Shown here piece by piece: positions 1 through 32,000 of a stretch of DNA of 32,000 nucleotides; the first letter of the stretch is position 1, and each line of letters begins with the position of its first letter. Below the pieces are notes generated by a model, which did no database searches, was not told the origin of the DNA, and saw only the letters and a list, made by a program, of their open reading frames with translations. Made by a program: the position numbers and the translations under genes. The DNA lies in NCBI RefSeq assembly GCF_007748075.1, contig NZ_CP036280.1, positions 240,001 through 272,000 of the forward strand, given 5' to 3'. Source of the stretch: Mucisphaera calidilacus (GTDB lineage: Bacteria > Planctomycetota > Phycisphaerae > Phycisphaerales > Phycisphaeraceae).

Positions 1-413
1 CCTTCGGAACAGGCATTGCGCTGAGCGATCTTCGTCAAGGCAGGCGAGTGGCGTTGCACGGCGAACAGGGGATACGGGGCATCGGCCGGTTGGCACACCT
101 CGGCGGCGATCAGGAGTTCCCGAGATGCACCGTGCTTCACCGCCAGTGTGATGAACGCACCGAGCACGGGCTGATAATCCGCTTCGAGCTCTGTCTCTAC
201 CAACCGCTTGAGTCGATGGCGAGCGATGAAGTTGCCGTATCGGCTCAACCAGGTGACGGCCATATAGAACAGGCGAGCGTTCTCCGCGGCCAGCTGCGCG
301 GTGTCCAGCAACAGGCGCTCGAGGTCTGGCGTGGCGCGCGCGGGGCGGGAGCCGAACAGAACACCCGCCCGTGACCAGCGTGCGATCGTATTGTCGAGGT
401 CAGCGTGGGGCAT
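1..413 (-). CDS. hypothetical protein (partial, C-terminal end lies beyond the left window edge); overlapping downstream partner of the nucleotidyltransferase-fold gene
   Basis: ATG at 413-411 followed by an uninterrupted frame to position 1 (MPHADLDNTIARWSRAGVLFGSRPARATPDLERLLLDTAQLAAENARLFYMAVTWLSRYGNF...). It is missing from the ORF track only because no stop lies in the window. Its start overlaps the upstream gene stop (402-400) by 14 nt, suggesting translational coupling. Confidence 0.5.
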   Translation of the reverse strand, partial: MPHADLDNTIARWSRAGVLFGSRPARATPDLERLLLDTAQLAAENARLFYMAVTWLSRYGNFIARHRLKRLVETELEADYQPVLGAFITLAVKHGASRELLIAAEVCQPADAPYPLFAVQRHSPALTKIAQRNACSE

Positions 414-957
414 CGCAGGGCTCCAGGTCATCGAGAATCGCGCGAGGGGCATCGTGGGTTTCACGCGTGAGCGACTCGGCATCGAGGCGGTCGAGATGCT
501 CGCGCAGGAAGGCAATGTCGCCAGCGGTTGGCCGCATGGCGATGATGTCTTCGAGATCCTGCGGCCGTACCGGCGCACCCATGAGTTTCATGGCCATCAG
601 GTCTCGGCGGCCAATGGCCAGTACCTCCAGCGACCCGAACCGGCCAACCGACTCACATCGCTTCCGCCAGCCGATCGGAAGCAGGTGGGCGTATATGCGG
701 CTGTCGCGGTTAAGCCAGTCAGCGGGCAGACCACGCCTTTCGGCGACCTGCCGCGCGGCATCGTGAACAGATTCCCAGCCCGCATCGGGTTCACTGACGA
801 TAACGTCGCAATCGTGGGTCACGCTCGTCGCCGGCAGGCCCGCAACGACCATGGCCGCCACAGCCCCGCCGAGGATGACGGTCACGCTGTTGCAGGCCGT
901 CTCTGTCAGCAGGTTGCCGGTCTGTTGCAGAGCTGCGATGGCTTGGGTTCGATCCAT
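400..957 (-). CDS. nucleotidyltransferase-fold protein (MNT / AbiEii / DUF6036-like)
   Basis: Track ORF 400-1059 trimmed to the internal ATG at 957 (MDRTQAIAALQQ...), which lies just downstream of a near-consensus promoter. ILGGAVAAMVVAGLPATSVTHDCDVIV resembles the G-G/S...D-x-D signature of Pol-beta-fold nucleotidyltransferases. The later WLN...LP.GW...DL.AMKL...R..DLEDI pattern is typical of this small NTase class. Confidence 0.6.
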   Translation of the reverse strand: MDRTQAIAALQQTGNLLTETACNSVTVILGGAVAAMVVAGLPATSVTHDCDVIVSEPDAGWESVHDAARQVAERRGLPADWLNRDSRIYAHLLPIGWRKRCESVGRFGSLEVLAIGRRDLMAMKLMGAPVRPQDLEDIIAMRPTAGDIAFLREHLDRLDAESLTRETHDAPRAILDDLEPCDAPR

Positions 958-981
958 GGCCGCCTTAATGTGTATAGTGAT

Positions 982-1010
982 ACTATATATATTGGCTCGC
1001 GACTCGTCAA
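982..1010 (-). promoter_or_regulatory. sigma70-like promoter with palindromic operator for the NTase module
   Basis: Read on the minus strand: TTGACG (1010-1005), a 17-nt spacer, then TATAGT (987-982). The perfect palindrome TATAGT-GAT-ACTATA (973-987) overlaps the -10. The start codon at 957 is preceded by AAGG. Confidence 0.55.
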
Positions 1011-1196
1011 CCTTCACTCCCGCAGCACCCCGCCCTGCAGGGCGGCGTAACGCAGGCAATTGTCGTCACTGTCAAGCCTTGTGAACGCCACGCCGACTCG
1101 TCGCCGTAGTCGGCACCGCGAGGGCCGAATTAGGAATAAGTGTCTATAAAACATACATTTGCATCCCTGATTCATCGTTTTGCCAACGTGAATGTC

Positions 1197-1221
1197 GTGA
1201 GTTCAAATCTCATCACCCGCT
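1197..1221 (+). other. tRNA 3-prime end remnant (T-arm plus 3-prime acceptor strand), putative att core
   Basis: GTGAG-TTCAAAT-CTCAT is a 5-bp T-stem with a canonical 7-nt TTCAAAT T-loop. It is followed by 7 nt (CACCCGC) and a discriminator base. No complementary 5-prime acceptor strand (GCGGGTG), D-arm or anticodon arm exists in the 80 nt upstream, so this is a fragment and not a gene. Confidence 0.5.
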
Positions 1222-1235
1222 TACTTCACAAGATC

Positions 1236-1265
1236 CCCGTTCAACGATTGTTGGGCGGGTTTTTT
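1236..1265 (+). terminator. rho-independent terminator
   Basis: 10-bp stem CCCGTTCAAC / GTTGGGCGGG (two G-T wobbles), loop GATT, followed by TTTTTT (1260-1265). It lies directly after the tRNA-like 3-prime end. Confidence 0.7.
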
Positions 1266-1418
1266 CTAGGCACACCTCAAGCGAAACCTGCATCGCGACA
1301 CTCAGCCACCGCCGGGATCGCCATCAAACAACCCGTTTCGACTCTGCTAGTCTCCAGATCCGCGGGCAAAATCGACGCTGCCCACCGTTTCCCCCGCCAC
1401 GCCGATTCGGGATAACCC

Positions 1419-2420
1419 ATGACCACCACGACGCCACAGACGCCTCGCGAGCGATTCATCGCTGGGCTCGAACGACGACCCTTCCCGGGCCTGATCCCCA
1501 CCTTCGAACTTGTCTTCTACCTCACCATGGAAGCCTTCGGACGGGTCCACCCGCTCCACCGCCACTTCGATCAGTGGATGCAGATGACGCCTCGCGAACG
1601 CGACCTCCACCGGCGCGATATGGCCGACGTCCTCATCCACACCGCCAACTACTACGGCCACGACGCCATCTTCCTCCACCCAAAACCGGAGACACTCGAC
1701 GAGACGCTCCGGCAGATCGACACGGTCCGAGCCATGACAGGCGACCGCTTCTTCCTCATCGCCCATGGCGACGCAACCCTCCCCATCCCCTCGGGAGCCG
1801 AGATGGAGTCGATGTCACTGCGGATGGCCGAGGAACCCGAAGCCGTCGAGTCCGAAGCTCAACGCAGCCTCGACCGGGCGCTGGAACGCGCCGACACACT
1901 GCGCGACCACGGCGGACTCGACGCACTCATGCTCTGCTCCGACTACTGCTTCAACTCAGGACCCTTCCTCCCGCTCCCCTGGTTCGACCGCTTCGTCACC
2001 CCCTTCCTGCACGAACTGGTCGCCGGCTACAGGCAAAAAGGCTTCTACGTCATCAAGCACACCGACGGCAACATCATGCCCATCCTCGACCGACTCGTCC
2101 CCGACAACCCCGACGCCCGGCCGCACGCACTGCACTCTCTCGACCCCCAGGGCGACGTCGACCTCGAAGAGATCGTCAGCCTCGTCGGCGATAAGGTCGC
2201 CCTCTGCGGCAACGTCAACTGCGGGCTGCTCCAGACCGGCAGCCAGGAACAGTGCGCCGCCGACGTCCAGCGATCCATCCGCCAGGGCATGAAAGCCCCG
2301 GGCTACATCTTCTGCACGAGCAACACCGTCTACACCGGCATGCCGCTCGAACGCTACGACGCGATGATGGCGATCTACCGCGAGCAGGCGATCCGGCCAG
2401 ACGATCCGGCCATGGATTAG
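1419..2420 (+). CDS. uroporphyrinogen decarboxylase (URO-D) family protein / MtaA-like
   Basis: 333-aa ORF starting at an ATG. It has the length and motifs of the URO-D fold (GHDAIFLH, ...HTDGNIMPILD..., ...HSLDPQG.VDL.E..., GNVNCGLL, YIFCTSN) and plus-strand type C/A-ending codons throughout. Confidence 0.8.
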   Translation: MTTTTPQTPRERFIAGLERRPFPGLIPTFELVFYLTMEAFGRVHPLHRHFDQWMQMTPRERDLHRRDMADVLIHTANYYGHDAIFLHPKPETLDETLRQIDTVRAMTGDRFFLIAHGDATLPIPSGAEMESMSLRMAEEPEAVESEAQRSLDRALERADTLRDHGGLDALMLCSDYCFNSGPFLPLPWFDRFVTPFLHELVAGYRQKGFYVIKHTDGNIMPILDRLVPDNPDARPHALHSLDPQGDVDLEEIVSLVGDKVALCGNVNCGLLQTGSQEQCAADVQRSIRQGMKAPGYIFCTSNTVYTGMPLERYDAMMAIYREQAIRPDDPAMD

Positions 2421-2443
2421 CCTACGCCCGACACAACGCAAAA

Positions 2444-2469
2444 AGCACGCCCCCGCGAGAGGGCGTGCT
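2444..2469. terminator. bidirectional terminator hairpin between convergent genes
   Basis: AGCACGCCC / GGGCGTGCT 9-bp stem with an 8-nt loop, flanked by AAAA on the left and TTCTCATTTC on the right. It sits between the stop of 1419-2420 (+) and the stop of 2501-2860 (-). Confidence 0.6.
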
Positions 2470-2500
2470 TTCTCATTTCAATCAAGCCGCGAGGCGTGGC

Positions 2501-2860
2501 TTACCAGCGGTCGCCGCCGCCACCGCCGCCGCCGCCGTAGCCGCCACGGCCACCACCGCCGCCGCCACGGCCGCCGCCGTAGCCGCCTCGGCCGCCACCG
2601 CCGCCATCCGGGCGGTCAGCACGAGGCTTCGCCTCGTTCACGGTCAGCGTGCGACCATCAAACTCGGTGCCGTTCAGCTTCTCAATCGCTTCACGGGCTT
2701 CTTCATCATTGTCCATGGTGACGAACGCGAAACCACGGGGGCGACCCGTTTCGCGATCGTTGATCACCGCGACTTCATTCACGGTGCCGAAGTTCGAGAA
2801 CAGGCCTTCAAGTTCCTGTTCTGTGGTGCGGAAAGGCATGTTACCAACGTAGATCTTCAT
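2501..2860 (-). CDS. RRM-domain RNA-binding protein with glycine/arginine-rich (RGG) C-terminal tail
   Basis: Track ORF trimmed to the ATG at 2860 ([10 protein letters not shown]...), with GGAG upstream. RNP2 (IYVGNM) and RNP1 (RGFAFVTM) motifs are present, followed by [31 protein letters not shown]. Confidence 0.9.
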
Positions 2861-3200
2861 CGAGACAAGCTCCAGGTGAGGCCGATGCAGGGAGCCCGTC
2901 CGAACGCTGGCACGAGAGAACCCGCAAGGCTGCTGATTTCGCTGAACCACGTGTCCAGCAGGGCTGACGTACCGATCGCTGTGATCACGCACGACGCCCT
3001 CAACATAAGTTACCCATTCTGTGGAAGACTTGTCAAGACGTGACAAGGAAATGTTTCGGTGTTATAGTTCATAGTGCAGATTCGGTTAGTCAATCACAGT
3101 GATTCTGACGATTTTCGGGCGTCGGATCGGGCAACGGCCCGGATCGCTGTAGCATGAAGGGTCGCGGGAACGAGCCCGCCCACATACGGAGACGTTGTTC

Positions 3201-3605
3201 ATGTCCTGGTCACTCTACAAACCCGGTCAGGGTTACTACACCCGGCTCCTCAGCGCCATCGCAGCAGGAACCCTCGTCCTCTGCGGCATCTTCTGGATCT
3301 GGGGCAAAATGCAGGCCATCTCCGCCGAGACTCGCGTCTTCTGGCAGGCCGGCATGGCGCTCACCGTCATCTTCGTCATGGGCACGGTCCTCTACTGGGT
3401 CTTCAACCGGCCCGACGTCGCCGAGTTCATGATCGCCACCGAAGCCGAAATGAAGAAGGTCAACTGGCCCAGCCAACGCGAGATCGTCGGCTCCACCATC
3501 GTCGTCATCGGCGGAACCATCATCTTCGCCTGCTTCCTCCTCGGCGCCGACGTCGTCTTCTCATGGCTCTTCCAGGAACTCGGCGTCCTCCAGACCACCT
3601 CCTGA
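3201..3605 (+). CDS. secE: preprotein translocase subunit SecE (long multi-TM form)
   Basis: ATG at 3201, 9 nt after GGAG (the track start at 3195 is a TTG). The conserved SecE C-terminal motif EMKKVNWPSQREIVGSTIVVIGG is followed by a TM segment. The gene lies immediately upstream of nusG, as in most bacteria. Confidence 0.8.
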   Translation: MSWSLYKPGQGYYTRLLSAIAAGTLVLCGIFWIWGKMQAISAETRVFWQAGMALTVIFVMGTVLYWVFNRPDVAEFMIATEAEMKKVNWPSQREIVGSTIVVIGGTIIFACFLLGADVVFSWLFQELGVLQTTS

Positions 3606-3658
3606 TCACACGAACCCCAAAGACGCGCCCGCAAACTCCGCGGGCCGGAGATCACCGC

Positions 3659-4396
3659 ATGTCGGAAGAAACGACACACACCGAAGTCAACGAAACCGAT
3701 AACGCCGATGAAACACAGGCTCAGACCGCCCAGACCGACGCGGAACAGGCCCAGCCGGCGGATACAACCGAGCAGGCCGAGTCCCAGATCCGCACCGACG
3801 ACGGCATCGCGATGGTTGGCGACGAACCCCTCGTCACCGAGGGCATGAACTGGTTTGTCCTCCGCGTCGCCTCCAACAAGGAAGACTCCGTCCGCCAGAC
3901 GCTGCTCCGCAAGATCAAGATCGAGGACTTCACACACCTCGTCAACCGCATCCTTGTGCCCACCGAAAAAGAAAAAACCATCAAGGGCGGCAAGCAACGC
4001 GTCATCGAGAAGAAACTCTATCCCGGCTACGTCTTCGTCGAGATGGCCCTCGAAGACGACGGCCGAATCCCCCAGGACGTCTTCTTCCTCATCAAAGAAA
4101 CCACAGGCGTCGGCGACTTCATCGGCACCGCCGGACGACCCTCACCCATGTCCGAACCCGAGATCGAAAAGATGCTCATGGCCTCCAAGCCCGCGGAAGA
4201 ACAGCCGCAGGTCAAGATGGAGTTCCAGAAAGGCGACCACATCCGCATCATGGACGGCCCCTTCGAAAACATGGAAGGCACCGTCGACGAAACCATGCCC
4301 GACCAGGGCAAGGTCAAGGTCATCGTCACCATCTTCGGACGATCCACACCCCTCGAACTCGAATACTGGCTCATCCAACGCGTCGAGGAAAACTGA
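3659..4396 (+). CDS. nusG: transcription termination/antitermination factor NusG with acidic N-terminal extension
   Basis: ATG at 3659 preceded by GGAG (3647-3650). NGN domain (NWFVLRVASNKE...LVPTEKE...KLYPGYVFVEM) and KOW motif (FQKGDHIRIMDGPFENMEGTV...VKVIVTIFGRSTPLELEY). The first ~60 residues are E/D/Q/T-rich. Confidence 0.9.
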   Translation: MSEETTHTEVNETDNADETQAQTAQTDAEQAQPADTTEQAESQIRTDDGIAMVGDEPLVTEGMNWFVLRVASNKEDSVRQTLLRKIKIEDFTHLVNRILVPTEKEKTIKGGKQRVIEKKLYPGYVFVEMALEDDGRIPQDVFFLIKETTGVGDFIGTAGRPSPMSEPEIEKMLMASKPAEEQPQVKMEFQKGDHIRIMDGPFENMEGTVDETMPDQGKVKVIVTIFGRSTPLELEYWLIQRVEEN

Positions 4397-4429
4397 TCCA
4401 CGACCGATATTGAACAAAGATCACATTCG

Positions 4430-4472
4430 GCAATCGCCTAAGCCTCTCATAACAGAGGGTTTAGGCGATTGC
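4430..4472. other. extended hairpin downstream of nusG (terminator-like or REP-like element)
   Basis: GCAATCGCCTAA / TTAGGCGATTGC 12-bp outer stem enclosing CCTCT-CATAAC-AGAGG. There is no T-run. It lies in a lower-GC spacer flanked by direct repeats (4404-4422 and 4538-4555). Confidence 0.5.
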
Positions 4473-4584
4473 TCTATAAATAGCTTCACTCGATGGGGTT
4501 AATGCCTGATTCTCTGTAGTGGTGAACGATGATCTTGCCGATATTGACAAAGATCGTGGGTTCTCAACCCCGCGGAGATGAGCT

Positions 4585-4938
4585 ATGAACATCATCCAGC
4601 AAGGCCTCGCCTCCTCCACGCTGCAGACCGCCCAGCAGGCGACCGAAACCGCCCGCGAACGCGACAAACGCGCCCGCGACGCCCGCAAGCCCGGACAGGC
4701 CTTCGACGACCAGCTCGATATCTCCACACGCATCCAGGACGACGCCGTCGAGATGGACGCCCCCGCCAATAGCGTGCGCGAGCAGGAAGCCGCCGCCGCC
4801 ACCAAGCCCGAAGTCCTCGACACAGCCGCTCAGCCCAACCCCGACCACCCCCACGTCGACGACAAGGTCGAAGCCATCGAGCATGAGGCCGCCGACAACC
4901 CCAGGCCCAACTACAAACACCTCGACCTCGAAGCCTGA
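4585..4938 (+). CDS. hypothetical acidic, probably disordered protein
   Basis: ATG 8 nt after GGAG (4573-4576). Plus-strand type C/A-ending codon usage is maintained over 117 codons. No recognisable domain. Confidence 0.55.
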   Translation: MNIIQQGLASSTLQTAQQATETARERDKRARDARKPGQAFDDQLDISTRIQDDAVEMDAPANSVREQEAAAATKPEVLDTAAQPNPDHPHVDDKVEAIEHEAADNPRPNYKHLDLEA

Positions 4939-4989
4939 CGCCCACACCACTGACACCGGGCCGTCACCCGATCGTCGTAAGATGATCGG

Positions 4990-6333
4990 ATGACCACCAC
5001 ACTCGTCCTACTGGGAACCCTCGCCGGCCTGCTCGCCGCCACTGCCGGCTGGCTACTCGTCGACCGCTCCGCCACCCGACGCCGACTCGCCAACGCCCAC
5101 GCCGAAACCGACACCCAACGCCAACGCGCCGACACCGCCGAAACCGCACTCCGTGAACGCGAGGTCGAGAACGCCCGACTCACCGAACAGATCACCGGCT
5201 TCGGCAAACGACTCGAAGAACAGAAACAGGCCCTCGACGAGGCCCTCGCCCGGTCACGCGAGCAGGCCCAGAACAACTTCAAGGCACTCGCCGCCGAGGT
5301 CCTCCAGGCCAACACCGACCAGTTCCTCAAACTCGCCGACCAGAAACTCAAGTCCCAGCAGCAGCAGAGCGTCTCCGACCTCGAACTCCGCAAGAAAGCC
5401 ATCGAGCAACTCGTCTCGCCCATCCGCGAAGCCCTCGACAAGCAGGCCAAGGCCGTCACCGACATCGAGAAGCAACGCGAAGGCGCCTACCACGCCCTCC
5501 GACAGCAACTGACCTCCATGTCCGAGACCCAGCAGGCCCTCCGCGACGAGACCGGCAACCTCGTCAAGGCACTCCGCCGCCCCGAGGTCCGCGGCCGCTG
5601 GGGCGAGATCCAGCTCCGACGCGTCGCCGAACTCGCCGGCATGATCGACCACTGCGACTTCGAAGAACAACCCACCTTCGACCACGAGGCAGGGGGCAAA
5701 CTCCGACCCGACATGGCCATAGCCCTCCCGGGCGGCCGACGCATCGTCGTCGACGCCAAAACACCCCTCGACGCCTACATCTCCGCCCTCGAAGCCCCCG
5801 ACGAGAACACCCGCAACGCCGAACTCGACCGCCACGCCAGCCAGATCATGGCCCAGGTCGACAACCTCAAATCCAAGTCCTATCAGGCCCTCTTCGAACG
5901 CTCCCCCGACTTCGTCGTCCTCTTCATCCCCTCCGAGGCCTTCCTCGAACCCGCCCTCCGCCGCAAACCCACCCTCATCGAGGACGCCCTCGGCAAGGGC
6001 ATCGTCATCGCCACCCCCGGCACCCTCGTCGCCCTGCTCAAAGCCGTCGCCATCGGCTGGCGCGAGGAAAAACTCGCCGAGTCCGCACGCCAGATCGCCG
6101 ACCACGGCCGGGAACTCCACAAACGCATCACCACCGCCATCGCCCACCTCGCCGACCTGGGTAAACGCATCGACGCCACCATCAACAGCTACAACAAACT
6201 CGTCGGATCCATCGACCGACAGGTCCTCCCCCAGGCTCGACGCTTCGAAGAACTCGGCGCCGAATCCGACAAAAAACTCCCCCCCGAAGGCGAACTCAGG
6301 CAGATCGAATCCGCCGTGCGCGGGGTGGATTGA
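4990..6333 (+). CDS. rmuC: DNA recombination protein RmuC
   Basis: 447 aa with an N-terminal TM helix, a long coiled-coil region and the RmuC nuclease-like core (RGRWGEIQLRRVAELAGM, RPDMAIALPGGRRIVVDAKTPLDAY, FVVLFIPSEAF). Confidence 0.9.
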   Translation: MTTTLVLLGTLAGLLAATAGWLLVDRSATRRRLANAHAETDTQRQRADTAETALREREVENARLTEQITGFGKRLEEQKQALDEALARSREQAQNNFKALAAEVLQANTDQFLKLADQKLKSQQQQSVSDLELRKKAIEQLVSPIREALDKQAKAVTDIEKQREGAYHALRQQLTSMSETQQALRDETGNLVKALRRPEVRGRWGEIQLRRVAELAGMIDHCDFEEQPTFDHEAGGKLRPDMAIALPGGRRIVVDAKTPLDAYISALEAPDENTRNAELDRHASQIMAQVDNLKSKSYQALFERSPDFVVLFIPSEAFLEPALRRKPTLIEDALGKGIVIATPGTLVALLKAVAIGWREEKLAESARQIADHGRELHKRITTAIAHLADLGKRIDATINSYNKLVGSIDRQVLPQARRFEELGAESDKKLPPEGELRQIESAVRGVD

Positions 6334-6413
6334 ACGTGGTATCTGCAGGGCACGCAAGCAGGGCTTATTGATGAAGCTGAGATGGTCAGCATGTTCATGG
6401 CATCATCGGATAT

Positions 6414-6632
6414 TCACTTCGGCTTGCAGATAGAGCAGACGCGGTAGCCAGTCCGCTTGGCGTGTTTCGAGTCTTTGAACGTGATGAGATCGCCCGCTGG
6501 AACGTTCGTCATAGAAGTGCATGTCGGACAATGATAAATCCTGTCTTCTTGATTCCTGGTAGCCAAGACGGTGGATGACGCATCGGCAATGCTTCTTGAT
6601 TCGCTAATCCACGCGCTTCGATCCACACGCAC
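6414..6632 (-). CDS. small zinc-binding protein resembling the Ada-type metal-binding domain
   Basis: IYHCPTC...ITFKDSKHAKRTGYRVCSICKPK gives four Cys as CxxC...CxxC. The (Y)H-C...F.s...A...GYR.C..C.P pattern is that of Ada-like Zn domains. GTG start at 6632, start uncertain. Lower GC and mixed codon usage. Confidence 0.45.
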   Translation of the reverse strand: MRVDRSAWISESRSIADASSTVLATRNQEDRIYHCPTCTSMTNVPAGDLITFKDSKHAKRTGYRVCSICKPK

Positions 6633-6917
6633 TGCACGTCAACTTCTCTAGGATTGACTCTGTCTCCTCTCTGGCTGGATTTCTTCCCGGCGTAGCGCGG
6701 CCGGCGCGCTTGAGAAGTTAAAAAACTGAAATCTTGTAACCACATGTTGAGCAGATGTAGTAGGGTGCTGGCATTGCGTTCTCACACCAAGTATATGATG
6801 TCAATAAATTCTAAATTGCGAAAAATGCATGCCGCGAAGGCGAACACTTCATGTTCATGCCTGTAATCCGGTTGTTCTGGATTGCAGTCTACGCGCCTTG
6901 ATGAAAATAAAATCTTT

Positions 6918-6946
6918 TTGCTTATATCGTGAAATTACGATATCAT
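6918..6946 (+). promoter_or_regulatory. sigma70-like promoter with palindromic operator of the toxin-antitoxin operon
   Basis: TTGCTT (6918-6923), a 17-nt spacer, then TATCAT (6941-6946). The perfect inverted repeat ATATCGT-GAAATT-ACGATAT (6924-6943) fills the spacer and overlaps the -10, about 30 nt upstream of the toxin start. Confidence 0.5.
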
Positions 6947-6972
6947 GAAACGTAGCGAGTGAGGGGGGACGC

Positions 6973-7353
6973 ATGCCCCGGACGAACGTCTTCTTCTATC
7001 AGGAAAACGATCATGACATACCGGTTCTCGATTGGCTGCGAGACATCGGGCGACGCGACCAGCGTGCGGTTGATGCCTGCCGGGCCGCTATCGAACAACT
7101 CCGGCACTACGGCTACGAACCGCGCAGGCCTCGCGCCGACCTGCTCCGTGACGGCATCTACGAGCTCAGGGTCCGTGTCGGACGCGTTAACTACAGGATC
7201 CTCTACTTCTTTCATGGCAGAAACATCGCGCTGCTAGCCCATGGCATGACGAAGGAGAAAACCGTTCCCAGCACCGATATCGAGCGTGCCCTGAAACGTA
7301 AATGCCGCTACGAAGCCGATCCTGCCTCCCACCGCCACCAAAGAGACGACTGA
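6973..7353 (+). CDS. higB: type II toxin, RelE/ParE superfamily, HigB / Gp49-like (DUF891-type)
   Basis: 126 aa. The pattern ...VLDWL....RD.RA...C.AAI..L...G...RRP.AD.LRDGIYELR...G..NYRILYFFHG.NIALL.HG..KE is characteristic of Gp49/HigB-like toxins. The toxin-first order followed by an XRE antitoxin matches HigBA. Confidence 0.8.
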   Translation: MPRTNVFFYQENDHDIPVLDWLRDIGRRDQRAVDACRAAIEQLRHYGYEPRRPRADLLRDGIYELRVRVGRVNYRILYFFHGRNIALLAHGMTKEKTVPSTDIERALKRKCRYEADPASHRHQRDD

Positions 7354-7355
7354 CC

Positions 7356-7688
7356 ATGATCCGAAAACGACACAAAACCTCAGATGCTGTCGAGATCCTT
7401 AATCAGGAATTTGGCAACACAGCCGAACGCCGAACAGCGATCGAGAACATCAAGGACGACATGGCCATCGGCCAGCTGATCCACGACGCCCGCACGGATG
7501 CAGGGCTCACCCAGACCCAACTCGCCGAGATAATCGGAACCACCCAGTCTGTCATCTCTGACCTTGAGGACGCCGACTACCAGGGCCACACCATGACCAT
7601 GCTCCGACGAATCGCCGAGGCCCTGGGCCTCTCCGTCGAGGTCCGATTCGTCGAAAACGACACGTCGACAAACCCACAATCAACCTAA
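7356..7688 (+). CDS. higA: XRE-family helix-turn-helix antitoxin (HigA-like)
   Basis: ATG at 7356, 2 nt after the toxin stop (7351-7353). HTH motif GLTQTQLAEIIGTTQSVISDLE. The track ORF start at 7302 is an upstream extension overlapping the toxin. Confidence 0.8.
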   Translation: MIRKRHKTSDAVEILNQEFGNTAERRTAIENIKDDMAIGQLIHDARTDAGLTQTQLAEIIGTTQSVISDLEDADYQGHTMTMLRRIAEALGLSVEVRFVENDTSTNPQST

Positions 7689-7969
7689 CCCCGCCCCCCC
7701 AGCACCTCGTCCACCTCCGGGAAGTAACGCCGGATCACCGAGCAGTCGAAACGCGACAGGATCGAAGACGCAGGCTCACGCTCCAACAAGAACGCGAACG
7801 CCGACTCCACCACCTCCGAAGGCGGCCTGCTCCCACGCGACCACAGGTCGTAGTCCGCAAACCCGAGCGTCACGTCGTAACGATGCGCACGCCCGCCCGC
7901 GTACACCGTCACCTCGTAGTGCCAGCGGTTCTCACCCTCCGTCTCGGGCCCGATCTCGATCTCAGCCAT
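7685..7969 (-). CDS. small conserved hypothetical protein
   Basis: ATG at 7969, 5 nt after AAGGAG. 94 codons with consistent minus-strand type G/T-ending codons. Its stop (7687-7685) overlaps the higA stop (7686-7688). Confidence 0.65.
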   Translation of the reverse strand: MAEIEIGPETEGENRWHYEVTVYAGGRAHRYDVTLGFADYDLWSRGSRPPSEVVESAFAFLLEREPASSILSRFDCSVIRRYFPEVDEVLGGRG

Positions 7970-8070
7970 AAACGCTCCTTCCCCACAAGCATAACGCCCC
8001 GACCGCCCCGATCCGAGGAACCTCCGGTATCCTGTAACCCGTCGTTCCCGAGTCGTAACCGAGCAGCCGC

Positions 8071-9360
8071 ATGACGTTTCTCATCGAAACCCTCCGCCTG
8101 GGCCTCACCAACCTCCTGCTGCACAAGCTGCGCTCCCTCCTCACCATGCTCGGCATCATCTTCGGCGTCGCCGCCGTCATCGCCATGGTCGCCATCGGCG
8201 AAGGCTCCAAGCAGAAAGCCCTCGAAGAAATCGCCCAACTCGGCGCCCGCAACATCATCATCCAGAGCCGTAAACCCGAAGAAGACCTCACCGCCACCAA
8301 CGCCACCCAACGCATGGTCGACTACGGCATCAAACGCATCGACCTCAAACGCATCCGGGAATCCGTCGCCGGTCTCGAACACATTGTCCCCCTCAAACGC
8401 GTCGGCAACCGCATCCGGCAACGCATCCACGGCGCACCCGCCGAGGTCTATGGCACCACGCCCGAACTCCTCGACGTCACCGCACTCACCGTCGCACGCG
8501 GACGCTACCTCGAACCCCAGGACCTCGAACAGAACCGACGCGTCGCCGTCCTCGGCTCCGAGATCGCCGAACAACTCTTCCCCCTCGACGACCCGCTCGG
8601 CGGAGTCATCACCATCGACAACGCACCCTTCCGCGTCGTCGGTATCCTCGCGCCCACCGGCGTCCTCGGCGGCAACATCACCTCCGACGTCGGACGCAAC
8701 CTCAACTACGACCTCCACATCCCCCTCACCGCCGCCGAAAACCAGTTCGGCGACATGCTCATCCGACGACGATCCGGATCCTTCGAGGCCACCAAGGTCG
8801 AACTCCAGGAACTCATCCTCGTCGCCGAAAGCGAAAAACAGGTCCTCGCCATCTCCGACCGCGTCCGACGCATCCTCGAACTCGAACACGCCGAGAAAAA
8901 CGACGTCGCCCTCGTCGTCCCCCTCGAACTCCTCGCCCAGGTCGAACGCACCCAGCGACTCTTCAACCTCCTCATGGTCGCCATCGCCTCCATCAGCCTC
9001 CTCGTCGGCGGCATCGGCATCATGAACATCATGCTCGCCACCGTCACCGAACGCACCCGCGAGATCGGCATCCGACGAGCCCTCGGCGCCACCCGGGGCC
9101 ACATCATCGCCCAGTTCCTCGTCGAAACCACCACCCTCTCAGGCCTCGGCGGAGCGCTCGGCGTCGGCGTCGGCCTCTCCCTCGCGGGCATCCTCGCACT
9201 CATCCACGCACAGGTCTCCGGACTCGAAATGCCCATCGTCACCATGTGGTCCATCCTCGTGAGCTTCGGCGTCGCCACCGCCGTCGGCGTCATCTTCGGC
9301 CTCTACCCCGCCGTCCAGGCCGCCCGGCAAGACCCCATCGTCGCCCTCCGACACGACTGA
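8071..9360 (+). CDS. ABC transporter permease, MacB/LolCE (FtsX-like) family
   Basis: 429 aa with an N-terminal TM (LRSLLTMLGIIFGVAAVIAMVAIGEG), a large periplasmic MacB_PCD-like domain, and a C-terminal FtsX 3-TM bundle containing TERTREIGIRRALGA. Confidence 0.9.
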   Translation: MTFLIETLRLGLTNLLLHKLRSLLTMLGIIFGVAAVIAMVAIGEGSKQKALEEIAQLGARNIIIQSRKPEEDLTATNATQRMVDYGIKRIDLKRIRESVAGLEHIVPLKRVGNRIRQRIHGAPAEVYGTTPELLDVTALTVARGRYLEPQDLEQNRRVAVLGSEIAEQLFPLDDPLGGVITIDNAPFRVVGILAPTGVLGGNITSDVGRNLNYDLHIPLTAAENQFGDMLIRRRSGSFEATKVELQELILVAESEKQVLAISDRVRRILELEHAEKNDVALVVPLELLAQVERTQRLFNLLMVAIASISLLVGGIGIMNIMLATVTERTREIGIRRALGATRGHIIAQFLVETTTLSGLGGALGVGVGLSLAGILALIHAQVSGLEMPIVTMWSILVSFGVATAVGVIFGLYPAVQAARQDPIVALRHD

Positions 9361-9433
9361 GCATCCCACCCCGTCTCAACAAACCCATCCGCCAACGCCC
9401 ATAACCCGCCACACGGTCAGCGAATCTCATATC

Positions 9434-9466
9434 AAAAAACCCGCCGCCCCTCTCGGGACGACGGGC
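9434..9466 (-). terminator. rho-independent terminator of the PEP-CTERM gene
   Basis: On the minus strand, an imperfect GC-rich hairpin (9465-9440) is followed by TTTTTT (complement of the A-run 9434-9439), 26 nt after the stop at 9492. Confidence 0.6.
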
Positions 9467-9491
9467 CTGCTTGTAGAACAACACAATCACA

Positions 9492-10793
9492 TCACGCCAC
9501 GCGGCGACGCAGACCAGCCAGCACGCCCAGGCCGATCAACGCGGCACTCGCGGGCTCGGGAACGTCAACCAGCTCGCCGATCGCCTCAATACCATTGATG
9601 TCAATGTACGCGCGGCTGTCATCGGGCAGGCCGACAATACCAAGGTCACTCAAAGCGTAAGCATGATCCCAGAGGTGGCCGCCGTGCCACAGGTACCCGA
9701 CGAACCCGCTGCTGTCCATCACGAACAGCTCCGAACCCGTCGCGTAGTAACCATCCGGATCAGCCGGATCAACAACCTGCTGGATGCTGAAGATGATCGA
9801 GTCCACCGTACTGCTCGTAGGCGGCTCCGCGCCCGGATCAAAGCGGTCGAACACGTCACTGTCACCCACCACGTCACGCACCATCAACGCGTCCAGGTTG
9901 ATCGCCTCCACACCCGGGAAACCCTCCGTGTCCGACGCCGACGCCGTGCTCGGGACCGGACCCAGCAGCGTCTCCACCGCGCCCACGATGTCCGTCCACA
10001 TCAGGTAAGGCACACTCGTGCCCGCGCCAACGTCGTAACTCCACACCGACACGCCGCCCGTCGTCACGTCAACGTCCAGCGAATACTTGTCCGCGTCACC
10101 CGTCGTCGCGGGCTCCGGACCCCAGACCTCAAGGCCGTCAACGTCCTTCGGCGCAGGCATCCCGTTCACCGACGGAGCCGGCGTCCAAAGCGACTGAACC
10201 GCATAGCCCGAGTAGAAACCCGATTCCTCGATCGAGATGTCACCCGAGCCGCCGATCGTGTTCCCGTTCGTCAGCAGCACAGGACCACTCGGCGGAACCG
10301 TGGGCACCGTCGAAGGCGTCTCAAGAATCGGCGGGCCGCCCGTCGCCGTGGGCACATACCGAGCCACCGTGTCCTCGATCGTGAAGATCAGGTGCGGACG
10401 ATCCGAAAACTCGGGCCGCAGACCCGGCGTGTACAACTGGCGATACAACGCATCGGCGTGATTCGCCAAAGCGTCCACCTGCTGCTCACGCGGGTAGTTC
10501 GGCCCGCGACTGCCCGAGTAGTCCAGCCCGTCCATCGCACCACCCAGGCCGTCCCACGCGATCACCTGCTCCGGATCAGGCACGCCGCCCGCGCCCGCCG
10601 TCGACTCGTCCATGTCGTGCGAGTACTCCTTGCCGAACACAAGGTCAGGCGTGATCACACCCGGACCCAACGCCGGATACGCACCGGGCGGCAAAGCGAT
10701 CGGCGAATACGGGATCGTCGCCATCGCCGAACCACTCATCGCACTCAAGGCCAGTCCCGCTCCGATCAAACGCGCTGTCTGCAAACGATTCAT
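9492..10793 (-). CDS. secreted PEP-CTERM sorting-domain protein, function unknown
   Basis: ATG at 10793, 7 nt after GGGAG. Signal peptide MNRLQTARLIGAGLALSAMSGSAMA. C-terminal VPEPASAALIGLGVLAGLRRRVA is PEP motif, hydrophobic helix and basic tail. Confidence 0.85.
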   Translation of the reverse strand: MNRLQTARLIGAGLALSAMSGSAMATIPYSPIALPPGAYPALGPGVITPDLVFGKEYSHDMDESTAGAGGVPDPEQVIAWDGLGGAMDGLDYSGSRGPNYPREQQVDALANHADALYRQLYTPGLRPEFSDRPHLIFTIEDTVARYVPTATGGPPILETPSTVPTVPPSGPVLLTNGNTIGGSGDISIEESGFYSGYAVQSLWTPAPSVNGMPAPKDVDGLEVWGPEPATTGDADKYSLDVDVTTGGVSVWSYDVGAGTSVPYLMWTDIVGAVETLLGPVPSTASASDTEGFPGVEAINLDALMVRDVVGDSDVFDRFDPGAEPPTSSTVDSIIFSIQQVVDPADPDGYYATGSELFVMDSSGFVGYLWHGGHLWDHAYALSDLGIVGLPDDSRAYIDINGIEAIGELVDVPEPASAALIGLGVLAGLRRRVA

Positions 10794-11188
10794 CTCAAGG
10801 CTCCCTTCACAGCAATGAGACCAGTCTCCGTCACGCGAGTCGGCGGTCTCGTCCCGCTCGCGTCCAGCGACACGCCGTCGCTGTCAATGGATTACGCACC
10901 ACGACCGCGCCGCCTGCGGACACGCAGACGACAAAACCTTCAATCCAGTCATGGAACGCAGAAACAGGAAAACCAGAATCGAGATTAACCGCGACCCCCG
11001 AACGCACAAAGAACGATCTGCACGCCGAAGGTATTAATGTCAAAATTGCTATATCAATACCAAAAGACAAAATGATATTACTCATGCCTTTTCAGATACA
11101 CACAGCCCCGTGACAACGCTTTCAATGACACACATAAGCTATCGCCGACAGGCTAGCCAGAAACCCCCTCATCAACGTGAGAATTCAG

Positions 11189-11791
11189 TCAGAACGTCTC
11201 GCGGATGACCACCTCGTCCAGCGGCAACTGCCCGGGCTTTGGCCACGCCGGCTTCGCAGCCTTGCCGATCGGCAGCAGCATCCCGATCACATGATCCTCG
11301 GGCAGCTCGATGATCTCTGCCACACGCGCCGGATCAAAACCGATCATCGGGCACGAGTCATAACCCATCGCCTTCGCCGCCAGCATCAGCGTCATCGCGC
11401 CCAGGCCGCACGAACGCATCGCCTCGTCACGCTGTAGCTCAGCGTTCTCCGCGTAAAACGGCTTGATCATCGGCACCAGCATGTCGCGAGCCGCCTCCGG
11501 CGCGTTCCGCCAGTAACGCTCCGGCTCACGATCCCACGCACGAAGATCGGCACACACCACCACCAGAATCGACGCGTCCGTCACCTGCGCCTGATCCCAC
11601 GCCGCCTCGCGGATCAAAGCACGACGCGCCTTGTCACGCACCACCACGAAACGCCAGTTCTGAATATTGAACGACGTCGGCGACTGCAACGCAGCCTCCA
11701 TCAGCTTCCGCTCGTCATCGTCCGACATGTCCTGCGCCGGGTCATAATGCTTCACCGCACGACGCTGGTAAATCGCTTCAAACGTGTCCAT
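11189..11791 (-). CDS. nitroreductase family protein
   Basis: ATG at 11791, 8 nt after GGAG (the track start at 11794 is a TTG). RRAVKHYD, SFNIQNWRFVVV, CGLGAMTLMLAAKAMGYDSCPMIGFD are typical of the NADH/flavin nitroreductase fold. Confidence 0.9.
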   Translation of the reverse strand: MDTFEAIYQRRAVKHYDPAQDMSDDDERKLMEAALQSPTSFNIQNWRFVVVRDKARRALIREAAWDQAQVTDASILVVVCADLRAWDREPERYWRNAPEAARDMLVPMIKPFYAENAELQRDEAMRSCGLGAMTLMLAAKAMGYDSCPMIGFDPARVAEIIELPEDHVIGMLLPIGKAAKPAWPKPGQLPLDEVVIRETF

Positions 11792-11866
11792 CAATCAAGC
11801 TCCTTGCAATGGGAAGATTCACCTTAGGCCCCCACAACCTCAAAGTGCACCATCAACCGCAAAAAA

Positions 11867-13189
11867 TCACGGCGCCGCGTTCGGATCAGCGGGCATCAGC
11901 GTCAAGGGCACCAACCCGTCCGCGTTCGCGATCAGCACGCGATCAACCCCGCCATCCCGACCGGGCAGCACATAGAACCCCGCGCCGTGGGTGCCTCCCT
12001 TCACCCAGTCCCGATACACCACCTCGCCCGTCTCAAAGTCATACACCGCCAGCAGACGCGTGCTCTCTGCATCCACAAGCGTCGCCTCCAGATCCGGGCT
12101 GTGACGCGCCAGATGGCCCGTCTCCAACGGGAAGTCGTAGTCCAGCAGCACGACCGCGTGCAGACCCCCCGCCGTCAGACGAGCAAAACGCACCGTGAAG
12201 TCCGGAACCTCCTTGCCCGCCGCCGCCAGGTCCGCCGACCACACCGGCTGAACCGCGTTGTTGAACCCCTGCACCTGCATCCGCAGCACGCTCCCATCCA
12301 GATCAAACTCGCCCGTCACCGCCGCCACCGCGATGCCACGATCCGGACTCGTGATCGCGAAATCCATCAACTCCGAATCCTCCGCCAGCTCCAGCCGAAG
12401 CGACCGAGCCTCCGTCTCGCCCTCCGGGTTATCCCCGATCACCACCACCTCGTTGCCCGCACCCACCACCGCCAGCATCCGCCCCGCGTTCGGGTGCTCG
12501 AACCAACTCCCGGGCATCGGAGCGTCCAGCCAAAGATCCTCATGAGCATGCACCGGGTCGCCCGTCAGCATCCGGCCCGCACCCACCGGCTCCAGGATCT
12601 TCACACGCGTCTGCACCGCCGACGTCGCCCGAGCCTCCGCCGCCTCAACCAGGGACTCGCCCGCGATCAACGCGTCCAGCTCACGCGCGTATGCAACCTC
12701 ACTCCCCCGCCCGAACCCCACGTGCACCGACTGCACCACGCCCTCGCGATCAATAAACACCGTCTGCGGAATGCCCGACACCCGGTAGGAACGCCCCACA
12801 CGACCCTCGGCATCCAGCACAAACGTGAACCCCAGACCCTTCTGCTCCACGAAACGCTTCACCGTCGCACGGTCCTCACGCAGGTTCACACCCACGATCG
12901 TTACGCCCTGCGCCTCGTAACGCTCGTGCAGCTTCTGCAACTCAGGCATCGCCACCACGCAAGGCGGACACCATGTCGCCCAGAAGTCCAGCACCACCAC
13001 CCGACCCTTCAGGTCGCTCAGCCGCACCACGTCACCGTCCACCGACTTCAGCGTGAACCCCGGCGCCTTGCGCCCAAGTAGCAGGTGATCCTCCTGCTGC
13101 TGCGCCGCAGCCGGCGACAGCCCCAGCAACAACACCCCAGCGAAAACGACGCAGGTAATCAACACGGTCCGGCAGGTGGTCACGATCAC
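11867..13189 (-). CDS. TlpA/ResA-like thioredoxin-fold protein fused to an uncharacterised beta-rich C-terminal domain
   Basis: The GTG at 13189 is preferred because GGGAG lies 7 nt upstream (the track start is the GTG at 13225). Signal/anchor VLITCVVFAGVLLLGLSPAAA. Redoxin core VVLDFWATWCPPCV...GIPQTVFIDREG, followed by about 270 aa with no recognisable motif. Confidence 0.8.
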   Translation of the reverse strand: MIVTTCRTVLITCVVFAGVLLLGLSPAAAQQQEDHLLLGRKAPGFTLKSVDGDVVRLSDLKGRVVVLDFWATWCPPCVVAMPELQKLHERYEAQGVTIVGVNLREDRATVKRFVEQKGLGFTFVLDAEGRVGRSYRVSGIPQTVFIDREGVVQSVHVGFGRGSEVAYARELDALIAGESLVEAAEARATSAVQTRVKILEPVGAGRMLTGDPVHAHEDLWLDAPMPGSWFEHPNAGRMLAVVGAGNEVVVIGDNPEGETEARSLRLELAEDSELMDFAITSPDRGIAVAAVTGEFDLDGSVLRMQVQGFNNAVQPVWSADLAAAGKEVPDFTVRFARLTAGGLHAVVLLDYDFPLETGHLARHSPDLEATLVDAESTRLLAVYDFETGEVVYRDWVKGGTHGAGFYVLPGRDGGVDRVLIANADGLVPLTLMPADPNAAP

Positions 13190-13275
13190 GGTTGGACTCC
13201 CGGTGCGAGGAACGGAACAAGCCACATCCTACGCACTCCGCCTCGCGACGGGAATCCCCCACACATCCGAATCCA

Positions 13276-14388
13276 TCAACCCGCCAGCATCGCCATCGCG
13301 TCCGACGTCTGCATCCCGTGCGCCTCCGCCACAGGCGCACACGTCAGCTTGCCGCCCGTGCAGTTGATCCCGTTCCACAACTCCACACGACGACCGCACG
13401 CACCCGCAACTCCCAGATCAGCCAGCAACAGCGTCCAGGGACGCGTCGCGTTCGACAACGCCTCCGTGCTCGTCCGGGCATACGCGCCCGGCATGTTCGC
13501 CACGCAGTAATGAACGATCCCCTCCTCCAGGTACACAGGGTCCTGGTGCGTCGTCGGACGCGTCGTCTCGCAGCACCCGCCCTGATCCACCGCGATATCC
13601 ACCACCACGCTCCCGGGCTTCATCCGCTTGAGGTGCTCACGGCGAATCAGCTTCGGCGCCGCCGCGCCCGGCACCAGCACCGCACCGATCACCAGGTCCG
13701 TGTCAGGCAACAAACTGTTGATGTGCTCAGGCGTCGAGTAAAGCGTCCGAACCCCGGGCAACGCAATATCCAGATAACGCAGACGCTCCGTGCTCACGTC
13801 CAGAATCGTCACCTCCGCGCCCAGACCCAACGCGATCTTCGCCGCGTTCAACCCCGCCGTCCCGCCACCGATCACCATCACCTTCCCCGCAGGAACGCCC
13901 GGAACGCCCGGGATCAACACGCCCGAACCCTCGTGGTGCTTCGCCAGCATCGCCGACCCGTAAATCACCGACATCCGGCCCGCCACCTCGCTCATCGGCT
14001 CCAGCATCGGCAGCTTGCCGTTCACCGAAACCGTCTCGTACGCCACCGCCGTGCACCCCGTCCCCACCAGACGCTCCGTCAGCGTCTTGTCCGCCGCCAG
14101 GTGCAGATACGTGAACAACAGGTGCTCCGGCTTCAGCCGCTCGATCTCCACCGGCTGAGGTTCCTTCACCTTGATGATCATCTGCGTGTGATGAAACACC
14201 GCGTCCGCGTCCGGCAGAATCGAAGCCCCCGCCGCCTCGTAATCCTCGTCAAAAAAACCGCAGCCCGCGCCCGCATCACGCTCCACGAACACCTCGTGCC
14301 CGCGACGTATCAGCTCCGCCACCGTCATCGGCACCGTCGAAACACGATTCTCCTGCGGCTTGATCTCTCTGGGAATACCGATACGCAT
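13276..14388 (-). CDS. ald: alanine dehydrogenase
   Basis: ATG at 14388, 8 nt after GGAGG (the track ORF carries a 48-codon upstream extension). MRIGIPREIKPQENRV, KVKEP, NAD-binding VMVIGGGTAGLNAAKIALGLGAEVTILD, VDIAVDQGG. Confidence 0.92.
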   Translation of the reverse strand: MRIGIPREIKPQENRVSTVPMTVAELIRRGHEVFVERDAGAGCGFFDEDYEAAGASILPDADAVFHHTQMIIKVKEPQPVEIERLKPEHLLFTYLHLAADKTLTERLVGTGCTAVAYETVSVNGKLPMLEPMSEVAGRMSVIYGSAMLAKHHEGSGVLIPGVPGVPAGKVMVIGGGTAGLNAAKIALGLGAEVTILDVSTERLRYLDIALPGVRTLYSTPEHINSLLPDTDLVIGAVLVPGAAAPKLIRREHLKRMKPGSVVVDIAVDQGGCCETTRPTTHQDPVYLEEGIVHYCVANMPGAYARTSTEALSNATRPWTLLLADLGVAGACGRRVELWNGINCTGGKLTCAPVAEAHGMQTSDAMAMLAG

Positions 14389-14476
14389 GGCAGGCCTCCT
14401 GAATTCGTGCGAAACTAGACGAAGCGTATCACCGCTGACACGCCTCAGCACCTTTCCACGCCCAGGACCGAACACC

Positions 14477-15481
14477 ATGAACAACAAGCACGACGCCATC
14501 AGCCGACGCGACGTCTTCCGACTCGGACTCACCGCCTCCGCGACCCTCGGGCTCGCCTCGCTCGCTCACGCCCAGGACGCCGAGCCTCAACCTCAAGCCG
14601 ACCCCGCCACGCAGGGCGCAGGCTTCTACCGATTCAACCTCGGCGAACTCGAAATCGCCGTCATCGCCGACGGAACCTTCCAGGCACCCGCCGCCACCTT
14701 CGCCGCCAACCAGACCGAGGAAACAGCCGCCGCCGAGGCACGCAAACACTTCGCAGACCCCGAAGCCATGACCTGCCACGTCAACGGGCTCATCGTCAGG
14801 TCAACCGACACCGTCACCCTCATCGACACCGGTTGCGGCGCCAACTTCGGACCAACCCTCGGCAAAACACCCGACAACCTCACACGCTTCGGCATCCGGC
14901 CCGAAGACGTCAGCACCGTCGTCTTCACGCACCTCCACATCGACCACTGCGGCGGGGTCGTCGGCGAACACGACGCCTCCCTCTACCCCAACGCCGAGTT
15001 TGTCACCACTCAGGCCGAACGCGACTTCTGGACACAGAACCCCGACCTCAGCAAGACAGGCATCCCCGCCAACACCCGCGACTACCTCATCAACATCGCG
15101 CAACAGGCCGCCACCAACACCGCCGACCGAACCCGCATCATCCAGCCCGGCAAGGAGATCGTCCCGGGCATCACCAGCGTCGACCTCCCCGGACACACCC
15201 CGGGACACATAGGCGTCATGCTCGACTCCCGAGGCGAAACGCTCTTCTTCGTCACCGACGCCATCCACAATGCCAAGATTCAGATGGCCAACCCCACCTG
15301 GCACGTCGCCTTCGACACCGACCCCGTCCAGGCCGCCAAGATGCGCCAACGCGCCCTCGACCGCGCCGCCGTCGAAAAACTCATGATCGCCGGGTCACAC
15401 CTCCCCTTCCCCGCCGTCGGACACGTCCGGCCCCTCGGCGGCGGCTACGAGTGGGAACCCGTCGCCTGGGCCTGGAACTAA
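14477..15481 (+). CDS. MBL-fold metallo-hydrolase with twin-arginine (Tat) signal peptide
   Basis: ATG at 14477 gives MNNKHDAISRRDVFRLGLTASATLGLASLAHA, a Tat motif SRRDVF. Metallo-beta-lactamase motif THLHIDHCGG, later GHTPGH. Confidence 0.85.
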   Translation: MNNKHDAISRRDVFRLGLTASATLGLASLAHAQDAEPQPQADPATQGAGFYRFNLGELEIAVIADGTFQAPAATFAANQTEETAAAEARKHFADPEAMTCHVNGLIVRSTDTVTLIDTGCGANFGPTLGKTPDNLTRFGIRPEDVSTVVFTHLHIDHCGGVVGEHDASLYPNAEFVTTQAERDFWTQNPDLSKTGIPANTRDYLINIAQQAATNTADRTRIIQPGKEIVPGITSVDLPGHTPGHIGVMLDSRGETLFFVTDAIHNAKIQMANPTWHVAFDTDPVQAAKMRQRALDRAAVEKLMIAGSHLPFPAVGHVRPLGGGYEWEPVAWAWN

Positions 15482-15505
15482 CCAGCAAGCGGCCGCGCAT
15501 CAAAA

Positions 15506-15529
15506 AAGCCCGGCCGTGAAGCCGGGCTT
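15506..15529 (-). terminator. rho-independent terminator (minus strand, possibly bidirectional)
   Basis: AAGCCCGGC / GCCGGGCTT 9-bp stem with a 6-nt loop. On the minus strand it is followed by a T-rich run (TTTTTG, complement of CAAAAA 15501-15506), 28 nt after the stop at 15557. Confidence 0.6.
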
Positions 15530-15556
15530 CGTCGATCAACCATCAGCGTCCCGTCA

Positions 15557-16183
15557 TCAACGACGAGCGATCGCCAGAAGACCAAGACCCATCAGCGATG
15601 CCAGCGCGGGCTCGGGGACCACACCATCGGTCGAGAGCACCGCACGGAAATCAATGTCCGTGTGGAAAGCCTCGATCGTGTGGCTCGTGCCACGCGTCGA
15701 ACCGTTGGTCCAGTACGCCTCGCCGCCGTCATAAGGCGACGAGTTCCAGTACAGAATCCCCGCCGCCTCCGACAGCACAAAAGCGTAGCTCTCAGCCACG
15801 TCCAGCTCGATCGCATCGAACGCGTACACACCCTCGCCCACGTGCGTGCCCATACCCAGGCTGAACATACCGACCTCAGCAAAGTCGGAATCAAGAGGCA
15901 TCAGGGCCGCAGGATAAACATACGCCGTCTCGGGAAGCGGCTCGGGATTCCGGTCCGCCGCCCACGGGAACACCTTGAAACTGTGCAGGTAAGCCGTCGA
16001 CAGGTCCGCAGGGATCGAACCCGTGCCATGCAGACCCTGATCCTGCAGGGTGAACGTCTGACCGATGTAGTAGCCCCAGCCCGACGGATGAGCCGCGTCG
16101 TGCTTGGCCACCGTGAACACGTCCGCCTGCGCCGACATCGTCGCAGCCAGCATCATCAGAGTCGTCATCGAAATCGTTTTCAT
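15557..16183 (-). CDS. secreted PEP-CTERM sorting-domain protein, function unknown
   Basis: ATG at 16183 after AGGAG. Signal peptide MKTISMTTLMMLAATMSAQA. C-terminal VPEPALASLMGLGLLAIARR. Confidence 0.8.
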   Translation of the reverse strand: MKTISMTTLMMLAATMSAQADVFTVAKHDAAHPSGWGYYIGQTFTLQDQGLHGTGSIPADLSTAYLHSFKVFPWAADRNPEPLPETAYVYPAALMPLDSDFAEVGMFSLGMGTHVGEGVYAFDAIELDVAESYAFVLSEAAGILYWNSSPYDGGEAYWTNGSTRGTSHTIEAFHTDIDFRAVLSTDGVVPEPALASLMGLGLLAIARR

Positions 16184-16256
16184 ACCAAGGCTCCTTCTGT
16201 AGTGTTTTGCTCAAAACAACAAAGTTAAAAAACCCAATAACACGCGCACCGATCGA

Positions 16257-17837
16257 TCAGGCCCCACGGCAACCGCGACGCGAAAGAACACCCGCAAGAC
16301 CAAAACCAAGCAGGGCCGCTGACACCGGCTCGGGCACCGGTGCGCCCGTCACAAAGCGAACCTCACTCAGGCCGACGTACCCCGTGCCGCCCCAGTTGTC
16401 CTCGAACTCGAAGCGGACGTAACGAACCCCCTCGGCACCCTCAAGATCAAAAACCTGCGCCACCAGATCCTCGCCCTGAACATACTGCTCAAGCCGGATC
16501 GTGCCGATCTCGGCGAAGTCCCCCGCCACCGGATTGAGAACATCACTCACGAGAATCCGAAGGTCACGCGCTCCCTGATCCGAGAAATCAAAACTGCTGA
16601 ACGCCTCGCCGAACTGCCAGATCGCGACCTGGTCAAGGTTAAGCACCTGACCCAGATCAAACACGATGAACTGCTCGTCGATCGGCTGACCATAGAAGTT
16701 GGTCCACATGCCGTCCGCGGCCGAGTCGTACGTCCCCGAGGCGTGAACAGAATCGAGCTCCACACGCTCCTGACCGAGATGACCAACAATGCCCGCCCCG
16801 GTCACCAGCTGATCAACACTCCGATCCCCCTTGCGGCTCTCCGCCGAAGAGAAGTCGTAAATCGTCCCCGCGATCAGCGTCCCCGCGGGAACCACGTCAC
16901 GCTGGTTGGCAAAACGACGCTCAAAGTCCACCTCGAGATCAAACGAACTGCCCGGATCCGTCAGCGACTGATCAAGCGTCGGCGAATAACTGGTGTGACG
17001 AATCACGTCGGCATCGAAATCAAACTCCATCAGACGCAGATACCCGTCGCCACCGTTCGACAGGCCCTGGTAATCCACCAGAACCCGGTGAACCGCCAGA
17101 CCCGCCGCGTTGTAACTGACCTCCGCACGCGTGCCGTGATAGTGGCCGTTCAAGGTCATGAAGACCTGAGCGTTCGGCATCACCAGCTCATCCCAGATCG
17201 TCTGAGCGGGATTGCCATACCCGTGCCGAATATACGTCGTGTCTCTGATGTTCCCGTTGTTGTCCATCAACAGGTGCGTCGACAGTATCGCAGGGGTGTC
17301 AGGATGGGCGTCAAGCACCGACTGAGCCCAGGCCAGTTCCGCATCCGGAGCATCAATATCAACCGACAGCATCAGAATATCCTGATCACCCATCGATACC
17401 ACGTGATACTGACTCATCGCGCTGGCCGAGTGACCGCCATACGTAGGCATCGACGCAAAACGACTCGCCCCAAAGTAGTGACGGTAGTTCACCCCGCCAT
17501 CGCCATACAGATCGTGATTGCCCGGCGTCACCGAGTAATTCATCCCCGCCGCATCGAGATAGCCCATCGAGGTATCGGCGTTCACCCACTCGCCGAGGTT
17601 TGCGCCATACTCCACGATATCGCCGAGATGCGTCGTGAAAACGATATTCCGCGATGACGCCTGATCCGCAAGCCATTGCGTCTGAGCATCGAAAGTCTCA
17701 GGGTAGAGCTGGGCGTAGTACTGCGTGTCAGGCAGCACGGCAACGGTATAGCTCGCTCCAAATGCCTCCGCCGAAGGAATCAAAGCGACATAGGCCATGG
17801 TCATGGTATAGACGAGGTGGCGGGTGCTGATCATCAT
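16257..17837 (-). CDS. calcineurin-like metallophosphoesterase with discoidin (F5/8 type C)-like domain and PEP-CTERM anchor
   Basis: ATG at 17837, 9 nt after AGGAG. Phosphoesterase motifs VAVLPDTQYY, HLGDIVEYG, TPGNHD, LNGHYHG. The C-terminal part (IAIWQFGE..., VRYVRFEF..NWGG.GYVGLSEVRF) resembles a discoidin carbohydrate-binding domain. It ends VPEPVSAALLGFGLAGVLSRRGCRGA. Confidence 0.85.
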   Translation of the reverse strand: MMISTRHLVYTMTMAYVALIPSAEAFGASYTVAVLPDTQYYAQLYPETFDAQTQWLADQASSRNIVFTTHLGDIVEYGANLGEWVNADTSMGYLDAAGMNYSVTPGNHDLYGDGGVNYRHYFGASRFASMPTYGGHSASAMSQYHVVSMGDQDILMLSVDIDAPDAELAWAQSVLDAHPDTPAILSTHLLMDNNGNIRDTTYIRHGYGNPAQTIWDELVMPNAQVFMTLNGHYHGTRAEVSYNAAGLAVHRVLVDYQGLSNGGDGYLRLMEFDFDADVIRHTSYSPTLDQSLTDPGSSFDLEVDFERRFANQRDVVPAGTLIAGTIYDFSSAESRKGDRSVDQLVTGAGIVGHLGQERVELDSVHASGTYDSAADGMWTNFYGQPIDEQFIVFDLGQVLNLDQVAIWQFGEAFSSFDFSDQGARDLRILVSDVLNPVAGDFAEIGTIRLEQYVQGEDLVAQVFDLEGAEGVRYVRFEFEDNWGGTGYVGLSEVRFVTGAPVPEPVSAALLGFGLAGVLSRRGCRGA

Positions 17838-18272
17838 CAGTATGAACTCCTAGAGTGTCAGGGAAAGTACCTACGTAGAAGTCAGCACAGACCATCGCCT
17901 GTGACAGAGATAGCCCACGCCACGCAAGGCGTAGACAACCACCACCTGCCACACTCAGGCAGACCATGCCGATGTGCCTGCAACACAACACAAACTCCAG
18001 CCTCTCGACCCGAGCCGCAGGGATGAAAGCCGGTAACGTCGATACCATTTCAGCACGACAACAAACCGACTCTGGTAGAGACATATAAAAGCCGGATATG
18101 AAGATCACGTGGGTATAGCGTGAATAAACTGCAAAAAAGACCAATAGGCATATATATCCCCGAAGCCGGTATCAAATGAACAGCCAAACACGAAGCGTGC
18201 GCAGCACCAACACAGAAACAGCGCACATCACCGCATCGCCCCCGGATCACCCTCAGATCGCTCGCAACACCC

Positions 18273-19271
18273 TCACGCCGCCAGCACCAGACGGTACCTG
18301 GGCGAACCCGAACGCAGCTTCTCAAACGCCTCGTTGATCTCGGCCATCGGGTACCGCTCCGTCATCGGCTCGATCCCGTGACGCGCCGCGAAGTCAAGCA
18401 TCGTCGCGATCACCGACGGACTGCCCACAGGCGACCCGCCCAGGCTCTTCTGGCCCAGAATCATCGGGAACACCGGAAGCGTCACGTCCGGCGCCGCACC
18501 CACCACGTGCAGCCGACCCTTAGGCGACAACGTCTCCAGATAACTCGGCCAGTCCAACGACACGTTCACCGTCGAGATCACAAAATCAAGCGACCCCGCA
18601 ATCGACTTGAACGACTCCGGATCACGCGAGTTCGCAATGTGATGAGCCCCCAGCCCGCGAGCCTCCTCCGCCTTCGACTCCGACGACGTGAACGCCGTCA
18701 CCTCGCAACCCCACTTGCTCAGGAACTGCAACGCCAGGTGGCCCAGCCCGCCGATCCCGATCACGCCCACGCGGTCCGTAGGCCGAACATCAAACTGAAC
18801 CATCGGGTTGAACACCGTGATCCCGCCGCAGAAAAGCGGCCCCGCCTTCATCGGGTCAACACCCTCAGGCAAAGGCACCACGCTGTTCGCGTGACCACGA
18901 ACACGATCCGCAAACCCGCCGTGACGACCCACAATCGTCGCCTCCGACGAACCGCACAGATTGTGATCCCCGCTCATGCACTGCTGGCAATGCATGCACG
19001 CGTTGCTGAACCACCCCAGACCCGCAACCTGCCCCACCGACAGATGCTCCACCGCATCACCCACCGCCACGATCTTCCCGATCACCTCGTGACCACCCAC
19101 AAACGGATACGTCGTCATCCCCCAGTCATTGTTCACCATCGACAGGTCCGAGTGACAGATCCCCGACGAGATCACCTCCAGTTCAACCTCGCCAGCCTTC
19201 AACTCACCCGGGTCATACTCAAAAGCCTCAAACGCCCCACCCGCTTCCGCCGCCGCATACGCCTTGAACAT
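18273..19271 (-). CDS. zinc-type NAD(P)-dependent alcohol dehydrogenase (cinnamyl-alcohol/YahK-like group)
   Basis: ATG at 19271, 7 nt after GGAG (the track ORF has a 19-codon extension). GICHSDLSM, GHEVIGKIVAVG, structural-zinc Cys cluster CMHCQQCMSGDHNLC, Rossmann motif VGVIGIGGLGHLALQF. Confidence 0.9.
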   Translation of the reverse strand: MFKAYAAAEAGGAFEAFEYDPGELKAGEVELEVISSGICHSDLSMVNNDWGMTTYPFVGGHEVIGKIVAVGDAVEHLSVGQVAGLGWFSNACMHCQQCMSGDHNLCGSSEATIVGRHGGFADRVRGHANSVVPLPEGVDPMKAGPLFCGGITVFNPMVQFDVRPTDRVGVIGIGGLGHLALQFLSKWGCEVTAFTSSESKAEEARGLGAHHIANSRDPESFKSIAGSLDFVISTVNVSLDWPSYLETLSPKGRLHVVGAAPDVTLPVFPMILGQKSLGGSPVGSPSVIATMLDFAARHGIEPMTERYPMAEINEAFEKLRSGSPRYRLVLAA

Positions 19272-19354
19272 GACACGCTCCTGGTTAGGGGATAAACCGC
19301 ACTCTAGCGCCGTCGCCCATCCGGTCAAGGCATATCATCGAGGATCATCCCCCT

Positions 19355-20656
19355 CTACTCCTCCCGACGCAGCATCTCCCGAGGCGGCAGATCACGCAGA
19401 CGCTCCGGATAATCGGCCGGCAGGGCCCACACGAACCCATACTTGCTCTGAACCAACCCACGCTCCGCAGGACCCAGGTCCGTGCGCACCGCCAGCACCA
19501 CGTCCGTGCTCGCCCACGGATTCGTAAACCAATACTCGTGACCCGTGATATCAAAACCACGCGTCTCCGCACCCAGAGACACGTCCAGGGCCATCACGTT
19601 CCCCAGACCCTCAATCATCTCCGCCTCCTCAGCCGTCATCGACCCGTCCTTCTGCCCGATACGCGTCTGCCCACCCATGAAGAACTTCGCGTTGATCAAG
19701 GCGATGTCATTCGACGACGCACTCACGATCACACGCTCACTCAACGACGAGATCCTCCCGATCGAATCCAGAAACAGGTCACGCTCCACGTCACCCGCCA
19801 CGAAATAAACCGTCCCCAGACGCAGCTTCTCACGCAGCGACGCACCCTCCGACAACAACGGCGCCTGACGATCATGAAGCGATGCCAACGCCTGCGTCAG
19901 AACACGCGCGCCCGCACTCCACGCCACGATGTGAATCCGCCGCGCCGCGCTCTTCTCCGCCAGAACCTCCAACAGCCGCGCCAGCGATTCCGCCGACGCA
20001 CGCCCACGCTCCATGTCCGACCCGAACGCGTAATGAAAAATGTCCTGGTGCGTCGGCCAGCAGAACGCAAGCGACGTCATGTCTCGACCCATGAAGTGAT
20101 CGATCTGCGCCGCAAACGCGTTCCCGTTGTAAAAATCAACCTTCGCACCGTGCACGTAGATCATCAGATCCTTGTCGCGAGCATCACCGATCGAATCATT
20201 CAGATCATGCATCCACCAGCCCACGCCCGTCGTCTCAACAATCTCCTCCGTCGTCCCCGCCGGATCAAAACCGCCCGCCTCCACCACGCCATTCACCGTC
20301 AAAACCACCGACTCCTCACGCTCACGCCGCGACACCACCTCCTGCAACGCCTCCCAGCTCAGCGACGGACTCCCAAACCCGATCAGCGACAACCCCACCG
20401 ACACCTGGTCACTGAGCTTGTTCCCGTAATCCACACGCCGCATGTCCGTCGTTCGCGTACGCGTCGTCGCATAGTAAACCCGACGATTCGTAAACCGCTC
20501 CGACTCCGGCACGTGATCCACCGGACCCTTACCCAGCTCCGTATACACCACAGGCGTAGGCATCAACGTCTTGATCCCGCTCGTACACCCCCACGAAACC
20601 ACAACCACAACCACAAGAACCAGACACAAACCCACTCGCTCAGACAGGCAGCTCAT
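19355..20656 (-). CDS. lipoprotein alpha/beta hydrolase of the DUF900-like type
   Basis: Lipobox-like N-terminus LVVVVVVSWGC. RRVYYATTR, DLMIYVHGAKVDFYNG.AFAAQIDHF, LAFCWPTH and the nucleophile-elbow-like IHIVAWSAGARV match the DUF900 hydrolase pattern as recalled. Confidence 0.7.
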   Translation of the reverse strand: MSCLSERVGLCLVLVVVVVVSWGCTSGIKTLMPTPVVYTELGKGPVDHVPESERFTNRRVYYATTRTRTTDMRRVDYGNKLSDQVSVGLSLIGFGSPSLSWEALQEVVSRREREESVVLTVNGVVEAGGFDPAGTTEEIVETTGVGWWMHDLNDSIGDARDKDLMIYVHGAKVDFYNGNAFAAQIDHFMGRDMTSLAFCWPTHQDIFHYAFGSDMERGRASAESLARLLEVLAEKSAARRIHIVAWSAGARVLTQALASLHDRQAPLLSEGASLREKLRLGTVYFVAGDVERDLFLDSIGRISSLSERVIVSASSNDIALINAKFFMGGQTRIGQKDGSMTAEEAEMIEGLGNVMALDVSLGAETRGFDITGHEYWFTNPWASTDVVLAVRTDLGPAERGLVQSKYGFVWALPADYPERLRDLPPREMLRREE

Positions 20657-20755
20657 AACACAACCTCACGGGTAACAGCACGCAGACCAGAACGCACGGA
20701 CCACCCCCATAGTACGAATTTCAATCCTTCACGAGACCCGCACGCCGCCAAACAC

Positions 20756-23323
20756 CTACTCCGACCACACCACCACCATCGACCACGCAGGCAACACGAT
20801 CTCACCCGTCGCCGCCGCCAACGGCTCGTCCGCCGAAGCCGACGCCGCATCGACCATCACGCTCCACGTCCCCTCAGGCAGAGGCAGCGTGTGCTTCTCC
20901 GGCTCACCGTTGTAAGCCACGATGATCCGCGACCAAGAATCACCCACCGCCGCACCATCCAGCTCGAACGCAAACAACTTCCCCAACTGCAGGAAGTGGA
21001 TGTGCCGACGCACCGTCTCCGAGTCCGGGATCCGAAACGCCGGGTGCGCCCTGCGGATCGCGATCAGACCCCTCACGTACGCATAAACATCCCGGTACTC
21101 CGCCTTGCGATCCCAGTCAAAACGATTGACCGCATCGCCCGCGTTGTACGAGTTGTGATGCCCCCCCTTGGTCCGCGCAAAATCCGAGCCGCCATGCAGA
21201 AACGCCACGCCCTGACTCGTCAGCACCATCCCCAACGCCAGCTTCTGCATCGCACGCTTGTCCGCGTCACTCGCCTTAGGCAGCGTGTACTCAAGCTTGT
21301 CCCAGTACGTCCGGTTGTCGTGCGCCGACACGTAATTCACCGACTCCGTCGGCTCGTCCGCGAAATCACTGATCCCCCCCGCGACACCCTCCCGGATCGC
21401 CTCCGTGTTCCCACCCTTGCCGTTCGCAAAACCCTGACTCTTCCCGTCCAGGTCGCCACGGATCGCGTTGCGGTAATGGTCGTTGAACACCGCCATCGCC
21501 ATCCCACGCTGCGCACCCTTCGGGAAATGCGTCGGCCCACCACCCGTCCACGGCTCGCCATAAAGCGTCAGGTCCTCACGGATCGCCAGCAACGCCTCGC
21601 ACAACGCCTCCACCGTCTCCGGGTGATGCGTCCCCAGCAAGTCAAACCGAAAACCGTCCACACGGTACTCGTTCACCCAGAACACCAGCGAATCCACGAT
21701 GTACTTCCGCACCATCAGACGCTCGTCCGCCACCGAGTTCCCCACGCCAGCATCGTTTAGCAATAAACCGTCGTCACCCGTCCGGAAGTAGTAGTTCGGC
21801 ACCGTCTGATGGAAAGGCGAAAATTCAAAGCTGCTCGACGTGTGGTTGTACACCACGTCAAGAATCACACGGATCCCCTTCCCGTGCAGACCCGACACCA
21901 TCTGCTTGAACTCGCTCGGACCCGCCATCGGGTCATAAACGTCCGTCGCATAATTCGACTCGGGCAGATTGAACAACGCCGTCCAGTAACCCCAGTTGTA
22001 CTCGCCCACCGCCGACGAAAAATCATGAATAGGCAGCAGGTGCACCGCCGTCACACCCAGGTCCAGCAGATGATCCACACCCGTCGACACCCCGTCCCCC
22101 TCCGCCGGGTTCTCGTGAATCAAACCGAGGTAAGTGCCCCGATGCTCCTCCGGACACGACGCATCCGCCACCGAATAGTCCCGCACGTGAATCTCGTAAA
22201 TCACCTCGTCCGTCTGGTGCTCCCGAACCGGATTCGCCACAAGACCCCAACCCTCCGGGTCCGTCCGGTCCAGATCAATCACCACCGAACGACGGCTGTC
22301 AAACGTCGCCGCGTACGTGTTGATGTCCGCCGCGATGCGCTCCTGACCATACGACACAAACCGATACACATACGCCTTGCCTTGCAGATCACCCTCCACC
22401 CGCACAGCCCAGACACCCCGCTCACCCTGCTCCATCGGCACCACCCGCGACGGCTCACGCGCATCCAACGCGTCATACAACAACAACTCCGCCGACACCG
22501 ACACAGGCGACCACACCGCGAAATCCGTCCCCGCCGCCGAATAACGATGCCCCAGCTCAGCATCCAACGCCAGGTAAGCCGCGCTGTCCAGCACGCCCCG
22601 CGCATAAATCCAACGCGGCTCAAACTCCGGAATCGTCAGCTGAAGCCGGCCCACGTCCCCAGGCAGAACCTTCCGCGTCAGGTGCAGGTCATAAACAATC
22701 CGCGCCGTCGTGTCACTCTTGGTCCGCTCCACCCGCGACACCGAATACGTGCTCGGGTTCTCACCCGCCGTCGCGATCCGAATCGCCGTCCGCTGACGCT
22801 GCGTCAACTGACCCGTCGCCGCGATCCGGATCCGATCATCACCATCCAGAAACGCCGCCACCAGCTTGGTCGTCAGGTCCACCCGCGCCGGAGTTGTATA
22901 AATGTTGTTGTCGCCAGACACGAGCCAGACCTCCGTGATGGGCTTGGAATCGGACAGAGTAACGAAACGATCCATCCCCACGTCCCGGGTTTCCCATTCA
23001 TTCTTCCGCAGAAGAAACCCCGACCGCACCGAACGGTCCTCAACCGGAATCACGAAGTAGGGCCCATAATCCGTCTCACCCGCAGGATCGACACCCCCGC
23101 CCTCACCCCCCTCGGCCCACGACCACACGTTCCAACCCTCATAAACCCCGTCCGGCCGGTGATAGTGCATGATCAGCACCGACTCCGTGCCGTAGTCCGA
23201 CACCACCACACGATCCGCCACCGAGACCGGCACCACCTCCGCACAAACCCCCGAAACCCCGACCAGCAGACCCACCGCCACAACAAGCCCGACCACCACG
23301 CGACGCATCGCCATCCTGAACAT
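20756..23323 (-). CDS. pulA: type I pullulanase (GH13 alpha-1,6-glucosidase)
   Basis: The ATG at 23323 is preferred because GGAG lies 8 nt upstream (the track start at 23338 is a TTG). Signal peptide MRRVVVGLVVAVGLLVGVSGVCA. GH13 conserved regions VILDVVYNHT, VDGFRFDLLG, YGEPW, NYVSAHDN, plus the pullulanase-type YNWGY motif and an N-terminal CBM-like region. Confidence 0.9.
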   Translation of the reverse strand: MFRMAMRRVVVGLVVAVGLLVGVSGVCAEVVPVSVADRVVVSDYGTESVLIMHYHRPDGVYEGWNVWSWAEGGEGGGVDPAGETDYGPYFVIPVEDRSVRSGFLLRKNEWETRDVGMDRFVTLSDSKPITEVWLVSGDNNIYTTPARVDLTTKLVAAFLDGDDRIRIAATGQLTQRQRTAIRIATAGENPSTYSVSRVERTKSDTTARIVYDLHLTRKVLPGDVGRLQLTIPEFEPRWIYARGVLDSAAYLALDAELGHRYSAAGTDFAVWSPVSVSAELLLYDALDAREPSRVVPMEQGERGVWAVRVEGDLQGKAYVYRFVSYGQERIAADINTYAATFDSRRSVVIDLDRTDPEGWGLVANPVREHQTDEVIYEIHVRDYSVADASCPEEHRGTYLGLIHENPAEGDGVSTGVDHLLDLGVTAVHLLPIHDFSSAVGEYNWGYWTALFNLPESNYATDVYDPMAGPSEFKQMVSGLHGKGIRVILDVVYNHTSSSFEFSPFHQTVPNYYFRTGDDGLLLNDAGVGNSVADERLMVRKYIVDSLVFWVNEYRVDGFRFDLLGTHHPETVEALCEALLAIREDLTLYGEPWTGGGPTHFPKGAQRGMAMAVFNDHYRNAIRGDLDGKSQGFANGKGGNTEAIREGVAGGISDFADEPTESVNYVSAHDNRTYWDKLEYTLPKASDADKRAMQKLALGMVLTSQGVAFLHGGSDFARTKGGHHNSYNAGDAVNRFDWDRKAEYRDVYAYVRGLIAIRRAHPAFRIPDSETVRRHIHFLQLGKLFAFELDGAAVGDSWSRIIVAYNGEPEKHTLPLPEGTWSVMVDAASASADEPLAAATGEIVLPAWSMVVVWSE

Positions 23324-23500
23324 GAGCAAACTCCACAATCAGACCCATGAAACCCTCGATCCGGCCACAGTTTAACCGTTTCACCGAGCCTGAACAGCCC
23401 CCAATCCGCCATTTCACACACTTATTCTCACACCCGGGTGGCTGTGGACAGACCGAGTCTGCGAGGGCTGCCCACAGATCCCAGTGTTTTCTTAACCCCC

Positions 23501-23567
23501 ACGAGCCCCAAGCGCGAGCTTGGGGTGCCCACACCCCTACGAGCCCCAAGCGCAAGCTTGGGGCGCC
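23501..23567. repeat. two tandem copies of a 29-nt unit, each forming an 8-bp hairpin closed by a GNRA tetraloop
   Basis: ACGAGCCCCAAGC-GCGA-GCTTGGGGTGCC (23501-23529) and ACGAGCCCCAAGC-GCAA-GCTTGGGGCGCC (23539-23567). The stem is CCCCAAGC/GCTTGGGG. They lie in the divergent intergenic region between pulA and the giant pentapeptide gene. Confidence 0.7.
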
Positions 23568-23718
23568 ACACCGCAACCGAGTCCCCGAGGTTGCTGTTTG
23601 TAAACCCTCCCAACCCCGACCAACACCCAACGCCGAATCGAAGGACTCCCAAAAAAAGTCCACGAAATCCTCTGTCCGTGATAAACTTTCACCATTGCCT
23701 CACCACGGAGAGAGAGCC

Positions 23719-26700
23719 ATGACACGCATCACTTCCGGGGGCCTCGCCGCCCTCGCGTTCACCCTCGCGACCTCAGCACATGCCGACATCAAGCAGTGGG
23801 AGTACATCGACCCCGCAAACCCCGATCTGGGCCGCCAGCGATCCACCACCCTCGCTCCCGACGGCGCAGGACGCGACGCCACCCCCAACGCCATCCTGAA
23901 TGACCTCGACCTCACCAAGGCGTGGCTGCGCTCGGCAGACCTCACCAACGCCAACTTGGGAGGTGCTACGCTGACCAACGCCGACCTGACCGGGGCCTAC
24001 CTCTACCAAGCCACACTGACCGACGCCAACCTCACCAACGCCAACATCACCGAGGCAAACCTCTACCAAGCCACACTGACCAACGCCAACATCGCCGGTG
24101 CAGTTTTTCATGACACCACTTCTCGCGGCTTTACCGCAACGCAGCTCTACAGCACCGCCAGCTACCAGAACAAGGACCTCAGCGGTCTGAACCTGGGCAA
24201 TAACGACCTCACCGGCTGGGACTTCACCGACCAGAACCTCACGGAGGCAGACTTCGACAACGCCACACTGACCGATGCCAACCTGAGCAACGCTAACCTC
24301 ACCGACGCAGACTTCGAAGAAGCCATACTGACCGATGCCGACCTGAGCAACGCCGACATCACCAAGGCAAACCTCTACCAAGCCACACTGACCGACGCCA
24401 ACCTCACCAACGCCAACATCACCGAGGCAAACCTCTACCAAGCCACACTGACCAACGCCAACATCGCCGGTGCAGTTTTTCATGACACCACTTCTCGCGG
24501 CTTTACCGCAACGCAGCTCTACAGCACCGCCAGCTACCAGAACAAGGACCTCAGCGGCGTGAGCCTAAGCGGTAACGACCTCACCGGCTGGGACTTCACC
24601 GACCAGAACCTCACGGAGGCAGACTTCGAAGAAGCCATACTGACCGATGCCGACCTGAGCAACGCCGACATCACCAAGGCAAACCTCACCAACGCCAACC
24701 TCACCAACGCCAACATCACCGAGGCAGATTTTCGTTACACCACCTCTCGTGGTTTCACCGCCAGCCAACTCTACAGCACCGCCAGCTACCAGAACAAGGA
24801 CCTCAGCGGCCTGAACCTGAGGGGCAACGACCTCACCGGCTGGGACTTCACCGACCAGAACCTCACGGAGGCAAACTTCCGCTATGCCACGCTCACCAAC
24901 GCCGACCTGTCCGACGCAATCATCACCGGGGCATCCTTCTATTCAACCACCTCTCGTGGTTTCACCGCAGCCCAGCTCTACAGCACCGCCAGCTACCAGA
25001 ACAAGGACCTCAGCGGCGTGAGCCTAAGCGGTAACGACCTCACCGGCTGGGACCTCGCCGACCAGAACCTCACCGGGGCCTACTTCTACGGCGCCACGCT
25101 GACCAACGCCAACCTCACCAACGCCAACATCACCGAGGCAGATTTTGGTTACACCACCTCTCGTGGTTTCACCGCCAGCCAGCTCTACAGCACCGCCAGC
25201 TACCAGAACAAGGACCTCAGCGGCGTGAGCCTAAGCGGTAACGACCTCACCGGCTGGGACTTCACCGACCAGAACCTCACGGAGGCATCCTTCCACTATG
25301 CCTGGCTCACCAACGCCGATCTGACCAACGCCAACCTCACCTGGGCCTACCTCTACAACGCCGACCTGACCAACGCCGACCTGAGCAACGCCAACATCAC
25401 CGAGGCAGATTTTGGTTACACCACCTCTCGTGGTTTCACCGCCAGCCAGCTCTACAGCACCGCCAGCTACCAGAACAAGGACCTCAGCGGTCTGAACCTG
25501 GGCTATAACGACCTCACCGGCTGGGACTTCTCCGGTCAGAACCTCACCGATGCAGACTTCGAGTCTGCCACGCTGACCAACGCCGACCTGAGCAACGCCG
25601 TCATCGCCGGTGCAGTTTTTTATTACAGCACCTATCGTGGTTTCACCGCCAGCCAGCTCTACAGCACCGCCAGCTACCAGAACAAGGACCTCAGCGGCGT
25701 GAGCCTAAGCGGTAACGACCTCACCGGCTGGGATTTCTCCGGTCAGAACCTCACCGATGCAGACTTCGAGTCTGCCACGCTGACCAACGCCGACCTGACC
25801 AACGCCGACCTGACCAACGCCAACATCACCGAGGCAAACCTCTACCAAGCCACACTGACCAACGCCAACCTCACCAACGCCAACATCACCGAGGCAGATT
25901 TTCGTTACACCACCTCTCATGGTTTCACCGCCAGCCAACTCTACAGCACCGCCAGCTACCAGAACAAGGACCTCAGCGGCGTGAGCCTAAGAGGTAACGA
26001 CCTCACCGGCTGGGACTTCACCGGCCAGAACCTCACGGAGGCATCCTTCCACTATGCCTGGCTCACCAACGCCGACCTGACCAACGCCGTCATCGCCGGT
26101 GCAGTTTTTTATTACAGCACCTATCGTGGTTTCACCGCCAGCCAGCTCTACAGCACCGCCAGCTACCAGAACAAGGACCTCAGCGGCGTGAGCCTAAGGG
26201 GTAACGACCTCACCGGCTGGGACTTCACCGACCAGAACCTCACGGAGGCATCCTTCCTCTATGCCACGCTGACCAACGCCGACCTGAGCAACGCCGACAT
26301 CACCAAGGCAAACCTCTACCAAGCCACACTGACCAACGCCAACCTCACCAACGCCAACATCACCGAGGCAAACCTCTTCCAAGCCACACTGACCAACGCC
26401 AACCTCACCAACGCCAACATCACCGAGGCAGATTTTCGTTACGCCACCTATCGTGGTTTCACCGCCAGCCAGCTCTACAGCACCGCCAGCTACCAGAACA
26501 AGGACCTCAGCGGTCTGAACCTGGGCTATAACGACCTCACCGGCTGGGACTTCTCCGGTCAGAACCTCACCGATGCAGACTTCGAGTCTGCCACGCTGAC
26601 CAACGCCGACCTGAGCAACGCCAACATCGCCCGGGCTAGCTTTTCTAACACGACCTCTAGCGGCTTCACCGCAGCCCAGCTCTACAGCACCGCCAGCTAC

Positions 26701-27558
26701 CAGAACAAGGACCTCAGCGGCGTGAGCCTAAGCTATAACGACCTCACCGGCTGGGACTTCACCGACCAGAACCTCACTGAGGCCTACTTCTACGGCGCCA
26801 CGCTGACCAACGCCGACCTGAGCAACGCCGACACCAGAGGATCCTACGGGTTGACCAGCGACCAACTGCTTTCAGCCGCCGACACCACCAACCTCATCCA
26901 CCCCGACGGCCACGTCGAGGGCTTGACTCTCGTTGCCAGCCAGACCTTCCGCGTCTGGGACTTTATGCCGCACAGAGAGACGCTTCCGATCATCCCCATC
27001 ACCATCGAGCAGCACCTCACCCTCGACCCCGCCGCCACCTTCCGCATGGTCTTCGAGGACGACCAGTGGGGCTCCCTCATCCAGTTCGCCGACCCCGGCA
27101 CCCCCGTCACCCTCGCAGGCACCCTCCTCCTCGAGTTCGACGACACCCTCACCCTCGACGACCTGCTCCTCCTCGACGGCGTCACCTACCAGCTCTTCGA
27201 CTGGACCGATGCCAACATCACCGGAGCCTTCGACAGCATTACCTACGACGGCCCTGGCAGTTTCGACACCTCTCTGCTCATGACCACGGGTGAAGTCACC
27301 TACAACTTCGCATCCGGCCTCCCCGGTGATGCCAACAGCGATGGCAGTGTGGATCTCTTGGATCTCTCAATCCTGGCAAGCAACTTCAATCAATCAGGAG
27401 ACTACGAGCAGGGCGACTTCAACGGCGACAACACCATCGACCTCCTCGACCTCTCCATCCTCGCCAGCAACTTCGGCAACACCACCATCCCGACCCCCGC
27501 GACCCTCCCGCTGACCACCCTCGGGCTCCTCTTAATCACCCGCCGACCCGCCGCCTGA
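23719..27558 (+). CDS. giant secreted pentapeptide-repeat protein (1279 aa) with uncharacterised pre-anchor domain, dockerin-like twin repeat and variant PEP-CTERM tail
   Basis: ATG at 23719 after GGAGAGAGAG gives the signal peptide MTRITSGGLAALAFTLATSAHA; the 124 upstream in-frame codons of the track ORF are not coding-like. There are hundreds of A(D/N)LXX pentapeptide units, organised in 11 modules each opened by RGFTA.QLYSTASYQNKDLSG. The C-terminus carries GDANSDGSVDLLDLSILASNF...GDFNGDNTIDLLDLSILASNFG and then IPTPATLPLTTLGLLLITRRPAA. Confidence 0.9.
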   Translation: MTRITSGGLAALAFTLATSAHADIKQWEYIDPANPDLGRQRSTTLAPDGAGRDATPNAILNDLDLTKAWLRSADLTNANLGGATLTNADLTGAYLYQATLTDANLTNANITEANLYQATLTNANIAGAVFHDTTSRGFTATQLYSTASYQNKDLSGLNLGNNDLTGWDFTDQNLTEADFDNATLTDANLSNANLTDADFEEAILTDADLSNADITKANLYQATLTDANLTNANITEANLYQATLTNANIAGAVFHDTTSRGFTATQLYSTASYQNKDLSGVSLSGNDLTGWDFTDQNLTEADFEEAILTDADLSNADITKANLTNANLTNANITEADFRYTTSRGFTASQLYSTASYQNKDLSGLNLRGNDLTGWDFTDQNLTEANFRYATLTNADLSDAIITGASFYSTTSRGFTAAQLYSTASYQNKDLSGVSLSGNDLTGWDLADQNLTGAYFYGATLTNANLTNANITEADFGYTTSRGFTASQLYSTASYQNKDLSGVSLSGNDLTGWDFTDQNLTEASFHYAWLTNADLTNANLTWAYLYNADLTNADLSNANITEADFGYTTSRGFTASQLYSTASYQNKDLSGLNLGYNDLTGWDFSGQNLTDADFESATLTNADLSNAVIAGAVFYYSTYRGFTASQLYSTASYQNKDLSGVSLSGNDLTGWDFSGQNLTDADFESATLTNADLTNADLTNANITEANLYQATLTNANLTNANITEADFRYTTSHGFTASQLYSTASYQNKDLSGVSLRGNDLTGWDFTGQNLTEASFHYAWLTNADLTNAVIAGAVFYYSTYRGFTASQLYSTASYQNKDLSGVSLRGNDLTGWDFTDQNLTEASFLYATLTNADLSNADITKANLYQATLTNANLTNANITEANLFQATLTNANLTNANITEADFRYATYRGFTASQLYSTASYQNKDLSGLNLGYNDLTGWDFSGQNLTDADFESATLTNADLSNANIARASFSNTTSSGFTAAQLYSTASYQNKDLSGVSLSYNDLTGWDFTDQNLTEAYFYGATLTNADLSNADTRGSYGLTSDQLLSAADTTNLIHPDGHVEGLTLVASQTFRVWDFMPHRETLPIIPITIEQHLTLDPAATFRMVFEDDQWGSLIQFADPGTPVTLAGTLLLEFDDTLTLDDLLLLDGVTYQLFDWTDANITGAFDSITYDGPGSFDTSLLMTTGEVTYNFASGLPGDANSDGSVDLLDLSILASNFNQSGDYEQGDFNGDNTIDLLDLSILASNFGNTTIPTPATLPLTTLGLLLITRRPAA
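24001..26830 (+). repeat. intragenic higher-order tandem repeats (11 modules of about 69-123 codons) with long perfectly identical DNA blocks
   Basis: For example, 24001-24185 is identical to 24373-24557 (185 nt, offset 372). The block CAGCTCTACAGCACCGCCAGCTACCAGAACAAGGACCTCAGCGG recurs 11 times. Other blocks of about 110-160 nt recur near 25441/26464 and 25598/26086. Confidence 0.85.
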
Positions 27559-27582
27559 GAACCGATACTTTCTTTCACCCCC

Positions 27583-27629
27583 ACCCCCTGATTCCGGGGG
27601 TCGCGCGCACAAGGACGGTTCTTGTGCGC
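27583..27629 (+). terminator. two consecutive hairpins after the giant gene stop (terminator-like, no T-run)
   Basis: ACCCCC-TGATTCC-GGGGGT (27583-27601) and GCGCACAAG-GACGGTT-CTTGTGCGC (27605-27629), 25-70 nt after the stop at 27556-27558. Confidence 0.4.
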
Positions 27630-27640
27630 ACGTCGTGACC

Positions 27641-27730
27641 AAAAACAGGCCCTTTTTGGACCAAAACGCCCCAAAACGGACGAAAACGAACCCAAAACGC
27701 TCGAAAACGACCCGAAACGAACCCGAAAAA
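27641..27730. repeat. helically phased A-tract array (predicted intrinsically curved DNA)
   Basis: A4-5 tracts start at 27641, 27663, 27673, 27683, 27694, 27704, 27715 (A3) and 27726, most as AAAACG. From 27663 on the spacing is 10, 10, 11, 10, 11, 11 nt. A T5 tract lies at 27653. Confidence 0.7.
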
Positions 27731-27784
27731 GTGTAAATTCCTGCAAAGTCGTCAGACTGTGCGCGCCGCAACCCCCACAAAAGA

Positions 27785-27810
27785 AGCCCCGGCCGAAATC
27801 GACCGGGGCT
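27785..27810 (-). terminator. orphan rho-independent terminator on the minus strand
   Basis: AGCCCCGG / CCGGGGCT 8-bp stem with a 10-nt loop. On the minus strand it is followed by CTTCTTTTGTG. It lies about 375 nt downstream of the nearest minus-strand stop (28183). Confidence 0.45.
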
Positions 27811-28182
27811 GCCTCTCCCTCGTCCACACCCCCACCTCCCCCCCCTCGGAGAGAAGAAAGAGCAAAACACGCCGTGCGTCCATTACCCCGTCACACAAGG
27901 GTCGGCTGACATAAAGACATTCAAAGTAATCTTTTATGCCAGTAAGACTAAACCGGGGTACTCCGTGACGGCGTATCCCGGGTGGGTCAGGGGTCCTTCT
28001 CAAGTTCCGGGCCGGCCTCGAGATCAGCGGCAGACGTCACCCGTCGCCCGCCAGCCTCCCTCTCAGGCAGCCATGCCCAAAATTCCCTGACAATAAAGGG
28101 TTACGAGCCTCCACCCGACGCCCTGCGCGACGCAGACGAAAAAACCCCCAGGCCGCGCAGACGGCACAACAGACCGCCAGCA

Positions 28183-30549
28183 TCAATCCAGCGAGCTCAG
28201 GATCATCGACGTGAAGTCATTCATGTAACTGTGTTTATGCGCCTGCTTACGCAGCCACTCCGCCTGCCGCGGGTGTGTCTGCGCCAATGCCAGATACGTC
28301 AGCTGCAGCCGCTCGTACCCGAACGTGACCCGCAGTTCGACGCCGTTCGGCAGACGGACCGAGCTCTCCAGCAGGTCGGCCAACTCTTGCCCATCTGAAC
28401 CCGCGTCGCGCATAAAGACCTTGGCACGATTGAGTTGTGATTCGGCACGTTCATTCTGCCCCGCATCGCGCATCAGCACAAAAAGCAGCAGACGTTCGAA
28501 CGCGCTGTCCTCAACGATGCCCTGCTCGAGTAGATTCAGAGCGGTATCCCAGTCGCGATCGATCAGAGCATTCACGTAAGCATAGTTTTCGTCTTCGCTT
28601 GCGTGCGACAGCTCCGCGTAGGCGTCGAGATCGCCTCTGGCCTCGTGCATCGCAAGCGTCAGTTCGTTGGTGAGCGTGGTCGCGGTCTCCGGCTCGATCT
28701 CGGGGTTGAGTCGGCGGAGATCGCGCTGGAACCGGGCGATGACGCGCTCGGCCTCGCGTTCCTGACCGCTGGCGGCCAGCAGGGCGACGTGCTGGCGGGT
28801 GAGGTCGAAGTCGTAGTCATTCTCGTAGAGCCGGGCTTCGGTTTCGGCGATGAGTTGCTCGTAGTGGCCGCAGGCGAGTTTGAGGTCGTAGGCGAGGTTG
28901 GCGAAGGTACTGTTGTTCGGCATCGCGCGGGTCGAGCGATCGTTGGCTTCGAGGGCGGAGGCGAAGTAGCCCATGAGCTTGAGGCGGAAGGCTCGGGCGT
29001 GGTTGAGGTAGGGATGATCGGGATGGCGGGCGAGGCCGCGTTCGACCCGTTGTGCGGCGTGTTCGTGATCATTGATTGTGCGAGCGTAGAGGTAGATCAG
29101 GTCGGGGTTGTCCGGCTCGGCCTCGTGGCGTTGTCGGTATTCGGCGACGAGGTCGACCTCGGGCTGGGTGGATTCGATATAGGTCTGGTAGGCGCGGTGC
29201 CACTCGACAAGGACGGGGCGTGCTTCGAGGTGGGTCTGTGCGAGGCGGAGGAATTCGTCTTCGCCAAGGAGGCCGAGTGTGAAGGAGGGGACGTGTGGCT
29301 CGTTCGGCGTGTAGGTTGCGGCGCGTTCGAGGTATTCGGCCGTGGTCTCCATGCCGTACTCGTCGTGGAGGAAGCTGAGTTTTTCGCCGAGTTGTACGTT
29401 CCGGATGATGTTGCAGGCGGACTTCCAGACGACGCTCTGGTCGGAGGGTATGTCCATCTCGTCGGGGAGTTCGCGCATGGGGTAGTCGATGCCGGTGAGG
29501 TGGTGGAGTGTGGCGGGGGTGTGGATCTCGTATTCGTAGCCTTCGCCCAGCTTGGGGCGGATGGAGTAGGCGGCGTTTTCGTGGGTGACGAGTGCCATCT
29601 GGTCGGGGTTGATGACGTAGGTGTTTCGGCCGAGGACGCGGTCCCAGAAGGTGGTGTTGAGGTTGATGCGGGTGGCGGGGAACTGGAAATCGCCGGGCAC
29701 GGGTTCGACGGCGACTTCGCCGTAGGTGAGTTTGATCTTGGGGGTGCGGTTGGGTCGGAGCATGACGGTCTGCGTGTCGATCATGACTTTGTACGGCTCG
29801 CTGATGCCGCTGACGACGTAGACCTTGTCGGTGGTGTTGTCGAGGAGTGCCGCGACGCCGAAGATGAGCAGGGGGATGACAAAAAGCAGGACAAAGACGG
29901 CGGCGACGACGAGAAGGAAGGCGCGGTAGATGAAGCTGCGTTTGCGGCTGCCGGGCGCCCTGATCTTAACCTGCTTCGGGGCGCGTCCGGAGCGGAGGCT
30001 TTTCTCGAGTCGCTTGCGTCGCTGCCTGATGCTTTTCCTGAACTGGCGGGCTCGTTCGGGGTAGAGCTGTTCGTGTCGGTCGAGTTGGTCGAGCGCGGCT
30101 TGCGCGTCGCCTAGCCTGGTGTAGGCATCGGTGAGCTGGATGAGCAGAGCGCCGGCTTCTTCGGCCTGCTGGCTGACGAGTTCGTCGGTATGGGCCTGGG
30201 CCTCTTCGATCTGGTTGGTCTGGATGAGGACTTCGATGAGTTGTAGGAGGGTTTGCTTGTCGTGGCTGAGGGCGAGTGATGCGGAGAGTGCGTCGAGGGC
30301 GAGCTCGTCTACGCATCGGTTGTAGGCGACGGCGGCGGCGAGGCGGAGGGTGTCGGGGTTGTCGGACTGCTCGTCGATCACGCTTTGGAGCATGGGCTTT
30401 TTCTGTTGATCGCTCATGCAGGTGACGGCGAGTTCGAGAAGCTCGCGTGCGTACTCGGCGGTGGGGCTGTTCTCGTAGTTCTGTTTGACGGACGGCCAGC
30501 GGACGTCGTGGAGCTGTTCCCAGTCACGGTGCGGGACCATGGTGCCCAT
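28183..30549 (-). CDS. large membrane protein with TPR-like helical repeat regions on both sides of a central TM segment (minimal ORF; see the upstream extension 30550-30738)
   Basis: 788-aa track ORF. A basic stretch plus a hydrophobic segment (RKRSFIYRAFLLVVAAVFVLLFVIPLLIFGVAALL) is flanked by helical repeat-like sequence with a beta-rich insert after the TM. No Shine-Dalgarno sequence precedes the ATG at 30549, unlike most genes here. Confidence 0.85.
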   Translation of the reverse strand: MGTMVPHRDWEQLHDVRWPSVKQNYENSPTAEYARELLELAVTCMSDQQKKPMLQSVIDEQSDNPDTLRLAAAVAYNRCVDELALDALSASLALSHDKQTLLQLIEVLIQTNQIEEAQAHTDELVSQQAEEAGALLIQLTDAYTRLGDAQAALDQLDRHEQLYPERARQFRKSIRQRRKRLEKSLRSGRAPKQVKIRAPGSRKRSFIYRAFLLVVAAVFVLLFVIPLLIFGVAALLDNTTDKVYVVSGISEPYKVMIDTQTVMLRPNRTPKIKLTYGEVAVEPVPGDFQFPATRINLNTTFWDRVLGRNTYVINPDQMALVTHENAAYSIRPKLGEGYEYEIHTPATLHHLTGIDYPMRELPDEMDIPSDQSVVWKSACNIIRNVQLGEKLSFLHDEYGMETTAEYLERAATYTPNEPHVPSFTLGLLGEDEFLRLAQTHLEARPVLVEWHRAYQTYIESTQPEVDLVAEYRQRHEAEPDNPDLIYLYARTINDHEHAAQRVERGLARHPDHPYLNHARAFRLKLMGYFASALEANDRSTRAMPNNSTFANLAYDLKLACGHYEQLIAETEARLYENDYDFDLTRQHVALLAASGQEREAERVIARFQRDLRRLNPEIEPETATTLTNELTLAMHEARGDLDAYAELSHASEDENYAYVNALIDRDWDTALNLLEQGIVEDSAFERLLLFVLMRDAGQNERAESQLNRAKVFMRDAGSDGQELADLLESSVRLPNGVELRVTFGYERLQLTYLALAQTHPRQAEWLRKQAHKHSYMNDFTSMILSSLD

Positions 30550-30738
30550 TTTGCATTGCGGGCATTCGCCGAGGATGCGTTTTCGGCCGAGGGGGATCAG
30601 CGGGAGGAGGTAGAAGCAGAAGTAGCGAGAGGTGTCGTAGTCGCGTAGGAGGCCGTTGTGGCCTCAGTGATCGCAGGTGTCTCTGTGCAGCAGGAAGTTC
30701 TTCTGGTTGAGATTCTTAATGCCCCAGACAATCAGCAT
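30550..30738 (-). other. in-frame N-terminal extension of the membrane/TPR gene encoding a zinc-ribbon plus hydrophobic hairpin, interrupted by one TGA (30666-30664)
   Basis: ATG at 30738, preceded by AGGGG and an in-frame stop two codons upstream. It reads MLIVWGIKNLNQKNFLLHRDTCDH-TGA-GHNGLLRDYDTSRYFCFYLLPLIPLGRKRILGECPQCK and runs straight into the ATG at 30549 in the same frame. With Cys at the TGA this would be CxxCG...RYF.FYLLPLIPL...CxxC. Confidence 0.55.
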
Positions 30739-30888
30739 GCGTCAACCCCTTTCGGGGATCATCATACAGGGAGATCGTTTGAGTGTGTCGGGCTGGCGTG
30801 AGGCGTGTGTGAGGGTATGCGTTGTTACTTGTCGCGACCCTACTGCGCTTGCGCGGTGGAGGGCTAAGGCGTGTGCTGCGATTCCGGT

Positions 30889-32000
30889 TCAGGCGCTGCG
30901 TCGCCTGGCGAGGGCGAGGCCGGTGAGGGCGAGTGTGACGAGTGAGTTGGGTTCGGGGATGAGGTGGAAGGTGACTTCGCCTGTGGTCATGAGGCTGGAG
31001 GTGTCGAAGCTGCCGGGGCCGTGGTACTCGATGGCGTCGAAGGTGCCGGTGATGTCGGCGTGGGTCCAGTCGAAGAGCTGGTAGGTGACGCCGTCGAGGA
31101 GCAGGAGGTCTGCGAGCGTGAGGTCGTCGTCGAACTCGAGGATCAGGGTGCCGGCGATCTGGACGGGGGTTTGCGGGTCGGCGAAGGTGATGGTGGAGCC
31201 CCAGTCCTTGTCGGCGAAGACGAGGTGGATGGCGGCGGTGGGCGTCATGATCAGTCGTTCGTGGAAGGTGATGGGGATGGGCTGGTCGTGTGATTTCGGC
31301 TGGTAGTCCCAGATATAGGCTTCGTCGTGGAGGAGCTGGAATCCCTGGAAGGAGCCGTCGGGGCCGATGTAGGTGGCATTGCCTTGAAGGCTGCTCAGTT
31401 GCTCGGGGGTGAGGTTGGTCGCTCCGCGGAAGTCGACAAGTGAGAGTTTGGTCAGCAGGAAGCTGGCCTGATCGAGGTTGGTATTGGTGAGGTTGGTGCT
31501 GTGGAGTGTGGCAACGAAGAAGTTGCTGTGTGCGAGGTTGGCGCCGGCGAGGTCCCAGCCGGAGAGGTCGTGGCCTTCGAGGCCGAGCCCCGGCAGATGG
31601 CCCTGTTGGTAGCTGAGAGTGCTTTCGAGCATGTCGCGGGTGAGTTTGTTGTGGCTGGATGCCGTCGTGTTGAAGTTGGCATAGGCGATGGTGGCGTTCG
31701 TGATGACGATGCCGGTGGTGTTGGTTTCGCTGAGGTCGAGGCGGTCGAGGTTGAAGCCGCTGAGGTCGAGTCCGGTGAGGCTGATGGCGGGGAGCGTGAT
31801 GCCTGAGAGGTCGCGGTGCTGGTAGCTGCGGGTGCTCAGGAGTTTTTGTTGTGAGAAGCCCGTGGTGTCTTTGAGGTTGACGCCCGTGATGGAACTGTTG
31901 GTGAAGTTCGTGGTGGCGAGGTCGGTCTCTTTGAGGCTGGCGTTGGTGAGGTCGACGTCGGTGAAGTCGGTGTTGTGCAGGGTGGCCTTGTCGAGTTTGG
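30889..32000 (-). CDS. pentapeptide-repeat protein, paralogue of 23719-27558, with the same pre-anchor domain and a canonical PEP-CTERM tail (partial; N-terminus beyond the right window edge)
   Basis: The track lists only 30889-31632, but the same frame stays open to position 32000 when translated by hand (...KLDKATLHNTDFTDVDLTNASLKETDLATTNFTNSSITGVNLKDTTGFSQQKLLSTRSYQHRDLSGITL...). It ends IPEPNSLVTLALTGLALARRRSA. Confidence 0.9.
   Translation of the reverse strand, partial: KLDKATLHNTDFTDVDLTNASLKETDLATTNFTNSSITGVNLKDTTGFSQQKLLSTRSYQHRDLSGITLPAISLTGLDLSGFNLDRLDLSETNTTGIVITNATIAYANFNTTASSHNKLTRDMLESTLSYQQGHLPGLGLEGHDLSGWDLAGANLAHSNFFVATLHSTNLTNTNLDQASFLLTKLSLVDFRGATNLTPEQLSSLQGNATYIGPDGSFQGFQLLHDEAYIWDYQPKSHDQPIPITFHERLIMTPTAAIHLVFADKDWGSTITFADPQTPVQIAGTLILEFDDDLTLADLLLLDGVTYQLFDWTHADITGTFDAIEYHGPGSFDTSSLMTTGEVTFHLIPEPNSLVTLALTGLALARRRSA

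Follow-up and report, generated by a model that had tools for sequence, protein, structure and literature searches.

Insert-bearing pentapeptide-repeat proteins and an interrupted zinc-ribbon/TPR gene adjoining in Mucisphaera calidilacus: probably two independent families

The two pentapeptide-repeat proteins (PRP1 and PRP2) and the zinc-ribbon/TPR gene lying between them in Mucisphaera calidilacus (Phycisphaerae; finished genome, record CP036280) appear to belong to two independent families which adjoin here by chance and form no functional module, with the PRPs acting as exported rods and the TPR gene encoding a scaffold (probability about 0.6). Both families are widespread and uncharacterised, and the periodic stack and insert architecture of the PRPs matches no solved or described pentapeptide protein. 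The analysis covered a stretch of 32,000 nucleotides, here called the window.

Pentapeptide-repeat proteins and their insert

PRP1 (+) and PRP2 (−) were aligned as paralogues with 48% identity over 302 aa (E 1e-76), and both matched Pfam Pentapeptide (E 7.6e-149 in 21 stretches and E 4.2e-14, respectively), which bears out the sequence-only reading of two paralogues on opposite strands. The N-terminus of PRP2 lies outside the window and all statements on PRP2 cover its C-terminal 369 aa. The features of both genes and of the spacer downstream of PRP1 are the following.

23719..27558, +, PRP1, multi-module pentapeptide-repeat protein, predicted secreted, 1279 aa (ORF, translation, Pfam Pentapeptide)
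23719..23784, +, predicted Sec signal peptide MTRITSGGLAALAFTLATSAHA, cleavage after AHA and before D (read from sequence alone)
23785..23898, +, conserved N-terminal family motif DIKQWEYIDPANPDLGRQRSTTLAPDGAG... (motif comparison)
23899..26838, +, array of 12 pentapeptide blocks with 11 inserts between them (19-20 aa, helical; regex, tandem repeats, AlphaFold)
24127-24183, 24499-24555, 24751-24807, 24958-25014, 25165-25221, 25432-25488, +, inserts 1-6 (regex)
25639-25695, 25921-25977, 26128-26184, 26455-26511, 26662-26718, +, inserts 7-11 (regex)
26893..27315, +, C-terminal beta-sandwich domain (AlphaFold strands, model residues 166-297, pLDDT about 90-98)
27322..27465, +, dockerin-type double EF-hand module, Ca-binding (Pfam Dockerin_1, Foldseek)
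27487..27555, +, degenerate PEP-CTERM-like tail IPTPATLPLTTLGLLLITRRPAA, PTP instead of PEP and two Arg only (sequence)
27559..28182, no strand, convergent intergenic spacer with terminator-like hairpins, a 10-nt-unit repeat and a switch in strand-composition polarity
27658-27729, the 10-nt-unit repeat
30889..32000, continuing beyond 32000, −, PRP2, PRP1 paralogue, C-terminal 369 aa (Pentapeptide match)
31801-31860 and 31588-31644, −, two divergent PRP2 inserts (sequence)
30892..30960, −, canonical PEP-CTERM sorting signal IPEPNSLVTLALTGLALARRRSA of PRP2 (PF07589, TIGR02595)

The PRP1 start at 23719 is backed by an SD-like GGAGAGAGAG upstream and by homologues which open with a signal peptide and then ADIxQWEYIDP. 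The same signal-peptide layout was seen in other family members, and the N-terminal motif ADI(F/Y)QWEYIDPA(D/N)PxQGK is common to the homologues P0005, P0008, P0010, P0018, P0022 and P0025. PRP1 contains no Cys, is rich in T/S/N with few basic residues (148 D/E vs 44 K/R), and its composition fits the PEP-CTERM protein cohort described previously (PMC1569441).

The insert GFTAxQLYSTASYQNKDLSG was found by regex in 11 copies in PRP1, at spacings of 69, 84, 89, 94, 109 and 124 aa, i.e. 69+5n, while the DNA contains tandem repeats with periods of 207, 252, 267, 372 and 474 bp (83-94% matches). When family members were aligned without selecting for the motif, conservation of at least 90% was seen for Q, L, (Y), S, T, S and Y of both inserts. 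A large planctomycetal family, with 951 database matches at E<=1e-5, is marked by the pattern (T)TSxGFTxxQLYSTASYQxxDLxG; its proteins carry a signal peptide, between 1 and 15 modules with up to 15 inserts, a beta-sandwich at the C-terminus and, in most cases, a PEP-CTERM tail, and members of up to 2096 aa are known. No Pfam or NCBIfam model covers the insert and it is absent from the caps and loops catalogued for solved pentapeptide proteins, which are single domains capped by helices (PMC8145042). Thus the periodic insert described in the sequence-only reading is real (11 copies in PRP1, and two in the visible PRP2 that agree exactly with those quoted there) and, as supposed there, it is not among the features catalogued for solved pentapeptide proteins, but it is not special to this locus, since more than 950 database members carry the signature.

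In the pentapeptide-protein AlphaFold model (pLDDT 92.8, pTM 0.82), each 69-aa module showed three short helices, corresponding to the insert, followed by ten bridges spaced 5 residues apart. The insert is modelled as a short helical joint linking runs of ten pentapeptides. A designed solenoid protein aligns in sequence, through its C-terminal segment 'LRGATVDPVLWRTAS', with '...RGFTAA-QLYSTAS'.

The beta-sandwich is common to PRP1, PRP2 and the whole family (family consensus), and PRP1 is about 82% identical to PRP2 over the last 62 residues; the PRP1 domain had no match in Pfam or NCBIfam. The PRP1 dockerin scored 32.2 bits against a Dockerin_1 cut-off of 22.9 and matched 2y3n_B in Foldseek (TM 0.80, rmsd 2.1 over 58 residues), and it is absent from the visible part of PRP2. 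The family consensus ends in a PEP-CTERM signal (VPEP, hydrophobic helix and Arg cluster). PEP-CTERM tails had been assigned to both paralogues; that of PRP2 passed the cut-offs (PF07589, 20.8 bits vs 20.7; TIGR02595, 17.4 vs 16), whereas that of PRP1 gave no match to either model at E<=10. No paper naming both 'pentapeptide repeat' and 'PEP-CTERM' was found in the literature search, in keeping with the earlier remark that such display has no assigned function. A second type of PEP-CTERM protein is encoded at 9492-10793, so the window contains more than one, and the growth form of M. calidilacus is a viscous colloid.

The zinc-ribbon/TPR gene and its in-frame TGA

The middle gene starts at ATG 30738, 150 nt past PRP2 on the same strand, as had been proposed, and has the following features, all on the − strand.

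28183..30738, zinc-ribbon / TPR / TM / beta-domain / TPR gene of 851 codons with a break at codon 25 (translation, homology)
28183-30549, uninterrupted ORF of 788 aa (785 aa in the NCBI annotation)
30664-30666, TGA in frame at codon 25, where the first CxxC zinc knuckle would have its second Cys (translation, alignment)
30553..30675, four-Cys zinc ribbon (C-D-H-TGA ... CPQC) and long beta-hairpin bearing YFCFYLLPLIPLG (Pfam, AlphaFold)
29989..30531, TPR-like helical repeats (about ten helices), predicted cytoplasmic, then a basic low-confidence linker (AlphaFold)
29833..29934, single transmembrane helix FIYRAFLLVVAAVFVLLFVIPLLIFGVAALL (AlphaFold long helix, model residues 244-277)
29407..29829, predicted extracytoplasmic beta-rich domain, about 140 aa (AlphaFold)
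28195..29391, predicted extracytoplasmic TPR-like superhelix of about 24 helices (AlphaFold)
29185-29202, family motif WHRAYQ inside the superhelix (conserved alignment columns)

The product matched a 785-aa M. calidilacus hypothetical protein at 100%, and the next-best homologue was 28% identical. At E<1e-30 the family comprises 1277 representatives, each some 850 aa long, and it is distributed across the PVC phyla (Verrucomicrobiota and Lentisphaerae among them) and some Bacillota-labelled genomes. The AlphaFold model (pLDDT 92.2) consists of the zinc ribbon (strands at residues 7-17, 20-33 and 41-44), helical repeats (helices at residues 45-225), one TM helix, the beta domain and further helical repeats. 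Since the basic linker (residues 233-248, pLDDT <50) precedes the TM helix, the N-terminus is probably cytoplasmic by the positive-inside rule. Pfam matches to Zn_ribbon_15 (21.3 bits vs a cut-off of 28.9), TPR_19 and TPR_14 were weak, the beta-rich domain had no match in Pfam or NCBIfam, Foldseek PDB matches of the superhelix were generic TPR scaffolds only, and no curated Pfam/NCBIfam family model was found for the layout of four-Cys ribbon, TM and beta domain. Of the ~850-codon gene described from the letters, the three parts are therefore present in the model, but the open frame is not, as it reads through the TGA.

All 82 aligned homologues have an invariant zinc-ligand Cys where this copy has the TGA, and the four-Cys motif is intact in 80 of the 82 homologous loci. 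Homology and reading frame extend to either side of the TGA, and the 38 codons between it and the next ATG are well conserved. The likeliest explanation is that a recent nonsense mutation inactivated the gene, or else that the TGA was mis-called through sequencing error. An error of sequencing or assembly, by which the middle gene would be intact in the living strain, is a tentative and somewhat doubtful reading: the TGA is one base from TGC or TGT, the conserved region 3' of the stop lies 5' of the next possible start, and an SD-like AAGGGG precedes ATG 30738 while none was seen before ATG 30549, whereas CP036280 is a finished genome, and the family motif NGIGTxYYGK, nearly invariant elsewhere, is degenerate in the first 15 residues of this copy, a hint of relaxed N-terminal constraint.

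A TGA aligned with a conserved Cys is the classic Cys/Sec signature of selenoprotein-discovery methods, and the unbroken frame and homology around it would also suit a selenoprotein whose zinc or redox knuckle reads C-x-x-U. However, no hairpin has the spacing that a bacterial SECIS should show, the sole stable stem (GAGGCC/GGCCUC) overlaps the UGA itself and has a loop (ACAAC) without G, and the Rfam search gave no match. Moreover, TGA occurs at any of the four Cys positions in 0/82 homologous loci, it is the ordinary stop codon of PRP1, PRP2 and the TPR gene, and the upstream NGIGTxYYGK motif has degenerated. Selenocysteine at this codon is thus extremely improbable.

Gene neighbourhoods and proposed roles

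The neighbourhoods were compared within ±10 kb, mostly on metagenome-assembled contigs and in a sample containing no close Mucisphaera relative. A pentapeptide ORF was found at 0/82 loci of TPR-gene homologues, including 13 titled Phycisphaerae, Phycisphaerales or Phycisphaeraceae, and a true TPR-gene homologue at 0/79 insert-bearing pentapeptide loci; no TPR-family gene was found beside the PRP homologues P0009, P0023 and P0015. PRP paralogues adjoin each other in 13 of the 79 loci, as well as in L003 and L004, hence a close PRP pair needs no third partner. The only recurrent neighbour of the TPR family was an M48 metalloprotease (~640 aa), which directly adjoins the TPR-family gene in 16/82 loci, about a fifth (immediately downstream on the same strand in 15 and immediately upstream in one).

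The sequence-only reading had proposed a single envelope module of two PEP-CTERM pentapeptide proteins and a dedicated membrane TPR protein. In such a module the TPR protein would help to assemble, anchor or export the pentapeptide rods. The genes do adjoin, PRP2 and the TPR gene share a strand across a 150-nt gap in which no terminator-like hairpin is predicted, and the large extracytoplasmic TPR surface of the model could bind a repetitive ligand. Against this stand the zero co-occurrence in both directions (82 + 79 loci), the presence of the TPR family in lineages (Verrucomicrobiota, Lentisphaerae, Bacillota-labelled) not seen among the named insert-bearing PRP matches, the M48 protease as its recurrent partner, and the stop codon breaking the gene here. 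Absence of the pairing had been set beforehand as refuting the module, and the pairing is absent from the loci compared; we regard the proposal as very unlikely. PRP2 and the TPR gene may still be co-transcribed in M. calidilacus, because they lie 150 nt apart on one strand with no predicted terminator.

For two independent families, we propose separate roles. The Sec signal peptide would carry a PRP across the inner membrane, the C-terminal PEP-CTERM helix would hold it there until exosortase processing, and exosortase would pass the processed protein to the outer envelope or exopolysaccharide matrix; for PRP1, whose tail fails the PEP-CTERM models, this route is weakly indicated. Once mature, a PRP would form a strongly acidic rod that contains no Cys and is built from short quadrilateral beta-helix stacks, each of at least 10 pentapeptides. 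The conserved ~19-residue helical unit GFTxxQLYSTASYQ would join the stacks, and it resembles a C-cap helix to which the beginning of the following stack has been fused. The beta-sandwich (plus the Ca-binding dockerin in PRP1) would lie near the anchor and the conserved N-terminal motif at the far end, and the module number would change through recombination between near-identical 207-bp units. The most likely role of the PRPs is that of a structural or adhesive surface or matrix fibre.

Alternatively, instead of structural fibres the PRPs could be extracytoplasmic mimics or decoys. As acidic DNA-like rods they would bind, and thereby inhibit, enzymes (nucleic-acid-binding or others), the receptor-binding proteins of phages, or cations, in parallel with the DNA mimicry of Qnr/MfpA. 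The strong net negative charge of PRP1 agrees with this, the DNA mimics Qnr and MfpA have the pentapeptide fold (PMC8145042), and the top NCBIfam matches include Qnr, MfpA and the T3SS effector PipB. We consider it unlikely, as the scores are below the equivalog cut-offs (Qnr, 178.9 vs 240; MfpA, 164 vs 360), the predicted signal peptide and PEP-CTERM would put the PRPs outside the cytoplasm, and a module number ranging from 1 to 15 across the family is easier to reconcile with a fibre or spacer than with a mimic that depends on its exact shape.

The TPR protein would be a bitopic scaffold with a cytoplasmic zinc ribbon and TPR region, one TM helix, and an extracytoplasmic beta domain and long TPR superhelix. 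Because an M48 metalloprotease is its only conserved partner, the TPR family most likely organises or regulates a membrane protease.

Comparison with known systems

BepA-type proteins are periplasmic M48-TPR proteases. The TPR family resembles the TPR partners of M48 metalloproteases in its 16/82 loci beside M48 and in its predicted TPR surfaces on both membrane sides; unlike in BepA-type proteins, TPR and protease are separate proteins, and unlike M48-TPR systems the gene has a unique layout of four-Cys ribbon, TM and beta domain, with no protease gene in the window.

DotG/IcmE of the Legionella Dot/Icm type IVB secretion system is a long envelope protein (1048 aa) whose central pentapeptide-repeat array has a structural role, and PRP1 modules matched it (E about 4e-11 in PDB; NCBIfam T4SS_IcmE_DotG, 220 bits). 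However, 220 bits is far below the equivalog cut-off of 750, no T4SS genes lie nearby, and DotG lacks both a PEP-CTERM and, over the aligned region, any QLYSTASY insert. The topoisomerase protectors Qnr and MfpA share the pentapeptide fold and acidic surface, but they are cytoplasmic dimers of about 200 aa, while PRP1 has a predicted signal peptide and 1279 residues; its scores, given above, are below the cut-offs of both families.

Similar to PEP-CTERM/exosortase (EpsH) substrates (Haft et al. 2006, PMC1569441; e.g. NCBIfam floc_PepA), PRP2 and the family consensus have VPEP, helix and Arg; a predicted N-terminal signal peptide is a further shared feature, and PRP1 has the low Cys, high Thr/Ser/Asn and few basic residues of that cohort. 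In contrast, the passenger here is a pentapeptide-repeat array, and PRP1 ends in a degenerate tail (PTP, RR) that neither model accepts.

With the helix-capped PRPs (Np275/Np276, Rfr32, Rfr23, At2g44920, HetL and Alr1298; PMC8145042), several of which are also extracytoplasmic (thylakoid lumen), the family shares the repeat and the predicted right-handed quadrilateral beta-helix, and the pentapeptide part of PRP1 also has PDB sequence and fold matches. Their caps are alpha-helical, the insert aligns in sequence with the C-terminal segment of a designed solenoid, and non-repeat insertions of 6-24 residues occur in HetL, AlbG, Qnr and Rfr23 (PMC8145042). Unlike these single domains of about 100-250 aa, the present proteins string together 2 to more than 12 short stacks, repeat one highly conserved helical unit between them, and carry in addition a beta-sandwich and a PEP-CTERM tail, with a dockerin in some cases.

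Gene order and linkage at the pentapeptide-repeat locus

The segment 23719-32000 contained three genes, with PRP1 convergent with the TPR gene and PRP2 and a 624-bp spacer between. These genes and further features of the window were as follows.

9492-10793, reverse strand: a second-type PEP-CTERM protein of 433 aa (PF07589, 23.9 bits) with no additional Pfam domain
23495-23572: a 38-bp unit in two tandem copies, both of which contain the palindrome GCCCCAAGCGCGAGCTTGGGG and precede the PRP1 start by 150-220 nt
23719-27558, forward strand: PRP1, a pentapeptide-repeat protein of 1279 aa, with the SD-like GGAGAGAGAG before its ATG at 23719
27658-27729, in the convergent spacer: about six 10-nt units (CCAAAACGAC-like), overlapping weak terminator-like hairpins
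27785-27810 and 28174-28194: terminator-like hairpins 3' of the TPR gene
28183-30738, reverse strand: the TPR gene, encoding a zinc-ribbon/TPR membrane protein (intact ORF 28183-30549)
30889 to beyond 32000, reverse strand: PRP2, a paralogue of PRP1, of which 369 residues are visible

The remaining window genes were unrelated and of housekeeping type, namely pullulanase, DUF900 hydrolase, alcohol and alanine dehydrogenases, peroxiredoxin, nitroreductase, MacB-type permease, NusG, RmuC and URO-D. With the additional protein at 9492-10793, PEP-CTERM proteins are scattered across this genome segment; no exosortase (EpsH/XrtA family) was detected among the scanned window genes. PRP1 and PRP2 gave no 100% match in the protein-database searches, while the TPR protein of the same genome did give one, and it is possible that the public record leaves both PRPs unannotated or flags them as pseudogenes.

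A sharp switch of strand-composition polarity was observed at about 27559-28182. The GC3 skew of the forward strand was −0.14 to −0.62 in all ten genes left of the switch, irrespective of coding strand, and +0.44 and +0.71 in the two genes right of it. The AT3 skew mirrored this, with +0.5 to +0.93 in the left genes except PRP1. A replication origin (cumulative-skew minimum) or an inversion breakpoint would show this polarity. The window contained no dnaA or dnaN gene, and the spacer at the switch contained no E. coli-type DnaA box.

PRP2 and the TPR gene lie on the same strand and may be co-transcribed, since the gap between them is 150 nt and holds no terminator-like hairpin. The sequence-only reading had joined all three genes in one candidate envelope module with a dedicated TPR protein, and had staked this on conservation of the gene pairing in related genomes. 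ORFs of at least 80 aa in 82 TPR-family loci (L001, L002, L006-L085; flanks up to ±10 kb), 13 of which were titled Phycisphaerae, Phycisphaerales or Phycisphaeraceae, were searched with PRP1. No pentapeptide ORF was found at E<1e-5 within up to ±10 kb of a TPR-family gene in any of the 82 loci, and the matches were confined to three loci fetched via PRP homologues. In the reverse direction, the TPR-family HMM, which recovered 82/82 positives at E<1e-30, was run against 79 loci (716 kb) fetched via the insert motif, the conserved non-pentapeptide segment that breaks the pentapeptide array. It detected no true TPR-family gene in these loci and gave two weak matches only, the better of which (43 bits, PRP locus L093) was a generic secreted TPR protein lacking the Cys motifs and WHRxYQ. 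Three further PRP homologues on long contigs likewise had no TPR-family gene in the gene tables of their surroundings.

The pairing was thus not conserved (0/82 and 0/79 loci), and the module hypothesis is refuted on its own terms. A second PRP paralogue adjoined in 13 of the 79 PRP loci, and also in L003 (773 and 510 aa) and L004 (about 1020 and 595 aa), so that two neighbouring PRPs are a normal feature of the family, and the intervening TPR gene is not. This removes a false lead: the adjoining TPR gene is not part of the PRP system.

An interrupted member of a widespread zinc-ribbon/TPR family

The TPR gene had been taken as about 850 open codons, and this did not hold: in the 852-codon reading from ATG 30738 an in-frame TGA stands at codon 25 (30664-30666, ...HRDTCDH*GHNGLL...). 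The first start past it is ATG 30549, and the NCBI annotation gives 785 aa, this hypothetical protein of Mucisphaera calidilacus (class Phycisphaerae, Planctomycetota) being 100% identical to the product of the gene. An SD-like AAGGGG lies before ATG 30738 but no similar element before ATG 30549, which indicates 30738 as the ancestral start. The first three homologues carry CxxC at the TGA position, and the four Cys of CxxC...CxxC were invariant in an alignment of 83 sequences (the reconstructed window protein and 82 homologues); the TGA therefore replaces a cysteine. The four-Cys motif was intact in 80 of 82 genomic loci, the other two being artefacts of ORF extension, and none of the 82 had a stop at that place.

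An in-frame UGA aligned with the cysteine of homologues is the expected signature of a selenoprotein, so selenocysteine was considered at 30664-30666. Bacterial SECIS elements are stem-loops shortly downstream of the UGA with a G in the apical loop, whereas the only stable hairpin here overlaps the UGA and has the loop ACAAC, which lacks a G. There was also no Rfam match, and none of the homologues uses UGA, which together make selenocysteine unlikely. TGA is the ordinary stop of PRP1, PRP2 and the TPR gene alike. The 38 codons 3' of the TGA are well conserved (LRDYDTSRYFCFYLLPLIPLGRKRILGECPQCK against the consensus LxSYDTxLxFVVxFIPxIPLGRKRILDxCPxC), while the N-terminal MPxTxNGIGTxYYGK, invariant or nearly so in homologues, is degenerate in the window copy (30694-30738, reverse strand, MLIVWGIKNLNQKN). 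The TGA is most economically read as a recent nonsense mutation or a base-call error, and the TPR gene is probably non-functional or mis-sequenced here. Recording this in-frame stop, which falls on an otherwise invariant Cys codon, usefully corrects the annotation of the Mucisphaera calidilacus genome.

AlphaFold prediction on the 826 residues after the TGA (pLDDT 92.2, pTM 0.73) gave, in order, a beta-hairpin zinc ribbon, about ten TPR-like helices, a basic low-confidence linker, one long TM helix, a beta domain of about 140 residues and about 24 more TPR-like helices. The N-terminal zinc ribbon proposed earlier was thus retained, and the proposed hydrophobic hairpin became a long beta-hairpin rather than one inserted in the membrane. 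The positive-inside rule would make the zinc ribbon and the first block of TPR-like helices cytoplasmic and the rest of the modelled protein extracytoplasmic. Fold matches in the PDB were generic TPR scaffolds only (Ctr9, TTC7B, OGT, Naa15).

Family membership was defined by a collinear full-length match, four invariant Cys around the PLIPLG hairpin, a single TM and WHRxYQ. A four-member profile retrieved 1277 cluster representatives at E<1e-30, nearly all of 840-870 aa and matched end-to-end. The window protein matched the family profile over its full length (1127 bits) and has PLIPLG, CPQC, the TM and WHRAYQ; its second Cys codon is TGA and its NGIGTxYYGK is degenerate. To judge from these motifs, it is a member by descent, and probably no longer intact. 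Among 80 retrieved loci, the family occurred in Planctomycetota (Gemmataceae, Phycisphaerae, Planctomycetaceae, Brocadiia), Verrucomicrobiota, Lentisphaerae and Bacillota-labelled records. Full-length members were seen in Acetivibrio-, Herbivorax-, Clostridiaceae- and Bacillota-labelled records (L016, L007-L009, L014, L026, L029, L041, L049, L057, L059). The Bacillota-labelled records call for caution, some being MAGs and one flagged UNVERIFIED_CONTAM; these members have either spread horizontally outside the PVC phyla or entered the records by contamination during binning.

The only conserved neighbour of the TPR family that was found is a Peptidase_M48 protein of about 640 aa (HEFAH motif; Pfam E 3e-13 to 4e-9), which adjoins the TPR gene in 16 loci from three phyla (Planctomycetota, Verrucomicrobiota, Lentisphaerae). 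In 15 of the 16 (L002, L027, L052, L053, L058, L065, L071-L073, L076, L078, L080, L082-L084) its gene came next downstream in the same orientation, after a gap of 0-340 bp, and in one (L006) it was immediately upstream; no M48 peptidase was present in the window. An M48 peptidase near the PRP pair in L003 was considered as a bridge between the two families and rejected, since that peptidase has 362 aa, the cluster of about 640 aa is absent from every PRP locus, and no TPR-family gene is present there. We propose that the TPR protein is a transmembrane scaffold working elsewhere with the M48 protease, and the pairing is a new lead to the role of this PVC-wide zinc-ribbon/TPR scaffold family of about 850 aa.

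Anatomy, predicted structure and family of the pentapeptide proteins

The N-terminus of PRP1 reads as a Sec signal peptide (MTRITSGGLAALAFTLATSAHA followed by D), and 21 stretches matched Pfam Pentapeptide (PF00805, E 7.6e-149; PRP2 fragment, E 4.2e-14). The periodic insert noticed from the sequence was confirmed as GFTAxQLYSTASYQNKDLSG in 11 copies, with start-to-start spacings of 69, 84, 89, 94, 109 and 124 residues. All of these fit 69+5n, which preserves the pentapeptide register from insert to insert. The module DNA consists of tandem repeats of 207-474 bp with 83-94% matches, reflecting a recent expansion of the array. Beyond the last module lie a domain of about 140 residues for which neither Pfam nor NCBIfam has a model, then a dockerin (Dockerin_1, 32.2 bits; cut-off 22.9) and finally a hydrophobic tail. 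The visible part of PRP2 contains two divergent inserts, GFSQQKLLSTRSYQHRDLSG and LTRDMLESTLSYQQGHLPG, and the same C-terminal domain without a dockerin; the paralogues share 48% identity over 302 residues. Across the last ~62 codons of the shared beta-sandwich (approximately 27130-27315 in PRP1 and 30961-31146 in PRP2) identity was about 82%, which suggests that the end nearest the anchor is under strong constraint or has undergone gene conversion.

PRP1 residues 900-1279 were modelled by AlphaFold with a family alignment (pLDDT 92.8, pTM 0.82). In each 69-residue module the insert was predicted as three short helices (model residues 11-13, 17-21 and 24-27 in the first modelled insert), followed by ten beta-bridges at exact 5-residue spacing, that is, ten pentapeptides or about 2.5 coils. 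'GLTSDQLL' was the final helix, followed by a beta-sandwich of about 13 strands, and the dockerin superposed on the type II dockerin 2y3n_B (TM 0.80, rmsd 2.1 Å). As beta bridges recur every 5 residues and the best PDB fold matches are pentapeptide proteins, the predicted fold of the region is the right-handed quadrilateral beta-helix.

In the PDB sequence search, '...RGFTAA-QLYSTAS' paired with the C-terminal segment 'LRGATVDPVLWRTAS' of a designed solenoid protein. Among solved pentapeptide structures, 13 of 16 are single domains with alpha-helical caps, and non-repeat loops of 6-24 residues occur in QnrB1, AlbG, HetL and Rfr23 (PMC8145042). The solenoid alignment together with these caps and loops suggests that the insert is a helical joint of cap type, repeated between very short stacks, in which a C-cap is fused to the beginning of the stack that follows. 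Long continuous beta-helices superposed poorly on the two-module region (rmsd 13-15 Å over ~280 columns), which fits a putative break or offset at each joint.

PEP-CTERM signals have a near-invariant Pro-Glu-Pro, a hydrophobic helix of about 14 residues and a basic cluster at the C-terminus, and their carriers are Cys-poor, Thr/Ser/Asn-rich proteins with signal peptides (Haft et al., PMC1569441). PRP1 contains no Cys, 13.8% Thr, 9.5% Asn and 8.2% Ser, with 148 acidic versus 44 basic residues. Both proteins had been described as carrying an exosortase-type anchor. This stood for PRP2, whose tail IPEPNSLVTLALTGLALARRRSA narrowly exceeded both cut-offs (PF07589, 20.8 against 20.7; TIGR02595, 17.4 against 16), and for the family consensus with its VPEP tail, but not demonstrably for PRP1, whose tail IPTPATLPLTTLGLLLITRRPAA matched neither PF07589 nor TIGR02595 at E<=10, having PTP where PEP is expected and only RR as basic cluster.

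The family was searched with the last 380 residues of PRP1, and 951 of 8000 candidates scored were at E<=1e-5. Named matches were from Planctomycetota (Pirellulales, Aeoliella), typically of 450-660 aa and annotated only as 'pentapeptide repeat-containing protein' or YjbI. The common layout comprises a signal peptide, then ADI(F/Y)QWEYIDPA(D/N)PxQGK or a second type, DIYRWDTGxVIPGT; one to six copies of (T)TSxGFTxxQLYSTASYQxxDLxGIxLxxNDLxGW(D/N)F; and a common C-terminal domain ending in ...LYTTGEVTLxAVPEP, a hydrophobic stretch and RRR. Of the features taken to define the family, PRP1 has every one: a signal peptide, an ADIxQWEYIDP-type motif, the inserts and a C-terminal beta-sandwich ending in ...LYTTGEVT; PRP2 has divergent inserts and the C-terminal domain, its N-terminus lying outside the window. 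In a 61-sequence alignment made without selection on the insert motif (mean column identity 22%), Q, L, S, T, S and Y of the first insert and Q, L, Y, S, T, S and Y of the second were at least 90% conserved. A metagenome scan gave 300 additional insert stretches, from which the 79 loci were kept, and ORFs with up to 15 inserts (2096 aa) among them place PRP1 at the long end of the family, not as unique.

No Pfam model covers the insert: with its flanks it scored only 13 bits, on the flanking repeats, and alone it matched nothing. Pfam Decapeptide (PF25296) was considered as its identity, the best stretch starting exactly at an insert, and was judged incidental, since one module alone reached 17.6 bits where the cut-off is 45, and the insert by itself gave no match.

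Proposed role and relation to known pentapeptide proteins

From their sequence features, the PRPs would be exported by Sec and retained by the C-terminal helix, and exosortase processing would then release them to the outer envelope or exopolysaccharide matrix. The mature protein may be a rigid and strongly acidic rod built of mini beta-helices capped in series, and recombination of modules would change its length. The beta-sandwich, joined in PRP1 by a Ca-binding dockerin, would lie close to the anchor and the conserved N-terminal motif at the tip. Growth of Mucisphaera calidilacus strain Pan265 (genome CP036280) is described as a viscous colloid, and a structural or adhesive role in this viscous matrix is our best guess.

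More broadly, we tentatively suggest, at a probability of roughly 0.3, that insert-bearing PRPs form a phylum-wide planctomycetal class of exosortase-sorted surface fibres. These would be chains of very short, individually capped stacks, in which the QLYSTASY helix serves as a rigid joint or a recognition/modification site, and gain or loss of modules tunes the reach of the N-terminal tip from the beta-sandwich/dockerin base. The main rival is that the PRPs are decoys or mimics, not structural fibres. Most pentapeptide-repeat proteins have no known function, and those characterised are small cytoplasmic DNA mimics or lumenal single domains. If the proposal of surface fibres is true, it would be the first extracellular structural role for the pentapeptide fold.

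The pentapeptide, PEP-CTERM, dockerin and TPR components are all of known kinds. A periodic, helix-jointed, PEP-CTERM-tailed pentapeptide architecture was not found described in the searchable literature or in curated family libraries, and databases already contain many such proteins under a generic name. Exported multi-module pentapeptide rods with a near-invariant helical joint offer a testable way into the extracellular roles of the fold, and the same family a way into planctomycetal surface and matrix biology. PRP1 scored below the NCBIfam equivalog cut-offs for both Qnr (178.9 against 240) and MfpA (164 against 360), and whereas Qnr and MfpA are cytoplasmic proteins of about 200 aa, PRP1 carries a signal peptide and extends to 1279 aa.

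Follow-up and report, generated by a model that had tools for sequence, protein, structure and literature searches.

The strand-composition flip analysed here lies in a stretch of 32,000 nt (the window) from the circular chromosome of Mucisphaera calidilacus Pan265 (CP036280.1; 3.49 Mb, 3,486,541 bp). The locus is about 280 kb from the start of the record, i.e., at ~8% of the chromosome, and falls within Pan265_02340, which encodes a TPR/transmembrane protein. Between this gene and gene A is a gap that carries no annotated gene, and the accessions of the two genes that flank it, QDU70406 and QDU70407, are consecutive. Beyond Pan265_02340 lies gene B, a paralog of gene A (Table 1). The strands of the window genes were assigned from Pfam hits and from exact matches to annotated proteins. 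The full-length product of gene B (P0109) has 738 aa, and the first 369 codons of the gene are outside the window. The paralogy of genes A and B is in inverted orientation, with 79% identity over 314 nt (26991-27301 vs 30969-31279). No further M. calidilacus member was found for the C-terminal module that is common to the two genes, and the gene B fragment, when used as a query, matched no protein of the M. calidilacus genome.

Elsewhere in the window, the left arm region has low-skew islands, one at 6000-7500 and another at positions 1-1270, the left end, where the near-zero skew gives the segment an island-like appearance and where two small - strand ORFs are found. The secE-nusG genes also lie in the window, as does a URO-D family gene (1419-2420) whose UniProt name identifies it as an MtaA/CmuA-like paralog; given this naming and its distance of 26 kb from the flip, the URO-D gene is no evidence of a hemE-linked origin. 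The literature that was searched on the Pan265 genome makes no mention of its origin, its skew or the position of dnaA. A later genome from the group that reported Pan265 was rotated to dnaA (PMC12910023).

Table 1. Coordinates of the genes, compositional arms and gap elements around the flip (positions are those of the window).
Feature	Coordinates	Strand	Remarks
C/A-rich + strand arm	1271..28300		four-fold-site + strand GC skew -0.72 (+ genes), -0.67 (- genes)
Gene A, pentapeptide-repeat, dockerin and PEP-CTERM protein	23347..27558	+	Pan265_02330; transcribed towards the flip
Gap without annotated gene	27559..28182		between two converging genes
GC-rich hairpin	27602..27632	+	just 3' of the gene A stop codon; 15-nt arms, 87% complementary
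Helically phased A-tract array	27661..27730	+	~7 units of CSAAAACGNN; spacings 10, 10, 11, 10, 10, 11 nt
Strong predicted intrinsic terminator	27785..27810	-	11-bp stem with 9 GC pairs, T tail
Most AT-rich, least stable stretch of the gap	27893..27952		72% AT; contains the imperfect palindrome 27906-27942
TPR/transmembrane protein gene	28183..30549	-	Pan265_02340; QDU70407.1 / WP_145444482.1
Transition zone of the flip	28300..28700		centre ~28,500, inside the 3' part of the TPR CDS
G/T-rich + strand arm	28700..32000		3.3 kb within the window; four-fold-site + strand GC skew +0.77 (TPR gene, 28660-30549), +0.74 (gene B)
Gene B, paralogous pentapeptide-repeat and PEP-CTERM protein	30889..32000	-	transcribed towards the flip

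A preliminary description of this DNA had reported a phased A-tract array, an AT-rich imperfect palindrome and hairpins in the gap, and all of these are present, the array with a period of 10-11 nt. The CSAAAACGNN unit occurs in five exact copies in the array and in 10 copies in the whole window, where 3.0 are expected, and from such a phased arrangement one would predict either an intrinsic bend in the DNA or a set of binding sites that all face the same side of the helix. The terminator at 27785-27810 is predicted to end a structured transcript that runs from 28182 to 27780 on the - strand (RNA fold z = -3.73, with none of 100 shuffles as stable), and an Rfam search of the gap returned only a noise-level match to Spot 42. 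The AT-rich patch, the eighth least stable 60-mer in the window (z = 3.4), is a candidate DNA unwinding element, but a weak one. The palindrome within it is real as a sequence, but its folding as single-stranded DNA does not surpass that of shuffled sequence (z = -0.87), and the hairpin that it might form is not significant.

The GC skew of the + strand, calculated in 1-kb windows, is -0.15 to -0.35 over ~1,300-28,000, is ~0 at 28,001-29,000 and then rises to +0.25 to +0.39 over 28,500-32,000. The AT skew reverses too, in the sense opposite to the GC skew. The polarity flip of the preliminary description is reproduced in both measures, and the base counts that it had made by hand (G 109 and C 134 for 28201-28620, G 120 and C 76 for 28621-28920, and G 27 and C 9 for 28861-28920) are all exact. 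No second flip of the opposite sense occurs within 1,300-32,000, and the skew is unchanged at the repeats shared by genes A and B. The strength of the skew is unusually high, reaching ~0.3 overall and ~0.7 at four-fold sites, and a bias this extreme (~+/-0.7 at four-fold sites) allows the switch to be located within a few hundred bases.

Codon positions give a consistent picture of the two arms and of the zone that separates them. At third codon positions, the genes of both strands up to 27558 have a negative + strand skew and the last two genes a positive one; together with the four-fold sites (Table 1), this upholds the description of the left arm as C/A-rich whichever strand is coding. At four-fold sites the final 69 codons of the TPR gene still have a + strand GC skew of -0.67, which gives way to -0.10 in the ~270 nt between 28,390 and 28,660. 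At first codon positions the skew is -0.20 to -0.37 in the - strand genes on the left and ~0 in the two - strand genes on the right. This shift indicates that the present polarity of both arms is old enough to have altered protein composition.

The maximum-likelihood change points fall at 28,504-28,702, with a support interval of 28,489-28,714, and vary with the sites used. A ramp over 28,315-28,702 does not describe the data significantly better than a single step (p ~0.10), and the flip is sharp, spanning 400 nt or less. Its centre is 130-520 nt inside the TPR CDS, i.e., within the last ~40-170 codons, and not at the edge of the gap, as had been suggested. Nor is the gap the largest of the window, since it measures 624 nt and the gap at 6334-6972 measures 639 nt. 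The observation that the switch lies inside the 3' end of the CDS and that roughly the last 150 codons differ from the rest was correct: on the TPR coding strand, C3 far exceeds G3 in codons 1-600, and G3 equals or exceeds C3 from about codon 640. GC3 in the transition zone is 0.63 (57/90) compared with ~0.83 (581/699) elsewhere in the gene, a difference that was identified post hoc (Fisher p = 2.7e-5).

Since the skew has the same sign in genes of either strand, the asymmetry tracks replication and not transcription. The general leading-strand rule is that G exceeds C and T exceeds A, and because either strand at this locus, when read 5' to 3', goes from C-rich to G-rich, the polarity under this rule is that of an origin. 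The composition reversal is therefore of the origin type, with the + strand passing from C/A-rich to G/T-rich, and is independent of the direction of transcription, as the preliminary description had proposed. The flip is probably a long-standing boundary of replication polarity, with the chromosomal oriC region of Pan265 as its most likely identity. This reading is favoured by a skew that is independent of the coding strand, equally strong on both sides and of the sign expected for an origin, as well as by the sharpness of the flip within an intact gene. The near-zero skew of the foreign-looking, presumably acquired islands of the window, which is not reversed, also counts in its favour. The switch itself maps in the coding sequence and not in the gap, to which the earlier proposal had assigned the candidate origin elements.

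If the flip marks an origin, replication forks would depart in both directions from the zone at ~28.3-28.7 kb. For the rightward fork the + strand would be the lagging-strand template, and it would gain C-to-T changes and turn G/T-rich. For the leftward fork the - strand would be the lagging-strand template, so that the + strand would turn C/A-rich. The flip would then be the point at which the skew of the whole chromosome has its minimum and at which replication initiates, and the phased array or the AT-rich patch may be active in initiation. Small repeat arrays are typical of skew inflections at origins (Chen et al., 10.1101/808410), and for this reason we count the array near the flip in favour of an origin. 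The rank of the AT-rich patch among the 60-mers counts against an origin, as do the position of the flip centre in coding sequence and the composition of the gap, which is still of the left-arm type.

As the preliminary description had indicated, dnaA and dnaN are absent from the window, which reaches 28 kb to the left of the flip and 3.4 kb to its right: a Pfam scan of all substantial ORFs found no DnaA or beta-clamp domain. The cluster of DnaA boxes that it had also failed to find is missing from a scan for TTATCCACA-like 9-mers, although the organism may use a lineage-specific box. With one mismatch or fewer, TTATCCACA has three matches in the window, all of them more than 5 kb away from the flip; with two mismatches or fewer, it has 51 matches in the window (44.5 expected), of which a single one, at 27820, falls in the gap. 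No enrichment is seen for the TCCACA core, 13-mer repeats and the DnaA-trio pattern (the latter by inspection only) were not found, and parS has no match in the window with up to three mismatches. The lack of dnaA and dnaN, of a DnaA-box cluster and of parS in the window counts against an origin. For dif, the best 28-mer scores against three dif models are no higher than shuffled sequence can give, and the 28-mers concerned all lie away from the flip; this result counts for an origin.

Several motifs were considered individually and set aside. An 8-nt match to GCGCATAA at 28235-28242 was rejected as dif, as it is in coding sequence and has a poor XerD arm. CATAAASAC and GCGCATAAASAC have three perfect copies in 27,910-28,419, but two of them are in coding sequence, where one derives from the protein repeat F/L-MRDAG and the other from ordinary codons, and the extended motif shows no enrichment across the window. 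Five of the 14 copies of GCAGACG are clustered in 28,030-28,494; this clustering was noticed post hoc and fails correction for multiple testing, and two of the five copies are CGT-CTG codons. TGCGCGACGC is not enriched and was likewise not retained as an initiator motif.

An alternative explanation for the flip is that it is the edge of an inverted segment of native DNA, with one end of the inversion or rearrangement at ~28.6 kb, in which case it would not be the global extremum but a blip of local extent. The opposite skew of full strength that is observed is what a recent inversion of native DNA should leave, and origin-specific motifs were not found. Moreover, the right arm extends for just 3.3 kb in the window and the first 1.27 kb on the left has near-zero skew, so that a second flip may lie just beyond either end of the window, which counts against an origin and is compatible with an inversion. 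The arrangement of genes A and B as inverted paralogs might likewise point to an inversion, but their repeats are only 79% identical and coincide with no change in skew. A breakpoint at 28.3-28.7 kb would also cut the TPR gene, and this gene is intact across the flip. The distant homologue P0002 aligns collinearly across the flip in a single alignment (query 69-787), and a second one, P0008, does so to the last residue (query 108-788). The gene neighbourhoods of P0002 and P0008 are unrelated and show no synteny.

The TPR protein is the sole M. calidilacus member of its family, so the genome holds no paralog from which a hybrid gene could have been assembled. With an intact gene and no paralog, a breakpoint or chimera at 28.6 kb, which the preliminary description had offered as an alternative, is not supported. 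Between copies whose four-fold skews were +0.7 and -0.7, identity would presumably be only ~70-75%, which is too low for homologous recombination, and the skew at first codon positions is equilibrated on both sides. On balance, we consider an inversion unlikely.

A second alternative is that the flip joins DNA of two sources as a mosaic junction, with one side acquired, through homologous recombination or horizontal transfer, from a relative that replicates the region in the opposite direction, or, as a variant, that it is a misoriented join in the assembly. Assembly errors or rearrangements can produce skew inflections (10.1101/808410), and the window does hold acquired islands. These islands have near-zero skew, however, and not an opposite skew of full strength. 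There is no repeat at the junction (28.3-28.7 kb), which lies within a continuous ORF that is collinear with its homologues. Donor and recipient would presumably have been too diverged at synonymous sites to recombine, and no close relative is known, as the public protein collections that were searched contain nothing above ~30% identity to the TPR protein. A mosaic or misassembled junction is thus very improbable.

The skew at terminus/dif regions reportedly flips sharply at the XerCD site, and the flip in Pan265 resembles such regions in its sharpness, in the convergence of the genes and in its possible position away from an initiator motif. The least credible explanation is nevertheless that the flip is a replication terminus in an organism with a C/A-rich leading strand. 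In its favour, the genes converge on a site with bidirectional terminators, DnaA boxes are lacking, the secE-nusG genes would be co-oriented with replication and a position inside a gene suits a meeting point of forks better than it suits a defined origin element. Against it, the polarity is the reverse of that of a terminus under the G>C, T>A rule, which to our knowledge holds in all skewed bacteria, no dif-like 28-mer scores above chance, the locus is only ~8% of the chromosome from the start of the record and gene-strand bias is uninformative in Planctomycetes. That gene A (+ strand) and the TPR gene (- strand) converge on the flip, as the preliminary description had cautioned, is true, but it has little weight as evidence against an origin because gene-strand bias in the phylum is ~50% (PMC11040001).

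The interpretation of the flip as an origin invites comparison with origins in other bacteria. Bacterial oriC is reportedly located by the minimum in GC skew, also in predictions of the Ori-Finder and DoriC type. As at origins located in this way, the + strand of Pan265 turns sharply from C-rich to G-rich regardless of the strand of the genes, and the noncoding region that adjoins the switch holds an AT-rich patch as well as a small repeat array. In contrast to such origins, the Pan265 locus has no dnaA or dnaN over the 28 kb to its left and 3.4 kb to its right, TTATCCACA-like boxes form no cluster there, the switch is centred in an intact CDS, and the skew is unusually strong. Origins that are located away from dnaA include Cori of Caulobacter crescentus, which lies between hemE and RP001, and oriC of E. 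coli, which lies between gidA and mioC. The Pan265 candidate is similarly set apart from dnaA and flanked by ordinary housekeeping or envelope genes. It differs from these two origins in that both have recognisable intergenic DnaA boxes (and Caulobacter also CtrA sites), and none were found at the Pan265 locus.

In itself, a skew switch of the origin type is to be expected on every bacterial chromosome. What sets the flip in Pan265 apart is its unusual strength, its place inside an intact gene, and the absence of recognisable DnaA boxes or dnaA nearby. A more specific and rather speculative possibility, which we would advance only tentatively, is that the starting zone of replication, ~300-400 nt long, lies within the 3' end of a gene that is both intact and expressed, without canonical DnaA boxes and far from dnaA, with the phased CSAAAACG array and the AT-rich patch of the gap serving as accessory or initiator-binding elements, and with the extreme bias reflecting an unusual replication or repair regime. 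Were this so, the switch between leading and lagging strand could be read almost to the nucleotide from sequence alone.

Little work has been devoted to the machinery of replication and division in the class Phycisphaerae, and if the flip is confirmed as an origin, the origin would be located for one of its cultured members. The flip would also provide an example of an origin that lacks both linkage to dnaA and recognisable DnaA boxes. With its very strong bias, Pan265 could be well suited to high-resolution mapping of the transition between leading and lagging strands, and it could also serve the study of the factors that determine how strong replication-associated mutation bias becomes.

The + strand of the window switches from C/A-rich to G/T-rich at about 28.3-28.7 kb. 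In 1-kb windows its GC skew is -0.15 to -0.35 in the left arm (~1.3-28 kb) and +0.25 to +0.39 in the right arm (28.5-32 kb), and the AT skew shifts in the opposite direction. The polarity flip of the preliminary description is thus upheld, and all three of its hand counts of G and C proved exact on recount. Its claim that the bias is indifferent to coding strand also holds, as third-position + strand skew is negative in every gene up to 27558 and positive in the last two. At four-fold degenerate sites (Table), the two arms are mirror images with equal and very large skew magnitude.

Mucisphaera calidilacus Pan265, a member of the Phycisphaerae (Planctomycetota), has no plasmid and a single circular chromosome (CP036280.1; 3,486,541 bp, 2,913 genes). 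Protein accessions ascend along the + strand of the window, which is therefore oriented as in the record; counted from the start of the record, the flip comes after ~280 kb, near locus 234. The window carries ordinary chromosomal genes on both strands and no tRNA genes. Change-point likelihoods place the flip at 28,504-28,702 (support 28,489-28,714), and a ramp over 28,315-28,702 gave no significant gain over a single step (p ~0.10). Since the stop codon of the TPR gene lies at 28183, the centre of the switch is 130-520 nt within coding sequence, in the 3' end of that gene as originally described. In the transition zone GC3 is 57/90 versus 581/699 in the rest of the TPR gene (Fisher p = 2.7e-5, post hoc). 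The 624-nt gap between the TPR gene and gene A (27559-28182) still has the composition of the left arm.

Features of the window, with + strand GC skew at four-fold degenerate sites
Feature	Position	Strand	Accession or description	Skew
URO-D family protein	1419	+	QDU70386	
SecE, NusG, RmuC, RelE/HTH toxin-antitoxin pair		+		
RelE/ParE-type toxin	6973-7353		Gp49 family	
HTH antitoxin	7302-7688			
MacB/FtsX permease, metallo-beta-lactamase-fold protein		+		
PEP-CTERM proteins, nitroreductase, AhpC/thioredoxin-like protein, alanine dehydrogenase/PNT protein		-		
Metallophosphoesterase, zinc alcohol dehydrogenase, pullulanase		-		
DUF900 hydrolase	19355	-	Pan265_02310	
Gene A	23347-27558	+	1,403-aa pentapeptide-repeat/dockerin/PEP-CTERM protein	
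GC-rich hairpin	27602-27632		after gene A stop codon	
Phased A-tract array	27661-27730		~7 CSAAAACGNN units, 10-11 nt period	
Strong intrinsic terminator	27810-27785	-		
AT-rich patch with imperfect palindrome	27893-27952			
TPR protein	28183-30549	-	Pan265_02340	
Gene B (partial in window)	30889-32000	-	second pentapeptide-repeat protein	+0.74
+ strand genes left of flip		+		-0.72
strand genes left of flip		-		-0.67
Last 69 TPR codons	28183-28389	-		-0.67
TPR gene, middle section	28390-28659	-		-0.10
TPR gene, remainder	28660-30549	-		+0.77

Does the flip mark an origin or a terminus? Leading strands generally have more G than C and, in bacteria without PolC, more T than A. Under this rule, a change from C/A-rich to G/T-rich, which reads the same 5' to 3' on either strand, means that forks diverge and that the site is an origin. 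The best-supported reading, drawn from the composition of the 32-kb window, is that the flip is rather probably a replication origin. No dif-like 28-mer scored above shuffled sequence, whether the model was a published consensus or the dif site of E. coli or B. subtilis. An 8-nt GCGCATAA match at 28235-28242 falls inside a coding region, with a poor XerD arm. The flanking genes do converge on the flip, as first described, and secE-nusG is head-on to the inferred fork, arrangements that in many phyla would speak against an origin. As counter-evidence the convergence carries little weight in Planctomycetes, where the median gene-strand bias is ~50% (PMC11040001). According to Chen et al., origin-associated skew inflections commonly lie near dnaA and typically include a small repeat array (10.1101/808410); here the repeat array is likewise present but dnaA proximity is not. 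An origin-type skew flip is ordinary as a kind of feature; this one is unusual in how extreme the bias is, in lying within a gene, and in lacking dnaA and recognisable DnaA boxes.

The preliminary description had reported no dnaA or dnaN and no convincing DnaA-box cluster, and both statements stand. DnaA and beta-clamp domains are present in none of the proteins of the window. With up to one mismatch, the window contains three matches to TTATCCACA (1633, 20427 and 22071), and none of them is near the flip; with up to two, there are 51 matches versus 44.5 expected, the only one in the gap being TCGTCCACA at 27820. The TCCACA core showed no enrichment, and no parS site was found. In an unbiased search for 8- to 10-mer repeats over 27,559-28,700, the A-tract array was the sole convincing repeat, others being codon-derived or lost on multiple testing. 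Motif and repeat searches (27,559-28,700; window-wide for DnaA boxes) identified no initiator-binding site. The heptamer GCAGACG has 5 of its 14 window copies within 465 nt (28030-28494), all on the + strand, a post hoc clustering that is not significant after multiple testing, and two of the five coincide with CGT-CTG codons in the TPR gene. The clustering is kept on record should a lineage-specific initiator box be defined later.

The phased A-tracts, hairpins and AT-rich palindrome first described in the gap are all present, but the palindrome folds no better than shuffles. The A-tract array is predicted to bend the DNA statically or to present binding sites along the same helical face. On the - strand, the stretch from the TPR stop to the terminator (27780-28182) has an MFE of -191 versus -170 +/- 5.6 kcal/mol for shuffles (z = -3.7; 0/100 as stable). 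This predicted structure may belong to a long 3' UTR or to an undescribed RNA of ~370 nt; the transcript matched no Rfam family and no tmRNA.

If the flip is an origin, bidirectional replication would begin in or beside 28.3-28.7 kb, beyond which one parental strand would be the lagging-strand template. That template would more often be single-stranded, so that cytosine deamination would build up and generate mirror-image skews. Neither strand would be lagging-strand template in the interval separating the two leading-strand start points, from which the near-zero skew of the zone would follow, and repeated duplex opening could account for the reduced G+C of its synonymous sites. This mechanism is putative, and we infer it from composition alone.

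An alternative raised in the preliminary description, that the flip is an inversion or recombination breakpoint and the TPR gene a chimera, is not supported at this coordinate. Alignment of the TPR protein with two distant homologues, P0002 (847 aa) at 25% identity and P0008 (845 aa) at 26%, gave one collinear segment in each case (query residues 69-787 and 108-788, respectively), extending across the flip as far as the C-terminus. In the homology search the sole M. calidilacus cluster consisted of one gene with two alternative start codons, and no other sequence exceeded ~30% identity; without a paralog there is no partner for an in-frame hybrid. Copies with four-fold skews of +0.7 and -0.7 would, by our estimate, match at ~1/4 of synonymous G/C sites and thus be too diverged for homologous exchange. 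Moreover, the first-codon-position skew of - strand genes is -0.20 to -0.37 on the left and ~0 on the right, a difference implying that the present polarity of each arm is old enough to have altered protein composition. DNA that looks recently acquired (the 6-7.5 kb island and the left end) has skew near zero, not reversed. Genes A and B are inverted pentapeptide-repeat/PEP-CTERM paralogs that flank the flip and read towards it, with 79% DNA identity over 314 nt (26991-27301, +; 30969-31279, -), but skew is unaltered at the repeats, which have diverged too far to have served for recent recombination. Since the TPR gene is intact, a junction at 28.6 kb itself is very unlikely. A further flip may lie just outside the window, which holds 3.3 kb of the right arm and whose first 1.27 kb are uninformative. 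An assembly error is excluded on the same ground, as the open reading frame and its homology carry on unbroken through the junction.

Genes A and B share a C-terminal module of ~139 aa (61% identity) with homologues in metagenomes; a further copy was not found in the M. calidilacus genome. Five PEP-CTERM-anchored proteins occur in 32 kb (9492-10793, 15557-16183, 16257-17837, and genes A and B), a notable density in an organism described as embedded in extracellular matrix. The stretch 2421-3152, in which accession numbering implies one annotated CDS, has no Pfam domain in its ORFs and contains CGC units repeated in tandem every 42 nt (2512-2606). The toxin-antitoxin island at 6000-7700, where GC (~53%) and skew are low and the AT-richest stretches of the window occur, looks recently acquired. 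A further acquired module may occupy positions 1-1270, where skew is near zero and two small - strand ORFs (400-1065, and 3-587, which is cut by the left edge) lack Pfam matches; this stretch masks whether the C-rich polarity extends leftwards.

Over positions 1300-32000, GC skew is ~+/-0.3 overall and ~+/-0.7 at four-fold sites, with the same sign for either gene strand. To our knowledge, strand bias of this strength matches or exceeds the highest values reported in bacteria. Such strong bias suggests that mutation or repair is unusual in the lineage.
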